From NCBI GenBank assembly GCA_046861655.1, contig JBHIAI010000007.1, forward strand, positions 1-39,388: a stretch of 39,388 bases of DNA, written 5' to 3'. This DNA is from Fidelibacterota bacterium. Lineage in GTDB: Bacteria; Fidelibacterota; Marinisomatia; Marinisomatales; S15-B10. Within the stretch, counting starts at the first letter, position 1; each line of letters opens with the position of its first letter. The translations under genes and the position numbers were made by a program. This document shows, piece by piece, positions 1 to 39,388 of this stretch. The notes under the pieces are model-generated. The model was not told the origin of the DNA. It did not search any database and worked only from the letters and a program-made list of their open reading frames with translations.

Positions 1-186
1 GTCCAGGGGACTGGCTACATCCGGCACCTCCAGATAGGAACACCGTATGACAGATTCGCCACCGCGTTCCTTTCCGGAAGAGAAATGCAGAACCTGGCTC
101 TCGCCAGCCGGCCGGTCACTGTTCTTCCCAAACAGGGTATGCCCATTCCGGGTGGAATCCGGGAGGGCTACGATCAGATCACACAT
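1..186 (-). CDS. Secernin-like / peptidase C69 family Ntn-hydrolase, N-terminal part only (runs off the window start)
   Basis: Not in the ORF track. Manual translation from ATG at 186 gives MCDLIVALPDSTRNGHTLFGKNSDRPAGESQVLHF, with Cys2 and the FGKNSDRP motif typical of secernin/C69 enzymes. GGAGAG lies upstream. Confidence 0.8.
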   Translation of the reverse strand, partial: MCDLIVALPDSTRNGHTLFGKNSDRPAGESQVLHFSSGKERGGESVIRCSYLEVPDVASPLD

Positions 187-237
187 GATTTCTTTTGACT
201 CTCCCCTTTCGCCCTGGAGAAAACATGACCGGCAACT

Positions 238-1608
238 TCACACCGCAAGCTCTTTCATAAAATCCCCCACCTCGTCCATTTCTTCACACGCGTATATCAT
301 GTCCCGAATGCTTTTTCTGCGGTCGGCGGACAGGATCTGGCGAGCCAGAGAATCGAATTTGACCTCCAGATCCTTTTCCGTCATGGGCTCCCGGGGATCT
401 CCCTTGGGATACTCCAGGTACACCGAACGTTCCAGGCCGTCCCTGGTGCGAATCGTTACGCGGGATGGCTGCTTTTCCGGAAAGAGATCCTCGAAATCTT
501 TGCTGGCTTCTCCCTTGATGGTGTGAATGACTTCCTTCAGGCGGGGATCCTCGATTTTCCCCCGCGAAAAACTGGCAGGGGTGATCTCCCGGTCAAGGAG
601 GGCCCGGGCGATACAATAGGGAAGAGAGTGGTCCGCCGTTTCCCGCGTTTCAGGCTGGTACTTCTGGGGATCGAACAGAATATCGCAGGCTCTGGCAATG
701 GTAGTGACCCTCACCTCTTCGATTTCCTCCGGTTTGATGTCGTTTTCCTTCACCAATTTCAGGGTGGCAGACAGGTGGGTATGGGTGAGGGCCTCCGTGG
801 GAAACGCCTTCATGGAACACTCCAGGATCTTGAACGACTCCCCCAGTCCACCCACAAGTTTTTCCTTGTCCCAGTCCGGTCCCAGGACCTCCAGGAGTCC
901 CTCCTTCCCCTCCACAATGGCTTCCGTTCCCGTGTAGCCTTTCTGGGCAAGAAGGGCGGCGACAACGCCTGCCTGGACGGCCATGGGGTCCACCGTGTTC
1001 TTCATCATGGTGAGCCGACCGGCGGTCACCGCACCCGCCGTGTAATTGTGACTGGCACAAATGCCCATAGCATTGACCATCTGGTCCTCCGTCAGGCCCA
1101 GGACTTTACCGGCAACGATGGGGGATACAAACTGGGTCAACGTGGCGTGGTGCCACTTCCGTTCCCGGATGCCGGGAACGGCGAATTCACACAACCTCAT
1201 CTCAAACTCATACCCTAACACAATGGCGACGATCACCTCTTTCATGGAGGCCTTCATCCGTTCCCCCATTGCCAGAGCGGCTGGGATGAGGTCCGAAGGG
1301 TGGCTGGGGTCCTGTTTCCAGTAGATATCATTGTAGTCCAGGGCACGAATCATGAGGGAGTTCAGGAAAGCCCCGTTGGCCGCCGGCATCCTGTCTCCAA
1401 ACCCTATGACGGTCGCCTCGGGTCTGCCTCCCATGTCCATCATGACCTCCCGGACGATGGTCACATCTTCCGTACGGTAGGCTCCATAGGCACACCCCAG
1501 GGAATCGTAAAGAAACCGCTTCACCTCGTGAACGACTTCCTGTGGAAGGTCTTCATACGTCAGCTCCACGCTGAACCGGGCCATGATTCTTGATAAGGAA
1601 TCGGTCAT
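238..1608 (-). CDS. prpD: MmgE/PrpD family dehydratase (2-methylcitrate dehydratase-like)
   Basis: 456 aa; motifs DSLGC, RALDYND, SHPSD, KAFP, ETADHSLPY, PKGDPREPM. Family is secure, substrate is not. Confidence 0.85.
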   Translation of the reverse strand: MTDSLSRIMARFSVELTYEDLPQEVVHEVKRFLYDSLGCAYGAYRTEDVTIVREVMMDMGGRPEATVIGFGDRMPAANGAFLNSLMIRALDYNDIYWKQDPSHPSDLIPAALAMGERMKASMKEVIVAIVLGYEFEMRLCEFAVPGIRERKWHHATLTQFVSPIVAGKVLGLTEDQMVNAMGICASHNYTAGAVTAGRLTMMKNTVDPMAVQAGVVAALLAQKGYTGTEAIVEGKEGLLEVLGPDWDKEKLVGGLGESFKILECSMKAFPTEALTHTHLSATLKLVKENDIKPEEIEEVRVTTIARACDILFDPQKYQPETRETADHSLPYCIARALLDREITPASFSRGKIEDPRLKEVIHTIKGEASKDFEDLFPEKQPSRVTIRTRDGLERSVYLEYPKGDPREPMTEKDLEVKFDSLARQILSADRRKSIRDMIYACEEMDEVGDFMKELAV

Positions 1609-1617
1609 GACGACTTC

Positions 1618-2736
1618 TCAGAAGTGAGAAACAACGGCTTCTGCAACCTCAAGACTGGTATTGTCCCCTCCCACGTCATAAGTCCTCACTTTTCCTTCCG
1701 CGATGACCTGGGCCACTCCCTTTTCCAGTCTGGCCGCCTTGTCCGTCTCCCCCAACCATTCCAGCATCATCCGTGCAGTCAGGATCATGGCAGTGGGATT
1801 GACCTTATACTGCCCCGCGTATTTCGGTGCCGAACCGTGGGTGGGCTCGAAAACGGCATAGGTATCCCCTATGTTGGCGCTGCAGGCGAATCCCAGTCCC
1901 CCTACCAGCTGGGCAGACAAGTCGGACAGGATATCCCCAAACATGTTCTCGGCCACAAGAATCTCAAAGTCCTGGGGATTTTTCACCAGCCACATGCACT
2001 GGGCGTCGATATTGGTTTCTTTCAGCTCAATATCCGGGTAGTCTTTTGCCACCTCCCTGGCGGTGCGGATCATGAGCCCTCCCGTTTCTCTCAACACGTT
2101 CGGCTTGTCCACCACGGTCACAGTTTTCCGGCCCGTCTTTCTTGCATAATCGAACCCCTGGGTAACGATATTCCTGCAGGCCTGCCGGCTCATGATGCGA
2201 CTGGACAGGGCGACATTCTCCATCCCGAACGCCCGGAACTTCTTCGCCTTGGGATGATGTCTGTCCAGGACGTCGAATACTTCCTGGGGGAGTGGGAAGA
2301 ATTCCACACCGCTGTACAGTCCTTCCGTGTTTTCTCGGAATATTACGATGTCGATGTCGTCCCGGTAATTGAGGGGATTGCCGGCGTACGCCTTGCACGG
2401 TCTTATGTTGGTATGAAGGTTGAATTCCTGTCTGAGCTGCACGATGGGACTGAAATAGACATATCCTTTTCCCCGAAGTTCGGGGTTCAGCTCTTCAGCC
2501 GCTTCCTCTTTCGGCTTGGATGTAATGGCCCCGAACAGAGCGCAGTCTGTTTCCCGCATCAGTGCCTTAGTCCGGTCCGGAAGGGCGTTCCCTTCCGACT
2601 TCCAGAATTCCCATCCGATGTCTCCATCAATGTAGTCTGCGTCAAATTCCAGGGCGTCCAGCACCCGCCGGGCGCATTCCATCACATCATGGCCCACCCC
2701 GTCACCGGGAAGCCAGGCCACTCGATACTTAGCCAT
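1618..2736 (-). CDS. Isocitrate/isopropylmalate/homoisocitrate dehydrogenase family beta-decarboxylating dehydrogenase
   Basis: 372 aa; PGDGVG, SPIVQLR, NIRP, RENTEGLY, KPNV, NMFGDILSD, FEPTHGSAPKYAG, NPTAMIL. Confidence 0.9.
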   Translation of the reverse strand: MAKYRVAWLPGDGVGHDVMECARRVLDALEFDADYIDGDIGWEFWKSEGNALPDRTKALMRETDCALFGAITSKPKEEAAEELNPELRGKGYVYFSPIVQLRQEFNLHTNIRPCKAYAGNPLNYRDDIDIVIFRENTEGLYSGVEFFPLPQEVFDVLDRHHPKAKKFRAFGMENVALSSRIMSRQACRNIVTQGFDYARKTGRKTVTVVDKPNVLRETGGLMIRTAREVAKDYPDIELKETNIDAQCMWLVKNPQDFEILVAENMFGDILSDLSAQLVGGLGFACSANIGDTYAVFEPTHGSAPKYAGQYKVNPTAMILTARMMLEWLGETDKAARLEKGVAQVIAEGKVRTYDVGGDNTSLEVAEAVVSHF

Positions 2737-2753
2737 ACGTCATCTCCACGTGT

Positions 2754-3935
2754 TCAGAAACTGTGAACGGGTGAAATGATCCCAACCTCGTTCTCAAACT
2801 CCGGAAATCTTTCGCCCAGCGACCTCGAAAACGCCGATTGCAGCCCTTTCCGGTCGCCCTCTGGCAGGTGACGCCCAAGGGCCAATTTCACCAATATGAG
2901 TTTATGGTGCCTCGCCATGACAACACGCAAATCGTGAAAAGAACGGACATCGGGATACAGTTCCATCAAGTCGGTGAGAACCTGTTTGACCTTCTGGGCC
3001 TCCAGACCGCTGGTGGTCACCGGATCCACATGTACGGTGACGTGGGCATGAAGGTCCTTGGTGATGGCCCGTGTCACGCTGCTGGCCATATCATGGGCCC
3101 GTATTTGACTCGCCCCTTGGTCCACCTCCATGTGAAGGGAAATATACCGGGTCGCACCGTACGAGTGCACCACAATGTGGTGGACATCCACCACCCCATC
3201 GATGCCCCGGGCTGTCCGGCGAATTCTTTCCACCACCTCAGGACCGGGAGCGACCCCAAGGAGGGTCCAGATGGCGTCCCGGCCGAGGGAAAACCCCACC
3301 CAAACGATAAAGAAGCCGACGCCCATCCCCAGAACACCGTCCCAGACCACCCACCCCCTGTTAGCCAGGGCCATGGACGCAAGGGGAGCCAGGGACGAAA
3401 ACACGTCAGACCGATGGTGCCAGGCGTCAGCCACAAGGACGTCGGAATCAATCAGACGGCCCAAGCTTCGGGAAAACCGGGCCATCAGCTCCTTCACTCC
3501 CGCCGTTACCAGGAGGATACCGAACATCAAGGGACTGGCATTCACAATGCCCGGCGATTGAATGCGTCCCAGGGACGAACGGATGAATTCCGCACCACCC
3601 ACAACAACGAGCATGGAGAGAATCAAGGTGCCGATGTACTCAGCCCTCCCGTGGCCGTAGGGGTGTTCTTCATCCCCGGGCTTGCTGGACACCTTGAAAA
3701 CGAAGATGAGACCGAAAGAGGTTACACTGTCTGCCAGAGTGTGAAAGGCGTCGGCCAGGAGGGCTATACTTTGAATGGCCAGGGCCATGACCATTTTTGC
3801 GGCGAACATGAGGAGGTTCAGCACACCCGAAAGAATACCCTCAAGCAGGCCCACCTTTCGCCGGGCAGCCAGAGAAGAAAAATCCGAAATATCAGGAAAG
3901 AGGGCGACCACCAGTCTGGAGGAGTTACCCCTCAC
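2754..3935 (-). CDS. Cation diffusion facilitator (FieF-like) transporter
   Basis: [33 protein letters not shown], plus C-terminal dimerisation domain(s). Start moved from 3962 to the GTG at 3935, which overlaps the upstream TGA (GTGA coupling). Confidence 0.88.
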
Positions 3936-5926
3936 GGATTGAGAAGCCTTTCCTTCACCCACTTTTCCAATCCACCTGACAGGATGAGCTCCTGGGCCGT
4001 GGTTCCCACGGCCTTGAAAGGAAAAGATGATTCCTCCACGTGAATAGCGGCCTGTACAAAATCGATTCTTGCCTGAAGGCCAGTCCGGACCGTCAACGAT
4101 TTCTCTCCGAAACGATCCTTAAGATGGCGCACCAGATCGGGGGCATCCAGGGGAAGGAAGCCGTTGTTGATGGCGTTTCGTTTATATGTTGCGCTGAAGG
4201 ACCCCCCTACCACCAGCCGGATTCCACAGTGCAAAAGAGCCGTGGCCGCCTGCTCCCGGGAACTCCCAGTCCCGAAGTTGAATCCCCCTACCAGAATGTC
4301 TCCCGGATTAACCTTCTGGACAAATTCCGGATCATAGTTCTCCATGGCGACTTGAGCTTGTTGCTCTTCCGTGAAATCATCCATGTAGGTATACTTTCCC
4401 GGGAAAATGCCATCCGTGTTGAGATTGTCCTGATGGCAGAACAGTAGCTCCCCTTCAATGTGGTCAGGGAACCCTTTGAGAAGCTCCATCCGGCCGCTCT
4501 CTTTTCTCCCATTTTCTTGGGTTTTGATATCCCAGACCGGTTCCGCCGTGTCGTATTCTTGAGGGCTCGCGATCTTCCCCGCCACCGCGGAGGCCGCCAC
4601 CACCGCCGGGGATGCAAGATAAGCCCGGGCTTCCCGGGAACCCATCCGGCCCTTGAAATTCCGGTTCGTGGCGGAAATCCCCACCTCTCCCGGTTCCAGC
4701 AGTCCCACACCCAGTCCGATACAAGGTCCGCATCCGGGTGGAAGGGGAACGGCCCCGGCCTGGACCAGGTCTGTCCAGTCGCCTCTATTCTCACTTTCCG
4801 CCTGTACCTCACTGGAGGCGGCGGCAATGTAGAACTCCACCGTGGGCGCAACTTTCTTCCCCCGGATCACGCGGGCAGCCTGAGCCAGGTCGTCAACCCG
4901 GCTGTTGACGCACGACACCAGATACGCTTTGTCAATGCGGATGTTTTGCTTTTCAATTTCCGTGACCGTGCTCATGACCTTGACGTGATCCGGACCGGAG
5001 ACGTGAGGCCGGACGGAGGTGAGATCGAGAAACAGCTCCTTGGCGTAGGAGGCATCGGGATCTGCCTGTAACGGTGACGTTTCCAAATCATCCATTCTCT
5101 TGTCATTCAGGCGAGGATGCTCGAAGCTATCTTTGGTACCCGGCTGAACACCCTGGGGAGCCCGGCGACTCACGAATTCCACCCGTGTTCGGAGCCAGCG
5201 TATGGTCACCTCATCTATGGGAAACAGCCCTACCAGTACTCCCCATTCGGTGGTCATGTTGGCGATGGTCAACCGGTCATCGATGGCCAGTTGTCCGATG
5301 CCGTCCCCGGTAAATTCCACCGCATGGTTGAGCACTTCATCCTGGTTGAAAAGACCGCACAGGGTCACAATCACATCCTTCCCCGCCACCCCAGGGGGGA
5401 GTTTCCCCTGAAGTTCCACCCTGGAAACCGGGGGGACCTGCCACCAGGTCTGCCCCGTGGCCCAAAGAGCGGCAGCGTCGGTGCGAACCACGGGTGTACC
5501 CAGACACCCCAGACCGCCGTACATATTGGCATGACTGTCCGAAGCCACCACCATGGTCCCGGGCCAGGCATACCCCTCTTCGCACATGATCTGGTGGCCG
5601 ATTCCCCGGCCAGCAGGATAGAAATCCACACCCATTTCGTCCGCAAATTCCTCAATCCTCCGGTACTTCAAAAGGTTCTCTTCACCCCTGTTCTGAATGT
5701 CGTGATCCAGGGTGAAAACGGCTTGAGCGGGATCGAACAGACTGGTGGCGCCGATCCGGTTGAATTTGGGAATGACGGCACCGGTGTTATCGTGGGTCAT
5801 CACGTAAGACGGCCGGATGAACACATAGTCCCCACTGTGTACTGTCTGACCCGTCCTGAGCCCCACGGCAAAACGCTGGACAATCTTCTCTACCAGCGTC
5901 TGGTTACCGGATGCTCCATGCATCAT
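3932..5926 (-). CDS. lysF: Single-chain homoaconitase (fungal Lys4/LysF type; large and swivel domains fused)
   Basis: 664 aa; MTHDN, LDHDIQN, GIGHQ, ASDSH, [4Fe-4S] ligands LVSCVNSR and [19 protein letters not shown]; swivel domain [13 protein letters not shown] and NFGTGSSRE. Confidence 0.85.
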
Positions 5927-5968
5927 ACTGGATCCTGGAAGCTCAATTCGCCTGGCGGAATCCGTGGT

Positions 5969-6502
5969 TCAGCTTTTGAACGGTTCGAAGGAGACGAAAT
6001 CCGCGTGATGGGCGATGATGGATTCCACGGTCCTCTTTCCGAGCTCACCCTCGGAAGAATGGGTGGCGATGATATGCTGCACCTCAGGGGAAAGATCGAA
6101 CCGATCGGCCAGGGCAACCCCGCTGAAGGGGTGCCTTAATAGTCTTCCCTCGTTAGTCGTGGCCAGCTTGCCTCCGGCCGTTTTGTATTCCAGGACCTTT
6201 CCCACATCCATCAGGATGGCCCCTGCGATCAGGATGTCCATGTCAATTTCGATTTCATCACCAAAATTCTGCTTCATGATCTTTGCCATTTCCACCGCCA
6301 GATGTACTGTGGTGCGCTTGTGATTCATGAACGAAATCTTGCAGTCCTTGATCAGAAGAGAAAAGGGAATGTTCCTGAGATCATCGGCACCCAGGGTACT
6401 CCTTTCGAGTGCGTAGGCCCAGCACCGGGTTACCTTCTCCCTGAGGTCCCTGTCCTCAATCCATTCGATCTCAGGCCATAGTTCGAGGATTTCTTTGCTC
6501 AT
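5969..6502 (-). CDS. HD-superfamily phosphohydrolase-like protein with a variant HD doublet (MD)
   Basis: 177 aa; NH...GAILMDVGK...RHPFSG...IIATHS...HHAD follows HD/HDIG spacing. GGAG RBS upstream. Confidence 0.75.
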   Translation of the reverse strand: MSKEILELWPEIEWIEDRDLREKVTRCWAYALERSTLGADDLRNIPFSLLIKDCKISFMNHKRTTVHLAVEMAKIMKQNFGDEIEIDMDILIAGAILMDVGKVLEYKTAGGKLATTNEGRLLRHPFSGVALADRFDLSPEVQHIIATHSSEGELGKRTVESIIAHHADFVSFEPFKS

Positions 6503-6515
6503 GAGTTCTCCTCTC

Positions 6516-8108
6516 TTAGGCCGGCCCGGGGTTTACAGGCTTTAGGCCTCTTACCCTGTGGATGGAGTCCAAAACGGTCCCATCCACCCACTTGGTCACA
6601 CCGATAATCTTATCCGTCACATCCGGCTTCTGGGGAGGACCTCCGCAGAGCTCCTCCACTTCCTCCTTGATCTCGCGGATATCCCGGATGGGAAGACGGC
6701 TGTTTCGAGTGGCCTTGATCAAATCGTCCCGCCGGGGATTGATGGCGACGCCCCTTTCAGTCACCACCACATCCACAAGCTCTCCCGGGCCGCACAGGGT
6801 GGTGACCTCGTCCACCAGGATGGGAATCCGGTTTCTGAAGGAGGGAATGGCCAGAATGGTGCATCCGCTGAACAGGCAATTCTGCCAGCCCCCGATGCCG
6901 TGAAGCAGGATTCCATCCGAATGAGTGACCACGTTGGCATTGAACTGGACATCCACCTCCGTAGCGCCCAACACGGCCACATCCACCATGGTTGAGAAGT
7001 TTCCCTTTCCGTGCCAGTTGTACGATGTAAAAGGGGAGGTGTTGATATGGTTGGGATTCTCCCGCATGGAACGGACCCCGTGCAGATCGAAGGTTTGGCC
7101 GTCCAGAATGTAGTCGGTGAGACCCTCCTCAAGCATCTCCACCAAGTATCGTGTGGATCCTCCCCGGATGAACCTGGCCTTGACTCCCGCTTTTTTCATC
7201 AACTCCTTCAGGTATGCGGCAAACGCCAGTGCGGTGCCTCCGGCCCCTGCCTGGAAACTGAACCCGTCAGCCATGATGCCCGCTTCCCGAATGAACCTTG
7301 CCGTCAATTCCGCGATGTGGAGACGATCGGGAGACCGGGTCAGGCGGGTGGTCCCCGAAACAATCTTTTCCGGATCCCCTATACGGTCCATCACCACGAC
7401 GAAATCCACATTCTGCCCCTGGATCTGCCAGGGGACGCAGGGGAAGGGCACGAGATTGTCCGTGACCACGATAACTCGGTCGGCGTAGAGGGAATCGACC
7501 AGCCCGAATCCGAGAAGACCGCAGGCGGAGGGCCCGCGGTCTCCCGTGGCGTTTCCGAAGGAATCTGCCGTGGGAGCCGCCAGTATGGCAATGTCGATGT
7601 GGACTTCCCCATCCTGAACCGCCTGCCATCGACCCCCGTGGCTCCGGAGGACGGCCTTCCCGCCCATGCCCCCCGCGGATGCAAACCGGCCCAAGGGACC
7701 ATTGAGAGACCCTTCCACCCAGCTCACCACACCCTTTTTCATGTGGTCAATGACAGGTTCGTGACATGGAAATGACGCTGAAGGGAACCATCGCACTCCT
7801 CTAATCCCCATCCGGGACATGACCTCAAAAACCTGGTTCATCAACAGGTCCCCGTTTCGAAAATGGTGGTGGGAGGAGACCGTCATACCGTCCTTCAGTC
7901 CACAGGCCTCCAGGGCCTCCCGGAGCGAAGGCACCAGTTTATTCCCATCGGACGGGTAGTCCGAGCAGGTCTGGATCGGGAGGGCGGCTTGGGAACCGGA
8001 GGGCCGGTGTTTCCCCACCCCCTTGAACGGAACCTGCGGTACACCGTTCACCCGGGCCGGCACCTGCCGGCCCGCCGCATTGGTGACCATGTCCTCTGCC
8101 CGGGTCAA
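6516..8108 (-). CDS. citF: Citrate lyase alpha subunit-like (family II CoA/ACP transferase)
   Basis: 530 aa; GLKDGMTVSSHHHFRNGD, RSHGGR, GFSFQAGAGG, EVDVQFNANV, VVVTERGVAINPRR, DGTVLDSI. The TTG start overlaps the upstream TGA. Confidence 0.88.
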   Translation of the reverse strand: MTRAEDMVTNAAGRQVPARVNGVPQVPFKGVGKHRPSGSQAALPIQTCSDYPSDGNKLVPSLREALEACGLKDGMTVSSHHHFRNGDLLMNQVFEVMSRMGIRGVRWFPSASFPCHEPVIDHMKKGVVSWVEGSLNGPLGRFASAGGMGGKAVLRSHGGRWQAVQDGEVHIDIAILAAPTADSFGNATGDRGPSACGLLGFGLVDSLYADRVIVVTDNLVPFPCVPWQIQGQNVDFVVVMDRIGDPEKIVSGTTRLTRSPDRLHIAELTARFIREAGIMADGFSFQAGAGGTALAFAAYLKELMKKAGVKARFIRGGSTRYLVEMLEEGLTDYILDGQTFDLHGVRSMRENPNHINTSPFTSYNWHGKGNFSTMVDVAVLGATEVDVQFNANVVTHSDGILLHGIGGWQNCLFSGCTILAIPSFRNRIPILVDEVTTLCGPGELVDVVVTERGVAINPRRDDLIKATRNSRLPIRDIREIKEEVEELCGGPPQKPDVTDKIIGVTKWVDGTVLDSIHRVRGLKPVNPGPA

Positions 8109-9316
8109 GACCGTCGTCTCCAGTTCCGGGGGAGCTGTCCGGTAGCCACGGCCAGATCCACGGTCCGGAGAGCCCGTTTCACCACGGGGGGATCGATCAT
8201 TTTGCTTCCCAAGGAAACCACTCCCACCCCATTCTTCTCCGCTTCACGATAGGCACGAACGATCTCCTTCGCCCTTTCAATCTCGGCTGATGTGGGGGAA
8301 ATAGCCTCATGAATGACACGGATCTGCCGGGGGTGAATACACCCAACCCCGTCAAATCCCAGCGACTTTCCATCCTTCACAAACCTGCGCAATCCCTCCA
8401 CATCGTCCACGTCGCTGAACACCGAATCGATGGCCTGAATTCCTGCCGCCCGGGCGGCGTTCACCACCGTGGTCCGGGCCATGAATGACTCCCGGCCCCC
8501 TTCGGTCCGCTCGGTACCCAGATCCGCGCTGTAGTCTTCCAGCCCGATGGCCAGAGCCACGTTCCGTGCCGAGGCCTCGGCAATCTCCAGGGCCTTCAAC
8601 ACCCCCCGGGCAGTTTCAACGATGGGCATGAGATACACAGGATCTTTCCGACCGCTTTCTTCAGCGATCGCTCTTGCACGGCTGTCCACTTCCCGGATCT
8701 GATCCGCCCCTTCCGATTTCGGGATGAGGACGACGTGAACGTTGTGAGGGACAATAAAGAAGAGATCTTCCAGTCCACGGTCTCCCTGGTTGATACGGAC
8801 CATGCGCTCTGCCCCGAAGAAGTCCACGGATCTGAGGGCGTTTCTCACCACAAACCGGGTGGCTTCCTTTTCTCCTGGTGCCACGGAATCTTCCAGGTCA
8901 AGAATGATGGCATCCGGCCCGTGGATTCCTGCGTTAAGCATCAATTTGGGCTGATTCCCCGGAACGTACAGACGACTTCGCCGGAACCTGTCACGGCGGG
9001 TTTTCCCCTGACAGAAGGGTTTCATTTCCGGCAGGTATTCCTCTTCGATTGTCCGTTTGGCCTTTTTGACCGCCGCCTCAATTCTTGCAGACACCACAAA
9101 GGGAACGGCACCAAAGTCCTCCAGGACCAGTGTCCCCGAATCCACGCCGAGGGCCCGGCACACGGTCTCCGCCTGGACCTTCAAGGCCTTCCCGTACAAG
9201 CGCTCCACCTTACTTTTCACATCGATGGAAAGGGGCTGCCGCGCGAGGTTGTAGGAAACCCTAAGGTCCGACCGGACCCTGTCTCCCCTCGGGCCCACTG
9301 TGAATGTACGAGTCAC
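8105..9316 (-). CDS. citE: Fusion of citrate-lyase ACP (gamma, CitD-like) and citryl-CoA lyase (beta, CitE/HpcH-HpaI fold)
   Basis: The N-terminal ~90 aa resemble CitD (VRSD, SKVERLYG, EDFGAVPFVVSARIEAAV). The C-terminal part resembles CitE (RRSRLYVPG, ILDLEDSV, VRIN, IPK, IVETARG, GLEDY, IHPRQI, MIDPP). Confidence 0.88.
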   Translation of the reverse strand: MTRTFTVGPRGDRVRSDLRVSYNLARQPLSIDVKSKVERLYGKALKVQAETVCRALGVDSGTLVLEDFGAVPFVVSARIEAAVKKAKRTIEEEYLPEMKPFCQGKTRRDRFRRSRLYVPGNQPKLMLNAGIHGPDAIILDLEDSVAPGEKEATRFVVRNALRSVDFFGAERMVRINQGDRGLEDLFFIVPHNVHVVLIPKSEGADQIREVDSRARAIAEESGRKDPVYLMPIVETARGVLKALEIAEASARNVALAIGLEDYSADLGTERTEGGRESFMARTTVVNAARAAGIQAIDSVFSDVDDVEGLRRFVKDGKSLGFDGVGCIHPRQIRVIHEAISPTSAEIERAKEIVRAYREAEKNGVGVVSLGSKMIDPPVVKRALRTVDLAVATGQLPRNWRRRS

Positions 9317-9320
9317 CTAT

Positions 9321-10001
9321 TTATAGCAGTCCGTGATCGGCAAAGGAAAAATGGGTTTCGCCCGCGATGATGATATGATCGTGAACCACAACGTCCACTG
9401 CATTCATAGCAGCCTTTAGTTTCTCAGTAATCTGAAGATCTTCCTGGGACGGATGGGTGTTTCCCGAGGGATGGTTGTGAACGAATACCACCGCCGCGGC
9501 ATTGTTGGCCAGAGTCCGTTTCACCACCTCCCGCGGGTAAACGGCGGATGTGTTGAGGGTCCCTTCGAACAGTTCCTCAGATGAAAGGATCTGGTTCCGG
9601 CCGTTTAAGAAGACAACCATGAAGACCTCCCGGACCCTGTCCCTGAGACTGACCTTCAGGTAGTCCACTACAGCCTGGGAGGATTTCAGGAATTCTTTTG
9701 CCTCAATCCGCTCCGACAGATAATGGCGGGACAGGTCCCGGACCAGTTTGAGTCCGAACACGTTGTTGGGACCTATCCCCTTGATCTTGCCGAGATCCTC
9801 TGGACTCGCTTCCAGAACCCCTCTTAAGGAACCGAATTTCTCAATGGCCAATTTCGCCGGCGTCTTGCAGTCCTTCCTGGGAGTTCCGAGGGTTAGAAGA
9901 AGTTCCACGATTTCGTAGTCATGGAACCCTGACAATCCCGCCCGGATGAATTTCTCCCGAAGCCTCTGCCGGTGTCCCCGGGCAAGATCGTCATCCGTCA
10001 T
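9321..10001 (-). CDS. radC: RadC family protein (HhH + JAB/MPN domain)
   Basis: GHRQRLR, YEIVELLL, IKGIG, VYPREV, HNHPSG, PSQED, DHIII. Confidence 0.93.
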   Translation of the reverse strand: MTDDDLARGHRQRLREKFIRAGLSGFHDYEIVELLLTLGTPRKDCKTPAKLAIEKFGSLRGVLEASPEDLGKIKGIGPNNVFGLKLVRDLSRHYLSERIEAKEFLKSSQAVVDYLKVSLRDRVREVFMVVFLNGRNQILSSEELFEGTLNTSAVYPREVVKRTLANNAAAVVFVHNHPSGNTHPSQEDLQITEKLKAAMNAVDVVVHDHIIIAGETHFSFADHGLL

Positions 10002-10998
10002 GATTCCTCTCCCGTAGGGACTCCCTCTTCGAGAACTCCATCAGTTTAGCTTTGAACTCTCTCAGTTCCCTCACGTTGCCGGGTTCGATTTCACCCGATG
10101 CCCATTTCAGATCGAAATCTTCGGGGGAATCGGCACCTCCTTGCTTCTGATAAAGGGAATAGAGTTCATCGGAACGCCGGGCCTTATTCTTATTGAGCGT
10201 GACCACGATCCTGTAGTTCACATCATCCAGAATATCACCCACAATCCGGGCAGGAACCCTCCTGCGCAACATGACCTGCTCCAGGTTTGACAGGACCCAC
10301 CCACTCATCTGGTAGTCCTCAAAGGCCTCAAAAGCCATGGGTGCAACCTTCTTGACCAGGACCGCCATGGCCTTCGCGTACTCCCTTATCTCGTACTGAG
10401 CGTGGTCATCCATGCGCAGTTTCAAGAAATGGAAGATATTGTGCAGATCGTTCTTCCAGTACCACTGCGTGTACAGATTGACGGGGAGTACGGCTCGAGC
10501 AAGCTCCCGGGCAATGCCCAATTCATTCAGCTCAGAGTACAGGGCAAAACTCTTTTCGGATATTTCCCGGAAATAGCGTACCACTTTATCCGTCAGATCT
10601 TGGGGAACGTCCGACTCCCTGCGTCCCTGTTTGTTGAGCTTACTCTGAAAATGGATGAGCCCTGGGTCAGGGATGTAGAATTCATCCCTGGCTTCAGAGT
10701 AGCGCAGACTGTATTCGTTGATGTTCGCCGTCCTGTGCCGCACCCACTGCCTGGCCACGAAGATGGGCATTTTGGCATGGAACTTCAATTCCACCATTTC
10801 AAACGGAGTGGTGTGCTGGTGGCGCATCAGGTAACGGATCAGACCCCGGTCCTGGGACACCTTCCGGGTCCCCTTCCCATAGCTCACCCGGGCTGCCTGC
10901 ACAATGGCCTCATCCCCACCCATGGTGTCCACCAGCCGGAGGAACCCTTTGTCCAGACACTGGATGGCCCCCTCCGGAATCCGGGGATCGTCAGGCAT
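9991..10998 (-). CDS. thyX: FAD-dependent thymidylate synthase with C-terminal extension
   Basis: IVQAARVSY, HTTPFE, RQWVRHRTANINEYSLRY (ThyX motif RHRx7S), ELAR, HAQYEIR. Confidence 0.95.
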   Translation of the reverse strand: MPDDPRIPEGAIQCLDKGFLRLVDTMGGDEAIVQAARVSYGKGTRKVSQDRGLIRYLMRHQHTTPFEMVELKFHAKMPIFVARQWVRHRTANINEYSLRYSEARDEFYIPDPGLIHFQSKLNKQGRRESDVPQDLTDKVVRYFREISEKSFALYSELNELGIARELARAVLPVNLYTQWYWKNDLHNIFHFLKLRMDDHAQYEIREYAKAMAVLVKKVAPMAFEAFEDYQMSGWVLSNLEQVMLRRRVPARIVGDILDDVNYRIVVTLNKNKARRSDELYSLYQKQGGADSPEDFDLKWASGEIEPGNVRELREFKAKLMEFSKRESLRERNHDG

Positions 10999-11827
10999 GG
11001 GGCACTTTGCCCCCGGTCAGGATGTTCAAAGTGGCATTCACAGCCTCCGGGTTTCCCGCGACCAAACCGAAGGGAATCCTCGTCTTCGGGTTGTTGTAAG
11101 TAACGGGTTCCCCCCTCAAACTCACCATGATCCCGCCGGCTTCGGCCACCAGACAGTGACCGCCGCATACGTCCCACTCATTCTTTGGACGAAGAGATGC
11201 GAACACGTCCCCCCTCCCGGCAGCAGTCAGGCCCAGCTTGTAGCTCACGCTTCCCACCGATTTCAGCTTCCGAAAACGGTTCTCAAACTTTCGCCACAAT
11301 CCGTTCCTGGATTCTGTCCGGCTCATCAGGATCTCCATGCCACCTGGATCGGATTGAGAGGAACACCGGATGGGATCTCCGTTCAGAGTGGCACCCTGTC
11401 CTTGGGCCGATGCAAACAGCTCCCCCGTAACCGGATTGAAAAGTACGCCCACGATGGGATGGTGATTCTCCACCAGGGCGACGCTCACCACAAAGTTTGG
11501 GACCCCTTCAATGAATTCCTTGGTGCCATCCAGGGGATCCACCACCCATACCCTCTCCTTGGTCAATCTCTCCCGGGAATCCACGGTTTCTTCGGACAAC
11601 CACCCGTAATCAGGGAACTCTGAGAGGAGAATCTCTTTCAAACGGTCATTGGAGGCGTGATCGGCAGTCGTAACGGGATTCTTTGCTGCCGCCCCTCGCC
11701 GCCGGAGGGTGGGCATCCTGCCCGTGCGGGATTTGTCCAGGACCGCGTAGTCGGACCGGTAATAACGGAGAATGATGTCACCAGCTTTCCTGGCGGCCTC
11801 TGTAGCGATTTTCAATTCCCGTTTCAC
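10991..11827 (-). CDS. cysQ: 3'(2'),5'-bisphosphate nucleotidase / inositol monophosphatase family
   Basis: PVTTAD, LSEE, WVVDPLDGTKEF, EWD, EAGG. Confidence 0.85.
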   Translation of the reverse strand: MKRELKIATEAARKAGDIILRYYRSDYAVLDKSRTGRMPTLRRRGAAAKNPVTTADHASNDRLKEILLSEFPDYGWLSEETVDSRERLTKERVWVVDPLDGTKEFIEGVPNFVVSVALVENHHPIVGVLFNPVTGELFASAQGQGATLNGDPIRCSSQSDPGGMEILMSRTESRNGLWRKFENRFRKLKSVGSVSYKLGLTAAGRGDVFASLRPKNEWDVCGGHCLVAEAGGIMVSLRGEPVTYNNPKTRIPFGLVAGNPEAVNATLNILTGGKVPHA

Positions 11828-11906
11828 GACGAAAACTTAAGGGTTGGCAAAGCAAAAGGTGACAGAAATTTCGCCGTGAAAACGGGCTTTACTACCGAAA
11901 TCTCCC

Positions 11907-14105
11907 TTAACGACTCGTTGAATCGGCCCCCGGGGGATGCTTTTCCGCTTCTCCCCTCATGACGGTGCCCAGGAGGGCAAGGTTTTTCAGAGAGGCCGTG
12001 GTTTCTTCCCACCCCCGGGTCTTGAGTCCGCAATCCGGGTTGATCCACAGATTCTCTCGGGGTAGGACCCGGGAAGCTCTCTCCATGATCTCCCGCATAT
12101 CTTCCAGCCTGGGAACGGCGGTGGAATGGATATCCCAGACACCCAGCCCAATCTGCCGATCGAAATCGATTTTCTCAAAACTTTCGATGACACCACCCCG
12201 GCTCCGGGTGGCTTCGATGAAAATGGCGTCGAAGTCAAGCTGGGCTATCCTGTCGATGATATTCCCAAACTCGGAGTAGCACATGTGGGTGTGAATCCGG
12301 GTTTCCGGCCGGGCCCCGGTGGCCAGTCTGAACGCTTTTATGGCCCACCGGAAATAGGCGTCCCAGTCCCCCCGTTTTATGGGTGCCTTTTCCCTGAAAG
12401 CCGGTTCGTCCACCTGAACGATCTGAATGCCCGCCTGCTCATAATCTGAGATTTCATCCCGCAAGCAGAGGGCGATCTGGTAAGCAACCTTCTCCACCGG
12501 AATATCCTCCCGAACGAAACTCCAGGCCAGAATCGTAACCGGACCGGTCAGCATCCCCTTTACCGGTCTGTCCGTCAAACTTTGGGCAAAGGCGATTTCC
12601 TCAATGGTCAACGGCCGGGGACGGGAGACATCCCCGTAGATGATGGGGGGCCGATACCCCCGGGTTCCGTATGAGAGGATCCACCCACTCCGGGTCGTGG
12701 CGATCCCCTCAAGTTGTTCGGCGAAGAATTCCACCATATCCGATCGCTCAAACTCCCCGTGAACCAGCACATCCAGTCCCATCCCTTCCTGCATCCGGAT
12801 GAGTTCTGTGATTTTCTCCCTGATAAAGGATGTGTACGCTTCTTCCGTTAGATCCCCTCTCCGGAAAGCGGCTCGCTTCTTTCGGATTTCGGACGTCTGG
12901 GGAAAACTTCCAATGGTGGTCGTGGGATACACCGGCAGCGGGAGCTTCTCCTGCTGAATGGACTTCCTTTCCGAATAATCCTTGTCCCGGGAAAAGTCAA
13001 CTTCCGTCAGGGCCTCAACCCGCATTCGCACCGCCGGGTTCACCCCGAAGTCCGGCGCGCCATGGCCTTCCCCGGTCCTTTCTCCGTGGTGGGCCTGGAC
13101 AATCGCCGACAGTTCCACCAACCGTTCCTCAGCAAAAGCGAGCCGTTTCACGAGTTCCGGGTCGAGTTCTTCGTTTTCCACCGTTACGGGCAGATGGTAC
13201 AGGGGAGCCGCGTTAGAGATGGCCAGCTGACGGGCGTACCCCGAAAGTTCTTCCACCCTCTCTGCCGCCCGGTCGATAGGGGTTCGCCACACATTCCTGC
13301 CGTCCACCAGTCCGGCGATGAGCACCTTATCATCCGGAAACCCTGCATTTTTCAGGTGGTCAAGGTTGTCCTTTCCGTGCACGAAATCCAGCCCGATCCC
13401 GTCCACGGGAAGGGCGAAGAGCTCCTCCGGAAAATCGATGCTGTCATAGTAGGTAAACACGTAAAGCCGGCAACCGGTCTCGGACAGGATTCTGTAGGCC
13501 TCCCGGAGGGCGGCGATCTCCCCGGGAGTCAATTCCATGACAAACGCCGGTTCGTCGATGTGAATCTCTTCACACTCCTGAATCATCTGCCGGTATACGT
13601 GGGTCAATTGGAGAAGAATGGGATGGAATCGTTCCGGCGGAACTCCCTTGGTGAGTTTCAGAAACGTAAAGGGACCTATCACATAGGGGATGCCTCCGGA
13701 AAACCTGTCCCTGTATTCAGCGGGCTTGTTCCAGTTCAGGCTCAGGGAGTCGGGTTTCACCCGGGACCAATCGGTGACCAGATAGTGGTAGTTGGTATTG
13801 AACCATTTGGTGAGTTCCAGGGCCTGCCTGCCCCTGCAGAGGTCATAGTACGCCTTGAGATCCCCGGGTCGATACAATCCGGTCATGATGGCCGTATCCA
13901 GCATGGAGTCATAAAAGGTCATTTCGCCCACGGGAAAACTGTCCACAGACCGTTGGTAGGTGGCGATCATGTCGCTCTGGATGTCATCCAGGGCGGTTCT
14001 GAGCTCACCTTCGGAAATCTTCCCTTTCCAGAACCCTTCGACGGATCGTTTATATTCGCGCTTTCTTCCCAGTCTCGGAAGACCATAGGCGTACGTTTTG
14101 ACCAT
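11907..14105 (-). CDS. metE: Cobalamin-independent methionine synthase
   Basis: GLPRLG, KWFNTNYHY, TTTIGSFPQT, HGEFERSDMVEFF; Zn ligands HTHMCY, IE and NPDCGLKTR. Start set at ATG 14105 (GGAG RBS), not the TTG at 14132. Confidence 0.96.
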   Translation of the reverse strand: MVKTYAYGLPRLGRKREYKRSVEGFWKGKISEGELRTALDDIQSDMIATYQRSVDSFPVGEMTFYDSMLDTAIMTGLYRPGDLKAYYDLCRGRQALELTKWFNTNYHYLVTDWSRVKPDSLSLNWNKPAEYRDRFSGGIPYVIGPFTFLKLTKGVPPERFHPILLQLTHVYRQMIQECEEIHIDEPAFVMELTPGEIAALREAYRILSETGCRLYVFTYYDSIDFPEELFALPVDGIGLDFVHGKDNLDHLKNAGFPDDKVLIAGLVDGRNVWRTPIDRAAERVEELSGYARQLAISNAAPLYHLPVTVENEELDPELVKRLAFAEERLVELSAIVQAHHGERTGEGHGAPDFGVNPAVRMRVEALTEVDFSRDKDYSERKSIQQEKLPLPVYPTTTIGSFPQTSEIRKKRAAFRRGDLTEEAYTSFIREKITELIRMQEGMGLDVLVHGEFERSDMVEFFAEQLEGIATTRSGWILSYGTRGYRPPIIYGDVSRPRPLTIEEIAFAQSLTDRPVKGMLTGPVTILAWSFVREDIPVEKVAYQIALCLRDEISDYEQAGIQIVQVDEPAFREKAPIKRGDWDAYFRWAIKAFRLATGARPETRIHTHMCYSEFGNIIDRIAQLDFDAIFIEATRSRGGVIESFEKIDFDRQIGLGVWDIHSTAVPRLEDMREIMERASRVLPRENLWINPDCGLKTRGWEETTASLKNLALLGTVMRGEAEKHPPGADSTSR

Positions 14106-14122
14106 CGTCTTTCTCCCTAAGT

Positions 14123-14152
14123 AATAAAACAAAAGCCGGTGCTTTCCGGCTT
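14123..14152 (-). terminator. Intrinsic terminator (attenuator) in the metE leader
   Basis: Minus strand reads AAGCCGG-AAAGCA-CCGGCTT followed by TTGTTTTATT: a perfect 7-bp stem plus U tract, located between the aptamer and the RBS. Confidence 0.8.
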
Positions 14153-14158
14153 CTGGTA

Positions 14159-14209
14159 CCTTTTTAGCACCTTGTTTTCGGTCGCGGCAATACGGCTCAA
14201 ATCACGACC
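14159..14209 (-). ncRNA. SAM-II (SAM_alpha) riboswitch aptamer
   Basis: Minus strand GGUCGUGAUUUGAGCCGUAUUGCCGCGACCGAAAACAAGGUGCUAAAAAGG. P1 is GGUCGU/GCGACC; it has the hallmark GAUUU, CCGUAUUGC and GCUAAA elements and pseudoknot pairing UGCC/GGUG, directly upstream of metE. Confidence 0.88.
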
Positions 14210-14214
14210 CCTGA

Positions 14215-14243
14215 AGTTTACCAATCTTTTTGTTTCCAGGCAA
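14215..14243 (-). promoter_or_regulatory. Sigma70-type promoter for the metE leader
   Basis: TTGCCT-17 nt-TAAACT with an extended -10 TG; the predicted +1 falls at the 5' end of the riboswitch. Confidence 0.7.
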
Positions 14244-14469
14244 CGCCCTTGTGTCCGTTGTTTTATCCCGGTGGAAAACGTGAACATCTACGCGTTTTGA
14301 TGATCTGTTCCATCGTTCGGGCGATTTTTTTCGGTCAGACTCGGCAGCTTGAAATCTTGCTGCAAAAGTGATTCATGTGTGTTAGTATCATTTGCCGGTA
14401 TCAAGAGACGATATGGGTGAATCCTGAATCACCGATGTTCTAGAGTAATACCGCATAGGACTGCTGAAG

Positions 14470-15417
14470 ATGAATCTGACGGTCTCAATCGTGTTCTTTG
14501 TGATCGGACTTGGGTTGATCATCTGGTTCGCCGAGCGGCTGGTCAAAGGGGTGGTCCGGACTTCTTTGGGGTTTGGGATTTCCGCCTTCCTGGTTAGCGT
14601 CCTTTTTGTCGGCTTCGATCCCGAGAATCTCGCTCTGGGAGCGGTGGCTTCTTTTGAAGGAGTGGCAGGCATCGCATTGGGCTCGATTGTCGGTGCTGCC
14701 ATGGTCGCCATGGCTCTGGCTTTCGGGATAACGGCCCTGATTGCTCCCATGGAGTTCAGGCAAGCGCCGAAGCCGGTGCTCGCCGTGCCCATCCTGGCCA
14801 TCCTGCTTCTGGGTCTGGTGAGTGTTGATGGCGAGCTATCACGTCTGGATGGCGGCATCCTACTCCTAGGATTCTCGCTCTCCGTCCTGTATCTGTTGAG
14901 ATTGACCAAGAAAGGGGTGGACATCCATCCCACGGGAGAAGTCGCTGAAACGCTGGAAGAAGCAGAAGGAGGCAGCAAATGGAAAGCCTTTGGGCTGCTC
15001 CTTCTTTCCCTGGCCGGGATTATCGCGGGAAGCGAAATGCTGCTGGCCGGGTCCCGGGTCGTAATTGGGGGTCTTGGGCTGTCCGAAACGGTCTTTGGCA
15101 TGACCATCCTGGCGCTGCTGGTAAGCATTGAAGAGCTGGCCCGGGAGCTGCCCGCCGAGCGCCGGGGAAGACCGGACATAAGTTACGGGAATGTCGCGGG
15201 TTCGATCCTGGCTTTCTTCCTCTTTAACGCGGGAATCATCGCTTCGGTCCATCCTGTTCCCGTGAGCGATCAGGTCCTTGTGTTCTACCTTCCCATGGGG
15301 CTTATGACAACGCTCGTAGTATCGGCATTCATGCTGCGCCGGAAGGTTTCCCGGTGGGCGGGCGGTGTTCTCCTGGGGCTCTACCTGATCTTTTTCGTCG
15401 GCGGCTATCTCCTGTAG
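14470..15417 (+). CDS. Divergent Ca2+/cation antiporter (CaCA, YrbG-like) membrane protein
   Basis: 315 aa, about 10 TM helices in two similar halves; IALGSIVGA and ISYGNVAGS, DGELSRLDG, SETVFGMTILA. Confidence 0.8.
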   Translation: MNLTVSIVFFVIGLGLIIWFAERLVKGVVRTSLGFGISAFLVSVLFVGFDPENLALGAVASFEGVAGIALGSIVGAAMVAMALAFGITALIAPMEFRQAPKPVLAVPILAILLLGLVSVDGELSRLDGGILLLGFSLSVLYLLRLTKKGVDIHPTGEVAETLEEAEGGSKWKAFGLLLLSLAGIIAGSEMLLAGSRVVIGGLGLSETVFGMTILALLVSIEELARELPAERRGRPDISYGNVAGSILAFFLFNAGIIASVHPVPVSDQVLVFYLPMGLMTTLVVSAFMLRRKVSRWAGGVLLGLYLIFFVGGYLL

Positions 15418-15799
15418 GACCTCCGACTCATGATCCAGAACCCCGGGGAGGGTCCAAGAAAATCCTTGAGAACTCGGGGTTTCGAGCGTATTTTCCATCG
15501 GAAAAGGACCGGATCGGGAAGGTCTCGGGTCGAAATTTTTGAGAATTCTTTCTTGAGCTTTTGCTTTTGAGCCTTAGAAAGCAGATTGGCAACAAAACAA
15601 GATTTTTTCTTCACTCTTCCTTCCTGACTGTCCCTTCTAAAACGGCTGGTGGTAGCTTCGTCGCACGACGGTGACACCCCCGGAATGACGCCACTCCTGG
15701 TGTCCTTCCCGTAATCGATCCGCCGCCGCGACCATCCATTTGGCACCATCGCTATCGTCTGACGAATGACGTCAGTTCACTGTATAACATGGGACTATC

Positions 15800-17326
15800 A
15801 TGAAAAAAGAAATCTACGTATCTGAAACTCCCACCGAAAGGCGGATTGCGATCCTGGAGGATGGGAAACTGGTGGAAGTGTATGTGGAAAAGCCCCACCA
15901 TCAGGGAATGGTGGGAAACATCTACAAGGGAAAGGTGGAGAACGTAATCCCCGGTATGCAGGCGGCCTTCGTGGATATCGGGCAGGACAGCAATGCATTC
16001 CTCCCCTTTTCCGAGATCACCAATCCCGAGCTCCTGAAGGACACCTCCACTTCGGAGGAGGAAGATGAGGGGGAAAACGGTCAAGCCCATCAGAAGCAAC
16101 AGATCGAGGTGGATCTCCAGACAGGACAGGACATTCTCATTCAGGTCATCAAAGAGCCCTTCGCGGGAAAAGGCCCCCGCGTCACCACCAATATCGCCAT
16201 TCCCGGCCACCTGCTGGTTCTGGTACCCAATGCACAGTTCGTGGGTATCTCCAAGAAGATATGGGATAAGTATGAGAAAAGACGTCTGCGGAAGATCATC
16301 AAGAACCTTGTCACGGACGACATGGGGATCATCGCCAGGACCGAGGCGGAAGGAAAGGCTGAAAAGCTGCTCAAGAAGGATTTCGAAATCTTGATGAAAA
16401 ACTGGAGGGCCATGGAGACAAAGGCCAGGAACATGAAGGCTCCTGCGGTGGTGTATGAGGACCTGGAAACCGTTTCCACCGTTATCCGGGATCTGTTGAC
16501 AGCTGATGTATCCGCCATGATCTTCGATTCCCGCAAACTCTTCAGGAGAACTCAGGGATACCTGCAGGACGTGTCCCCCGGGCTGGTATCGAAGGTAGAA
16601 CTGTACCGGGGACGGGTTCCCCTTTTCAGCAAAACGGGTATTGAAGACGAAATCCAGAAATCCCTGCGACAGCGGGTGTGGCTGAAAAGCGGAGCCTACC
16701 TGGTGATTGAGCACACGGAAGCCATGGTCGTGGTGGATGTCAACAGCGGACGGTTCATCGGCAAAGGACGCCATGAAGCCAACTCCCTCAAGATCAACCT
16801 TGAAGCAGCCCGGGAAGTGGCCCGGCAGCTCCGGTTGAGGGACATTGGAGGACTAATTGTCATCGACTTTATCGATATGCAGGAGGAAGAATCCAAGAAA
16901 CAAGTATACAAAGAACTCCGGAAAGAGCTCCGGAAAGACAGGGCCAAGGTGGCGGTATCTCCCATCAGCGAGTTCGGCATCCTTGAGATGACCCGGCAAA
17001 GGATTCGTCTTTCCCTTCTCCACTCCTTGAGCGATGAATGCCCCACCTGCCGCGGCACGGGCCGGATCACGTCCAAAGATGCCATGATCACGCGAATCGA
17101 TGCCTGGCTCAGAGGATTCAGACAGAAAAGTCGAGAGCTAAGGCTCAGACTCCGGGTCCATCCTTCCCTGGCGGAGTACCTGACAAATTCGAAGAAGGAT
17201 GTGGTGAAGAAGTTCATGTGGCAAAACTTTGTCCATATCGACGTGGAAGCGGATGAAACTCTTCCCCCCGACGGGTTCCGGTTCTTCTCAAGAAAAAGCG
17301 GGGAAGAGGTCACGGACAAGGTATAG
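15800..17326 (+). CDS. rng: Ribonuclease E/G family (RNase G-sized)
   Basis: 508 aa; GNIYKGKV, MQAAFVDIG, QVIKEP, DVNSG, LRLRDIGGLIVIDFIDM, EMTRQR, CPTCRGTG. Confidence 0.93.
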   Translation: MKKEIYVSETPTERRIAILEDGKLVEVYVEKPHHQGMVGNIYKGKVENVIPGMQAAFVDIGQDSNAFLPFSEITNPELLKDTSTSEEEDEGENGQAHQKQQIEVDLQTGQDILIQVIKEPFAGKGPRVTTNIAIPGHLLVLVPNAQFVGISKKIWDKYEKRRLRKIIKNLVTDDMGIIARTEAEGKAEKLLKKDFEILMKNWRAMETKARNMKAPAVVYEDLETVSTVIRDLLTADVSAMIFDSRKLFRRTQGYLQDVSPGLVSKVELYRGRVPLFSKTGIEDEIQKSLRQRVWLKSGAYLVIEHTEAMVVVDVNSGRFIGKGRHEANSLKINLEAAREVARQLRLRDIGGLIVIDFIDMQEEESKKQVYKELRKELRKDRAKVAVSPISEFGILEMTRQRIRLSLLHSLSDECPTCRGTGRITSKDAMITRIDAWLRGFRQKSRELRLRLRVHPSLAEYLTNSKKDVVKKFMWQNFVHIDVEADETLPPDGFRFFSRKSGEEVTDKV

Positions 17327-17393
17327 TGTTGACCGCTCGGGAAAGCGTTTGAGGGGTTTTCGAGTACACGAGAACGGGGATCATATTTCCTTT

Positions 17394-17421
17394 TTGAGGG
17401 AAAGATCCAGGACGTTAAATT
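17394..17421 (+). promoter_or_regulatory. Putative sigma70 promoter of rplU-rpmA
   Basis: TTGAGG-16 nt-TAAATT, about 40 nt upstream of the ATG. Confidence 0.4.
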
Positions 17422-17461
17422 TACAGGCTTTCGGAGTCCCGGACTATTCTGGAGAAAAACC

Positions 17462-17857
17462 ATGTATGCTATCGTGGACATATCGGGCAAACAGTTCCTG
17501 GTAGAGCCTGGCGCTCAGATGGACGTTCCCCGTCAGAGCGTCGATCCAGGCAAGAAGGTGACCTTGGACACCGTCCTGTTGCTCGATAACGGAAAGAACG
17601 TTCACGTGGGCAAGCCCACCGTAAAGCAGTCATCGGTGGAAGTCACGGTCATCGAACACGGCAAGACCGCAAAGATTCCTGTATTCAAGAAAAAACGCCG
17701 GAAAGGTTACAGGGTGAAGAACACCCACCGGCAGGATTTTACCCGGATCCGGGTGGACACAATCAAGCAGAAGAAAACGACCTCAAAGACTCCCGCTTCC
17801 TCCAAGAGCAAGACGAAGGTCACCCGAAAGACCTCCAAACCGGCCGAAGGGAACTAA
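17462..17857 (+). CDS. rplU: 50S ribosomal protein L21 with a Lys/Ser/Thr-rich tail
   Basis: MYAIVDISGKQ, GKP, VFKKKRRKGYRVKNTHRQ. Confidence 0.97.
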   Translation: MYAIVDISGKQFLVEPGAQMDVPRQSVDPGKKVTLDTVLLLDNGKNVHVGKPTVKQSSVEVTVIEHGKTAKIPVFKKKRRKGYRVKNTHRQDFTRIRVDTIKQKKTTSKTPASSKSKTKVTRKTSKPAEGN

Positions 17858-17860
17858 TCC

Positions 17861-18112
17861 ATGGCTCACAAGAAAGGAATGGGGAGCAGCAAGAATGGTC
17901 GCGACAGCGAGTCCAAACGGCTCGGTGTAAAGGCCTATGATGGCGAGTTTGTCACCGCGGGTTCCATCATCGTCCGCCAGAGGGGAACCCGGATTCATCC
18001 TGGGCTGAACGTGGGCAGGGGCGGTGACGATACCCTCTTTGCCAAGACCGATGGCATCATCAAATTCGGCCGGAAGGGACCCGGAAGAAAAATCGTCAGC
18101 GTCCTGACCTAA
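17861..18112 (+). CDS. rpmA: 50S ribosomal protein L27
   Basis: [38 protein letters not shown]. No N-terminal pro-sequence and no prp gene between rplU and rpmA. Confidence 0.98.
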
Positions 18113-18229
18113 TCTCCTTCTGTTCTTCCACCTCCGCTCCGATCCATCAACTCCCTCCTACCCTCCCTGGCCGTAAGGTTAGTGGTTGATGACAGAATGA
18201 ACGTGTATACGCCCTCGTCTTTCCCACAA

Positions 18230-18297
18230 GGGGAGCCGGGACCCCCGTCTCGTGGTGAATGCCGTTCGGTCGCTGCGTCACCGGACGGGATTGCTCC
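18230..18297 (+). repeat. Diverged direct repeat, copy 1 (partner at 18796-18863)
   Basis: Ungapped manual alignment gives 51/68 identical positions; both copies end in TCACCGGRCGGGATTGCTCC. Confidence 0.75.
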
Positions 18298-18378
18298 CCG
18301 GGAAGAAAATCGTGGACCATCTTCTCGTCTGGGGAACCGAGACCCTTGACTGTCCGTCGCAGTGACCATCTTCTGTCC

Positions 18379-18777
18379 GGCACTTCTTTTAGCGTAAAAG
18401 AAGTGCCCAAGAAAAACGTCGCTGTAGAGAGATTCAGCCTGGTTTTCGGGTCGCGAAAGGGATCCATTTAACTCCTCCCCCGCCTTCGGCGGTGTCGTCA
18501 AACAGGAAATGGATCTTTTCCCTTTCGCTCCCCTCAAACCGCCCAAGGCTGAATCCTCTCTAATGCGACAAAAACCGAAAAGACAAAAAACGCGGCCATA
18601 GGCCATTTGTCCAGAAAGGGATTGCCAAGACCGTGGGAGAGAATCCGTGACTGTCTGAGGAGTCCCGCAACAGCGGGACGACGAGTTTCACGGATTCCCA
18701 CGGGCGAAGGAAAGACCGGACAAATGGGCTCCAGGCCGCTGGTTCTTTTGGTACTTTTCTTAGGTTAAGAAAAGGAC
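18379..18777. repeat. Composite structured element: two back-to-back long-hairpin units with a shared core motif and terminal hairpins
   Basis: Unit A (minus sense) 18379-18569, A-rich linker 18570-18591, unit B (plus sense) 18592-18777. Both contain CTGTYTGAsGA-hairpin-GAsGAGTT and end in TTCTT..GGyACTT..hairpin. Confidence 0.8.
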
Positions 18778-18795
18778 GAAACAATCTTTTCGGGT

Positions 18796-18863
18796 GGGAA
18801 ACCGTCACCCGCGTCAGGCGGAGAACGTCATTCGTTCTTTGCCTCACCGGGCGGGATTGCTCC
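18796..18863 (+). repeat. Diverged direct repeat, copy 2
   Basis: See 18230-18297. Confidence 0.75.
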
Positions 18864-18886
18864 GGTCGTTCCTCCCTCGCAATGAC
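18855..18886 (-). repeat. REP-like palindromic unit (GTCATTGCGAG...GCAATC type)
   Basis: Reverse complement is GTCATTGCGAGGGAGGAACGACCGGAGCAATC, with ATTGC/GCAAT arms. Confidence 0.7.
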
Positions 18887-19114
18887 GGGTGGAGACAAGC
18901 GGGCCCATCCAATAAGGTTTCAGGTGTCCTTCGGCGGTCCTTCATGATGCCTCTTGCCCTGGGGATTGGGCCCCACTGACACCGGGGGTCTCTTCTTTTA
19001 TCTTGCCTGTAACCGTTAATTCCTCAACAGAGTCTATCTTCCATGGAGCAGCGTTGCCCTGTTTCAGGTATTCCACAAGCACTGCACTGCGACAAAAAGG
19101 ACTATCATATCGCT

Positions 19115-19143
19115 TTCAGAATCTTCACCTCTTCGGTTAAATT
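19115..19143 (+). promoter_or_regulatory. Putative sigma70 promoter of mdh
   Basis: TTCAGA-17 nt-TAAATT; the -10 matches the TAAnyT form seen at other promoters in this window. Confidence 0.4.
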
Positions 19144-19183
19144 ATCATGTGTAGTGAAGTGACGACTTGAAAGGAGGCAAACG

Positions 19184-20119
19184 GTGTCTCGAAAAAAAAT
19201 AGCTTTGATCGGCGGAGGTCAGGTTGGAGGTATCCTGGCCCTGATTCTGGCTGAAAAGGAACTGGGCGACGTTGTGGTTCTGGATATCCCGGACATAGAA
19301 AGTAAAGTCAGGGGAAAGGCCCTGGACATCATGGCAGCCAGGCCCCATGATGGGTACGATGTGAACCTGGAGGGTACCAGCGACTACGCCGGTATTGAAG
19401 GGGCCCATGTCATTGTGATCACTGCCGGTGTCCCCAGAAAGCCAGGAATGACGAGAGACGACCTTCTCAGCATCAACTTGAGGATTATGCGCCAGGTGGC
19501 GGACAATGTGAAGAAATACGCGCCTGATTCCTTCGTGATTGTGGTGTCCAATCCCCTGGATGCCATGGTTTACGCTTTTTACAAGCTGAGCGGTTTCCCC
19601 AAGAACAGAGTGGTGGGCATGGCCGGCGCCCTGGACAACGGTCGGTTCCGTACATTCATTGCCATGGAGACCGGGTTGTCCGTTCAGGACGTTTCCTGCA
19701 TCGTCATGGGCGGCCACGGTCCCACCATGGTCCCCCTCCCGCGCCTAGCCAGCGTGGGTGGTGTTCCGTTGACAGCTTTGCTCTCCCAGGACAAAATAGA
19801 CGCCATCGTGAAACGGGTTCAGGAGGCGGGAACCGAAATCGTTAAGCTGTACGCGAACGGCAGCGCCTATTTCAGTCCCGCCGCGGCGATCGCCGAAATG
19901 GTGGAAGCTTTCCTGAAGGACAAGAAAAGAGTCATTCCCTCCGCAGCTCGGTGCGAGGGTGAATTCGGTATTGACGGTTACTTCATCGGCGTCCCCTGCG
20001 TAATCGGAGCCGGGGGCGTGGAGAGGATCCTGGAAATCGACCTGACAGAAGAGGAAAAAGGATCTCTCGACAACACCCTTGAGGCCGTCAAGAAAACCGT
20101 TGAGGAAACGGGACTTTAG
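19184..20119 (+). CDS. mdh: Malate dehydrogenase (LDH-like type)
   Basis: IGGGQVG, ITAGVPRKPGMTRDDL (Arg specificity residue of MDH), SNPLD, LDNGR, GGHG; AAGGAGG RBS before the GTG. Confidence 0.92.
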   Translation: MSRKKIALIGGGQVGGILALILAEKELGDVVVLDIPDIESKVRGKALDIMAARPHDGYDVNLEGTSDYAGIEGAHVIVITAGVPRKPGMTRDDLLSINLRIMRQVADNVKKYAPDSFVIVVSNPLDAMVYAFYKLSGFPKNRVVGMAGALDNGRFRTFIAMETGLSVQDVSCIVMGGHGPTMVPLPRLASVGGVPLTALLSQDKIDAIVKRVQEAGTEIVKLYANGSAYFSPAAAIAEMVEAFLKDKKRVIPSAARCEGEFGIDGYFIGVPCVIGAGGVERILEIDLTEEEKGSLDNTLEAVKKTVEETGL

Positions 20120-20122
20120 GGC

Positions 20123-20178
20123 CGTTAGACGTTAAACGTTAGACGTTCGACGCTGGACGATCGACGTTCGACGTTGAA
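20123..20178. repeat. Tandem heptamer array (CGTTnGA x8)
   Basis: CGTTAGA CGTTAAA CGTTAGA CGTTCGA CGCTGGA CGATCGA CGTTCGA CGTTGAA, directly after the mdh stop. Confidence 0.9.
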
Positions 20179-20210
20179 GTTTTGCTGCTGGTACCTGGTT
20201 GCCGGAGGGC

Positions 20211-20302
20211 TGTCATGCTGAGCTTGTCGAAGCATGACACTCCAATGACATCGGTCACCCTTCCCTTCGTCTTCGCTCAGGGCAGGCTCGCTCAGAGTGA
20301 CA
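20211..20302. repeat. Inverted pair of REP-like hairpins (GTCAnnCTGAG..CGAAG type), the second with a nested copy
   Basis: TGTCATGCT-GAGCTTGTCGA-AGCATGACA (20211-20239). The reverse complement of 20254-20301 is GTCACTCTGAGCG[AGCCTGCCCTGAGCGAAGACGAAGG]GAAGGGTGAC. Confidence 0.75.
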
Positions 20303-20332
20303 GAAACAAACCTCCGGATTCGTAGGTGATGG

Positions 20333-20398
20333 CTTATCCCTTGATCCTTGCCCCTTGATCCTTTTTTCTTGTCACGCGTTACGCGTCACCCGTTACGG
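20333..20398. repeat. Two adjacent tandem heptamer arrays
   Basis: CTTATCC CTTGATC CTTGCCC CTTGATC CTTTTTT, then GTCACGC GTTACGC GTCACCC GTTACGG. Confidence 0.8.
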
Positions 20399-20414
20399 TC
20401 TTTTTCGGGTTTGG

Positions 20415-20444
20415 TGACAACTTTTTTCCCTATAGATTGTCATA
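20415..20444 (+). promoter_or_regulatory. Putative ECF-type autoregulatory promoter / inverted repeat
   Basis: GACAAC-16 nt-TGTCAT fits the ECF AAC/GTC pattern; the same bases form the palindrome TGACAA-N16-TTGTCA, about 23 nt before the sigma ATG. Confidence 0.5.
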
Positions 20445-20466
20445 CACCTTGTGACAGAAACGGTTC

Positions 20467-21027
20467 ATGGACTCCGAAACCATCACTCTGATTCAGCGGG
20501 CCCAGGCCGGTAACAAGGAGGCTTTTCACCGTCTGGTGGCCCTCTACGACAAGCGAGTGATGGCCCTGGCTTACCGGTTGTCGGAAACGGTTCAGGATGC
20601 GGAGGACCTGTACCAGGAAGTCTTCATGAAGGTGTTCAAGAAGATAAAAACGTTTCGATTCGAGAGTGACTTTTTCACCTGGCTCTACCGCATTACCATG
20701 AATACAGCCTTTAACCTGAAAAAGAAAGCCGGTCGGCTTCGCCTCGTGGAACCGGACGCAGAATGGGCCGAGGACACCCTGGGCTGGATAGCCGATCCCT
20801 CTGCCACCGCCCATGACATGTCCGAGGAGTTGCAGAATGCCGTCACCCGGGCGGTGAAAAAACTATCCCCGAAACAACGGACGGTCTTCGTTCTTAAACA
20901 CCTGGAAGAGCGGAAGATATCCAACATTGCCGCTCTCCTTGACTGCTCCGAGGGGACGGTCAAACGGTATCTTTTCCGGGCCATGGAAAAACTGAGGGGA
21001 GAACTGAAGGAGTATCGTCATGTCTGA
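20467..21027 (+). CDS. ECF RNA polymerase sigma factor
   Basis: DAEDLYQEVF, FFTWLYRI, LSPKQRTVF, IAALLDCSEGTVKRYLFRA. Confidence 0.95.
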   Translation: MDSETITLIQRAQAGNKEAFHRLVALYDKRVMALAYRLSETVQDAEDLYQEVFMKVFKKIKTFRFESDFFTWLYRITMNTAFNLKKKAGRLRLVEPDAEWAEDTLGWIADPSATAHDMSEELQNAVTRAVKKLSPKQRTVFVLKHLEERKISNIAALLDCSEGTVKRYLFRAMEKLRGELKEYRHV

Positions 21028-22006
21028 TCGTCTGAAGAGACTGGCTTATCTGTATGCGTTAGGCGAACTGCCGGCGAAGAAGGCCCGTCGGTTCGAAAAG
21101 AGAAAAGAGTCCTCCCCGGAATTGAAGAAGCTGGTTGAGGAGTTGGAAGGGACCCTAAACCTGACCCGGATGGTAGAGACAAGAGAACCTCCCGAAGCCT
21201 ATTTGATCCGTCAACGAAATCTGTTGAGAGGGAAGATTGAGGCTCTCGACACCACCTCTATCTTCCAGTCCCTTGTGGAGATCCTTACGGATGTCGCGGA
21301 CCGGCTCTTCCAGGTGGTAACCCTTCAGAGACAGCCAGCCGTGGCCGCTGCTACCTATCTTGTTCTTGGACTCATCATTGGCAGGTTTCTGCTCTCCCCG
21401 GGAATCCCTGCTCTCCGGCCCGATATGGCCACCGCATCGGTGGAAGATCGCGTCCAGGCCATTCTGGCTCAGGGAAACCTGGCAGCCACCCGGATTGAAC
21501 CGGTCAGCAACGGGTCGGACAGGATCACCTTCCGGTTAAGGGCAAAGGATGATCTGACCTATACCGGGGGACCTGAGGAACGATTGGTGAGAGAACTTCT
21601 TTACTATCTCCTCCTGAATGAATCCAATCCAGGCCGAAGGCTACAGTCCATAAAGCTCATCTCCCATTTCGATGAGGACGATGAGATGAAAATGGTCCTG
21701 GTGGCGGCCGTGCTGTCAGACGAAAATCCAGGAGTGAGACTAAAAGCCATAAAAAATCTGGCCTCCTATCCTCCCGATAAGACCATCCGGGATGCCTGTG
21801 TAAAGCTTCTTTTAGAGGAGGATAATACAGCAATTCGCATGGAAGCGCTCAACATTCTCACCCACAATCCCGACCAGGGCCTGATTCCCATTCTTCAGGC
21901 GGTAACCCGTCTGGAAGAGAACCCTTACATCCGCTCCCAGGCTGAAGCACTCCTGGAAACCCTGGTGGCTTCGGCAGACGATCTCTCCGGAAACGGGGAG
22001 AAGTGA
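21020..22006 (+). CDS. Putative anti-sigma factor with one TM helix and C-terminal HEAT repeats
   Basis: Overlaps the sigma stop; N-terminal YALGEL anti-sigma-like helix; TM YLVLGLIIG; repeats ESNPGRRLQSI, DENPGVRLKAI, EDNTAIRMEAL, EENPYIRSQA. Confidence 0.8.
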   Translation: MSDRLKRLAYLYALGELPAKKARRFEKRKESSPELKKLVEELEGTLNLTRMVETREPPEAYLIRQRNLLRGKIEALDTTSIFQSLVEILTDVADRLFQVVTLQRQPAVAAATYLVLGLIIGRFLLSPGIPALRPDMATASVEDRVQAILAQGNLAATRIEPVSNGSDRITFRLRAKDDLTYTGGPEERLVRELLYYLLLNESNPGRRLQSIKLISHFDEDDEMKMVLVAAVLSDENPGVRLKAIKNLASYPPDKTIRDACVKLLLEEDNTAIRMEALNILTHNPDQGLIPILQAVTRLEENPYIRSQAEALLETLVASADDLSGNGEK

Positions 22007-23253
22007 CGATGGACCGAACCGTGCTGACCCTGTCTTTCTTGCTCGCTGCAGTCCAGCTCCCGGGCCAGGACCTTTCCCGGATGGCATACAACCGCTATGT
22101 GGGATCCTCCACCTACACCTTTCCAGCTACGGAGCCCGGGCAGCTTGTCATGGAAAATGTGAGAGGTGATATCGTCATCACCGGAGTCTCAACCGGCGAT
22201 GTGGAAATCACAGAGACCGTATCCGTTCGGGCCAGTTCAGAGGAAAAGGCAGCCCGTCTGTATGACGAAGTCAAAGCGTCGGTGAAGCAGGTTTCCGGGG
22301 AGGGCGAGGCCCTGGCCGTCGTAATCGCGGGAAAGTCCTCCCGAGGGTGGCACGCCTCCCTGGACTATTCTATCCGGGTTCCTACGCTCTTTTCGTTGAA
22401 GGTTAACTCCCGGGGTGGCGATGTAGAAGTAGACAAAGTCAAAGGCCAGATTGACCTGATCACAGGGGGTGGTGACATGGATCTGTCTCACCTGACGGGG
22501 AGGGTGACCGCCAGCACCTCGGGAGGGGACATGGACGGGTATGAGCTGAGTGGAAGAGTGTTTCTGAATACCGCGGGGGGTGATATTGACGTTGAAAGTG
22601 TGCAGGGAGATCTGACTGTCCGGACATCGGGGGGCGATATCCGCGTGGAAAACGTCCATGGAGGGGTCTCCGTGACCACGGCAGGGGGGGATATTGATCT
22701 GATGGATATTGAGGGCAGGGAGATTGTGGGACGGACTGGAGGGGGGGATATTGCCGCCGCCGGTATCACGGGAAGGGTAGATCTGTCCACCTCCGGAGGC
22801 AACATCTCCACCGAGAATATCTCGGGGGATCTCGACGCCTCCACCTCCGGAGGAGACATCGAAATGGAGAACACCATGGGAGATGCCCAGGTGTGGACGT
22901 CTGCGGGAGCCATCGTGGGAAAGGAGATGCTGGGGGCCGTGAACGCCCAAACCTCGGCAGGAGACATTGTGATTATCAAAGTGTGGGACTCCGGTCTGGA
23001 TGAACATGATATAGACCTCAAGACGTCAGCGGGAGATATTGAGTTAACACTCCCCGGTAACTTCTCCGCCAGGTTCTGGGCTCGCGTTCTTTCCCCATAC
23101 GAAAAACCGGGGGAGTCCATCGTGACTGATTTCCCTCTCACCATCACGGCTTCCGAGGCCATCGCCCGGGCCAAAGGGACCCTGAATGACGGCGTCTACT
23201 CAGTCAGGCTGGAGTCGGCGGTGGGCACCATAACCATATTCCGGGAGGAGTAA
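22003..23253 (+). CDS. Exported DUF4097-like beta-strand repeat protein
   Basis: Signal-peptide-like N-terminus; about 12 T(S/A/G)GGD(I/M) repeats at roughly 19-aa spacing. The start may be ATG 22009. Confidence 0.8.
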   Translation: MTMDRTVLTLSFLLAAVQLPGQDLSRMAYNRYVGSSTYTFPATEPGQLVMENVRGDIVITGVSTGDVEITETVSVRASSEEKAARLYDEVKASVKQVSGEGEALAVVIAGKSSRGWHASLDYSIRVPTLFSLKVNSRGGDVEVDKVKGQIDLITGGGDMDLSHLTGRVTASTSGGDMDGYELSGRVFLNTAGGDIDVESVQGDLTVRTSGGDIRVENVHGGVSVTTAGGDIDLMDIEGREIVGRTGGGDIAAAGITGRVDLSTSGGNISTENISGDLDASTSGGDIEMENTMGDAQVWTSAGAIVGKEMLGAVNAQTSAGDIVIIKVWDSGLDEHDIDLKTSAGDIELTLPGNFSARFWARVLSPYEKPGESIVTDFPLTITASEAIARAKGTLNDGVYSVRLESAVGTITIFREE

Positions 23254-23255
23254 CC

Positions 23256-24743
23256 ATGCATATTGTGATTCCGGTACTCATTGCACTGCTGATGGGGATG
23301 AACGTGCCTGCCTATGCCCAGAAGAGTGACACGGTGGAGTATGCCGGAAGAGAATCCAAATTCTTCGGGGACTACTACGTGGGCGAAGGCGAAGTATCCC
23401 AGGAGAACATCCGCGTTTTCGGCGGTGATCTGTTCGTGGCCGGACAGGTGGATGGCCAGATCACCGTCCTGGGAGGAGACGTGACCCTGGAACCGACGGC
23501 GGTGGTAAACGGGAGGATTGTGGCCATCGGGGGAAGTGTGCTGAGGAAGGAAGGGGCCGTTGTCAATGGAAAGGTGATGGAAGCTAACATACGGGAAGGC
23601 ATCACCTATTCAGAGGGGACGACCAGGGAGACGGAGCCGAGGACCCGCGAGTTTGGATTGAAAGAAAGGGGTCGGGCCCTTCCCCGCATCTGGACCCACC
23701 GGGACACCTACTGGTTTGTTTACAACCGGAATGAAGGACTCCTTCTCACCCCCTTCAACTGGCACTGGGACCGGCAGTCCAGGTCCAGCTTGCGTTTGAG
23801 CTTCACCCTGGGTTACCGGTTCGGACAAAAGCAGACGGCTGGGCGACTCACCCTGGAGAAGAGGTTGGGCCAGAGGTTTTTCCCTCCGGGGATACCGAGC
23901 TTGCTTGCGTTCGCGAGCGCTTTCCGCCAGACCCGAACGGACGACGACTACCGCCTTCCGGAAATGGAGAACTCGCTCGCGTCCCTCCTGGCGCGACAGG
24001 ATTTCTATGATCGCTGGGACGAAGAGGGGGCTGAGGTGGGACTGGCTATGACTCACCCTGTTGTCAATCTCAACGGGGCGTACCGGGTTACCGAGATCGA
24101 TTCCCTGTCCGTGACCCGTCGTCAGGCCCGAGTTTTCCAAAAAGACCGGCTATTCAGGAAAGCTCTCGCCGCCATCCCTGACAACGTCCGGACCGTCCTG
24201 GCCACGGTCCGGGTGAAAACCGTGGCCTTAGATCCCCTCACCACCGGTCTGGGATTCGCCATCACGGCCGAAAGAATTCTTCAAGCGGACCTTATTGAAC
24301 CCTTCACCCGCTGGCTGGGCCGGATCACGGCCAACTGGGAGGTAGCACCGGACGTAGTCCTGCGTTCCCGCTTTCTGGCAGGGTCGGCCCGGGGGACCCT
24401 TCCTGATTACCGGTTTTTCGCGGTGGGGGGACTCGGTTCGGTGAGCGCCTACCCCTACAAAGATCAAAAGGGAGACCGAATGGTGCAGGTAAACTCCGAA
24501 CTCATCCTGCTGCCCGAGTTTATCGGAAGGGACTGGCTCATCTCCCTGTTCAGTGACCTGGGACACGCCTGGATGCATGCCGATTATGAATTCTCAAACA
24601 CGGGCGCCATTATCGATCACGGCATAAGCTCCATCGGGGTGGGAGTGGGAGATGAAGACCTCGACTGGCGGATCAATGTGGCCCGGCCGCTTGACGGCCG
24701 GGATATCTGGGAAACCACGTTCAGAGTCAACCTGAACTTCTGA
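23256..24743 (+). CDS. Outer-membrane beta-barrel protein (Omp85/BamA-TamA-like C-terminus) with an N-terminal beta-helix (bactofilin-like) segment
   Basis: Signal peptide ending AYA; GGD/V.G repeats at about aa 35-110; FAVGGLGSVSAY resembles the Omp85 GG..VRGY loop; FSDLGHAW; terminal FRVNLNF. Confidence 0.65.
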   Translation: MHIVIPVLIALLMGMNVPAYAQKSDTVEYAGRESKFFGDYYVGEGEVSQENIRVFGGDLFVAGQVDGQITVLGGDVTLEPTAVVNGRIVAIGGSVLRKEGAVVNGKVMEANIREGITYSEGTTRETEPRTREFGLKERGRALPRIWTHRDTYWFVYNRNEGLLLTPFNWHWDRQSRSSLRLSFTLGYRFGQKQTAGRLTLEKRLGQRFFPPGIPSLLAFASAFRQTRTDDDYRLPEMENSLASLLARQDFYDRWDEEGAEVGLAMTHPVVNLNGAYRVTEIDSLSVTRRQARVFQKDRLFRKALAAIPDNVRTVLATVRVKTVALDPLTTGLGFAITAERILQADLIEPFTRWLGRITANWEVAPDVVLRSRFLAGSARGTLPDYRFFAVGGLGSVSAYPYKDQKGDRMVQVNSELILLPEFIGRDWLISLFSDLGHAWMHADYEFSNTGAIIDHGISSIGVGVGDEDLDWRINVARPLDGRDIWETTFRVNLNF

Positions 24744-24748
24744 AGATC

Positions 24749-25645
24749 GTGAAACTTCAACCGGCTGCCGGCTTCCTGGTTCTCCTGACCCTTCTGGGTG
24801 CACAGAAGGGCCGGGAACGGGCTACAGAGGATATCCTGTTCGAGGTAGGCAACATCAATCGAATGGATGTCACCATTTCAACCAGCCTGGGCAGTCTGAC
24901 TCTGAGCCCCAACCCGGACACAAACCAGATTGCAGGAAAGATCTACTATCATCCTGCTCTAGTTACCCCCCGAATCGAGTATGACACCATGGGGTCCAGA
25001 GGGGAACTGGATATCCGGGCGGAACACGGTTCAGAATTCGATTTCGATGAAGAGTATTCTTTTCCCAAGGGCCTGGAGGGACGGTGGAAAGACCTGGAAG
25101 GGAAGAAATACCACTCGGAACTGGACCTTCGTCTCCCTCCGGGGATTCCCATGAACATGAATCTCAAGCTTGGTCTGGGAGAAGCCGATCTTGACCTGAC
25201 CCGGCTCACCATATCAGACCTTCAACTGGAGTGCGGCCTGAGTGATGTGGATATCAGTATGGAGTCAGCGAACACTGTCCGCTCCCGCACCCTCACCATA
25301 GAGACGGGCCTGGGTGAGCTTACAGCCAGACACCTGGGAAACCTCAAAGCAAAAACGATCAGGGTGGAAGTAGGACTGGGATCGGCCGACCTGGATCTTT
25401 CGGGAGACGAAATTGAGGATACGATCGGCAGAATCGAGGTTGGCCTCGGTTCCTTGAATCTTATCCTTCCGCGACGCGCAAATATCCGCCTGGAAATAGA
25501 TAAGTCCTTTCTCTCTTCCGTGGATGTGGATGATCTTACCCAGGAGGGCGATGTCTGGGTGAGCGATCGGTGGGAGCCGGACAGGCCGACCCTCGATCTG
25601 GAGATCAGCGTCAGTCTTGGTTCCGTGGACGTGGACGTGAAATGA
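24749..25645 (+). CDS. Exported LiaF/DUF2154 (toast-rack)-like beta-repeat protein
   Basis: Signal-like N-terminus; repeats GLGEADLDL, GLSDVDI, GLGELT, GLGSADLDL, GLGSLNL, SLGSVDV. Confidence 0.65.
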   Translation: MKLQPAAGFLVLLTLLGAQKGRERATEDILFEVGNINRMDVTISTSLGSLTLSPNPDTNQIAGKIYYHPALVTPRIEYDTMGSRGELDIRAEHGSEFDFDEEYSFPKGLEGRWKDLEGKKYHSELDLRLPPGIPMNMNLKLGLGEADLDLTRLTISDLQLECGLSDVDISMESANTVRSRTLTIETGLGELTARHLGNLKAKTIRVEVGLGSADLDLSGDEIEDTIGRIEVGLGSLNLILPRRANIRLEIDKSFLSSVDVDDLTQEGDVWVSDRWEPDRPTLDLEISVSLGSVDVDVK

Positions 25646-25651
25646 GGCTGA

Positions 25652-26248
25652 CTATCGCTTCTGGGGGGGCAGCCACTCCTCCAGCCGTTGAATAAGTTCC
25701 TCTCTAACAAACTCCCCCGCCGCAAAATAGATCTTTTCCTTGTCTCCCCCGATGAGAATCAGGTGAAAGGGGGTTCCCCATCCCCGCTCATCGGCGAGGA
25801 GAGTCCGTAACTGGTAATGGGTGGTGGTTTCCCGCAGATCCTTGAACTTTCCGGGGATCTGTCCCAGGTAGTAGGGCATGGAAAGATGGTAACGTTTCAT
25901 GAATCCTTCAGCCGTCTCCGGGTTTGTGTATTCAAAAACGGCCACCATGCCCAGGCCACGTCCACTCCAGTTCTCTTCCAGCTCGGACAGGAAGGGCGCC
26001 TCGTAGTTGCAGTGTTCACACCACTCGGCAACAAAAGAAATGAGCAGGACCGGGGGGTACCCGGATCTCTCGAATGGGTCCAGTATCCCCGTTACTTCCC
26101 CGCCCGGGGACCTCACCGGGAAGTTTAAGAGATCACGAACGGCATCCTGTTCGGACGAACGGATGGACGAGTATTCGTGTTCTTCTTGCGCGGGAGTCGC
26201 CGGGTCCGTAGGAGTCATCAGAAGGACAGGCAGGATTATCCAAACCAT
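25652..26248 (-). CDS. TlpA-like thioredoxin-fold protein (exported)
   Basis: LISFVAEWCEHCNYEAP (CxxC), GTP cis-Pro loop, hydrophobic N-terminus. Confidence 0.8.
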   Translation of the reverse strand: MVWIILPVLLMTPTDPATPAQEEHEYSSIRSSEQDAVRDLLNFPVRSPGGEVTGILDPFERSGYPPVLLISFVAEWCEHCNYEAPFLSELEENWSGRGLGMVAVFEYTNPETAEGFMKRYHLSMPYYLGQIPGKFKDLRETTTHYQLRTLLADERGWGTPFHLILIGGDKEKIYFAAGEFVREELIQRLEEWLPPQKR

Positions 26249-26712
26249 GACCTAATCAGGTTCAGGGTAGTGATGGCGCCTTTGAACGACGTGATCAGCC
26301 ACACGATCCCTACCAGAAGGATAAGGGTGAGGCTTCGTAGCAACATGTATCTTCTGGGCAAGCCCTCAGTCGAGTCCCCTGATTCAAGGGCGTTCAGCAG
26401 TGTTTTTAGTTTTCCCCGACTCGCATGGTACGATCCTATGGCCACCAGGGCCAGGAGGATTTTTGCATGCATCACCCCCTCTTTGAGCCAGAAACTCTGT
26501 TGGATGAGCAGGAGGATGCCTACCAGAGGAACGAAGAAGGAAGCCACCATTTCCGTTTTTCCTGACAGAGCTTGAATGCGTTTGACAACCCCTATCTTTT
26601 GCTCCCGGCTCCCGGTTCGAAAGTGGACCAGAAACCGGTAGTCCGAAACCATGGCGGGAATTATCCACAGAAGCATCAATAGGAAATGGGCGATCAGATA
26701 GGCGTGATACAT
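26236..26712 (-). CDS. Four-TM membrane protein, CopD/HemJ (UPF0093)/DUF2269-like
   Basis: N-terminal LIAH, then GILLL...W...MHAKILL...YH pattern; function unresolved. Confidence 0.55.
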   Translation of the reverse strand: MYHAYLIAHFLLMLLWIIPAMVSDYRFLVHFRTGSREQKIGVVKRIQALSGKTEMVASFFVPLVGILLLIQQSFWLKEGVMHAKILLALVAIGSYHASRGKLKTLLNALESGDSTEGLPRRYMLLRSLTLILLVGIVWLITSFKGAITTLNLIRSWFG

Positions 26713-26715
26713 GGA

Positions 26716-27438
26716 TCAGTTCTTGCCGGTGATGTTGGGGGACATCCACCCGATGATGTCATCCAGCTTTTCGAAGGAGTCCACCAACCACGTCGGGCTC
26801 TCCATTTCAATTCTTGATTTCCATTCGGGCCGGCGACACACGATGAGCGACCGGACCCCGTTCATGTTTGCGATTCTGGCATCGTTGGGTGTATCCCCTA
26901 CCAACACAAGCCTCTCAAAAGTGTAGGCTTCCCCAAGGGCGTCCCAAGCCAGTTCGGGGACTCTCCACAGGAGGTCCTCACGGTTGGCCCCGTCATCACC
27001 GAATACACCGAATTTGAATTCCTTCCACAGGCCGAACCGGGAAAGCTTGGTGACCGCTCCCTCCCTGAGGTTTCCACTGAGAAGGCCAACCTGCCACCCT
27101 TCGTCCCGGCACCGGTGGACAAGGGCAACGGCATCCCCATAGAGATAGGGCTTGTCATAGGAGGCATACTCCGTTTTCAGCCGGCTCAAGTAGTCTTCAA
27201 GAACCCTGTCCACCACCGGATTCAGATTGCCTGAATCGTACTGAACCTTCTGAAGGGCTTTCCGGATGATGGAAGGGTCTGTGAATCCTGCCACCTCTTC
27301 CATCTCAAGTTCAGGAGACACCCCCGACACCCGGGCGACAGCCTCGTTCATCAGCCGGCGGGCCAGGGTCCCGGGATGGATTAGGGTACCATCGATATCG
27401 AACAAAACCAGCTGCTTGGTATCTTTGTCGCCCGGCAT
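26716..27438 (-). CDS. HAD family hydrolase (phosphoglycolate phosphatase-like)
   Basis: LFDIDGTL, LLSGN, VGDTPND. Confidence 0.88.
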   Translation of the reverse strand: MPGDKDTKQLVLFDIDGTLIHPGTLARRLMNEAVARVSGVSPELEMEEVAGFTDPSIIRKALQKVQYDSGNLNPVVDRVLEDYLSRLKTEYASYDKPYLYGDAVALVHRCRDEGWQVGLLSGNLREGAVTKLSRFGLWKEFKFGVFGDDGANREDLLWRVPELAWDALGEAYTFERLVLVGDTPNDARIANMNGVRSLIVCRRPEWKSRIEMESPTWLVDSFEKLDDIIGWMSPNITGKN

Positions 27439-27444
27439 CTGTTC

Positions 27445-27993
27445 CTACAGCTGTGCCAGCACGGTCCTGTTGACCTCCTGAACCTTCTCTTTTCCAAACA
27501 GAACTTCCACCAGTTTGAAGGCGAATTCCATGGCGCTTCCAGCGGCCTGTCCCGTGATCACCTTTTCGTCCGTCTCCACCCGGGTTCCCGTGTGATGGGC
27601 GCTGGAAATGAACCTGGCCTGGTTGGGGTGGCTGGTCACCGTACGTCCCGCCAGAACCCCAGCTTCTTCAAGGACCAAAGGAGCCGCACACACTGCGGCG
27701 GTGAATTTGCTCGTGTCACCCAACCGCCGAACTGCCTGCAGGACCTCGTTTGATTTCGTCAGGTTTTCTGCTCCCGGCATGCCTCCAGGAAGGACAATCA
27801 TGTCGAATTGATCCGCATCCACTGAATTGAGACGGGCGTCCGTTTCTACAGTGATGCCGTGGGAACCCTTTACCGAATCCCTGTTCAATCCCGCCACCAC
27901 CACGTCGGCCCCTGCCCGCCTGAGAATATCGATGATGGTGACCGCCTCGATTTCTTCAAACCCCTCCGCAAGGGGAACCAGTACGTTTGGCAT
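27445..27993 (-). CDS. yajL: DJ-1/PfpI family protein (YajL/ThiJ-like)
   Basis: GFEEIEA, DILRRAG, LPGGMPGA, AVCAAP; GAGGAGG RBS. Confidence 0.88.
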   Translation of the reverse strand: MPNVLVPLAEGFEEIEAVTIIDILRRAGADVVVAGLNRDSVKGSHGITVETDARLNSVDADQFDMIVLPGGMPGAENLTKSNEVLQAVRRLGDTSKFTAAVCAAPLVLEEAGVLAGRTVTSHPNQARFISSAHHTGTRVETDEKVITGQAAGSAMEFAFKLVEVLFGKEKVQEVNRTVLAQL

Positions 27994-28043
27994 GGTGTAA
28001 GTTTACCTCCTCAAATTCATAGAATCCAACGGCCCTTCAAGCA

Positions 28044-28180
28044 CCAGTTGGCAATAGGCAGTTTGCAGTTGGCAGCAAAGGATCGCTGGTTTGGTAGACC
28101 GGGAGAGTTCAATCCATTGTGACTGCCTACTGCCATCTGCGTACTCAAGTTCTCTGTGTCCTCAGTGTCTCCATGGTGAA
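28044..28180 (-). repeat. Composite heptamer-repeat element, copy A
   Basis: CAGTTGG-type array 28044-28076, 44-nt spacer, inverted CTGCCTA-type array 28121-28146, then CTCwGTGTC nonamer repeats to 28180. Confidence 0.8.
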
Positions 28181-28188
28181 TTATGAGG

Positions 28189-28863
28189 CTAAAGGCGAAT
28201 GACATCTCCCGAACGGGAAGACCCGATTACGGACAGTATCTCCCGGGCAACCGCTTCAGGTTTGATCCATTCGGAAAAATCCGCCCGGGGCATGGCCTTG
28301 CGGTTTGACGGCGTATCGATGATCGTCGGTATCAAAACATTGGCCGTTACGTCATCATCTCTGCCCTCAACGGCCACTGTACGGGTCAGACTGATCACGG
28401 CTGCCTTGCTGAGAGCATAGGGACCCCCACGGGCCATGCCTTCCAACCCCGGCACCGAACCAAAATTGATGATTCGACCGAAACCCTGGGACTTGAAAAG
28501 AGGCAGAATTTCCCTGCAGCAGTTAAGAACAGGCCTGAAATTCAGGTCCAGCATTCGGGACCAATCCTCCCAGTCAGTTTCCTCAATCACAGACCCTGAG
28601 AAGAACCCTCCCACCAGATTGATCCACACGTGAAAGGTGTCCAGATGGCGACGTATCTCTGACACCAGCCTTGCCACAACCGTCTGTTTCAACAGATCAG
28701 CCGTGGCTTCGTACTCTCCTGAGCCCACTTCCCTCCATGTCACATCGTCCCCCCGGACCACCCCCACGACAGCCTGGCATTCTCGCCTGAGGGCATCAAC
28801 GACGGCCGGACCCGTGCCGCCCGCGGCCCCGGCGACCACGGCGACCATATCCTTCGATTTCAC
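28189..28863 (-). CDS. Short-chain dehydrogenase/reductase
   Basis: AGAAGGTG, NLVGG, GRIINFGS, YALSK, PTIIDTPSNR. Confidence 0.9.
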   Translation of the reverse strand: MKSKDMVAVVAGAAGGTGPAVVDALRRECQAVVGVVRGDDVTWREVGSGEYEATADLLKQTVVARLVSEIRRHLDTFHVWINLVGGFFSGSVIEETDWEDWSRMLDLNFRPVLNCCREILPLFKSQGFGRIINFGSVPGLEGMARGGPYALSKAAVISLTRTVAVEGRDDDVTANVLIPTIIDTPSNRKAMPRADFSEWIKPEAVAREILSVIGSSRSGDVIRL

Positions 28864-29699
28864 AGGATTTCACCTGCCATTCTTCGAAGTCGATTCCGCA
28901 CGTGGTCCCTCAATTCTTCCACGGACATTTTCCTGTACTCCTCATAAGGGATCACGTCTCCGATTTCTACCCGGATCACCCCCGGATGCAACCGCCAATC
29001 CATCATGGGTTTGATCTCGAACGCACCGTGAATCAGCATGGGAATGATATCCGCCCGGGATCCCAGGGACAGGTGAAAAGGACCTTTCTTGAACTCAGCG
29101 ATCCTGCCATCCAGGGTGCGAGTCCCCTCTGGGGCCACCATGACTGGAATCCCCGCCTGTAGCTTCTGTCGAGCCAGGTCAATGCTCTCGATGGCTTTCG
29201 GCAAATCATTCCGGGGAATGGGGATGATGCCCCACCGGCGGAGTACCGTCCCCCACAAGGGAAGGTCGAACTGATACGCCGCACCGAGACCCGTCATGTA
29301 CCGGTACACCACGGCACCCAGGATGAACACATCGAGAATGGACTGATGATTCGGCATCAGAATGTAAGCCCTCGATCGCCGAAGTCGCTCCTTTCCCTTT
29401 ACCCTGAGCACCGCACCCGTAGAGATCAGAATGTAGCGGCTGAAAAATCGCACAAGGGGGTGGAGATGCCGGGGAGGGACCAGGAACATGAGAGAGATAA
29501 GAACAGTCATGCTCACCACAAACGCCACCAGGGCAAAAGGCCAAAGAACTAAAGACAGGACGGCGGAAAACAGATCGGGTTTTCCCTTTTCCCCCTGCAT
29601 AGACCGATCCTTGTGAGCCTCCACCTTGCCCACCGTATGCACGGCCAGGGCCACGAGAATCACGATCAGGCCCATAAGAAGGACGATCACAGGATTCAC
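28860..29699 (-). CDS. plsC: 1-acyl-sn-glycerol-3-phosphate acyltransferase family
   Basis: NHQSILD, IPIPR, APEGTR, FKKGPF; N-terminal TM helices. Confidence 0.88.
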   Translation of the reverse strand: MNPVIVLLMGLIVILVALAVHTVGKVEAHKDRSMQGEKGKPDLFSAVLSLVLWPFALVAFVVSMTVLISLMFLVPPRHLHPLVRFFSRYILISTGAVLRVKGKERLRRSRAYILMPNHQSILDVFILGAVVYRYMTGLGAAYQFDLPLWGTVLRRWGIIPIPRNDLPKAIESIDLARQKLQAGIPVMVAPEGTRTLDGRIAEFKKGPFHLSLGSRADIIPMLIHGAFEIKPMMDWRLHPGVIRVEIGDVIPYEEYRKMSVEELRDHVRNRLRRMAGEIL

Positions 29700-30967
29700 G
29701 ATGGGGACGTCTCTCGCTTCTCAATCTTCCGGATCACGCGATTCAGGCGGTGCCTGAGGGCCGCTACATCCTCATGACGATAGGAAGAGATCTCCGACAG
29801 GGCCCGCTCTACCAGATCCCGGGCCCGGTCCAGGTCCCCTGTCCTGTGCTCATAGTACTTGGCCAGTTCCACGTACGGTAACAGATGAAAAGGCATAGGT
29901 CCTTCCACCATTTCCATCCAGAGGGTTTCCGCATCCCTCCACCGTCCCAACGATTTATAGAGCATGGACAGTCTGGATGAGATCACAGCCAGCCGGTGGG
30001 CGGATGTTTCCTTCTTCCTGGCTGACTCCAGAGCCTGGATGGCGAGCTTCGTTTCCCCGTGCCAACCAAAAATCTTCCCCCGGGAAAAATCCAGGACGGG
30101 ATCTCCGCGGGTTCCATCACCCCTCGTTTCCGCCCACAAAAGGTAAGTCATAGCCACCAGGGCGGTAATATCATCCGCATTGTGCCCAAACACCCGGTAC
30201 AGGGGATCCGGATCCCCTAACCGCACGTACTTGAAATAGGCCTGGGGTACTTCCGCCCCCGGGAGGTCATCCGCACGCTCAAACCCCAGCACGTCTCGCT
30301 CAAGTGTTTGCAATTTACAATTATCCAGGGAAAGCTGCCATAACTGCCTGCAGGGGTGAAGAAGATCGAGATGGTCCATCCTGGAAAAAGGGCTTCTCTT
30401 TCTTTTGAGGAGGTAACGGGTCTCCAGGAGGGGCATGTCAAAAGTTTTCCCGTTGAACGTAACGACGGTATGGAAAGGTTTCACGAACTCGGCCACCAGG
30501 TCGAGCATGCCCTCCTCCCGGGCGTGGGTATCGCTGAAGAACTGTTCGATCCGGAATTCACGTCCGTAGAAGTAGCCGATACCGATGAGGAAGGGGAGCG
30601 TCCCTCCGGCTCCCGCCAGTCCGGAGGTTTCAGTATCCACGAAGATGGTCCCCGTGTGGTCGAAGGTCCGGCGAGAGGGAAAGTGTCCCCACCGGGACAG
30701 CCATTCATCAGAAACGGAATGGATATTCCGGATTCTCACTTTTCCACAGGCGTGGTCCTTCCCGAGGCGTACTTCTCCAACGAAAATATCGCCCCAGGGA
30801 GTAGGCACGTATGAACCCTGGACAAAGTGATGCATACCCCGCCTGGCCCGGGTCAGGGAATCGTCCGGCATCCCCTGTTCCCGCGACGAGTCACCGTAGA
30901 GCCGTCGTAGTCGCTCTTTGAGATCCAACGGACCTCCTGGTCCCCTTTTATCCCTCACCGCTTCCAC
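29696..30967 (-). CDS. YprB/MrfB-like RNase H-fold (DEDDh) exonuclease with C-terminal TPR helices
   Basis: FVDTETSGL, TFNGKTFD, HLDLLH, HNADDI; ELAKYYEH TPR region. Confidence 0.85.
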   Translation of the reverse strand: MEAVRDKRGPGGPLDLKERLRRLYGDSSREQGMPDDSLTRARRGMHHFVQGSYVPTPWGDIFVGEVRLGKDHACGKVRIRNIHSVSDEWLSRWGHFPSRRTFDHTGTIFVDTETSGLAGAGGTLPFLIGIGYFYGREFRIEQFFSDTHAREEGMLDLVAEFVKPFHTVVTFNGKTFDMPLLETRYLLKRKRSPFSRMDHLDLLHPCRQLWQLSLDNCKLQTLERDVLGFERADDLPGAEVPQAYFKYVRLGDPDPLYRVFGHNADDITALVAMTYLLWAETRGDGTRGDPVLDFSRGKIFGWHGETKLAIQALESARKKETSAHRLAVISSRLSMLYKSLGRWRDAETLWMEMVEGPMPFHLLPYVELAKYYEHRTGDLDRARDLVERALSEISSYRHEDVAALRHRLNRVIRKIEKRETSPS

Positions 30968-32034
30968 CCCTTTCCTTCCAGGAGTTCGAACAGTTTATGG
31001 TTGGCTCTTGGGAAAGCGAACCGGCGAATATCTTCGGGTGCGATCCATGCCTGCTCTGGGTTCGTGTTCCGGCCCGAGCCCCTTCCCCTTGGATAGCAGT
31101 GGAACGCATGGAGTGTAACGGAGAAATGGGAATAGGCGTGATCCAGGCTGGCGACAAAATCTTTCACGGAAACATGAAGTCCGGTTTCCTGCAGGACTTC
31201 TCTGACGAGAGCCTTTTTGAGGGGTTCTCCCGCCCGAACTTTTCCCCCGGGAAACTCCCACAGCCCGCCCAGAAGTCCTTCCGTGGGACGCTTCTGGATA
31301 AGAAATCTGTCCCCATCCCAGATGATTCCCACCACCGCGGTTTGGTGCGGCCGGGCTTTGGATTTCCCCACCACAGGGAATCTCTCCGGATTCCCCTGGC
31401 GGTAGCCGCCACAGAATGTCGTCACAGGACAGTCAAAGCAACGGGGTTGGTTTTTCCGGCAGACCAGGCTCCCCAGGTCCATCATGGCCTGATTGAAGTC
31501 TCCCGGACGGTCGGGATCGATCCATTCCCCTAACCTCTTTCGAAAAACCCTTCTATTCTTCTCCACCGGCCGCCGGGAGGCCAGGATTCTGGACATCACC
31601 CGGGCCACGTTGCCATCCACCGCGGGGGAGGCCCTGCCGTGGACCACTGACAGGACCGCTGCTGCGGTATAGTCTCCCACACCGGGGAGCCCCCGGAATT
31701 CGTTCCAGGAAGAGGGAATCTGACCACCGTACTCGTCCACCACCGCACGGCACGCCCGGTGAAGATTCCGGCACCGGGAATAGTATCCGAGCCCCTCCCA
31801 CAGTTTCAAGACCTCGTCCAGAGACGCTTCGGCCACCGACGTCACAGCAGGAAGATTCTCAATCCAGCGAAGGTAATAAGGAATGACCGTTTCCACCCGG
31901 GTCTGCTGCAGCATCACTTCCGATACCCACACCCTGTAGGGATCCCGCTGACCCCGCCAGGGCAGGGTCCGTCCACTCTGATCATACCACCCCAACAATG
32001 CCTGGGAAAAGGGGTTCATATTTGTTCTATACAA
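30955..32034 (-). CDS. mutY: A/G-specific adenine glycosylase
   Basis: LPWR, SEVMLQQT, WEGLGYYSR, LPGVGDYTA, VDGNV, Cx6Cx2Cx5C, C-terminal Nudix-like domain with HAYSHF. Confidence 0.96.
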   Translation of the reverse strand: MYRTNMNPFSQALLGWYDQSGRTLPWRGQRDPYRVWVSEVMLQQTRVETVIPYYLRWIENLPAVTSVAEASLDEVLKLWEGLGYYSRCRNLHRACRAVVDEYGGQIPSSWNEFRGLPGVGDYTAAAVLSVVHGRASPAVDGNVARVMSRILASRRPVEKNRRVFRKRLGEWIDPDRPGDFNQAMMDLGSLVCRKNQPRCFDCPVTTFCGGYRQGNPERFPVVGKSKARPHQTAVVGIIWDGDRFLIQKRPTEGLLGGLWEFPGGKVRAGEPLKKALVREVLQETGLHVSVKDFVASLDHAYSHFSVTLHAFHCYPRGRGSGRNTNPEQAWIAPEDIRRFAFPRANHKLFELLEGKGWKR

Positions 32035-32044
32035 TTATTATCTG

Positions 32045-32470
32045 TCACCGTTCCTTAAGTTTCTCCTTGGAAAGGCCCCACAGGAGCTCTTGAAGAACTT
32101 CCTGGGTGTTTTCCCGTTTCTCCGGTGACAGGTATTCCAGAACGGCCTCCCCCAGGGACTCCATACTGGTGTCGAGCTCCTTGGCCACGTTTTCCCCCTC
32201 TTGGGTAAGTTTCGCCGTCATCACCCTGCGGTCTCGCCGATCCCTCTTCCTCTCCACCCATCCGTGCTTTTCCAGGGTGTCCACCAGACGGGTGGTGGTG
32301 CTATTGTCCAGACCGAGCTTTCGGGATAGAGCCGACATGTCCAACCCGTCGTACGGTAGGGACATGAGGACAAAACACTGACTCAACGTCCGTCCCTGTC
32401 CACACACATCCCGACGGTGGAGGGCATTCAGAACAAGAGTCAGTTCCTTGAGAAGCTCACCCAATTCCAT
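32045..32470 (-). CDS. MarR family transcriptional regulator
   Basis: LSRKLGLDNSTTTRLVDTLEKHGWVER, DRR, LTQEG. Confidence 0.92.
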   Translation of the reverse strand: MELGELLKELTLVLNALHRRDVCGQGRTLSQCFVLMSLPYDGLDMSALSRKLGLDNSTTTRLVDTLEKHGWVERKRDRRDRRVMTAKLTQEGENVAKELDTSMESLGEAVLEYLSPEKRENTQEVLQELLWGLSKEKLKER

Positions 32471-32487
32471 GCTTGTACCTCACAAAT

Positions 32488-32516
32488 AAGTTACGGGATC
32501 CTTTCCGTCATATCAA
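32488..32516 (-). promoter_or_regulatory. Sigma70-type internal promoter for marR-mutY and downstream genes
   Basis: TTGATA-17 nt-TAACTT on the minus strand, followed by a GAGG RBS and the ATG at 32470. Confidence 0.6.
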
Positions 32517-33407
32517 GGTGTCAACAGCCTTTCTCAGGGCCCGGGTGTGGTCCGGTCCCGAACCGCAGCAACTTCCCACCACCCGGATGCCCATGGGAAT
32601 GGCGGTTGTCAAAGCCGAGAGAAATTCGTCGAGGGGATACACCTCTTCGATCTCCCCCTGGGCCGACGGCATCGTTCTGCCCAGGTTGGGATAGATCCCC
32701 GCCGGGAGGTCTGTCGCCGATAGAACCGTTTCCAGAGCTTTCAGAGTGGTCAGGAGGTTGGAGCAGTTCAGAAGGATCGCGCCGGCTCCCAGGTCTTCGG
32801 CCAACCTCACGGTTTGGTCCAGAGGGTCGCCTCCAAGGAGGTGACCTTCATCCTTTACGAGAAAGCTCACCCATCTGGGAACCCGATAGTCTCCAGCGGC
32901 CTCCAGGGCAATCCGGGTTTCATCGGCCCGGATCATGGTCTCCACAAGCACCATATCCACACCGGCCTCCTCCAGCCAGCGTTCCTGCTGGACAAACTCC
33001 TCCCGTGCCGCAGGGGTCCCGGGAAACAACTCGGGGCAGTAGCAGTCCTCCAGGGGAGCCAGGGAACCCGCAACTAATGTCTCGTCGTCCGATGCCTGTC
33101 TGGCCAGTTGAACGGCCCTAAAAGTCGCTCGCCTGGCTTTGATCAACGCCTCCTGCCGGTTCCGTTCGATCTTCCCGTAGGTCCGGACCGTGGTCCGGAA
33201 GGTGTTGGCGGTGATTATGTCTGCCCCGGCATCCACGTAGTCATGGTGGATGGCCAGGACCTGTTCCGGAGCCGATTCCAGGGCCCGGGCGGACCAGAGA
33301 GGCAGAGAAACGTCCACCCCCCTTCGAAGAAGTTCCGTTCCCATGGCCCCATCCAGAACCAGGGGGGGACCAGAGCGTAGCCTTTCCTCAACCGAGGCCA
33401 TTACCAT
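32508..33407 (-). CDS. Homocysteine S-methyltransferase family (stand-alone Hcy-binding domain)
   Basis: LDGAMGTEL, AGADIITANTF, AGSLAP, LVET; Zn ligands LNC and GSCCG. Confidence 0.9.
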   Translation of the reverse strand: MVMASVEERLRSGPPLVLDGAMGTELLRRGVDVSLPLWSARALESAPEQVLAIHHDYVDAGADIITANTFRTTVRTYGKIERNRQEALIKARRATFRAVQLARQASDDETLVAGSLAPLEDCYCPELFPGTPAAREEFVQQERWLEEAGVDMVLVETMIRADETRIALEAAGDYRVPRWVSFLVKDEGHLLGGDPLDQTVRLAEDLGAGAILLNCSNLLTTLKALETVLSATDLPAGIYPNLGRTMPSAQGEIEEVYPLDEFLSALTTAIPMGIRVVGSCCGSGPDHTRALRKAVDTLI

Positions 33408-33426
33408 TGATTGTTTCAGAAATACT

Positions 33427-33561
33427 TAACCACAGGGAGCACTGTGATAACGAGTAGGCAGTTGGAAGACGGCAGTAAGCAGTCCCCATGGATGGATTTC
33501 GCTGCCCTCACACGACTCGTAATCGTTGACTGCCAACTGCAAACTGTCTACTGCCAACTGG
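33427..33561 (+). repeat. Composite heptamer-repeat element, copy B (inverted relative to copy A)
   Basis: ACCACAGGGAGCAC leader, GAGTAGGCAG array 33452-33484, 43-nt spacer, and a CTGCCAA array 33528-33561 that matches copy A at 30/32 nt. Confidence 0.8.
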
Positions 33562-34102
33562 CTTCCCAGTCTGAACGCAACAACCCAAAACTAAAATGGT
33601 CCACTCGCTTGCCCCCGATATCGAGGTATCCCCGCTTGATTCCCTCCAGTCCAAATCCATTTTTTTCGAGGACCCGCACCGATGCTGGATTATGGATGGA
33701 ACATTCGGCTTCAATCCGTTCAGTGTCGGATTCCCGGAAGATCTTTTCAACCACCGCCCCTACAGCGGCCGTGCCGTAGCCCTGGCCCCAGAAGTCCCGA
33801 GAGATGGTGTAGCCGATGCGCCCGATTCCATGATCGGGATCCAGTTTGTCGAACGATATGACACCCACCCTTTTGCCCGAGGACAAATCCCGGACCACCC
33901 ACTTGTAACGCCTGTGTGTCGGATGCAACAGGTCGGACTGGCTGTACCGCTGCAGCTCCTCACGCAATTCGTCAGAGGATCGCTGGGGCAGGGGCTGATG
34001 CTCCCTGGCTTCAGGCTGGGATGTGAGTTCGTGCCAGAAGATGAGGTCGGATTCGTCTACCGGCGTCAGACCGACCTCTGGTTTATCCTGCCAGGCTCTC
34101 AA
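33548..34102 (-). CDS. GNAT N-acetyltransferase (RimJ/RimL-like)
   Basis: IGYTISRDFWGQGYGT, NPASVRVLEKNGF..EG. Start codon uncertain (TTG). Confidence 0.88.
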   Translation of the reverse strand: MRAWQDKPEVGLTPVDESDLIFWHELTSQPEAREHQPLPQRSSDELREELQRYSQSDLLHPTHRRYKWVVRDLSSGKRVGVISFDKLDPDHGIGRIGYTISRDFWGQGYGTAAVGAVVEKIFRESDTERIEAECSIHNPASVRVLEKNGFGLEGIKRGYLDIGGKRVDHFSFGLLRSDWEASWQ

Positions 34103-34730
34103 TCAGGGACCTGTCGATCTGGTCCAACGAATCCACCGACCGGTGGGCTTCCCGAAGATCCTCAGCGGGAAATGAACCCACCAAAGCGATACAGAACGCG
34201 CCGGATTGTATGGCCGAAGTTACCCCGTTCAGAGAATCTTCTAGGATTACCGTTTCGCCGGGGGAGATCCCGAGACGGGTCATCATGGTAAGGTAGGGTT
34301 CGGGATGGGGTTTGCCGTTGGAAATATCGTCCGCACACAGAATGTCTGAAAAAAACTTCTCCAGAGGGAGAGTTTTTGCGATGGCATCCACCAGCCACCG
34401 GGGGGTGGAGGTAACCAGTGCCGTCCGGTAGTAGCCGCCGATCCGTTCCATGAGTTCCACGAATCCCGGGACGAATGTCAGTTCCCTGGAGAATACTTCC
34501 CGGAGGAGTTGTCTTCCTCGTTTCACCACCTGCAGGCGATCCCAGTCCGGTTGATACTTTCGCTCTACGAAGTCATAGAACCCGGGTTCAGTGGTTCCTT
34601 TCAGTTCCCTCTGGTCTTTTCCGGAAAGGAATATGTCATAGGGTCTCAACAGATCAAGCTCCACCCGTTCGTAAAGGGGTTCGGAATCGATGACCACCCC
34701 GTCCAAATCGAACAACAGCGCCTGGATCAA
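34083..34730 (-). CDS. HAD family phosphatase (beta-PGM/CbbY-like)
   Basis: LFDLDGVVIDSE, LVTS, GKPHPEPY, LEDSLNG. Confidence 0.9.
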   Translation of the reverse strand: MIQALLFDLDGVVIDSEPLYERVELDLLRPYDIFLSGKDQRELKGTTEPGFYDFVERKYQPDWDRLQVVKRGRQLLREVFSRELTFVPGFVELMERIGGYYRTALVTSTPRWLVDAIAKTLPLEKFFSDILCADDISNGKPHPEPYLTMMTRLGISPGETVILEDSLNGVTSAIQSGAFCIALVGSFPAEDLREAHRSVDSLDQIDRSLIESLAG

Positions 34731-35437
34731 GGTGCCTCCCTTCGGGCGGCTTCTGCCACCATTTCCCGGACCATCGCCGGGGCGACGATGCGGTTGGCTC
34801 TGGCTACCAGGAAGCCGGGGACCAACCCGGCGGGATCGGAATAAAGCCTGTACGTCAGTCTCACCTCAGATTCCGAGACTGGCACGATTTCCCAGCTGCC
34901 GGCCACCGCATGGGGGTAAACGGGGTTTCCGTACAGGACATCCATTGAATCCAGAAAGTCGGCGTACTGGGAATCCCTGGGCAGCAGAGACCAGTCGAAG
35001 CGGATCGTTCCGGAATCGGTATTCATCTGTCTAACCATCCGGTAAATATAATGCCGGTTGACGATAAAGGGGAGCCGCAGAAACTGATAGCCATCCATAC
35101 CGGTCGGTGTACGGCTCAAGAGATCGGAGCGGTCCAGGTACGCATCGTGAATGAAGTCCGCGTACCGGTCCACATCTTCGATGGTTTCGGCCAGAGTTTC
35201 GGGAGTGACAGGCGCTTTCTGGGTGACCATTATCGCGGGAACTGTGGAGGGGTCGATAGTTTTGTTGAATATTTCCTGTCCCGTTTTCAGGGAATCGACT
35301 CTAACCCACCCGGAATCCTCGTGCAGGACAGTTCGAATAGTTTCTTCGGCCGCGTAGGGTTGTCCCGTGAGGACAGAACCTGTCCCCAGCAGAACAAACA
35401 GACGAGTTTGCATGGACAACCGGGGCATTATCCCCAA
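34727..35437 (-). CDS. Putative exported START/SRPBCC-fold ligand-binding protein
   Basis: Signal-like N-terminus; GW, LPFIVNRHY, GSWEIVP, YRLYSDPAGLVPGFLV pattern of START domains. Confidence 0.6.
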   Translation of the reverse strand: MGIMPRLSMQTRLFVLLGTGSVLTGQPYAAEETIRTVLHEDSGWVRVDSLKTGQEIFNKTIDPSTVPAIMVTQKAPVTPETLAETIEDVDRYADFIHDAYLDRSDLLSRTPTGMDGYQFLRLPFIVNRHYIYRMVRQMNTDSGTIRFDWSLLPRDSQYADFLDSMDVLYGNPVYPHAVAGSWEIVPVSESEVRLTYRLYSDPAGLVPGFLVARANRIVAPAMVREMVAEAARREAP

Positions 35438-35471
35438 TAACTGGCGTCGACGGACCTGATTTCAGGGAAAA

Positions 35472-37451
35472 CTACTTCAGGTAGCGGTCAAACCAATCCA
35501 CCATGAATTTCAGCCTCGCCTCCCGGCGGTCCGGTCTCCCGTGCCGGGAGAGACCGTGCGGCTCCTCCGGAAACCGGACATATTCCACTTCCCGCTTCAA
35601 TACCTTCAGGGCCATATACATCTGATCGTCCTGCTCCACGTTGCACCGCCAGTCGTGTTCGCTGTGAATGATCAAAAGGGGAGTCTTGCATTTCTTGATG
35701 TAGGTGATGGGCGACCACTTCGCATAGAGGTCCGGGTCTTCCCAGGGGGTAGTCTTGAATTCCCATTCCATATCGAATCCAAGGTCCGACGTACCAAACA
35801 TGGTGGCCAGATTGGCCACGCTCCGCTGTGTCGCCCCCGCCCTGAACCGGTCGGTATGAGTGACAACCCAGTTGGTCATGTATCCCCCGTAACTTCCCCC
35901 GGTGACGCCCATCCGCCTTTTGTCCACATACCCGAGGGAAAGGACATAGTCCACCGCCGCCATCAAATCTTTCATGGCCGGTTCAGCCCATTTCCCGGTG
36001 ATGGCATCGGCGAAGGCTTCTCCGTACCCCTGACTGCCCCGGGGGTTCGTATACAGAACCACATACCCCCGGGCTGCCAGAACCTGCATTTCATGGAAGA
36101 AGAGTCTGCCGTACTGGCACCGGGGACCCCCGTGAATCTCAAGAATCAGGGGGTATTTTCGCCGTGAGGAAAACCGGGGCGGTTTCAACAGCCAGCCCTG
36201 AATGATGGCGGAACCGCTCTTGAACCGGACTTCTTCCGGCAGGTTGAACTCCCGGCTGTTGACGAAGGGACGGTTAAGACGGGTTAACTGGTGAAGCTTG
36301 CCATTCTTCAGCTGAAGAGCGAAAACCTCGTCCGGCCCTTCCGTCTGGCCTCCGTGAATGGCCACGCGCTCCCTTTCCCTGTCCAGGCTGAATGACACCA
36401 CCACCTTCTCGTCCGTTACGGTGTGAATCTCGCCCGTATGGACATTGACCCGGTAAAGCGGGCCTCCCCCATCGGCGGAAGTGTTGAAGTAGATCCATCG
36501 GCCGGAACGATCCCAGATGGGTGGGGTCACCACAAAACTCGGAGTCATATCTCCCAAGGTGAGGGGGTAGGCCGTCCTGTCCAACCGGTCCGTATGACTC
36601 CCGTAATCCTTCCCATCCAGCCCCACGGTTCTCACCGTGTAGTTCACCACACCCCACCCTTCGTACGGTCTATCATGTCCTACAAAGGCCGCTTTCTTGC
36701 CGTCGGGGGACACGGAAACACCCTCTTTGGGTCCCGCCGGTGCAGGAATTCTTCTGGGATTTCCTCCTTTGGCCGGCACCACGTACAGTTCCTCTTCCTC
36801 CAACCGGTACTGCCAGTCCTTGCGACGGTTGGAAACGAATACGATTCTGCTGCCGTCAGGGGTCCAGTCAAAACAGGTGTCGTTCCAGGGGCCCTCTACC
36901 ACCTGGCTGGAAGCCCCCGTCCGGGCGTTGGCCACCCACACATGGGTAAACTCACTGTCGAAAAAGCCCTCCCCATCCAGGCGGTACCACAGGTCCCGAA
37001 TGTGCCGGTACGCGGGAGTTTCAGGTTTGCCTGATTTGTCGAAGTTGACCTCCTTGCCGAAAGGATGAAACAGGAACCCGATCTCTTTTCCGTTTGGGGA
37101 CCATTTCAGGGCCGTAATCTTCCCCCGGGGAAGTTGGGTGAGGGACCGGGCTTCTCCCCCCTCCATGGAGAGAAGCCAAATCTGCGTGGATTTCTCACGT
37201 TTGCTGACAAAAGCCAGGGTTTTCCCATCGGGGGACCAGCGGGGCGAGGTGTCATTCTTGTTCCCTGTAGTGAGATGCCGAACCCGGCCTCCCCCGGCAG
37301 GCACCAGGACCAGAGTGCTGAAGTATTTTTTTTCTTTCTTATCCATCCGCTCCACAACGAACACCACCTGGTCTCCATCGGGGGAAATCTGAGGATCGCT
37401 CACCAGCTTAAACCTGTAAAGATCAGAAATCTCAACGGGTTTCCTCTTCAT
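35472..37451 (-). CDS. S9 family peptidase (acylaminoacyl/dipeptidyl peptidase, S9C-like)
   Basis: SPDG beta-propeller repeats, IHGGP, NPRGSQGYG; catalytic triad GGSYGG, HDWR, EPHG. Confidence 0.95.
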   Translation of the reverse strand: MKRKPVEISDLYRFKLVSDPQISPDGDQVVFVVERMDKKEKKYFSTLVLVPAGGGRVRHLTTGNKNDTSPRWSPDGKTLAFVSKREKSTQIWLLSMEGGEARSLTQLPRGKITALKWSPNGKEIGFLFHPFGKEVNFDKSGKPETPAYRHIRDLWYRLDGEGFFDSEFTHVWVANARTGASSQVVEGPWNDTCFDWTPDGSRIVFVSNRRKDWQYRLEEEELYVVPAKGGNPRRIPAPAGPKEGVSVSPDGKKAAFVGHDRPYEGWGVVNYTVRTVGLDGKDYGSHTDRLDRTAYPLTLGDMTPSFVVTPPIWDRSGRWIYFNTSADGGGPLYRVNVHTGEIHTVTDEKVVVSFSLDRERERVAIHGGQTEGPDEVFALQLKNGKLHQLTRLNRPFVNSREFNLPEEVRFKSGSAIIQGWLLKPPRFSSRRKYPLILEIHGGPRCQYGRLFFHEMQVLAARGYVVLYTNPRGSQGYGEAFADAITGKWAEPAMKDLMAAVDYVLSLGYVDKRRMGVTGGSYGGYMTNWVVTHTDRFRAGATQRSVANLATMFGTSDLGFDMEWEFKTTPWEDPDLYAKWSPITYIKKCKTPLLIIHSEHDWRCNVEQDDQMYMALKVLKREVEYVRFPEEPHGLSRHGRPDRREARLKFMVDWFDRYLK

Positions 37452-37468
37452 CGTTCCTCCTCAATCTT

Positions 37469-38206
37469 TCATCTGTGGGTCCAGTTCAAGGGGAATACCA
37501 GATTCACCTGAAGAACGTTCTTGTCGCGGGCACTCAGAGTAACGGCCGGGTCTTCGGCCTCATCCCTGAAGGCCACCCCAAATCCCCTTCCGATGACGGT
37601 CCCCAGGACGGCCCCCGCCACGACATCGGTCAACCAGTGCCTGTTGTCATGGATACGCTGCACCCCGACAGCAGCGGCCACAAGGTAAAGCGGTACCCCG
37701 GCCTTTGAACCGTACAATTCCTGGAAGGTGGCTGCCACCACAAAACTTCCGGACGTGTGTCCCGAAGGAAAAGCCCGGAATCCTTTCCCATTTGGCCGTT
37801 TCCGGTGGGACAGGGTTTTGATGGCACTGGTGAAGGTCGCCGTCACGGCCATGGAGGTCCACACGTATTTCAGTTTTCTGAACCCTCCTTGCCAGCTGTC
37901 CCCCTGAAGCCATGAAAGGGTTCCTACCGTGGCCAGGGCGGCGGGATAAGCCATCCCTCCGCCATAAAGATCCAGAACATGGGACAGATCCTCTGGCAGT
38001 AATCCCCGCTCCTGGCTGAATGTTCTTACCTGGAGGTCGAACCGATTCAGGATGAGAATGGAAGCCCCCGCTCCGGTGAGTATCCACCGGTTTCGGGGAT
38101 TGGTCACCGTATGTTTGAGTCCCGAAACGAGAAACGAAGGATAGCCCGCAATCTCGCTTCGCAGAACTCCACCTGGGGACTGGGTACCGCCGGAGGATAC
38201 GGTCAC
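37469..38206 (-). CDS. PAP2 family phosphatase (membrane/exported); the true start may lie upstream near 38239
   Basis: K.....RKRP, FPSGHT, QRIHDNRHWLTDVVAG. Confidence 0.85.
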   Translation of the reverse strand: MTVSSGGTQSPGGVLRSEIAGYPSFLVSGLKHTVTNPRNRWILTGAGASILILNRFDLQVRTFSQERGLLPEDLSHVLDLYGGGMAYPAALATVGTLSWLQGDSWQGGFRKLKYVWTSMAVTATFTSAIKTLSHRKRPNGKGFRAFPSGHTSGSFVVAATFQELYGSKAGVPLYLVAAAVGVQRIHDNRHWLTDVVAGAVLGTVIGRGFGVAFRDEAEDPAVTLSARDKNVLQVNLVFPLNWTHR

Positions 38207-38242
38207 AACAACAAGAAGGGCTGTGAATGCGCGTTTGATGAC

Positions 38243-39388
38243 CTACTCGTTCATGGATTTCAGAATACCCAGGCTCACCACTTTGCTTTTTTCCCCAACG
38301 TCCTTAGCCGGTCCCACGCAGGAAGGACAGCCGTTGTCACAGACGCACCCGGAAATGAGGGCCTCGGTCTGGGTCAGGAGGTCCTCGTGACTGTCGAACA
38401 ATTGTTGACTGAATCCAACACCGCCTGGATAGTTGTCATAGATGAAGATCGTGGGCTGAAAGCGGGAAACGGCAGCGGGAGCCACGGGCTTATCCGAGAA
38501 CTTGCCGTTCGCTGTGGAGTACATTCCCCGGTCCCTCCACGGCGGCACGTTTCTCACGTACCATTCGGCAGATTTGTCGCCCACGCTCCGGTGAATGTCC
38601 ATGACCGTACACATGACGGAAAGGGCGCACACCGAGTGCAGAGCGTTTGCCAAACCCAGTACACCATCGATAAGATCGGACCGGGAATGGGGAAGTGACT
38701 CCAGGATTCCTTCCGGCACGGTAAACCAGTAGCTGGTGGTGTGCATCTCAATGTCCGGAAGGTTAATGTCGCCGTACCCCACGTTCTCCATGGTATGAAA
38801 CTTGATTTTCTTAAAACCCACCGCTCGGGTGGTGACCCGAACTTCGCCCAGGGATACGTCGATCTTACCACTCTTCCGGTTTTCCAGTTCATCCAGCACC
38901 TTTACACTGGTGTAGTCGATGGCATCCGTGTAGTAATCGGAATCGGTTTCCCGGACGATGGCCTTTCTGCCTTCCCAGTCGAGTTCGTCCACAACGTATT
39001 CCCTGCCGTCCGTCATGTAGATTGCATCGGGATACAGAGTGGTGATGGCGCTGGTATAATCTACCTCGGCAATGATTTGAGATCCCTTCCCTTTCTTTAC
39101 CACCACGAAATTCCCCTTCTCCACCCGCCTCAACGACACGTTTACCGCTGGATAGACGTCTGCCATCCAGTGCCATTGATTCCCCTCAAGATGGAGAAGA
39201 TTCCCTTCCTGGAGAAACTCCAGGATTTCGTTCACCTGTTCGCCTGGTGCTGTGCTCAATCCCTCCCCCTGTTGGAAGGGCAGTTCAAAGGCCGCACACT
39301 TGATATGGTCCACCAGGATGGTCAGATTGTCGGGATTGATCCGGGCATGCTCCGGGGAGGATCCGAAAAAGTACTGGGGATTGGTCAT
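38243..39388 (-). CDS. DEAD/DEAH-box helicase with DUF1998 (YprA/MrfA/SftH-like), C-terminal part (truncated by the window end)
   Basis: HIKCAAFELP, YPAVNVSLR, YPDAIY, DYYT, IFIYDNYPGGVGFS, CVCDNGCPSC. Confidence 0.9.
   Translation of the reverse strand: MTNPQYFFGSSPEHARINPDNLTILVDHIKCAAFELPFQQGEGLSTAPGEQVNEILEFLQEGNLLHLEGNQWHWMADVYPAVNVSLRRVEKGNFVVVKKGKGSQIIAEVDYTSAITTLYPDAIYMTDGREYVVDELDWEGRKAIVRETDSDYYTDAIDYTSVKVLDELENRKSGKIDVSLGEVRVTTRAVGFKKIKFHTMENVGYGDINLPDIEMHTTSYWFTVPEGILESLPHSRSDLIDGVLGLANALHSVCALSVMCTVMDIHRSVGDKSAEWYVRNVPPWRDRGMYSTANGKFSDKPVAPAAVSRFQPTIFIYDNYPGGVGFSQQLFDSHEDLLTQTEALISGCVCDNGCPSCVGPAKDVGEKSKVVSLGILKSMNE

What the first reader, a model, noticed from the sequence alone, without database searches (positions are those of the whole stretch)
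238..9316. Candidate undescribed tricarboxylate pathway: citrate-lyase-type enzyme + homoaconitase + PrpD + beta-decarboxylating dehydrogenase
Seen: seven co-oriented genes separated by overlaps or gaps of at most 42 nt (ACP-CitE, CitF, HD, Lys4-like, CDF, dehydrogenase, PrpD). No homocitrate, citrate or methylcitrate synthase, prpB, lysW-pathway gene or citC/G/X is in the window. Known chemistry of the families lines up into a complete chain: 2-oxoacid + CO2 <-> isocitrate-type (dehydrogenase) <-> aconitate-type (Lys4) <-> citrate-type (PrpD) <-> acetate/acetyl + shorter 2-oxoacid (CitDEF). Inference: one option is a reversed alpha-aminoadipate head, converting 2-oxoadipate via homocitrate to acetate + 2-oxoglutarate (a homocitrate lyase route). 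Another is a non-canonical replacement of the citrate branch of the TCA cycle (2-oxoglutarate to acetate + oxaloacetate, with mdh about 10 kb away). The lyase could also act in the condensing direction. It matches none of the textbook cit, prp, leu or lys operons I know.
Basis: partly seen in the sequence, partly recalled or inferred. Interest (0 to 1): 0.8.

Follow-up and report, generated by a model that had tools for sequence, protein, structure and literature searches.

The report
Conserved lyase–homoaconitase–dehydrogenase acid pathway operon
A vent bacterium carries a tightly packed gene set, shared by many sediment and marine bacteria, that most likely links 2-oxoadipate with 2-oxoglutarate plus acetate through homocitrate-like acids by a route no textbook describes, though no enzyme of it has been tested.

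Summary
The equally tight run continues upstream into unrelated housekeeping genes, so spacing alone proves little. Conservation does: of 38 related loci with enough flank, 22 keep ACP-CitE, CitF, HD, homoaconitase, dehydrogenase and PrpD-like together.

Best reading (about 0.5): 2-oxoadipate + CO2 <-> homoisocitrate <-> cis-homoaconitate <-> homocitrate <-> acetate + 2-oxoglutarate. The direction is unresolved.

Main evidence:
- In a same-order genome, close relatives of the homoaconitase and dehydrogenase sit in a LysW-type aminoadipate lysine operon, where a homocitrate synthase takes the lyase's place.
- The dehydrogenase lacks the isocitrate-binding Asn.
- Two separate (de)hydratases accompany the lyase in most arrangements.

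This genome has lysA but no LysW/X/Y/Z/K and no HMGL-type synthase, so the cluster is not lysine synthesis here.

Main rival (about 0.25): a non-canonical citrate branch, as reverse TCA or glutamate fermentation. One family lacks citrate synthase and mitochondrial-type aconitase but keeps this system.

CitG was found in 0 of 121 phylum genomes. HD and CDF roles are unknown. Earlier agents of this scan reached a similar reading on other genomes.

The parts
8105..9316 (-). Fusion of a citrate-lyase-type acyl carrier domain (residues ~16-91) with a CitE-type C-C lyase (residues ~110-393)
   Evidence: PF06857 46.8 bits, PF03328 184.5 bits. TIGR01588 citE 283.1 bits, below the 443.4 cut-off; citD 38 bits, below 63.5. 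Best solved relatives are CLYBL and Deinococcus CitE. A Ser in an (R/K)SD motif is kept in 56 of 57 aligned homologues; that it corresponds to the CitD prosthetic-group serine is recalled knowledge.
6516..8108 (-). CitF-type acyl-ACP (or CoA):carboxylate transferase, alpha subunit of the lyase
   Evidence: PF04223 454.8 bits. TIGR01584 489.1 bits, just below the 501.45 cut-off. Relatives are 67-89% identical across Fidelibacterota, Ignavibacteria, Calditrichaeota and others.
5969..6502 (-). Small HD/HDIG-domain metalloprotein of unknown role; sits beside the lyase in most lyase-bearing loci examined
   Evidence: PF01966 32 bits, TIGR00277 32.7 bits. No characterised relative: best PDB hit E 0.013, and the Atlas clusters are unnamed HD proteins. 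Next to CitF in 51 of 80 loci. Also next to a citryl-CoA-lyase-type gene in family f14.
3932..5926 (-). Fused (large+small domain) aconitase-family hydratase of the fungal Lys4 homoaconitase type
   Evidence: TIGR00139 916 bits, above the 529.9 cut-off. A 49%-identical relative lies in the LysW-type aminoadipate operon of G064. The swivel-domain loop KYTY matches RFTY in G064 and KYTY in the split HacB-like subunit of f20 clusters.
2754..3962 (-). Cation diffusion facilitator transporter with a ~90-residue C-terminal extension; role in the system unknown
   Evidence: PF01545 + PF16916, TIGR01297 203 bits. A CDF gene recurs in or beside the cluster in 25 of 80 loci and in rearranged clusters of f19, f20 and f24. 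In 6 loci it is followed by a SufS-like gene.
1618..2736 (-). Beta-decarboxylating dehydrogenase, read as homoisocitrate dehydrogenase-like
   Evidence: PF00180 296.9 bits. Best NCBIfam hit is AksF2 homoisocitrate dehydrogenase, 343.7 bits, below the 540 cut-off. Best PDB hit is Thermus HICDH 3asj, 241.7 bits. The loop S-P-I-V-Q-L-R stands where ICDHs have S-x-N-V-x-L-R and Thermus HICDH has G-A-I-R-Y-L-R. The G064 aminoadipate-operon enzyme (62% identical, loop SPILQIR) nests inside this clade.
238..1608 (-). MmgE/PrpD-family protein, not a PrpD orthologue; proposed dehydratase for the citrate-type to aconitate-type half-reaction
   Evidence: PF03972 242.9 bits + PF19305 145.4 bits. PrpD equivalogs score only 55-83 bits against cut-offs of 458-950. 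PDB: IDS-epimerase 99 bits, cis-aconitate decarboxylase 94 bits, PrpD 52 bits. In the window's order it is present in 6 of 6 homoaconitase genomes that have CitF and in 0 of 4 that lack it.

Best explanation
The cluster encodes a self-contained organic-acid module of the 2-oxoacid chain-extension/shortening type that works on the C7 'homo' series. The proposed steps are as follows.

- The dehydrogenase interconverts 2-oxoadipate + CO2 + NAD(P)H and homoisocitrate.
- The Lys4-type hydratase interconverts homoisocitrate and cis-homoaconitate.
- The PrpD-like protein interconverts cis-homoaconitate and homocitrate.
- The ACP-CitE/CitF lyase interconverts homocitrate and acetate + 2-oxoglutarate by the citrate-lyase mechanism: acyl exchange on the carrier by CitF, then C-C cleavage or formation by CitE.

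What is shown: the gene families, their conservation together, the lysine-operon relatives of two members, and the absence of the rest of a lysine pathway in this genome.

What is inferred: the substrates, and the reason for the PrpD-like enzyme. A CitE-type (Si-type) lyase should make or cleave the enantiomer of homocitrate that aconitase-family enzymes cannot dehydrate. This parallels (S)-citramalate for citramalate lyase, and 2-methylcitrate for PrpC/PrpD.

The direction is not resolved. I put cleavage (a sink for 2-oxoadipate that yields 2-oxoglutarate and acetate) slightly ahead of condensation (a thioester-free homocitrate synthesis pulled by the decarboxylation). In this genome the module does not serve LysW-type lysine synthesis. 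The roles of HD and CDF are unknown.
For: (1) Families and scores. The hydratase passes the homoaconitase equivalog (916 > 529.9). The dehydrogenase is closest to homoisocitrate dehydrogenases (AksF2 343.7 bits; Thermus HICDH 241.7 bits).

(2) In G064 (same order) the genes run LysX - ArgC/LysY-like - LysZ - LysJ-like - LysK - homocitrate-synthase-like (TIGR02146 406.4, cut-off 413.55) - homoaconitase (TIGR00139 660.9) - dehydrogenase - aminotransferase, all on one strand. That hydratase is 49% and that dehydrogenase 62% identical to the window's. The dehydrogenase nests inside the 372-residue cluster-enzyme clade (quick tree, SH-aLRT 99 and 92, but on a long branch).

(3) Specificity loop. 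The window enzyme and all 34 full-length cluster homologues aligned have S-P-I-V-x-(L/M)-R; a 35th row, truncated, lacks the region. G064 has S-P-I-L-Q-I-R. ICDHs in the PDB alignments have S-x-N at the matching place. Thermus HICDH has Arg where the window has Val. From recall, R85V in that enzyme abolishes isocitrate use but keeps homoisocitrate use.

(4) Two (de)hydratases accompany the lyase in most arrangements: Lys4-type or split HacAB-type (shared KYTY loop), plus either PrpD-like or a second fused aconitase-family protein. This mirrors the known need for two enzymes between homocitrate and homoisocitrate in fungi.

(5) In the window's order, PrpD-like tracks the lyase: 6 of 6 with CitF, 0 of 4 without. 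The lysine operon with an HMGL-type synthase has no PrpD-like gene.

(6) The module coexists with canonical citrate-branch enzymes in many genomes, which argues against redundancy on citrate. This genome has citrate synthase and mitochondrial-type aconitase, and 4 of 5 relatives examined have NADP-IDH.

(7) In 17 of 80 loci an acyl-CoA dehydrogenase follows PrpD-like. Its NCBIfam hits include glutaryl-CoA dehydrogenase at 213-248 bits, all below cut-off. In 2 loci a 2-oxoacid dehydrogenase E2 and lipoyl synthase follow as well.
Against: - No enzyme was assayed, and every substrate is inferred.
- Both kinds of lyase seen with the core (CitDEF-type here, citryl-CoA synthetase/lyase-type in f14) are known only for citrate. 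The window's CitF is within 12 bits of the citrate-lyase equivalog cut-off.
- Family f18 has citrate synthase in 1 of 25 and mitochondrial-type aconitase in 0 of 25 genomes, and no IDH-like hit of the canonical size among the rows listed. It nevertheless keeps the lyase (22/25), homoaconitase (19/25) and PrpD-like (21/25), as expected if the system were its citrate branch.
- This genome and complete genome G001 show no canonical IDH.
- The hydratase lacks the Arg of the methanogen homoaconitase loop (YLRT versus KYTY).
- The G064 dehydrogenase sits on a long branch, which could mark a change of function after recruitment.
- No source or sink of 2-oxoadipate was found in this genome: no saccharopine dehydrogenase above cut-off and no LysW-pathway genes.
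- f14 has PrpD-like with a CoA-type lyase, and some PrpD-like genes occur without CitF (10 of 56), so the stereochemical argument is not airtight.
- lysA passes its cut-off in 69 of 121 genomes, including 24 of 24 in f16, so lysine synthesis is not the general role.
Confidence: 0.5

Rival explanations
1. The module is a non-canonical citrate branch: 2-oxoglutarate + CO2 <-> isocitrate <-> cis-aconitate <-> citrate <-> acetate + oxaloacetate. It would be used reductively, either to close a reverse TCA cycle or to ferment glutamate to acetate + oxaloacetate/pyruvate. In lineages without citrate synthase it could run oxidatively to make 2-oxoglutarate.
For: CitDEF-type and citryl-CoA synthetase/lyase-type enzymes are known as citrate-cleaving systems, and both occur with the same HD-hydratase-dehydrogenase-PrpD core. 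Family f18 has citrate synthase in 1/25 and mitochondrial-type aconitase in 0/25 genomes but keeps the system. Many f16 genomes show the cluster enzyme as their only Iso_dh hit at E <= 1e-40. This genome and G001 lack a canonical IDH. The window's DNA occurs in hydrothermal-vent metagenome runs. Published genome papers guessed at a reverse TCA role for this lyase in I. album and in a Marinimicrobia clade (PMC3362086 and PMC5688066, passages read).
Against: The dehydrogenase has Ile where ICDHs have the isocitrate-binding Asn, and Val where Thermus HICDH has Arg85. The hydratase is a Lys4-type homoaconitase by equivalog score. Close relatives of both sit in a lysine aminoadipate operon in a genome that also has a 466-residue-frame hit of canonical-IDH size, not itself classified. 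A single ordinary aconitase would do both citrate half-reactions, yet two enzymes are usually kept. Canonical citrate synthase, aconitase and IDH coexist with the module in many genomes.
Confidence: 0.25
2. The same enzyme logic acts on another substrate series. Candidates are longer 2-oxodicarboxylates handled iteratively, as in methanogen coenzyme B synthesis (2-oxoadipate/2-oxopimelate/2-oxosuberate), or citramalate/methylmalate (pyruvate <-> 2-oxobutyrate).
For: The best NCBIfam matches of the dehydrogenase are the methanogen AksF2/AksF enzymes. The f20 and f14 clusters use HacA/HacB-type subunits (HacA_Meth 480 bits, cut-off 550). Hydrophobic Ile/Val in the dehydrogenase loop would also fit alkyl chains. 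The only other known ACP-type lyase cleaves (S)-citramalate (recalled).
Against: No score passes a methanogen equivalog cut-off. The Lys4-type equivalog is passed. The only informative genomic context found is lysine/aminoadipate. This genome has no HMGL-type enzyme and no LeuB, so a branched-chain context is missing.
Confidence: 0.12
3. In this genome the cluster is the head of alpha-aminoadipate lysine biosynthesis, with the lyase standing in for homocitrate synthase.
For: Related hydratase and dehydrogenase genes serve such an operon in G064. This genome has no HMGL-type synthase.
Against: No LysW and no LysX/Y/Z/K hits at E <= 1e-5. lysA passes its cut-off at 362.4 > 297.9. LysX passes its cut-off in only 3 of 121 phylum genomes against 56 with the homoaconitase. 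The genome is 92.8% complete, so absence is not proven.
Confidence: 0.05
4. The genes do not form one pathway. The lyase module (ACP-CitE, CitF, HD) and the hydratase-dehydrogenase pair are independent functions that merely lie together in a compact genome.
For: They are separable: 27 of 121 genomes have CitF without the Lys4-type hydratase and 12 have the reverse. In f18 the hydratase and PrpD-like lie apart from the lyase-HD-dehydrogenase group. In G088 the lyase and HD are missing from the same syntenic spot. Tight spacing extends to unrelated genes.
Against: The same set of functions re-assembles in at least four different gene orders and with non-homologous substitutes across families and phyla. 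Many of the 'CitF only' f20 genomes in fact have split HacAB-type hydratases beside the lyase.
Confidence: 0.05

Closest known systems
Citrate lyase CitDEF (EC 4.1.3.6) with CitC, CitG, CitX (Klebsiella, E. coli)
   Same: The same three protein families are present: an ACP with a conserved Ser, a CitE C-C lyase and a CitF acyl-transferase. The acyl-exchange plus aldol-cleavage mechanism is presumably the same.
   Different: The ACP is fused to CitE. All three parts fall below the equivalog cut-offs. CitG and CitX are absent from this genome and CitC gives only a 28-bit partial hit. CitG is found in 0 of 121 phylum genomes, 71 of which have CitF. The lyase is linked to a homoaconitase, a dehydrogenase, a PrpD-like protein and HD rather than to a citrate carrier or oxaloacetate decarboxylase.
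Upper alpha-aminoadipate pathway (homocitrate synthase; aconitase + Lys4 in fungi; LysS/LysTU/HICDH in Thermus)
   Same: It has a Lys4-type homoaconitase and an HICDH-like dehydrogenase. Two separate enzymes serve the two hydro-lyase half-reactions. Close relatives sit inside a LysW-type operon in G064.
   Different: This genome has no HMGL-type synthase and no LysW/X/Y/Z/K, while lysA is present. A citrate-lyase-type complex stands where the synthase would be, and a PrpD-family protein stands where aconitase acts in fungi.
2-Methylcitrate cycle (PrpC, PrpD, aconitase)
   Same: A PrpD-family dehydratase paired with an aconitase-family hydratase isomerises a citrate analogue. The analogue's configuration, set by an Si-type condensing/cleaving enzyme, bars a single aconitase (logic recalled; genes).
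   Different: The PrpD-like protein is far from PrpD (83 bits against a 950 cut-off; PDB PrpD 52 bits). There is no PrpB or PrpC. A dehydrogenase follows, which methylisocitrate, a tertiary alcohol, could not use.
Citramalate lyase (EC 4.1.3.22) of the methylaspartate glutamate fermentation
   Same: It is the only other known ACP-dependent CitDEF-type lyase. It shows that the family can take a citrate analogue and that it uses the (S) configuration (recalled).
   Different: It works with mesaconase rather than with aconitase- or PrpD-family enzymes, and no dehydrogenase step follows.
Citryl-CoA synthetase + citryl-CoA lyase of Hydrogenobacter (reverse TCA)
   Same: In family f14, succinyl-CoA-ligase-like alpha and beta genes and a citryl-CoA lyase (NF004869, 277 > 212) stand in front of the same HD-HacAB-dehydrogenase-PrpD core.
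   Different: This arrangement is not in the window. The ligase-like genes fall below succinyl-CoA ligase cut-offs. The partners are homoaconitase-type and PrpD-type enzymes, not ordinary aconitase and ICDH.
Methanogen 2-oxoacid elongation (AksA, AksD/E, AksF)
   Same: The dehydrogenase's best family matches are AksF2/AksF. Variant clusters use HacA/HacB-type subunits.
   Different: No equivalog cut-off is passed. The organisms are bacterial. A lyase stands in place of the AksA synthase. No coenzyme B context is present.

Membership tests
Citrate lyase CitDEF | CitF alpha subunit at equivalog level | tested here: not met
   PF04223 is passed (454.8 bits), but TIGR01584 scores 489.1, below the 501.45 cut-off.
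Citrate lyase CitDEF | CitE beta subunit at equivalog level | tested here: not met
   TIGR01588 scores 283.1, below the 443.4 cut-off. PF03328 is passed.
Citrate lyase CitDEF | CitD acyl carrier with prosthetic-group serine | tested here: inconclusive
   PF06857 scores 46.8, above 25.1, but citD TIGR01608 scores 38, below 63.5. A Ser in (R/K)SD is kept in 56 of 57 homologues. Its equivalence to CitD Ser14 is recalled, not aligned to a reference here.
Citrate lyase CitDEF | Accessory genes citG, citX (holo-ACP synthesis) and citC (activation) | tested here: not met
   This genome has no CitG, no CitX and only a 28-bit partial CitC-domain hit (genome 92.8% complete). CitG is found in 0 of 121 phylum genomes.
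Citrate lyase CitDEF | Cleaves citrate to acetate + oxaloacetate | not testable with these tools
   Needs an enzyme assay.
Homoaconitase (TIGR00139, fungal Lys4 type) | Passes the curated equivalog score | tested here: met
   916 bits, above the 529.9 cut-off. The same holds in 56 of 121 phylum genomes.
Homoaconitase (TIGR00139, fungal Lys4 type) | Lies in or serves an aminoadipate pathway | tested here: inconclusive
   Not in this genome. It does in G064, where a 49%-identical relative follows a homocitrate-synthase-like gene in a LysW-type operon.
Homoisocitrate dehydrogenase | Equivalog-level score | tested here: not met
   AksF2 scores 343.7 (cut-off 540), AksF 288.5 (cut-off 500) and iso_homocit_dh 169.3 (cut-off 680).
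Homoisocitrate dehydrogenase | Substrate loop unlike ICDH (no Ser-x-Asn) and shared with an enzyme of a lysine operon | tested here: met
   The window has S-P-I-V-Q-L-R. ICDHs have S-x-N-V-x-L-R. The G064 operon enzyme has S-P-I-L-Q-I-R and nests in the same clade.
Isocitrate dehydrogenase | Asn (E. coli N115) that binds the gamma-carboxylate; equivalog score | tested here: not met
   Ile stands at that place in the window enzyme and all 34 full-length homologues aligned. The best ICDH model, NF006529, scores 297.5, below 510. The residue's role is recalled.
2-Methylcitrate dehydratase PrpD | Equivalog-level score | tested here: not met
   83, 75.4 and 55 bits against cut-offs of 950, 575 and 458. 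PDB PrpD scores 52 bits, against IDS-epimerase 99 and cis-aconitate decarboxylase 94.
LysW-type alpha-aminoadipate lysine biosynthesis (this genome) | LysW, LysX, LysZ, LysY, LysK and a homocitrate synthase | tested here: not met
   No LysW. No tblastn hit at E <= 1e-5 for the G064 LysX/Y/Z/K/HCS proteins. No HMGL-like domain. lysA is present. Completeness is 92.8%.
Reverse TCA citrate branch | Citrate-cleaving enzyme plus aconitase and ICDH acting on citrate/isocitrate | tested here: inconclusive
   A lyase is present, but the hydratase and dehydrogenase carry homo-series signatures. The f18 distribution fits this reading.

The most novel reading that the evidence does not exclude
The pathway runs through the 'wrong' enantiomer of homocitrate, made or cleaved by a citrate-lyase-type complex. 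That complex needs no CitG/CitX-made prosthetic group and, when condensing, spends neither ATP nor a thioester: acetate + 2-oxoglutarate -> homocitrate, pulled by the decarboxylating dehydrogenase. A PrpD-family enzyme is the long-missing dedicated homocitrate dehydratase. Together with the neighbouring acyl-CoA dehydrogenase and 2-oxoacid dehydrogenase E2 seen in relatives, this would give 2-oxoglutarate -> 2-oxoadipate -> glutaryl-CoA -> crotonyl-CoA, a route for oxidising glutamate carbon that bypasses succinate dehydrogenase.
Probability: 0.15. Interest if true: 0.85.

Novelty: new variant of a known kind. Interest (0 to 1): 0.7.

Why it matters
If the reading holds, a widespread group of marine, sediment and soil bacteria has a route between 2-oxoglutarate and 2-oxoadipate that no pathway map carries. 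It is built by swapping a citrate-lyase-type complex for homocitrate synthase and a PrpD-type enzyme for aconitase.

Several consequences would follow:
- Metabolic reconstructions of Fidelibacterota/Marinimicrobia, Ignavibacteria and relatives would change. The lyase is currently taken as evidence for a reverse TCA cycle.
- The PrpD-like protein would become a candidate for the unassigned homocitrate dehydration step.
- A new substrate and a new way of arming the carrier domain would be added to the citrate-lyase family, since no CitG occurs in 121 genomes.

If the rival reading is right instead, the module is a fully non-canonical citrate branch, which matters just as much for carbon-fixation calls from metagenomes. 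Cultured carriers exist (Ignavibacterium album), so either reading is directly testable.

Tried and rejected
- Promoter and terminator scan of 1-14600: 5 promoter-like and 18 terminator-like sites against 6.2 and 16.0 expected. It gives no information on operon limits.
- HD protein: no solved or named relative. The PDB gave only YhaM at E 0.013, and the Atlas gave only unnamed HD clusters.
- Saccharopine-dehydrogenase domain search in the order, as a possible lysine-catabolic source of 2-oxoadipate: this genome has only a 20.6-bit sub-threshold hit, and the family is too broad to be informative.
- The acyl-CoA dehydrogenase orthologue and the E2 of this genome (contigs C110, C162) sit in uninformative neighbourhoods.
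- Sequencing runs: 4 DNA holders from one study labelled hydrothermal vent metagenome, and no RNA holder listed. I did not lay reads.
- Attempt to read the primary paper on Thermus HICDH Arg85: not held, and no held paper has 'homoisocitrate dehydrogenase' with 'Arg85'. The mutagenesis result is therefore cited from recall only.
- Attempt to see the S. pombe HICDH loop by querying a sub-region: it ranked 35th and no alignment was printed.
- Itaconate or cis-aconitate-decarboxylase reading of the PrpD-like gene: rejected. It is about as far from those enzymes (94 bits) as from IDS-epimerase (99 bits), and no itaconate CoA-transferase or hydratase is present.
- Methylcitrate cycle: rejected. There is no PrpB or PrpC, and a dehydrogenase cannot oxidise methylisocitrate.
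- HD as a substitute for CitG/CitX: weakened, because HD also accompanies the CoA-type lyase of f14, which has no ACP.
- Paper searches that found nothing on the cluster: 'citrate lyase'+'homoaconitase'+'PrpD' (0 papers); 'homocitrate lyase' (0); homoaconitase with FCB phylum names (none holding homoaconitase among the 15 of 95 listed); 'ATP-independent citrate lyase'+'reductive' (3, none on the cluster).

Full report
**Observation**

The window is contig C95 of a 2.06-Mb, 198-contig genome estimated 92.8% complete. Its DNA is held by metagenome runs labelled hydrothermal vent.

Pfam and NCBIfam confirm each family:
- ACP-CitE fusion, 8105-9316
- CitF, 6516-8108
- HD/HDIG protein, 5969-6502
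- fused aconitase-family protein, 3932-5926, which passes the fungal-type homoaconitase equivalog TIGR00139 (916 bits, cut-off 529.9)
- CDF transporter, 2754-3962
- Iso_dh-family dehydrogenase, 1618-2736
- MmgE/PrpD-family protein, 238-1608

The junctions are -4, +13, +42, -31, +17 and +9 nt. The same tight packing continues upstream into radC, thyX, an inositol-monophosphatase-family gene and metE. Spacing alone therefore does not define an operon here. A consensus promoter/terminator scan gave no more sites than shuffles. No synthase, prpB, lysW-pathway or citC/G/X gene is among the 42 window ORFs I scanned. A malate/lactate-dehydrogenase-family gene lies at 19184-20119.

**Conservation**

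The hydratase has 66-79%-identical relatives, named homoaconitase by their sources, in Neomarinimicrobiota/Fidelibacterota, Zixibacteria and KSB1.

A scan of one genome per species with CitF returned 246 confirmed relatives. The best 80 loci are 67-89% identical. Most are Fidelibacterota; others are labelled Ignavibacteria, Calditrichaeota, Chlorobiota, Aerophobetes and Myxococcales.

tblastn of the window's proteins against these 80 loci found ACP-CitE in 61, HD in 51, the hydratase in 47, the dehydrogenase in 35, PrpD-like in 30 and CDF in 25. Many loci end at contig edges. Among the 38 loci with at least 1.4 kb upstream and 9 kb downstream of CitF, 22 carry all five partners, 8 some and 8 none. 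An Ignavibacteriaceae locus has another order: HD, hydratase, PrpD-like, ACP-CitE, CitF.

**Inventory of this genome**

Present:
- a type I citrate synthase and a mitochondrial-type aconitase, TIGR01340 at 1097 bits against a cut-off of 825
- lysA, 362.4 bits against a cut-off of 297.9

Not found:
- any HMGL-like domain, hence no homocitrate, isopropylmalate or citramalate synthase
- monomeric IDH
- LysW
- tblastn hits at E <= 1e-5 for LysX, LysY, LysZ, LysK or the synthase of a relative's lysine operon
- CitG and CitX; there is only a 28-bit partial CitC-domain hit

There is only one further Iso_dh member. Its metal-binding Asp residues are replaced (GSILSS for GDILSD).

All absences carry the 92.8% completeness caveat.

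**Distribution in the phylum**

The same 121-genome sample was searched in each call.
- The Lys4-type hydratase passes its cut-off in 56 genomes.
- CitF occurs in 71. Both occur in 44, the hydratase alone in 12 and CitF alone in 27 (my cross-tabulation of the listed rows).
- PrpD-like (protein query, E <= 1e-60) occurs in 56: 46 with CitF and 10 without.
- Within the window's order, the 6 hydratase genomes with CitF all have PrpD-like, and the 4 without CitF all lack it.
- CitG was found in 0 of 121.
- LysX passes its cut-off in 3 of 121.
- lysA passes its cut-off in 69 of 121, including 24 of 24 in family f16.

**Re-assortment of the parts**

I fetched stretches around these genes.

1. G064, same order. 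The genes run LysX, ArgC/LysY-like, LysZ, LysJ-like, LysK, a homocitrate-synthase-like gene (TIGR02146 406.4, cut-off 413.55), the Lys4-type hydratase (660.9 bits), the dehydrogenase and an aminotransferase, all co-oriented. There is no lyase, HD or PrpD-like gene.
2. G088, same family as the window. IMPase-thyX-radC is followed directly by hydratase and dehydrogenase. The lyase and HD are missing from the same syntenic spot.
3. Family f18 (G034, G016). ACP-CitE, CitF, HD and a 78%-identical dehydrogenase lie together. The hydratase and PrpD-like gene lie elsewhere.
4. Families f20 and f24. ACP-CitE/CitF lie divergent from one of two sets. One is HD, split HacA/HacB-type hydratase, (CDF), dehydrogenase and PrpD-like. 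The other is HacA/HacB, CDF, dehydrogenase, HD and a second, fused 602-residue aconitase-family protein in place of PrpD-like.
5. Family f14. There is no CitF. Instead succinyl-CoA-ligase-like beta and alpha genes and a citryl-CoA lyase (NF004869, 277 > 212) stand in front of HD, HacA, HacB, dehydrogenase and PrpD-like.

The constant functions are therefore a C-C lyase or synthase, usually HD, a KYTY-loop hydratase, a second (de)hydratase, and the dehydrogenase. CDF is a frequent companion.

**Which substrate?**

The dehydrogenase's best solved relatives are Thermus homoisocitrate dehydrogenase (241.7 bits) and NAD-type ICDHs (about 226-231 bits).
- In the HMMER alignments, ICDHs show S-x-N-V-x-L-R where the window enzyme has S-P-I-V-Q-L-R. 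Thermus HICDH has G-A-I-R-Y-L-R.
- All 34 full-length cluster homologues aligned, of both the 372- and 398-residue types, keep S-P-I-V; a 35th row, truncated, lacks the region.
- From recall, not from a call: the Asn binds isocitrate's gamma-carboxylate, and changing Thermus Arg85 to Val abolishes isocitrate use while keeping homoisocitrate use.
- The G064 lysine-operon enzyme has S-P-I-L-Q-I-R and is 62% identical to the window's.
- In a quick maximum-likelihood tree of 43 rows it nests inside the 372-residue clade (SH-aLRT 99 and 92). It sits on a long branch, so its placement and its sameness of function are not secure.

The hydratase loop that sets specificity in methanogen enzymes reads KYTY here. 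It reads RFTY in G064, KYTY in the split HacB-like subunit, RYLA in the second fused protein, YLRT in methanogen homoaconitase and YLVY in the isopropylmalate/citramalate isomerase.

These points, and the coexistence of canonical citrate-branch enzymes with the module, favour the homocitrate series. That coexistence is seen in this genome and in 4 of 5 relatives examined, which have NADP-IDH.

**Why two dehydratases and why PrpD** (inference)

HMGL-type synthases give (R)-homocitrate and (R)-citramalate, which aconitase-family enzymes accept. The CitE-type citramalate lyase uses (S)-citramalate. The Si-type PrpC product needs PrpD before aconitase can act.

A CitE-type or citryl-CoA-lyase-type enzyme acting on 2-oxoglutarate plus an acetyl unit should likewise give the opposite enantiomer of homocitrate. 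In that enantiomer the arm to be dehydrated sits where aconitase-type enzymes cannot reach.

This would explain why PrpD-like, or a second specialised aconitase-family protein, accompanies the lyases but not the synthase-type lysine operon. The pattern is perfect in the window's order (6/6 against 0/4). Ten PrpD-like genes occur without CitF; the five or six in f14 sit beside the citryl-CoA-lyase-type genes, which the idea accommodates, while four or five in other families are unexplained.

**The rival reading**

Both lyase types are known only as citrate-cleaving systems, and the window's CitF is 12 bits short of the citrate-lyase equivalog. Family f18 has:
- citrate synthase in 1 of 25 genomes
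- mitochondrial-type aconitase in 0 of 25
- among the listed rows, only LeuC-sized and hydratase-sized aconitase-family hits (204 matches unlisted)
- only LeuB-like and cluster-like Iso_dh hits, judged by score and frame length (99 matches unlisted, none classified by NCBIfam)

Yet f18 keeps the lyase in 22/25, the hydratase in 19/25 and PrpD-like in 21/25. Many f16 genomes show the cluster enzyme as their only Iso_dh hit, although they have citrate synthase (23/24) and an AcnA-sized aconitase.

A non-canonical citrate branch is therefore not excluded. It could be reductive (reverse TCA, or glutamate to acetate + oxaloacetate) or oxidative. Published genome papers guessed at a reverse TCA role for the lyase alone:
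- I. album, where CitF and a CitE-CitD fusion (IALB_1146/1147) were noted (PMC3362086, passages read)
- a Marinimicrobia clade (PMC5688066, one passage read)
- Melioribacter, whose paper only notes the missing ATP-citrate lyase (PMC3534657, passages read)

**Direction and role**

Lysine synthesis is not the role in this genome, nor in most carriers.

For cleavage:
- the known physiology of both lyase types
- a small genome that lacks detectable ArgB/ArgC-like and HMGL-type genes, and so looks like an amino-acid consumer

For condensation:
- replacement by a true synthase in G064
- in 17 of 80 loci, an acyl-CoA dehydrogenase directly after PrpD-like, with glutaryl-CoA dehydrogenase among its sub-threshold matches at 213-248 bits
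- in 2 loci, a 2-oxoacid dehydrogenase E2 and lipoyl synthase as well, as if 2-oxoadipate were passed on to glutaryl-CoA

This genome has a 62%-identical copy of that acyl-CoA dehydrogenase on another contig, in an uninformative neighbourhood. I leave the direction open and put cleavage slightly ahead.

**Unknowns**

HD has no characterised relative. It accompanies ACP-type and CoA-type lyases alike, so it is probably not a carrier-arming enzyme.

How the conserved carrier Ser (56 of 57 homologues) is modified without CitG is open. The complex may use free acetyl-CoA.

CDF recurs, often beside a SufS-like gene. A link to iron-sulfur or metal supply is a guess only.

**Prior notes and literature**

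After my own analysis of the variants, I found that earlier agents of this scan had reported the same six-gene theme. They reported it in Acidobacteria, Gemmatimonadota, Planctomycetota/Verrucomicrobiota (with ACL-like ligase-lyase genes) and Marinimicrobia (with a glutaryl-CoA dehydrogenase), and read it similarly. These notes are not independent evidence. One gave me the lead to check the acyl-CoA dehydrogenase.

My library searches found no paper that describes the cluster.

**Verdict**

The finding is a new variant of a known kind of pathway, of high interest because it is widespread, currently mis-read in metabolic reconstructions, and testable in cultured carriers.

Noticed in passing
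G000:C113:7495-8514 (locus L005:1468-2529, minus strand): The genome's only other Iso_dh-family protein (353 aa, nearest to isopropylmalate and tartrate dehydrogenases, no equivalog passed) has the metal-binding motif GDILSD replaced by GSILSS. It is probably not a normal decarboxylating dehydrogenase.
   Followed up: partly
L068:2481-2837; L110:13555-13962; L107:8787-9158; L117:2604-3020, 5516-5899, 8077-8472: Small foreign ORFs sit in the junctions between cluster genes in relatives. They include a 23S-rRNA-intervening-sequence protein (PF05635), a four-helix-bundle protein (TIGR02436), a GxxExxY protein, DUF559, an IS200-type transposase and a methyltransferase fragment. This explains the variable gaps between ACP-CitE, CitF and the hydratase subunits.
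   Followed up: no
G064 (L106 and G064:C9:51852-53045): One genome of the same order carries both a full LysW-type aminoadipate operon and a lysA that passes its cut-off (356.5 bits). It may have two routes to lysine, or it may use the LysW system for something else.
   Followed up: no
G000:C89:4787-6988 (L002:1387-3693): The housekeeping aconitase of this bacterial class is of the mitochondrial type (TIGR01340, 1097 bits). It is present in 43 of 121 phylum genomes, and among the 14 control genomes only in Bacteroides thetaiotaomicron.
   Followed up: partly
whole genome G000: No HMGL-like domain was found, and there were no hits to ArgB/LysZ-, ArgC/LysY- or LysX-type proteins of a relative. 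The 2-Mb genome looks auxotrophic for leucine and arginine. The window carries several peptidase genes, for example an S9 peptidase at 35472-37451.
   Followed up: partly
window 1-186 (minus strand): A gene starting MCDLIVALPDS... begins 52 nt after the PrpD-like stop and runs off the contig end. Its 62 visible residues match no Pfam family.
   Followed up: no
L012:17043-18179, L015:13191-14339, L024:11223-12380, L107:14359-15507: A SufS-like cysteine-desulfurase-family gene (below equivalog cut-offs) follows the CDF gene next to the cluster in several relatives. This suggests a CDF + desulfurase pair that travels with the iron-sulfur hydratase.
   Followed up: partly
L059:6970-8790 and L078 (Myxococcales/Polyangiaceae loci): A different fused aconitase-family protein (606 aa, about 30% identical to the window's hydratase) lies directly upstream of ACP-CitE/CitF. 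The lyase-hydratase pairing therefore also exists outside the FCB group.
   Followed up: partly
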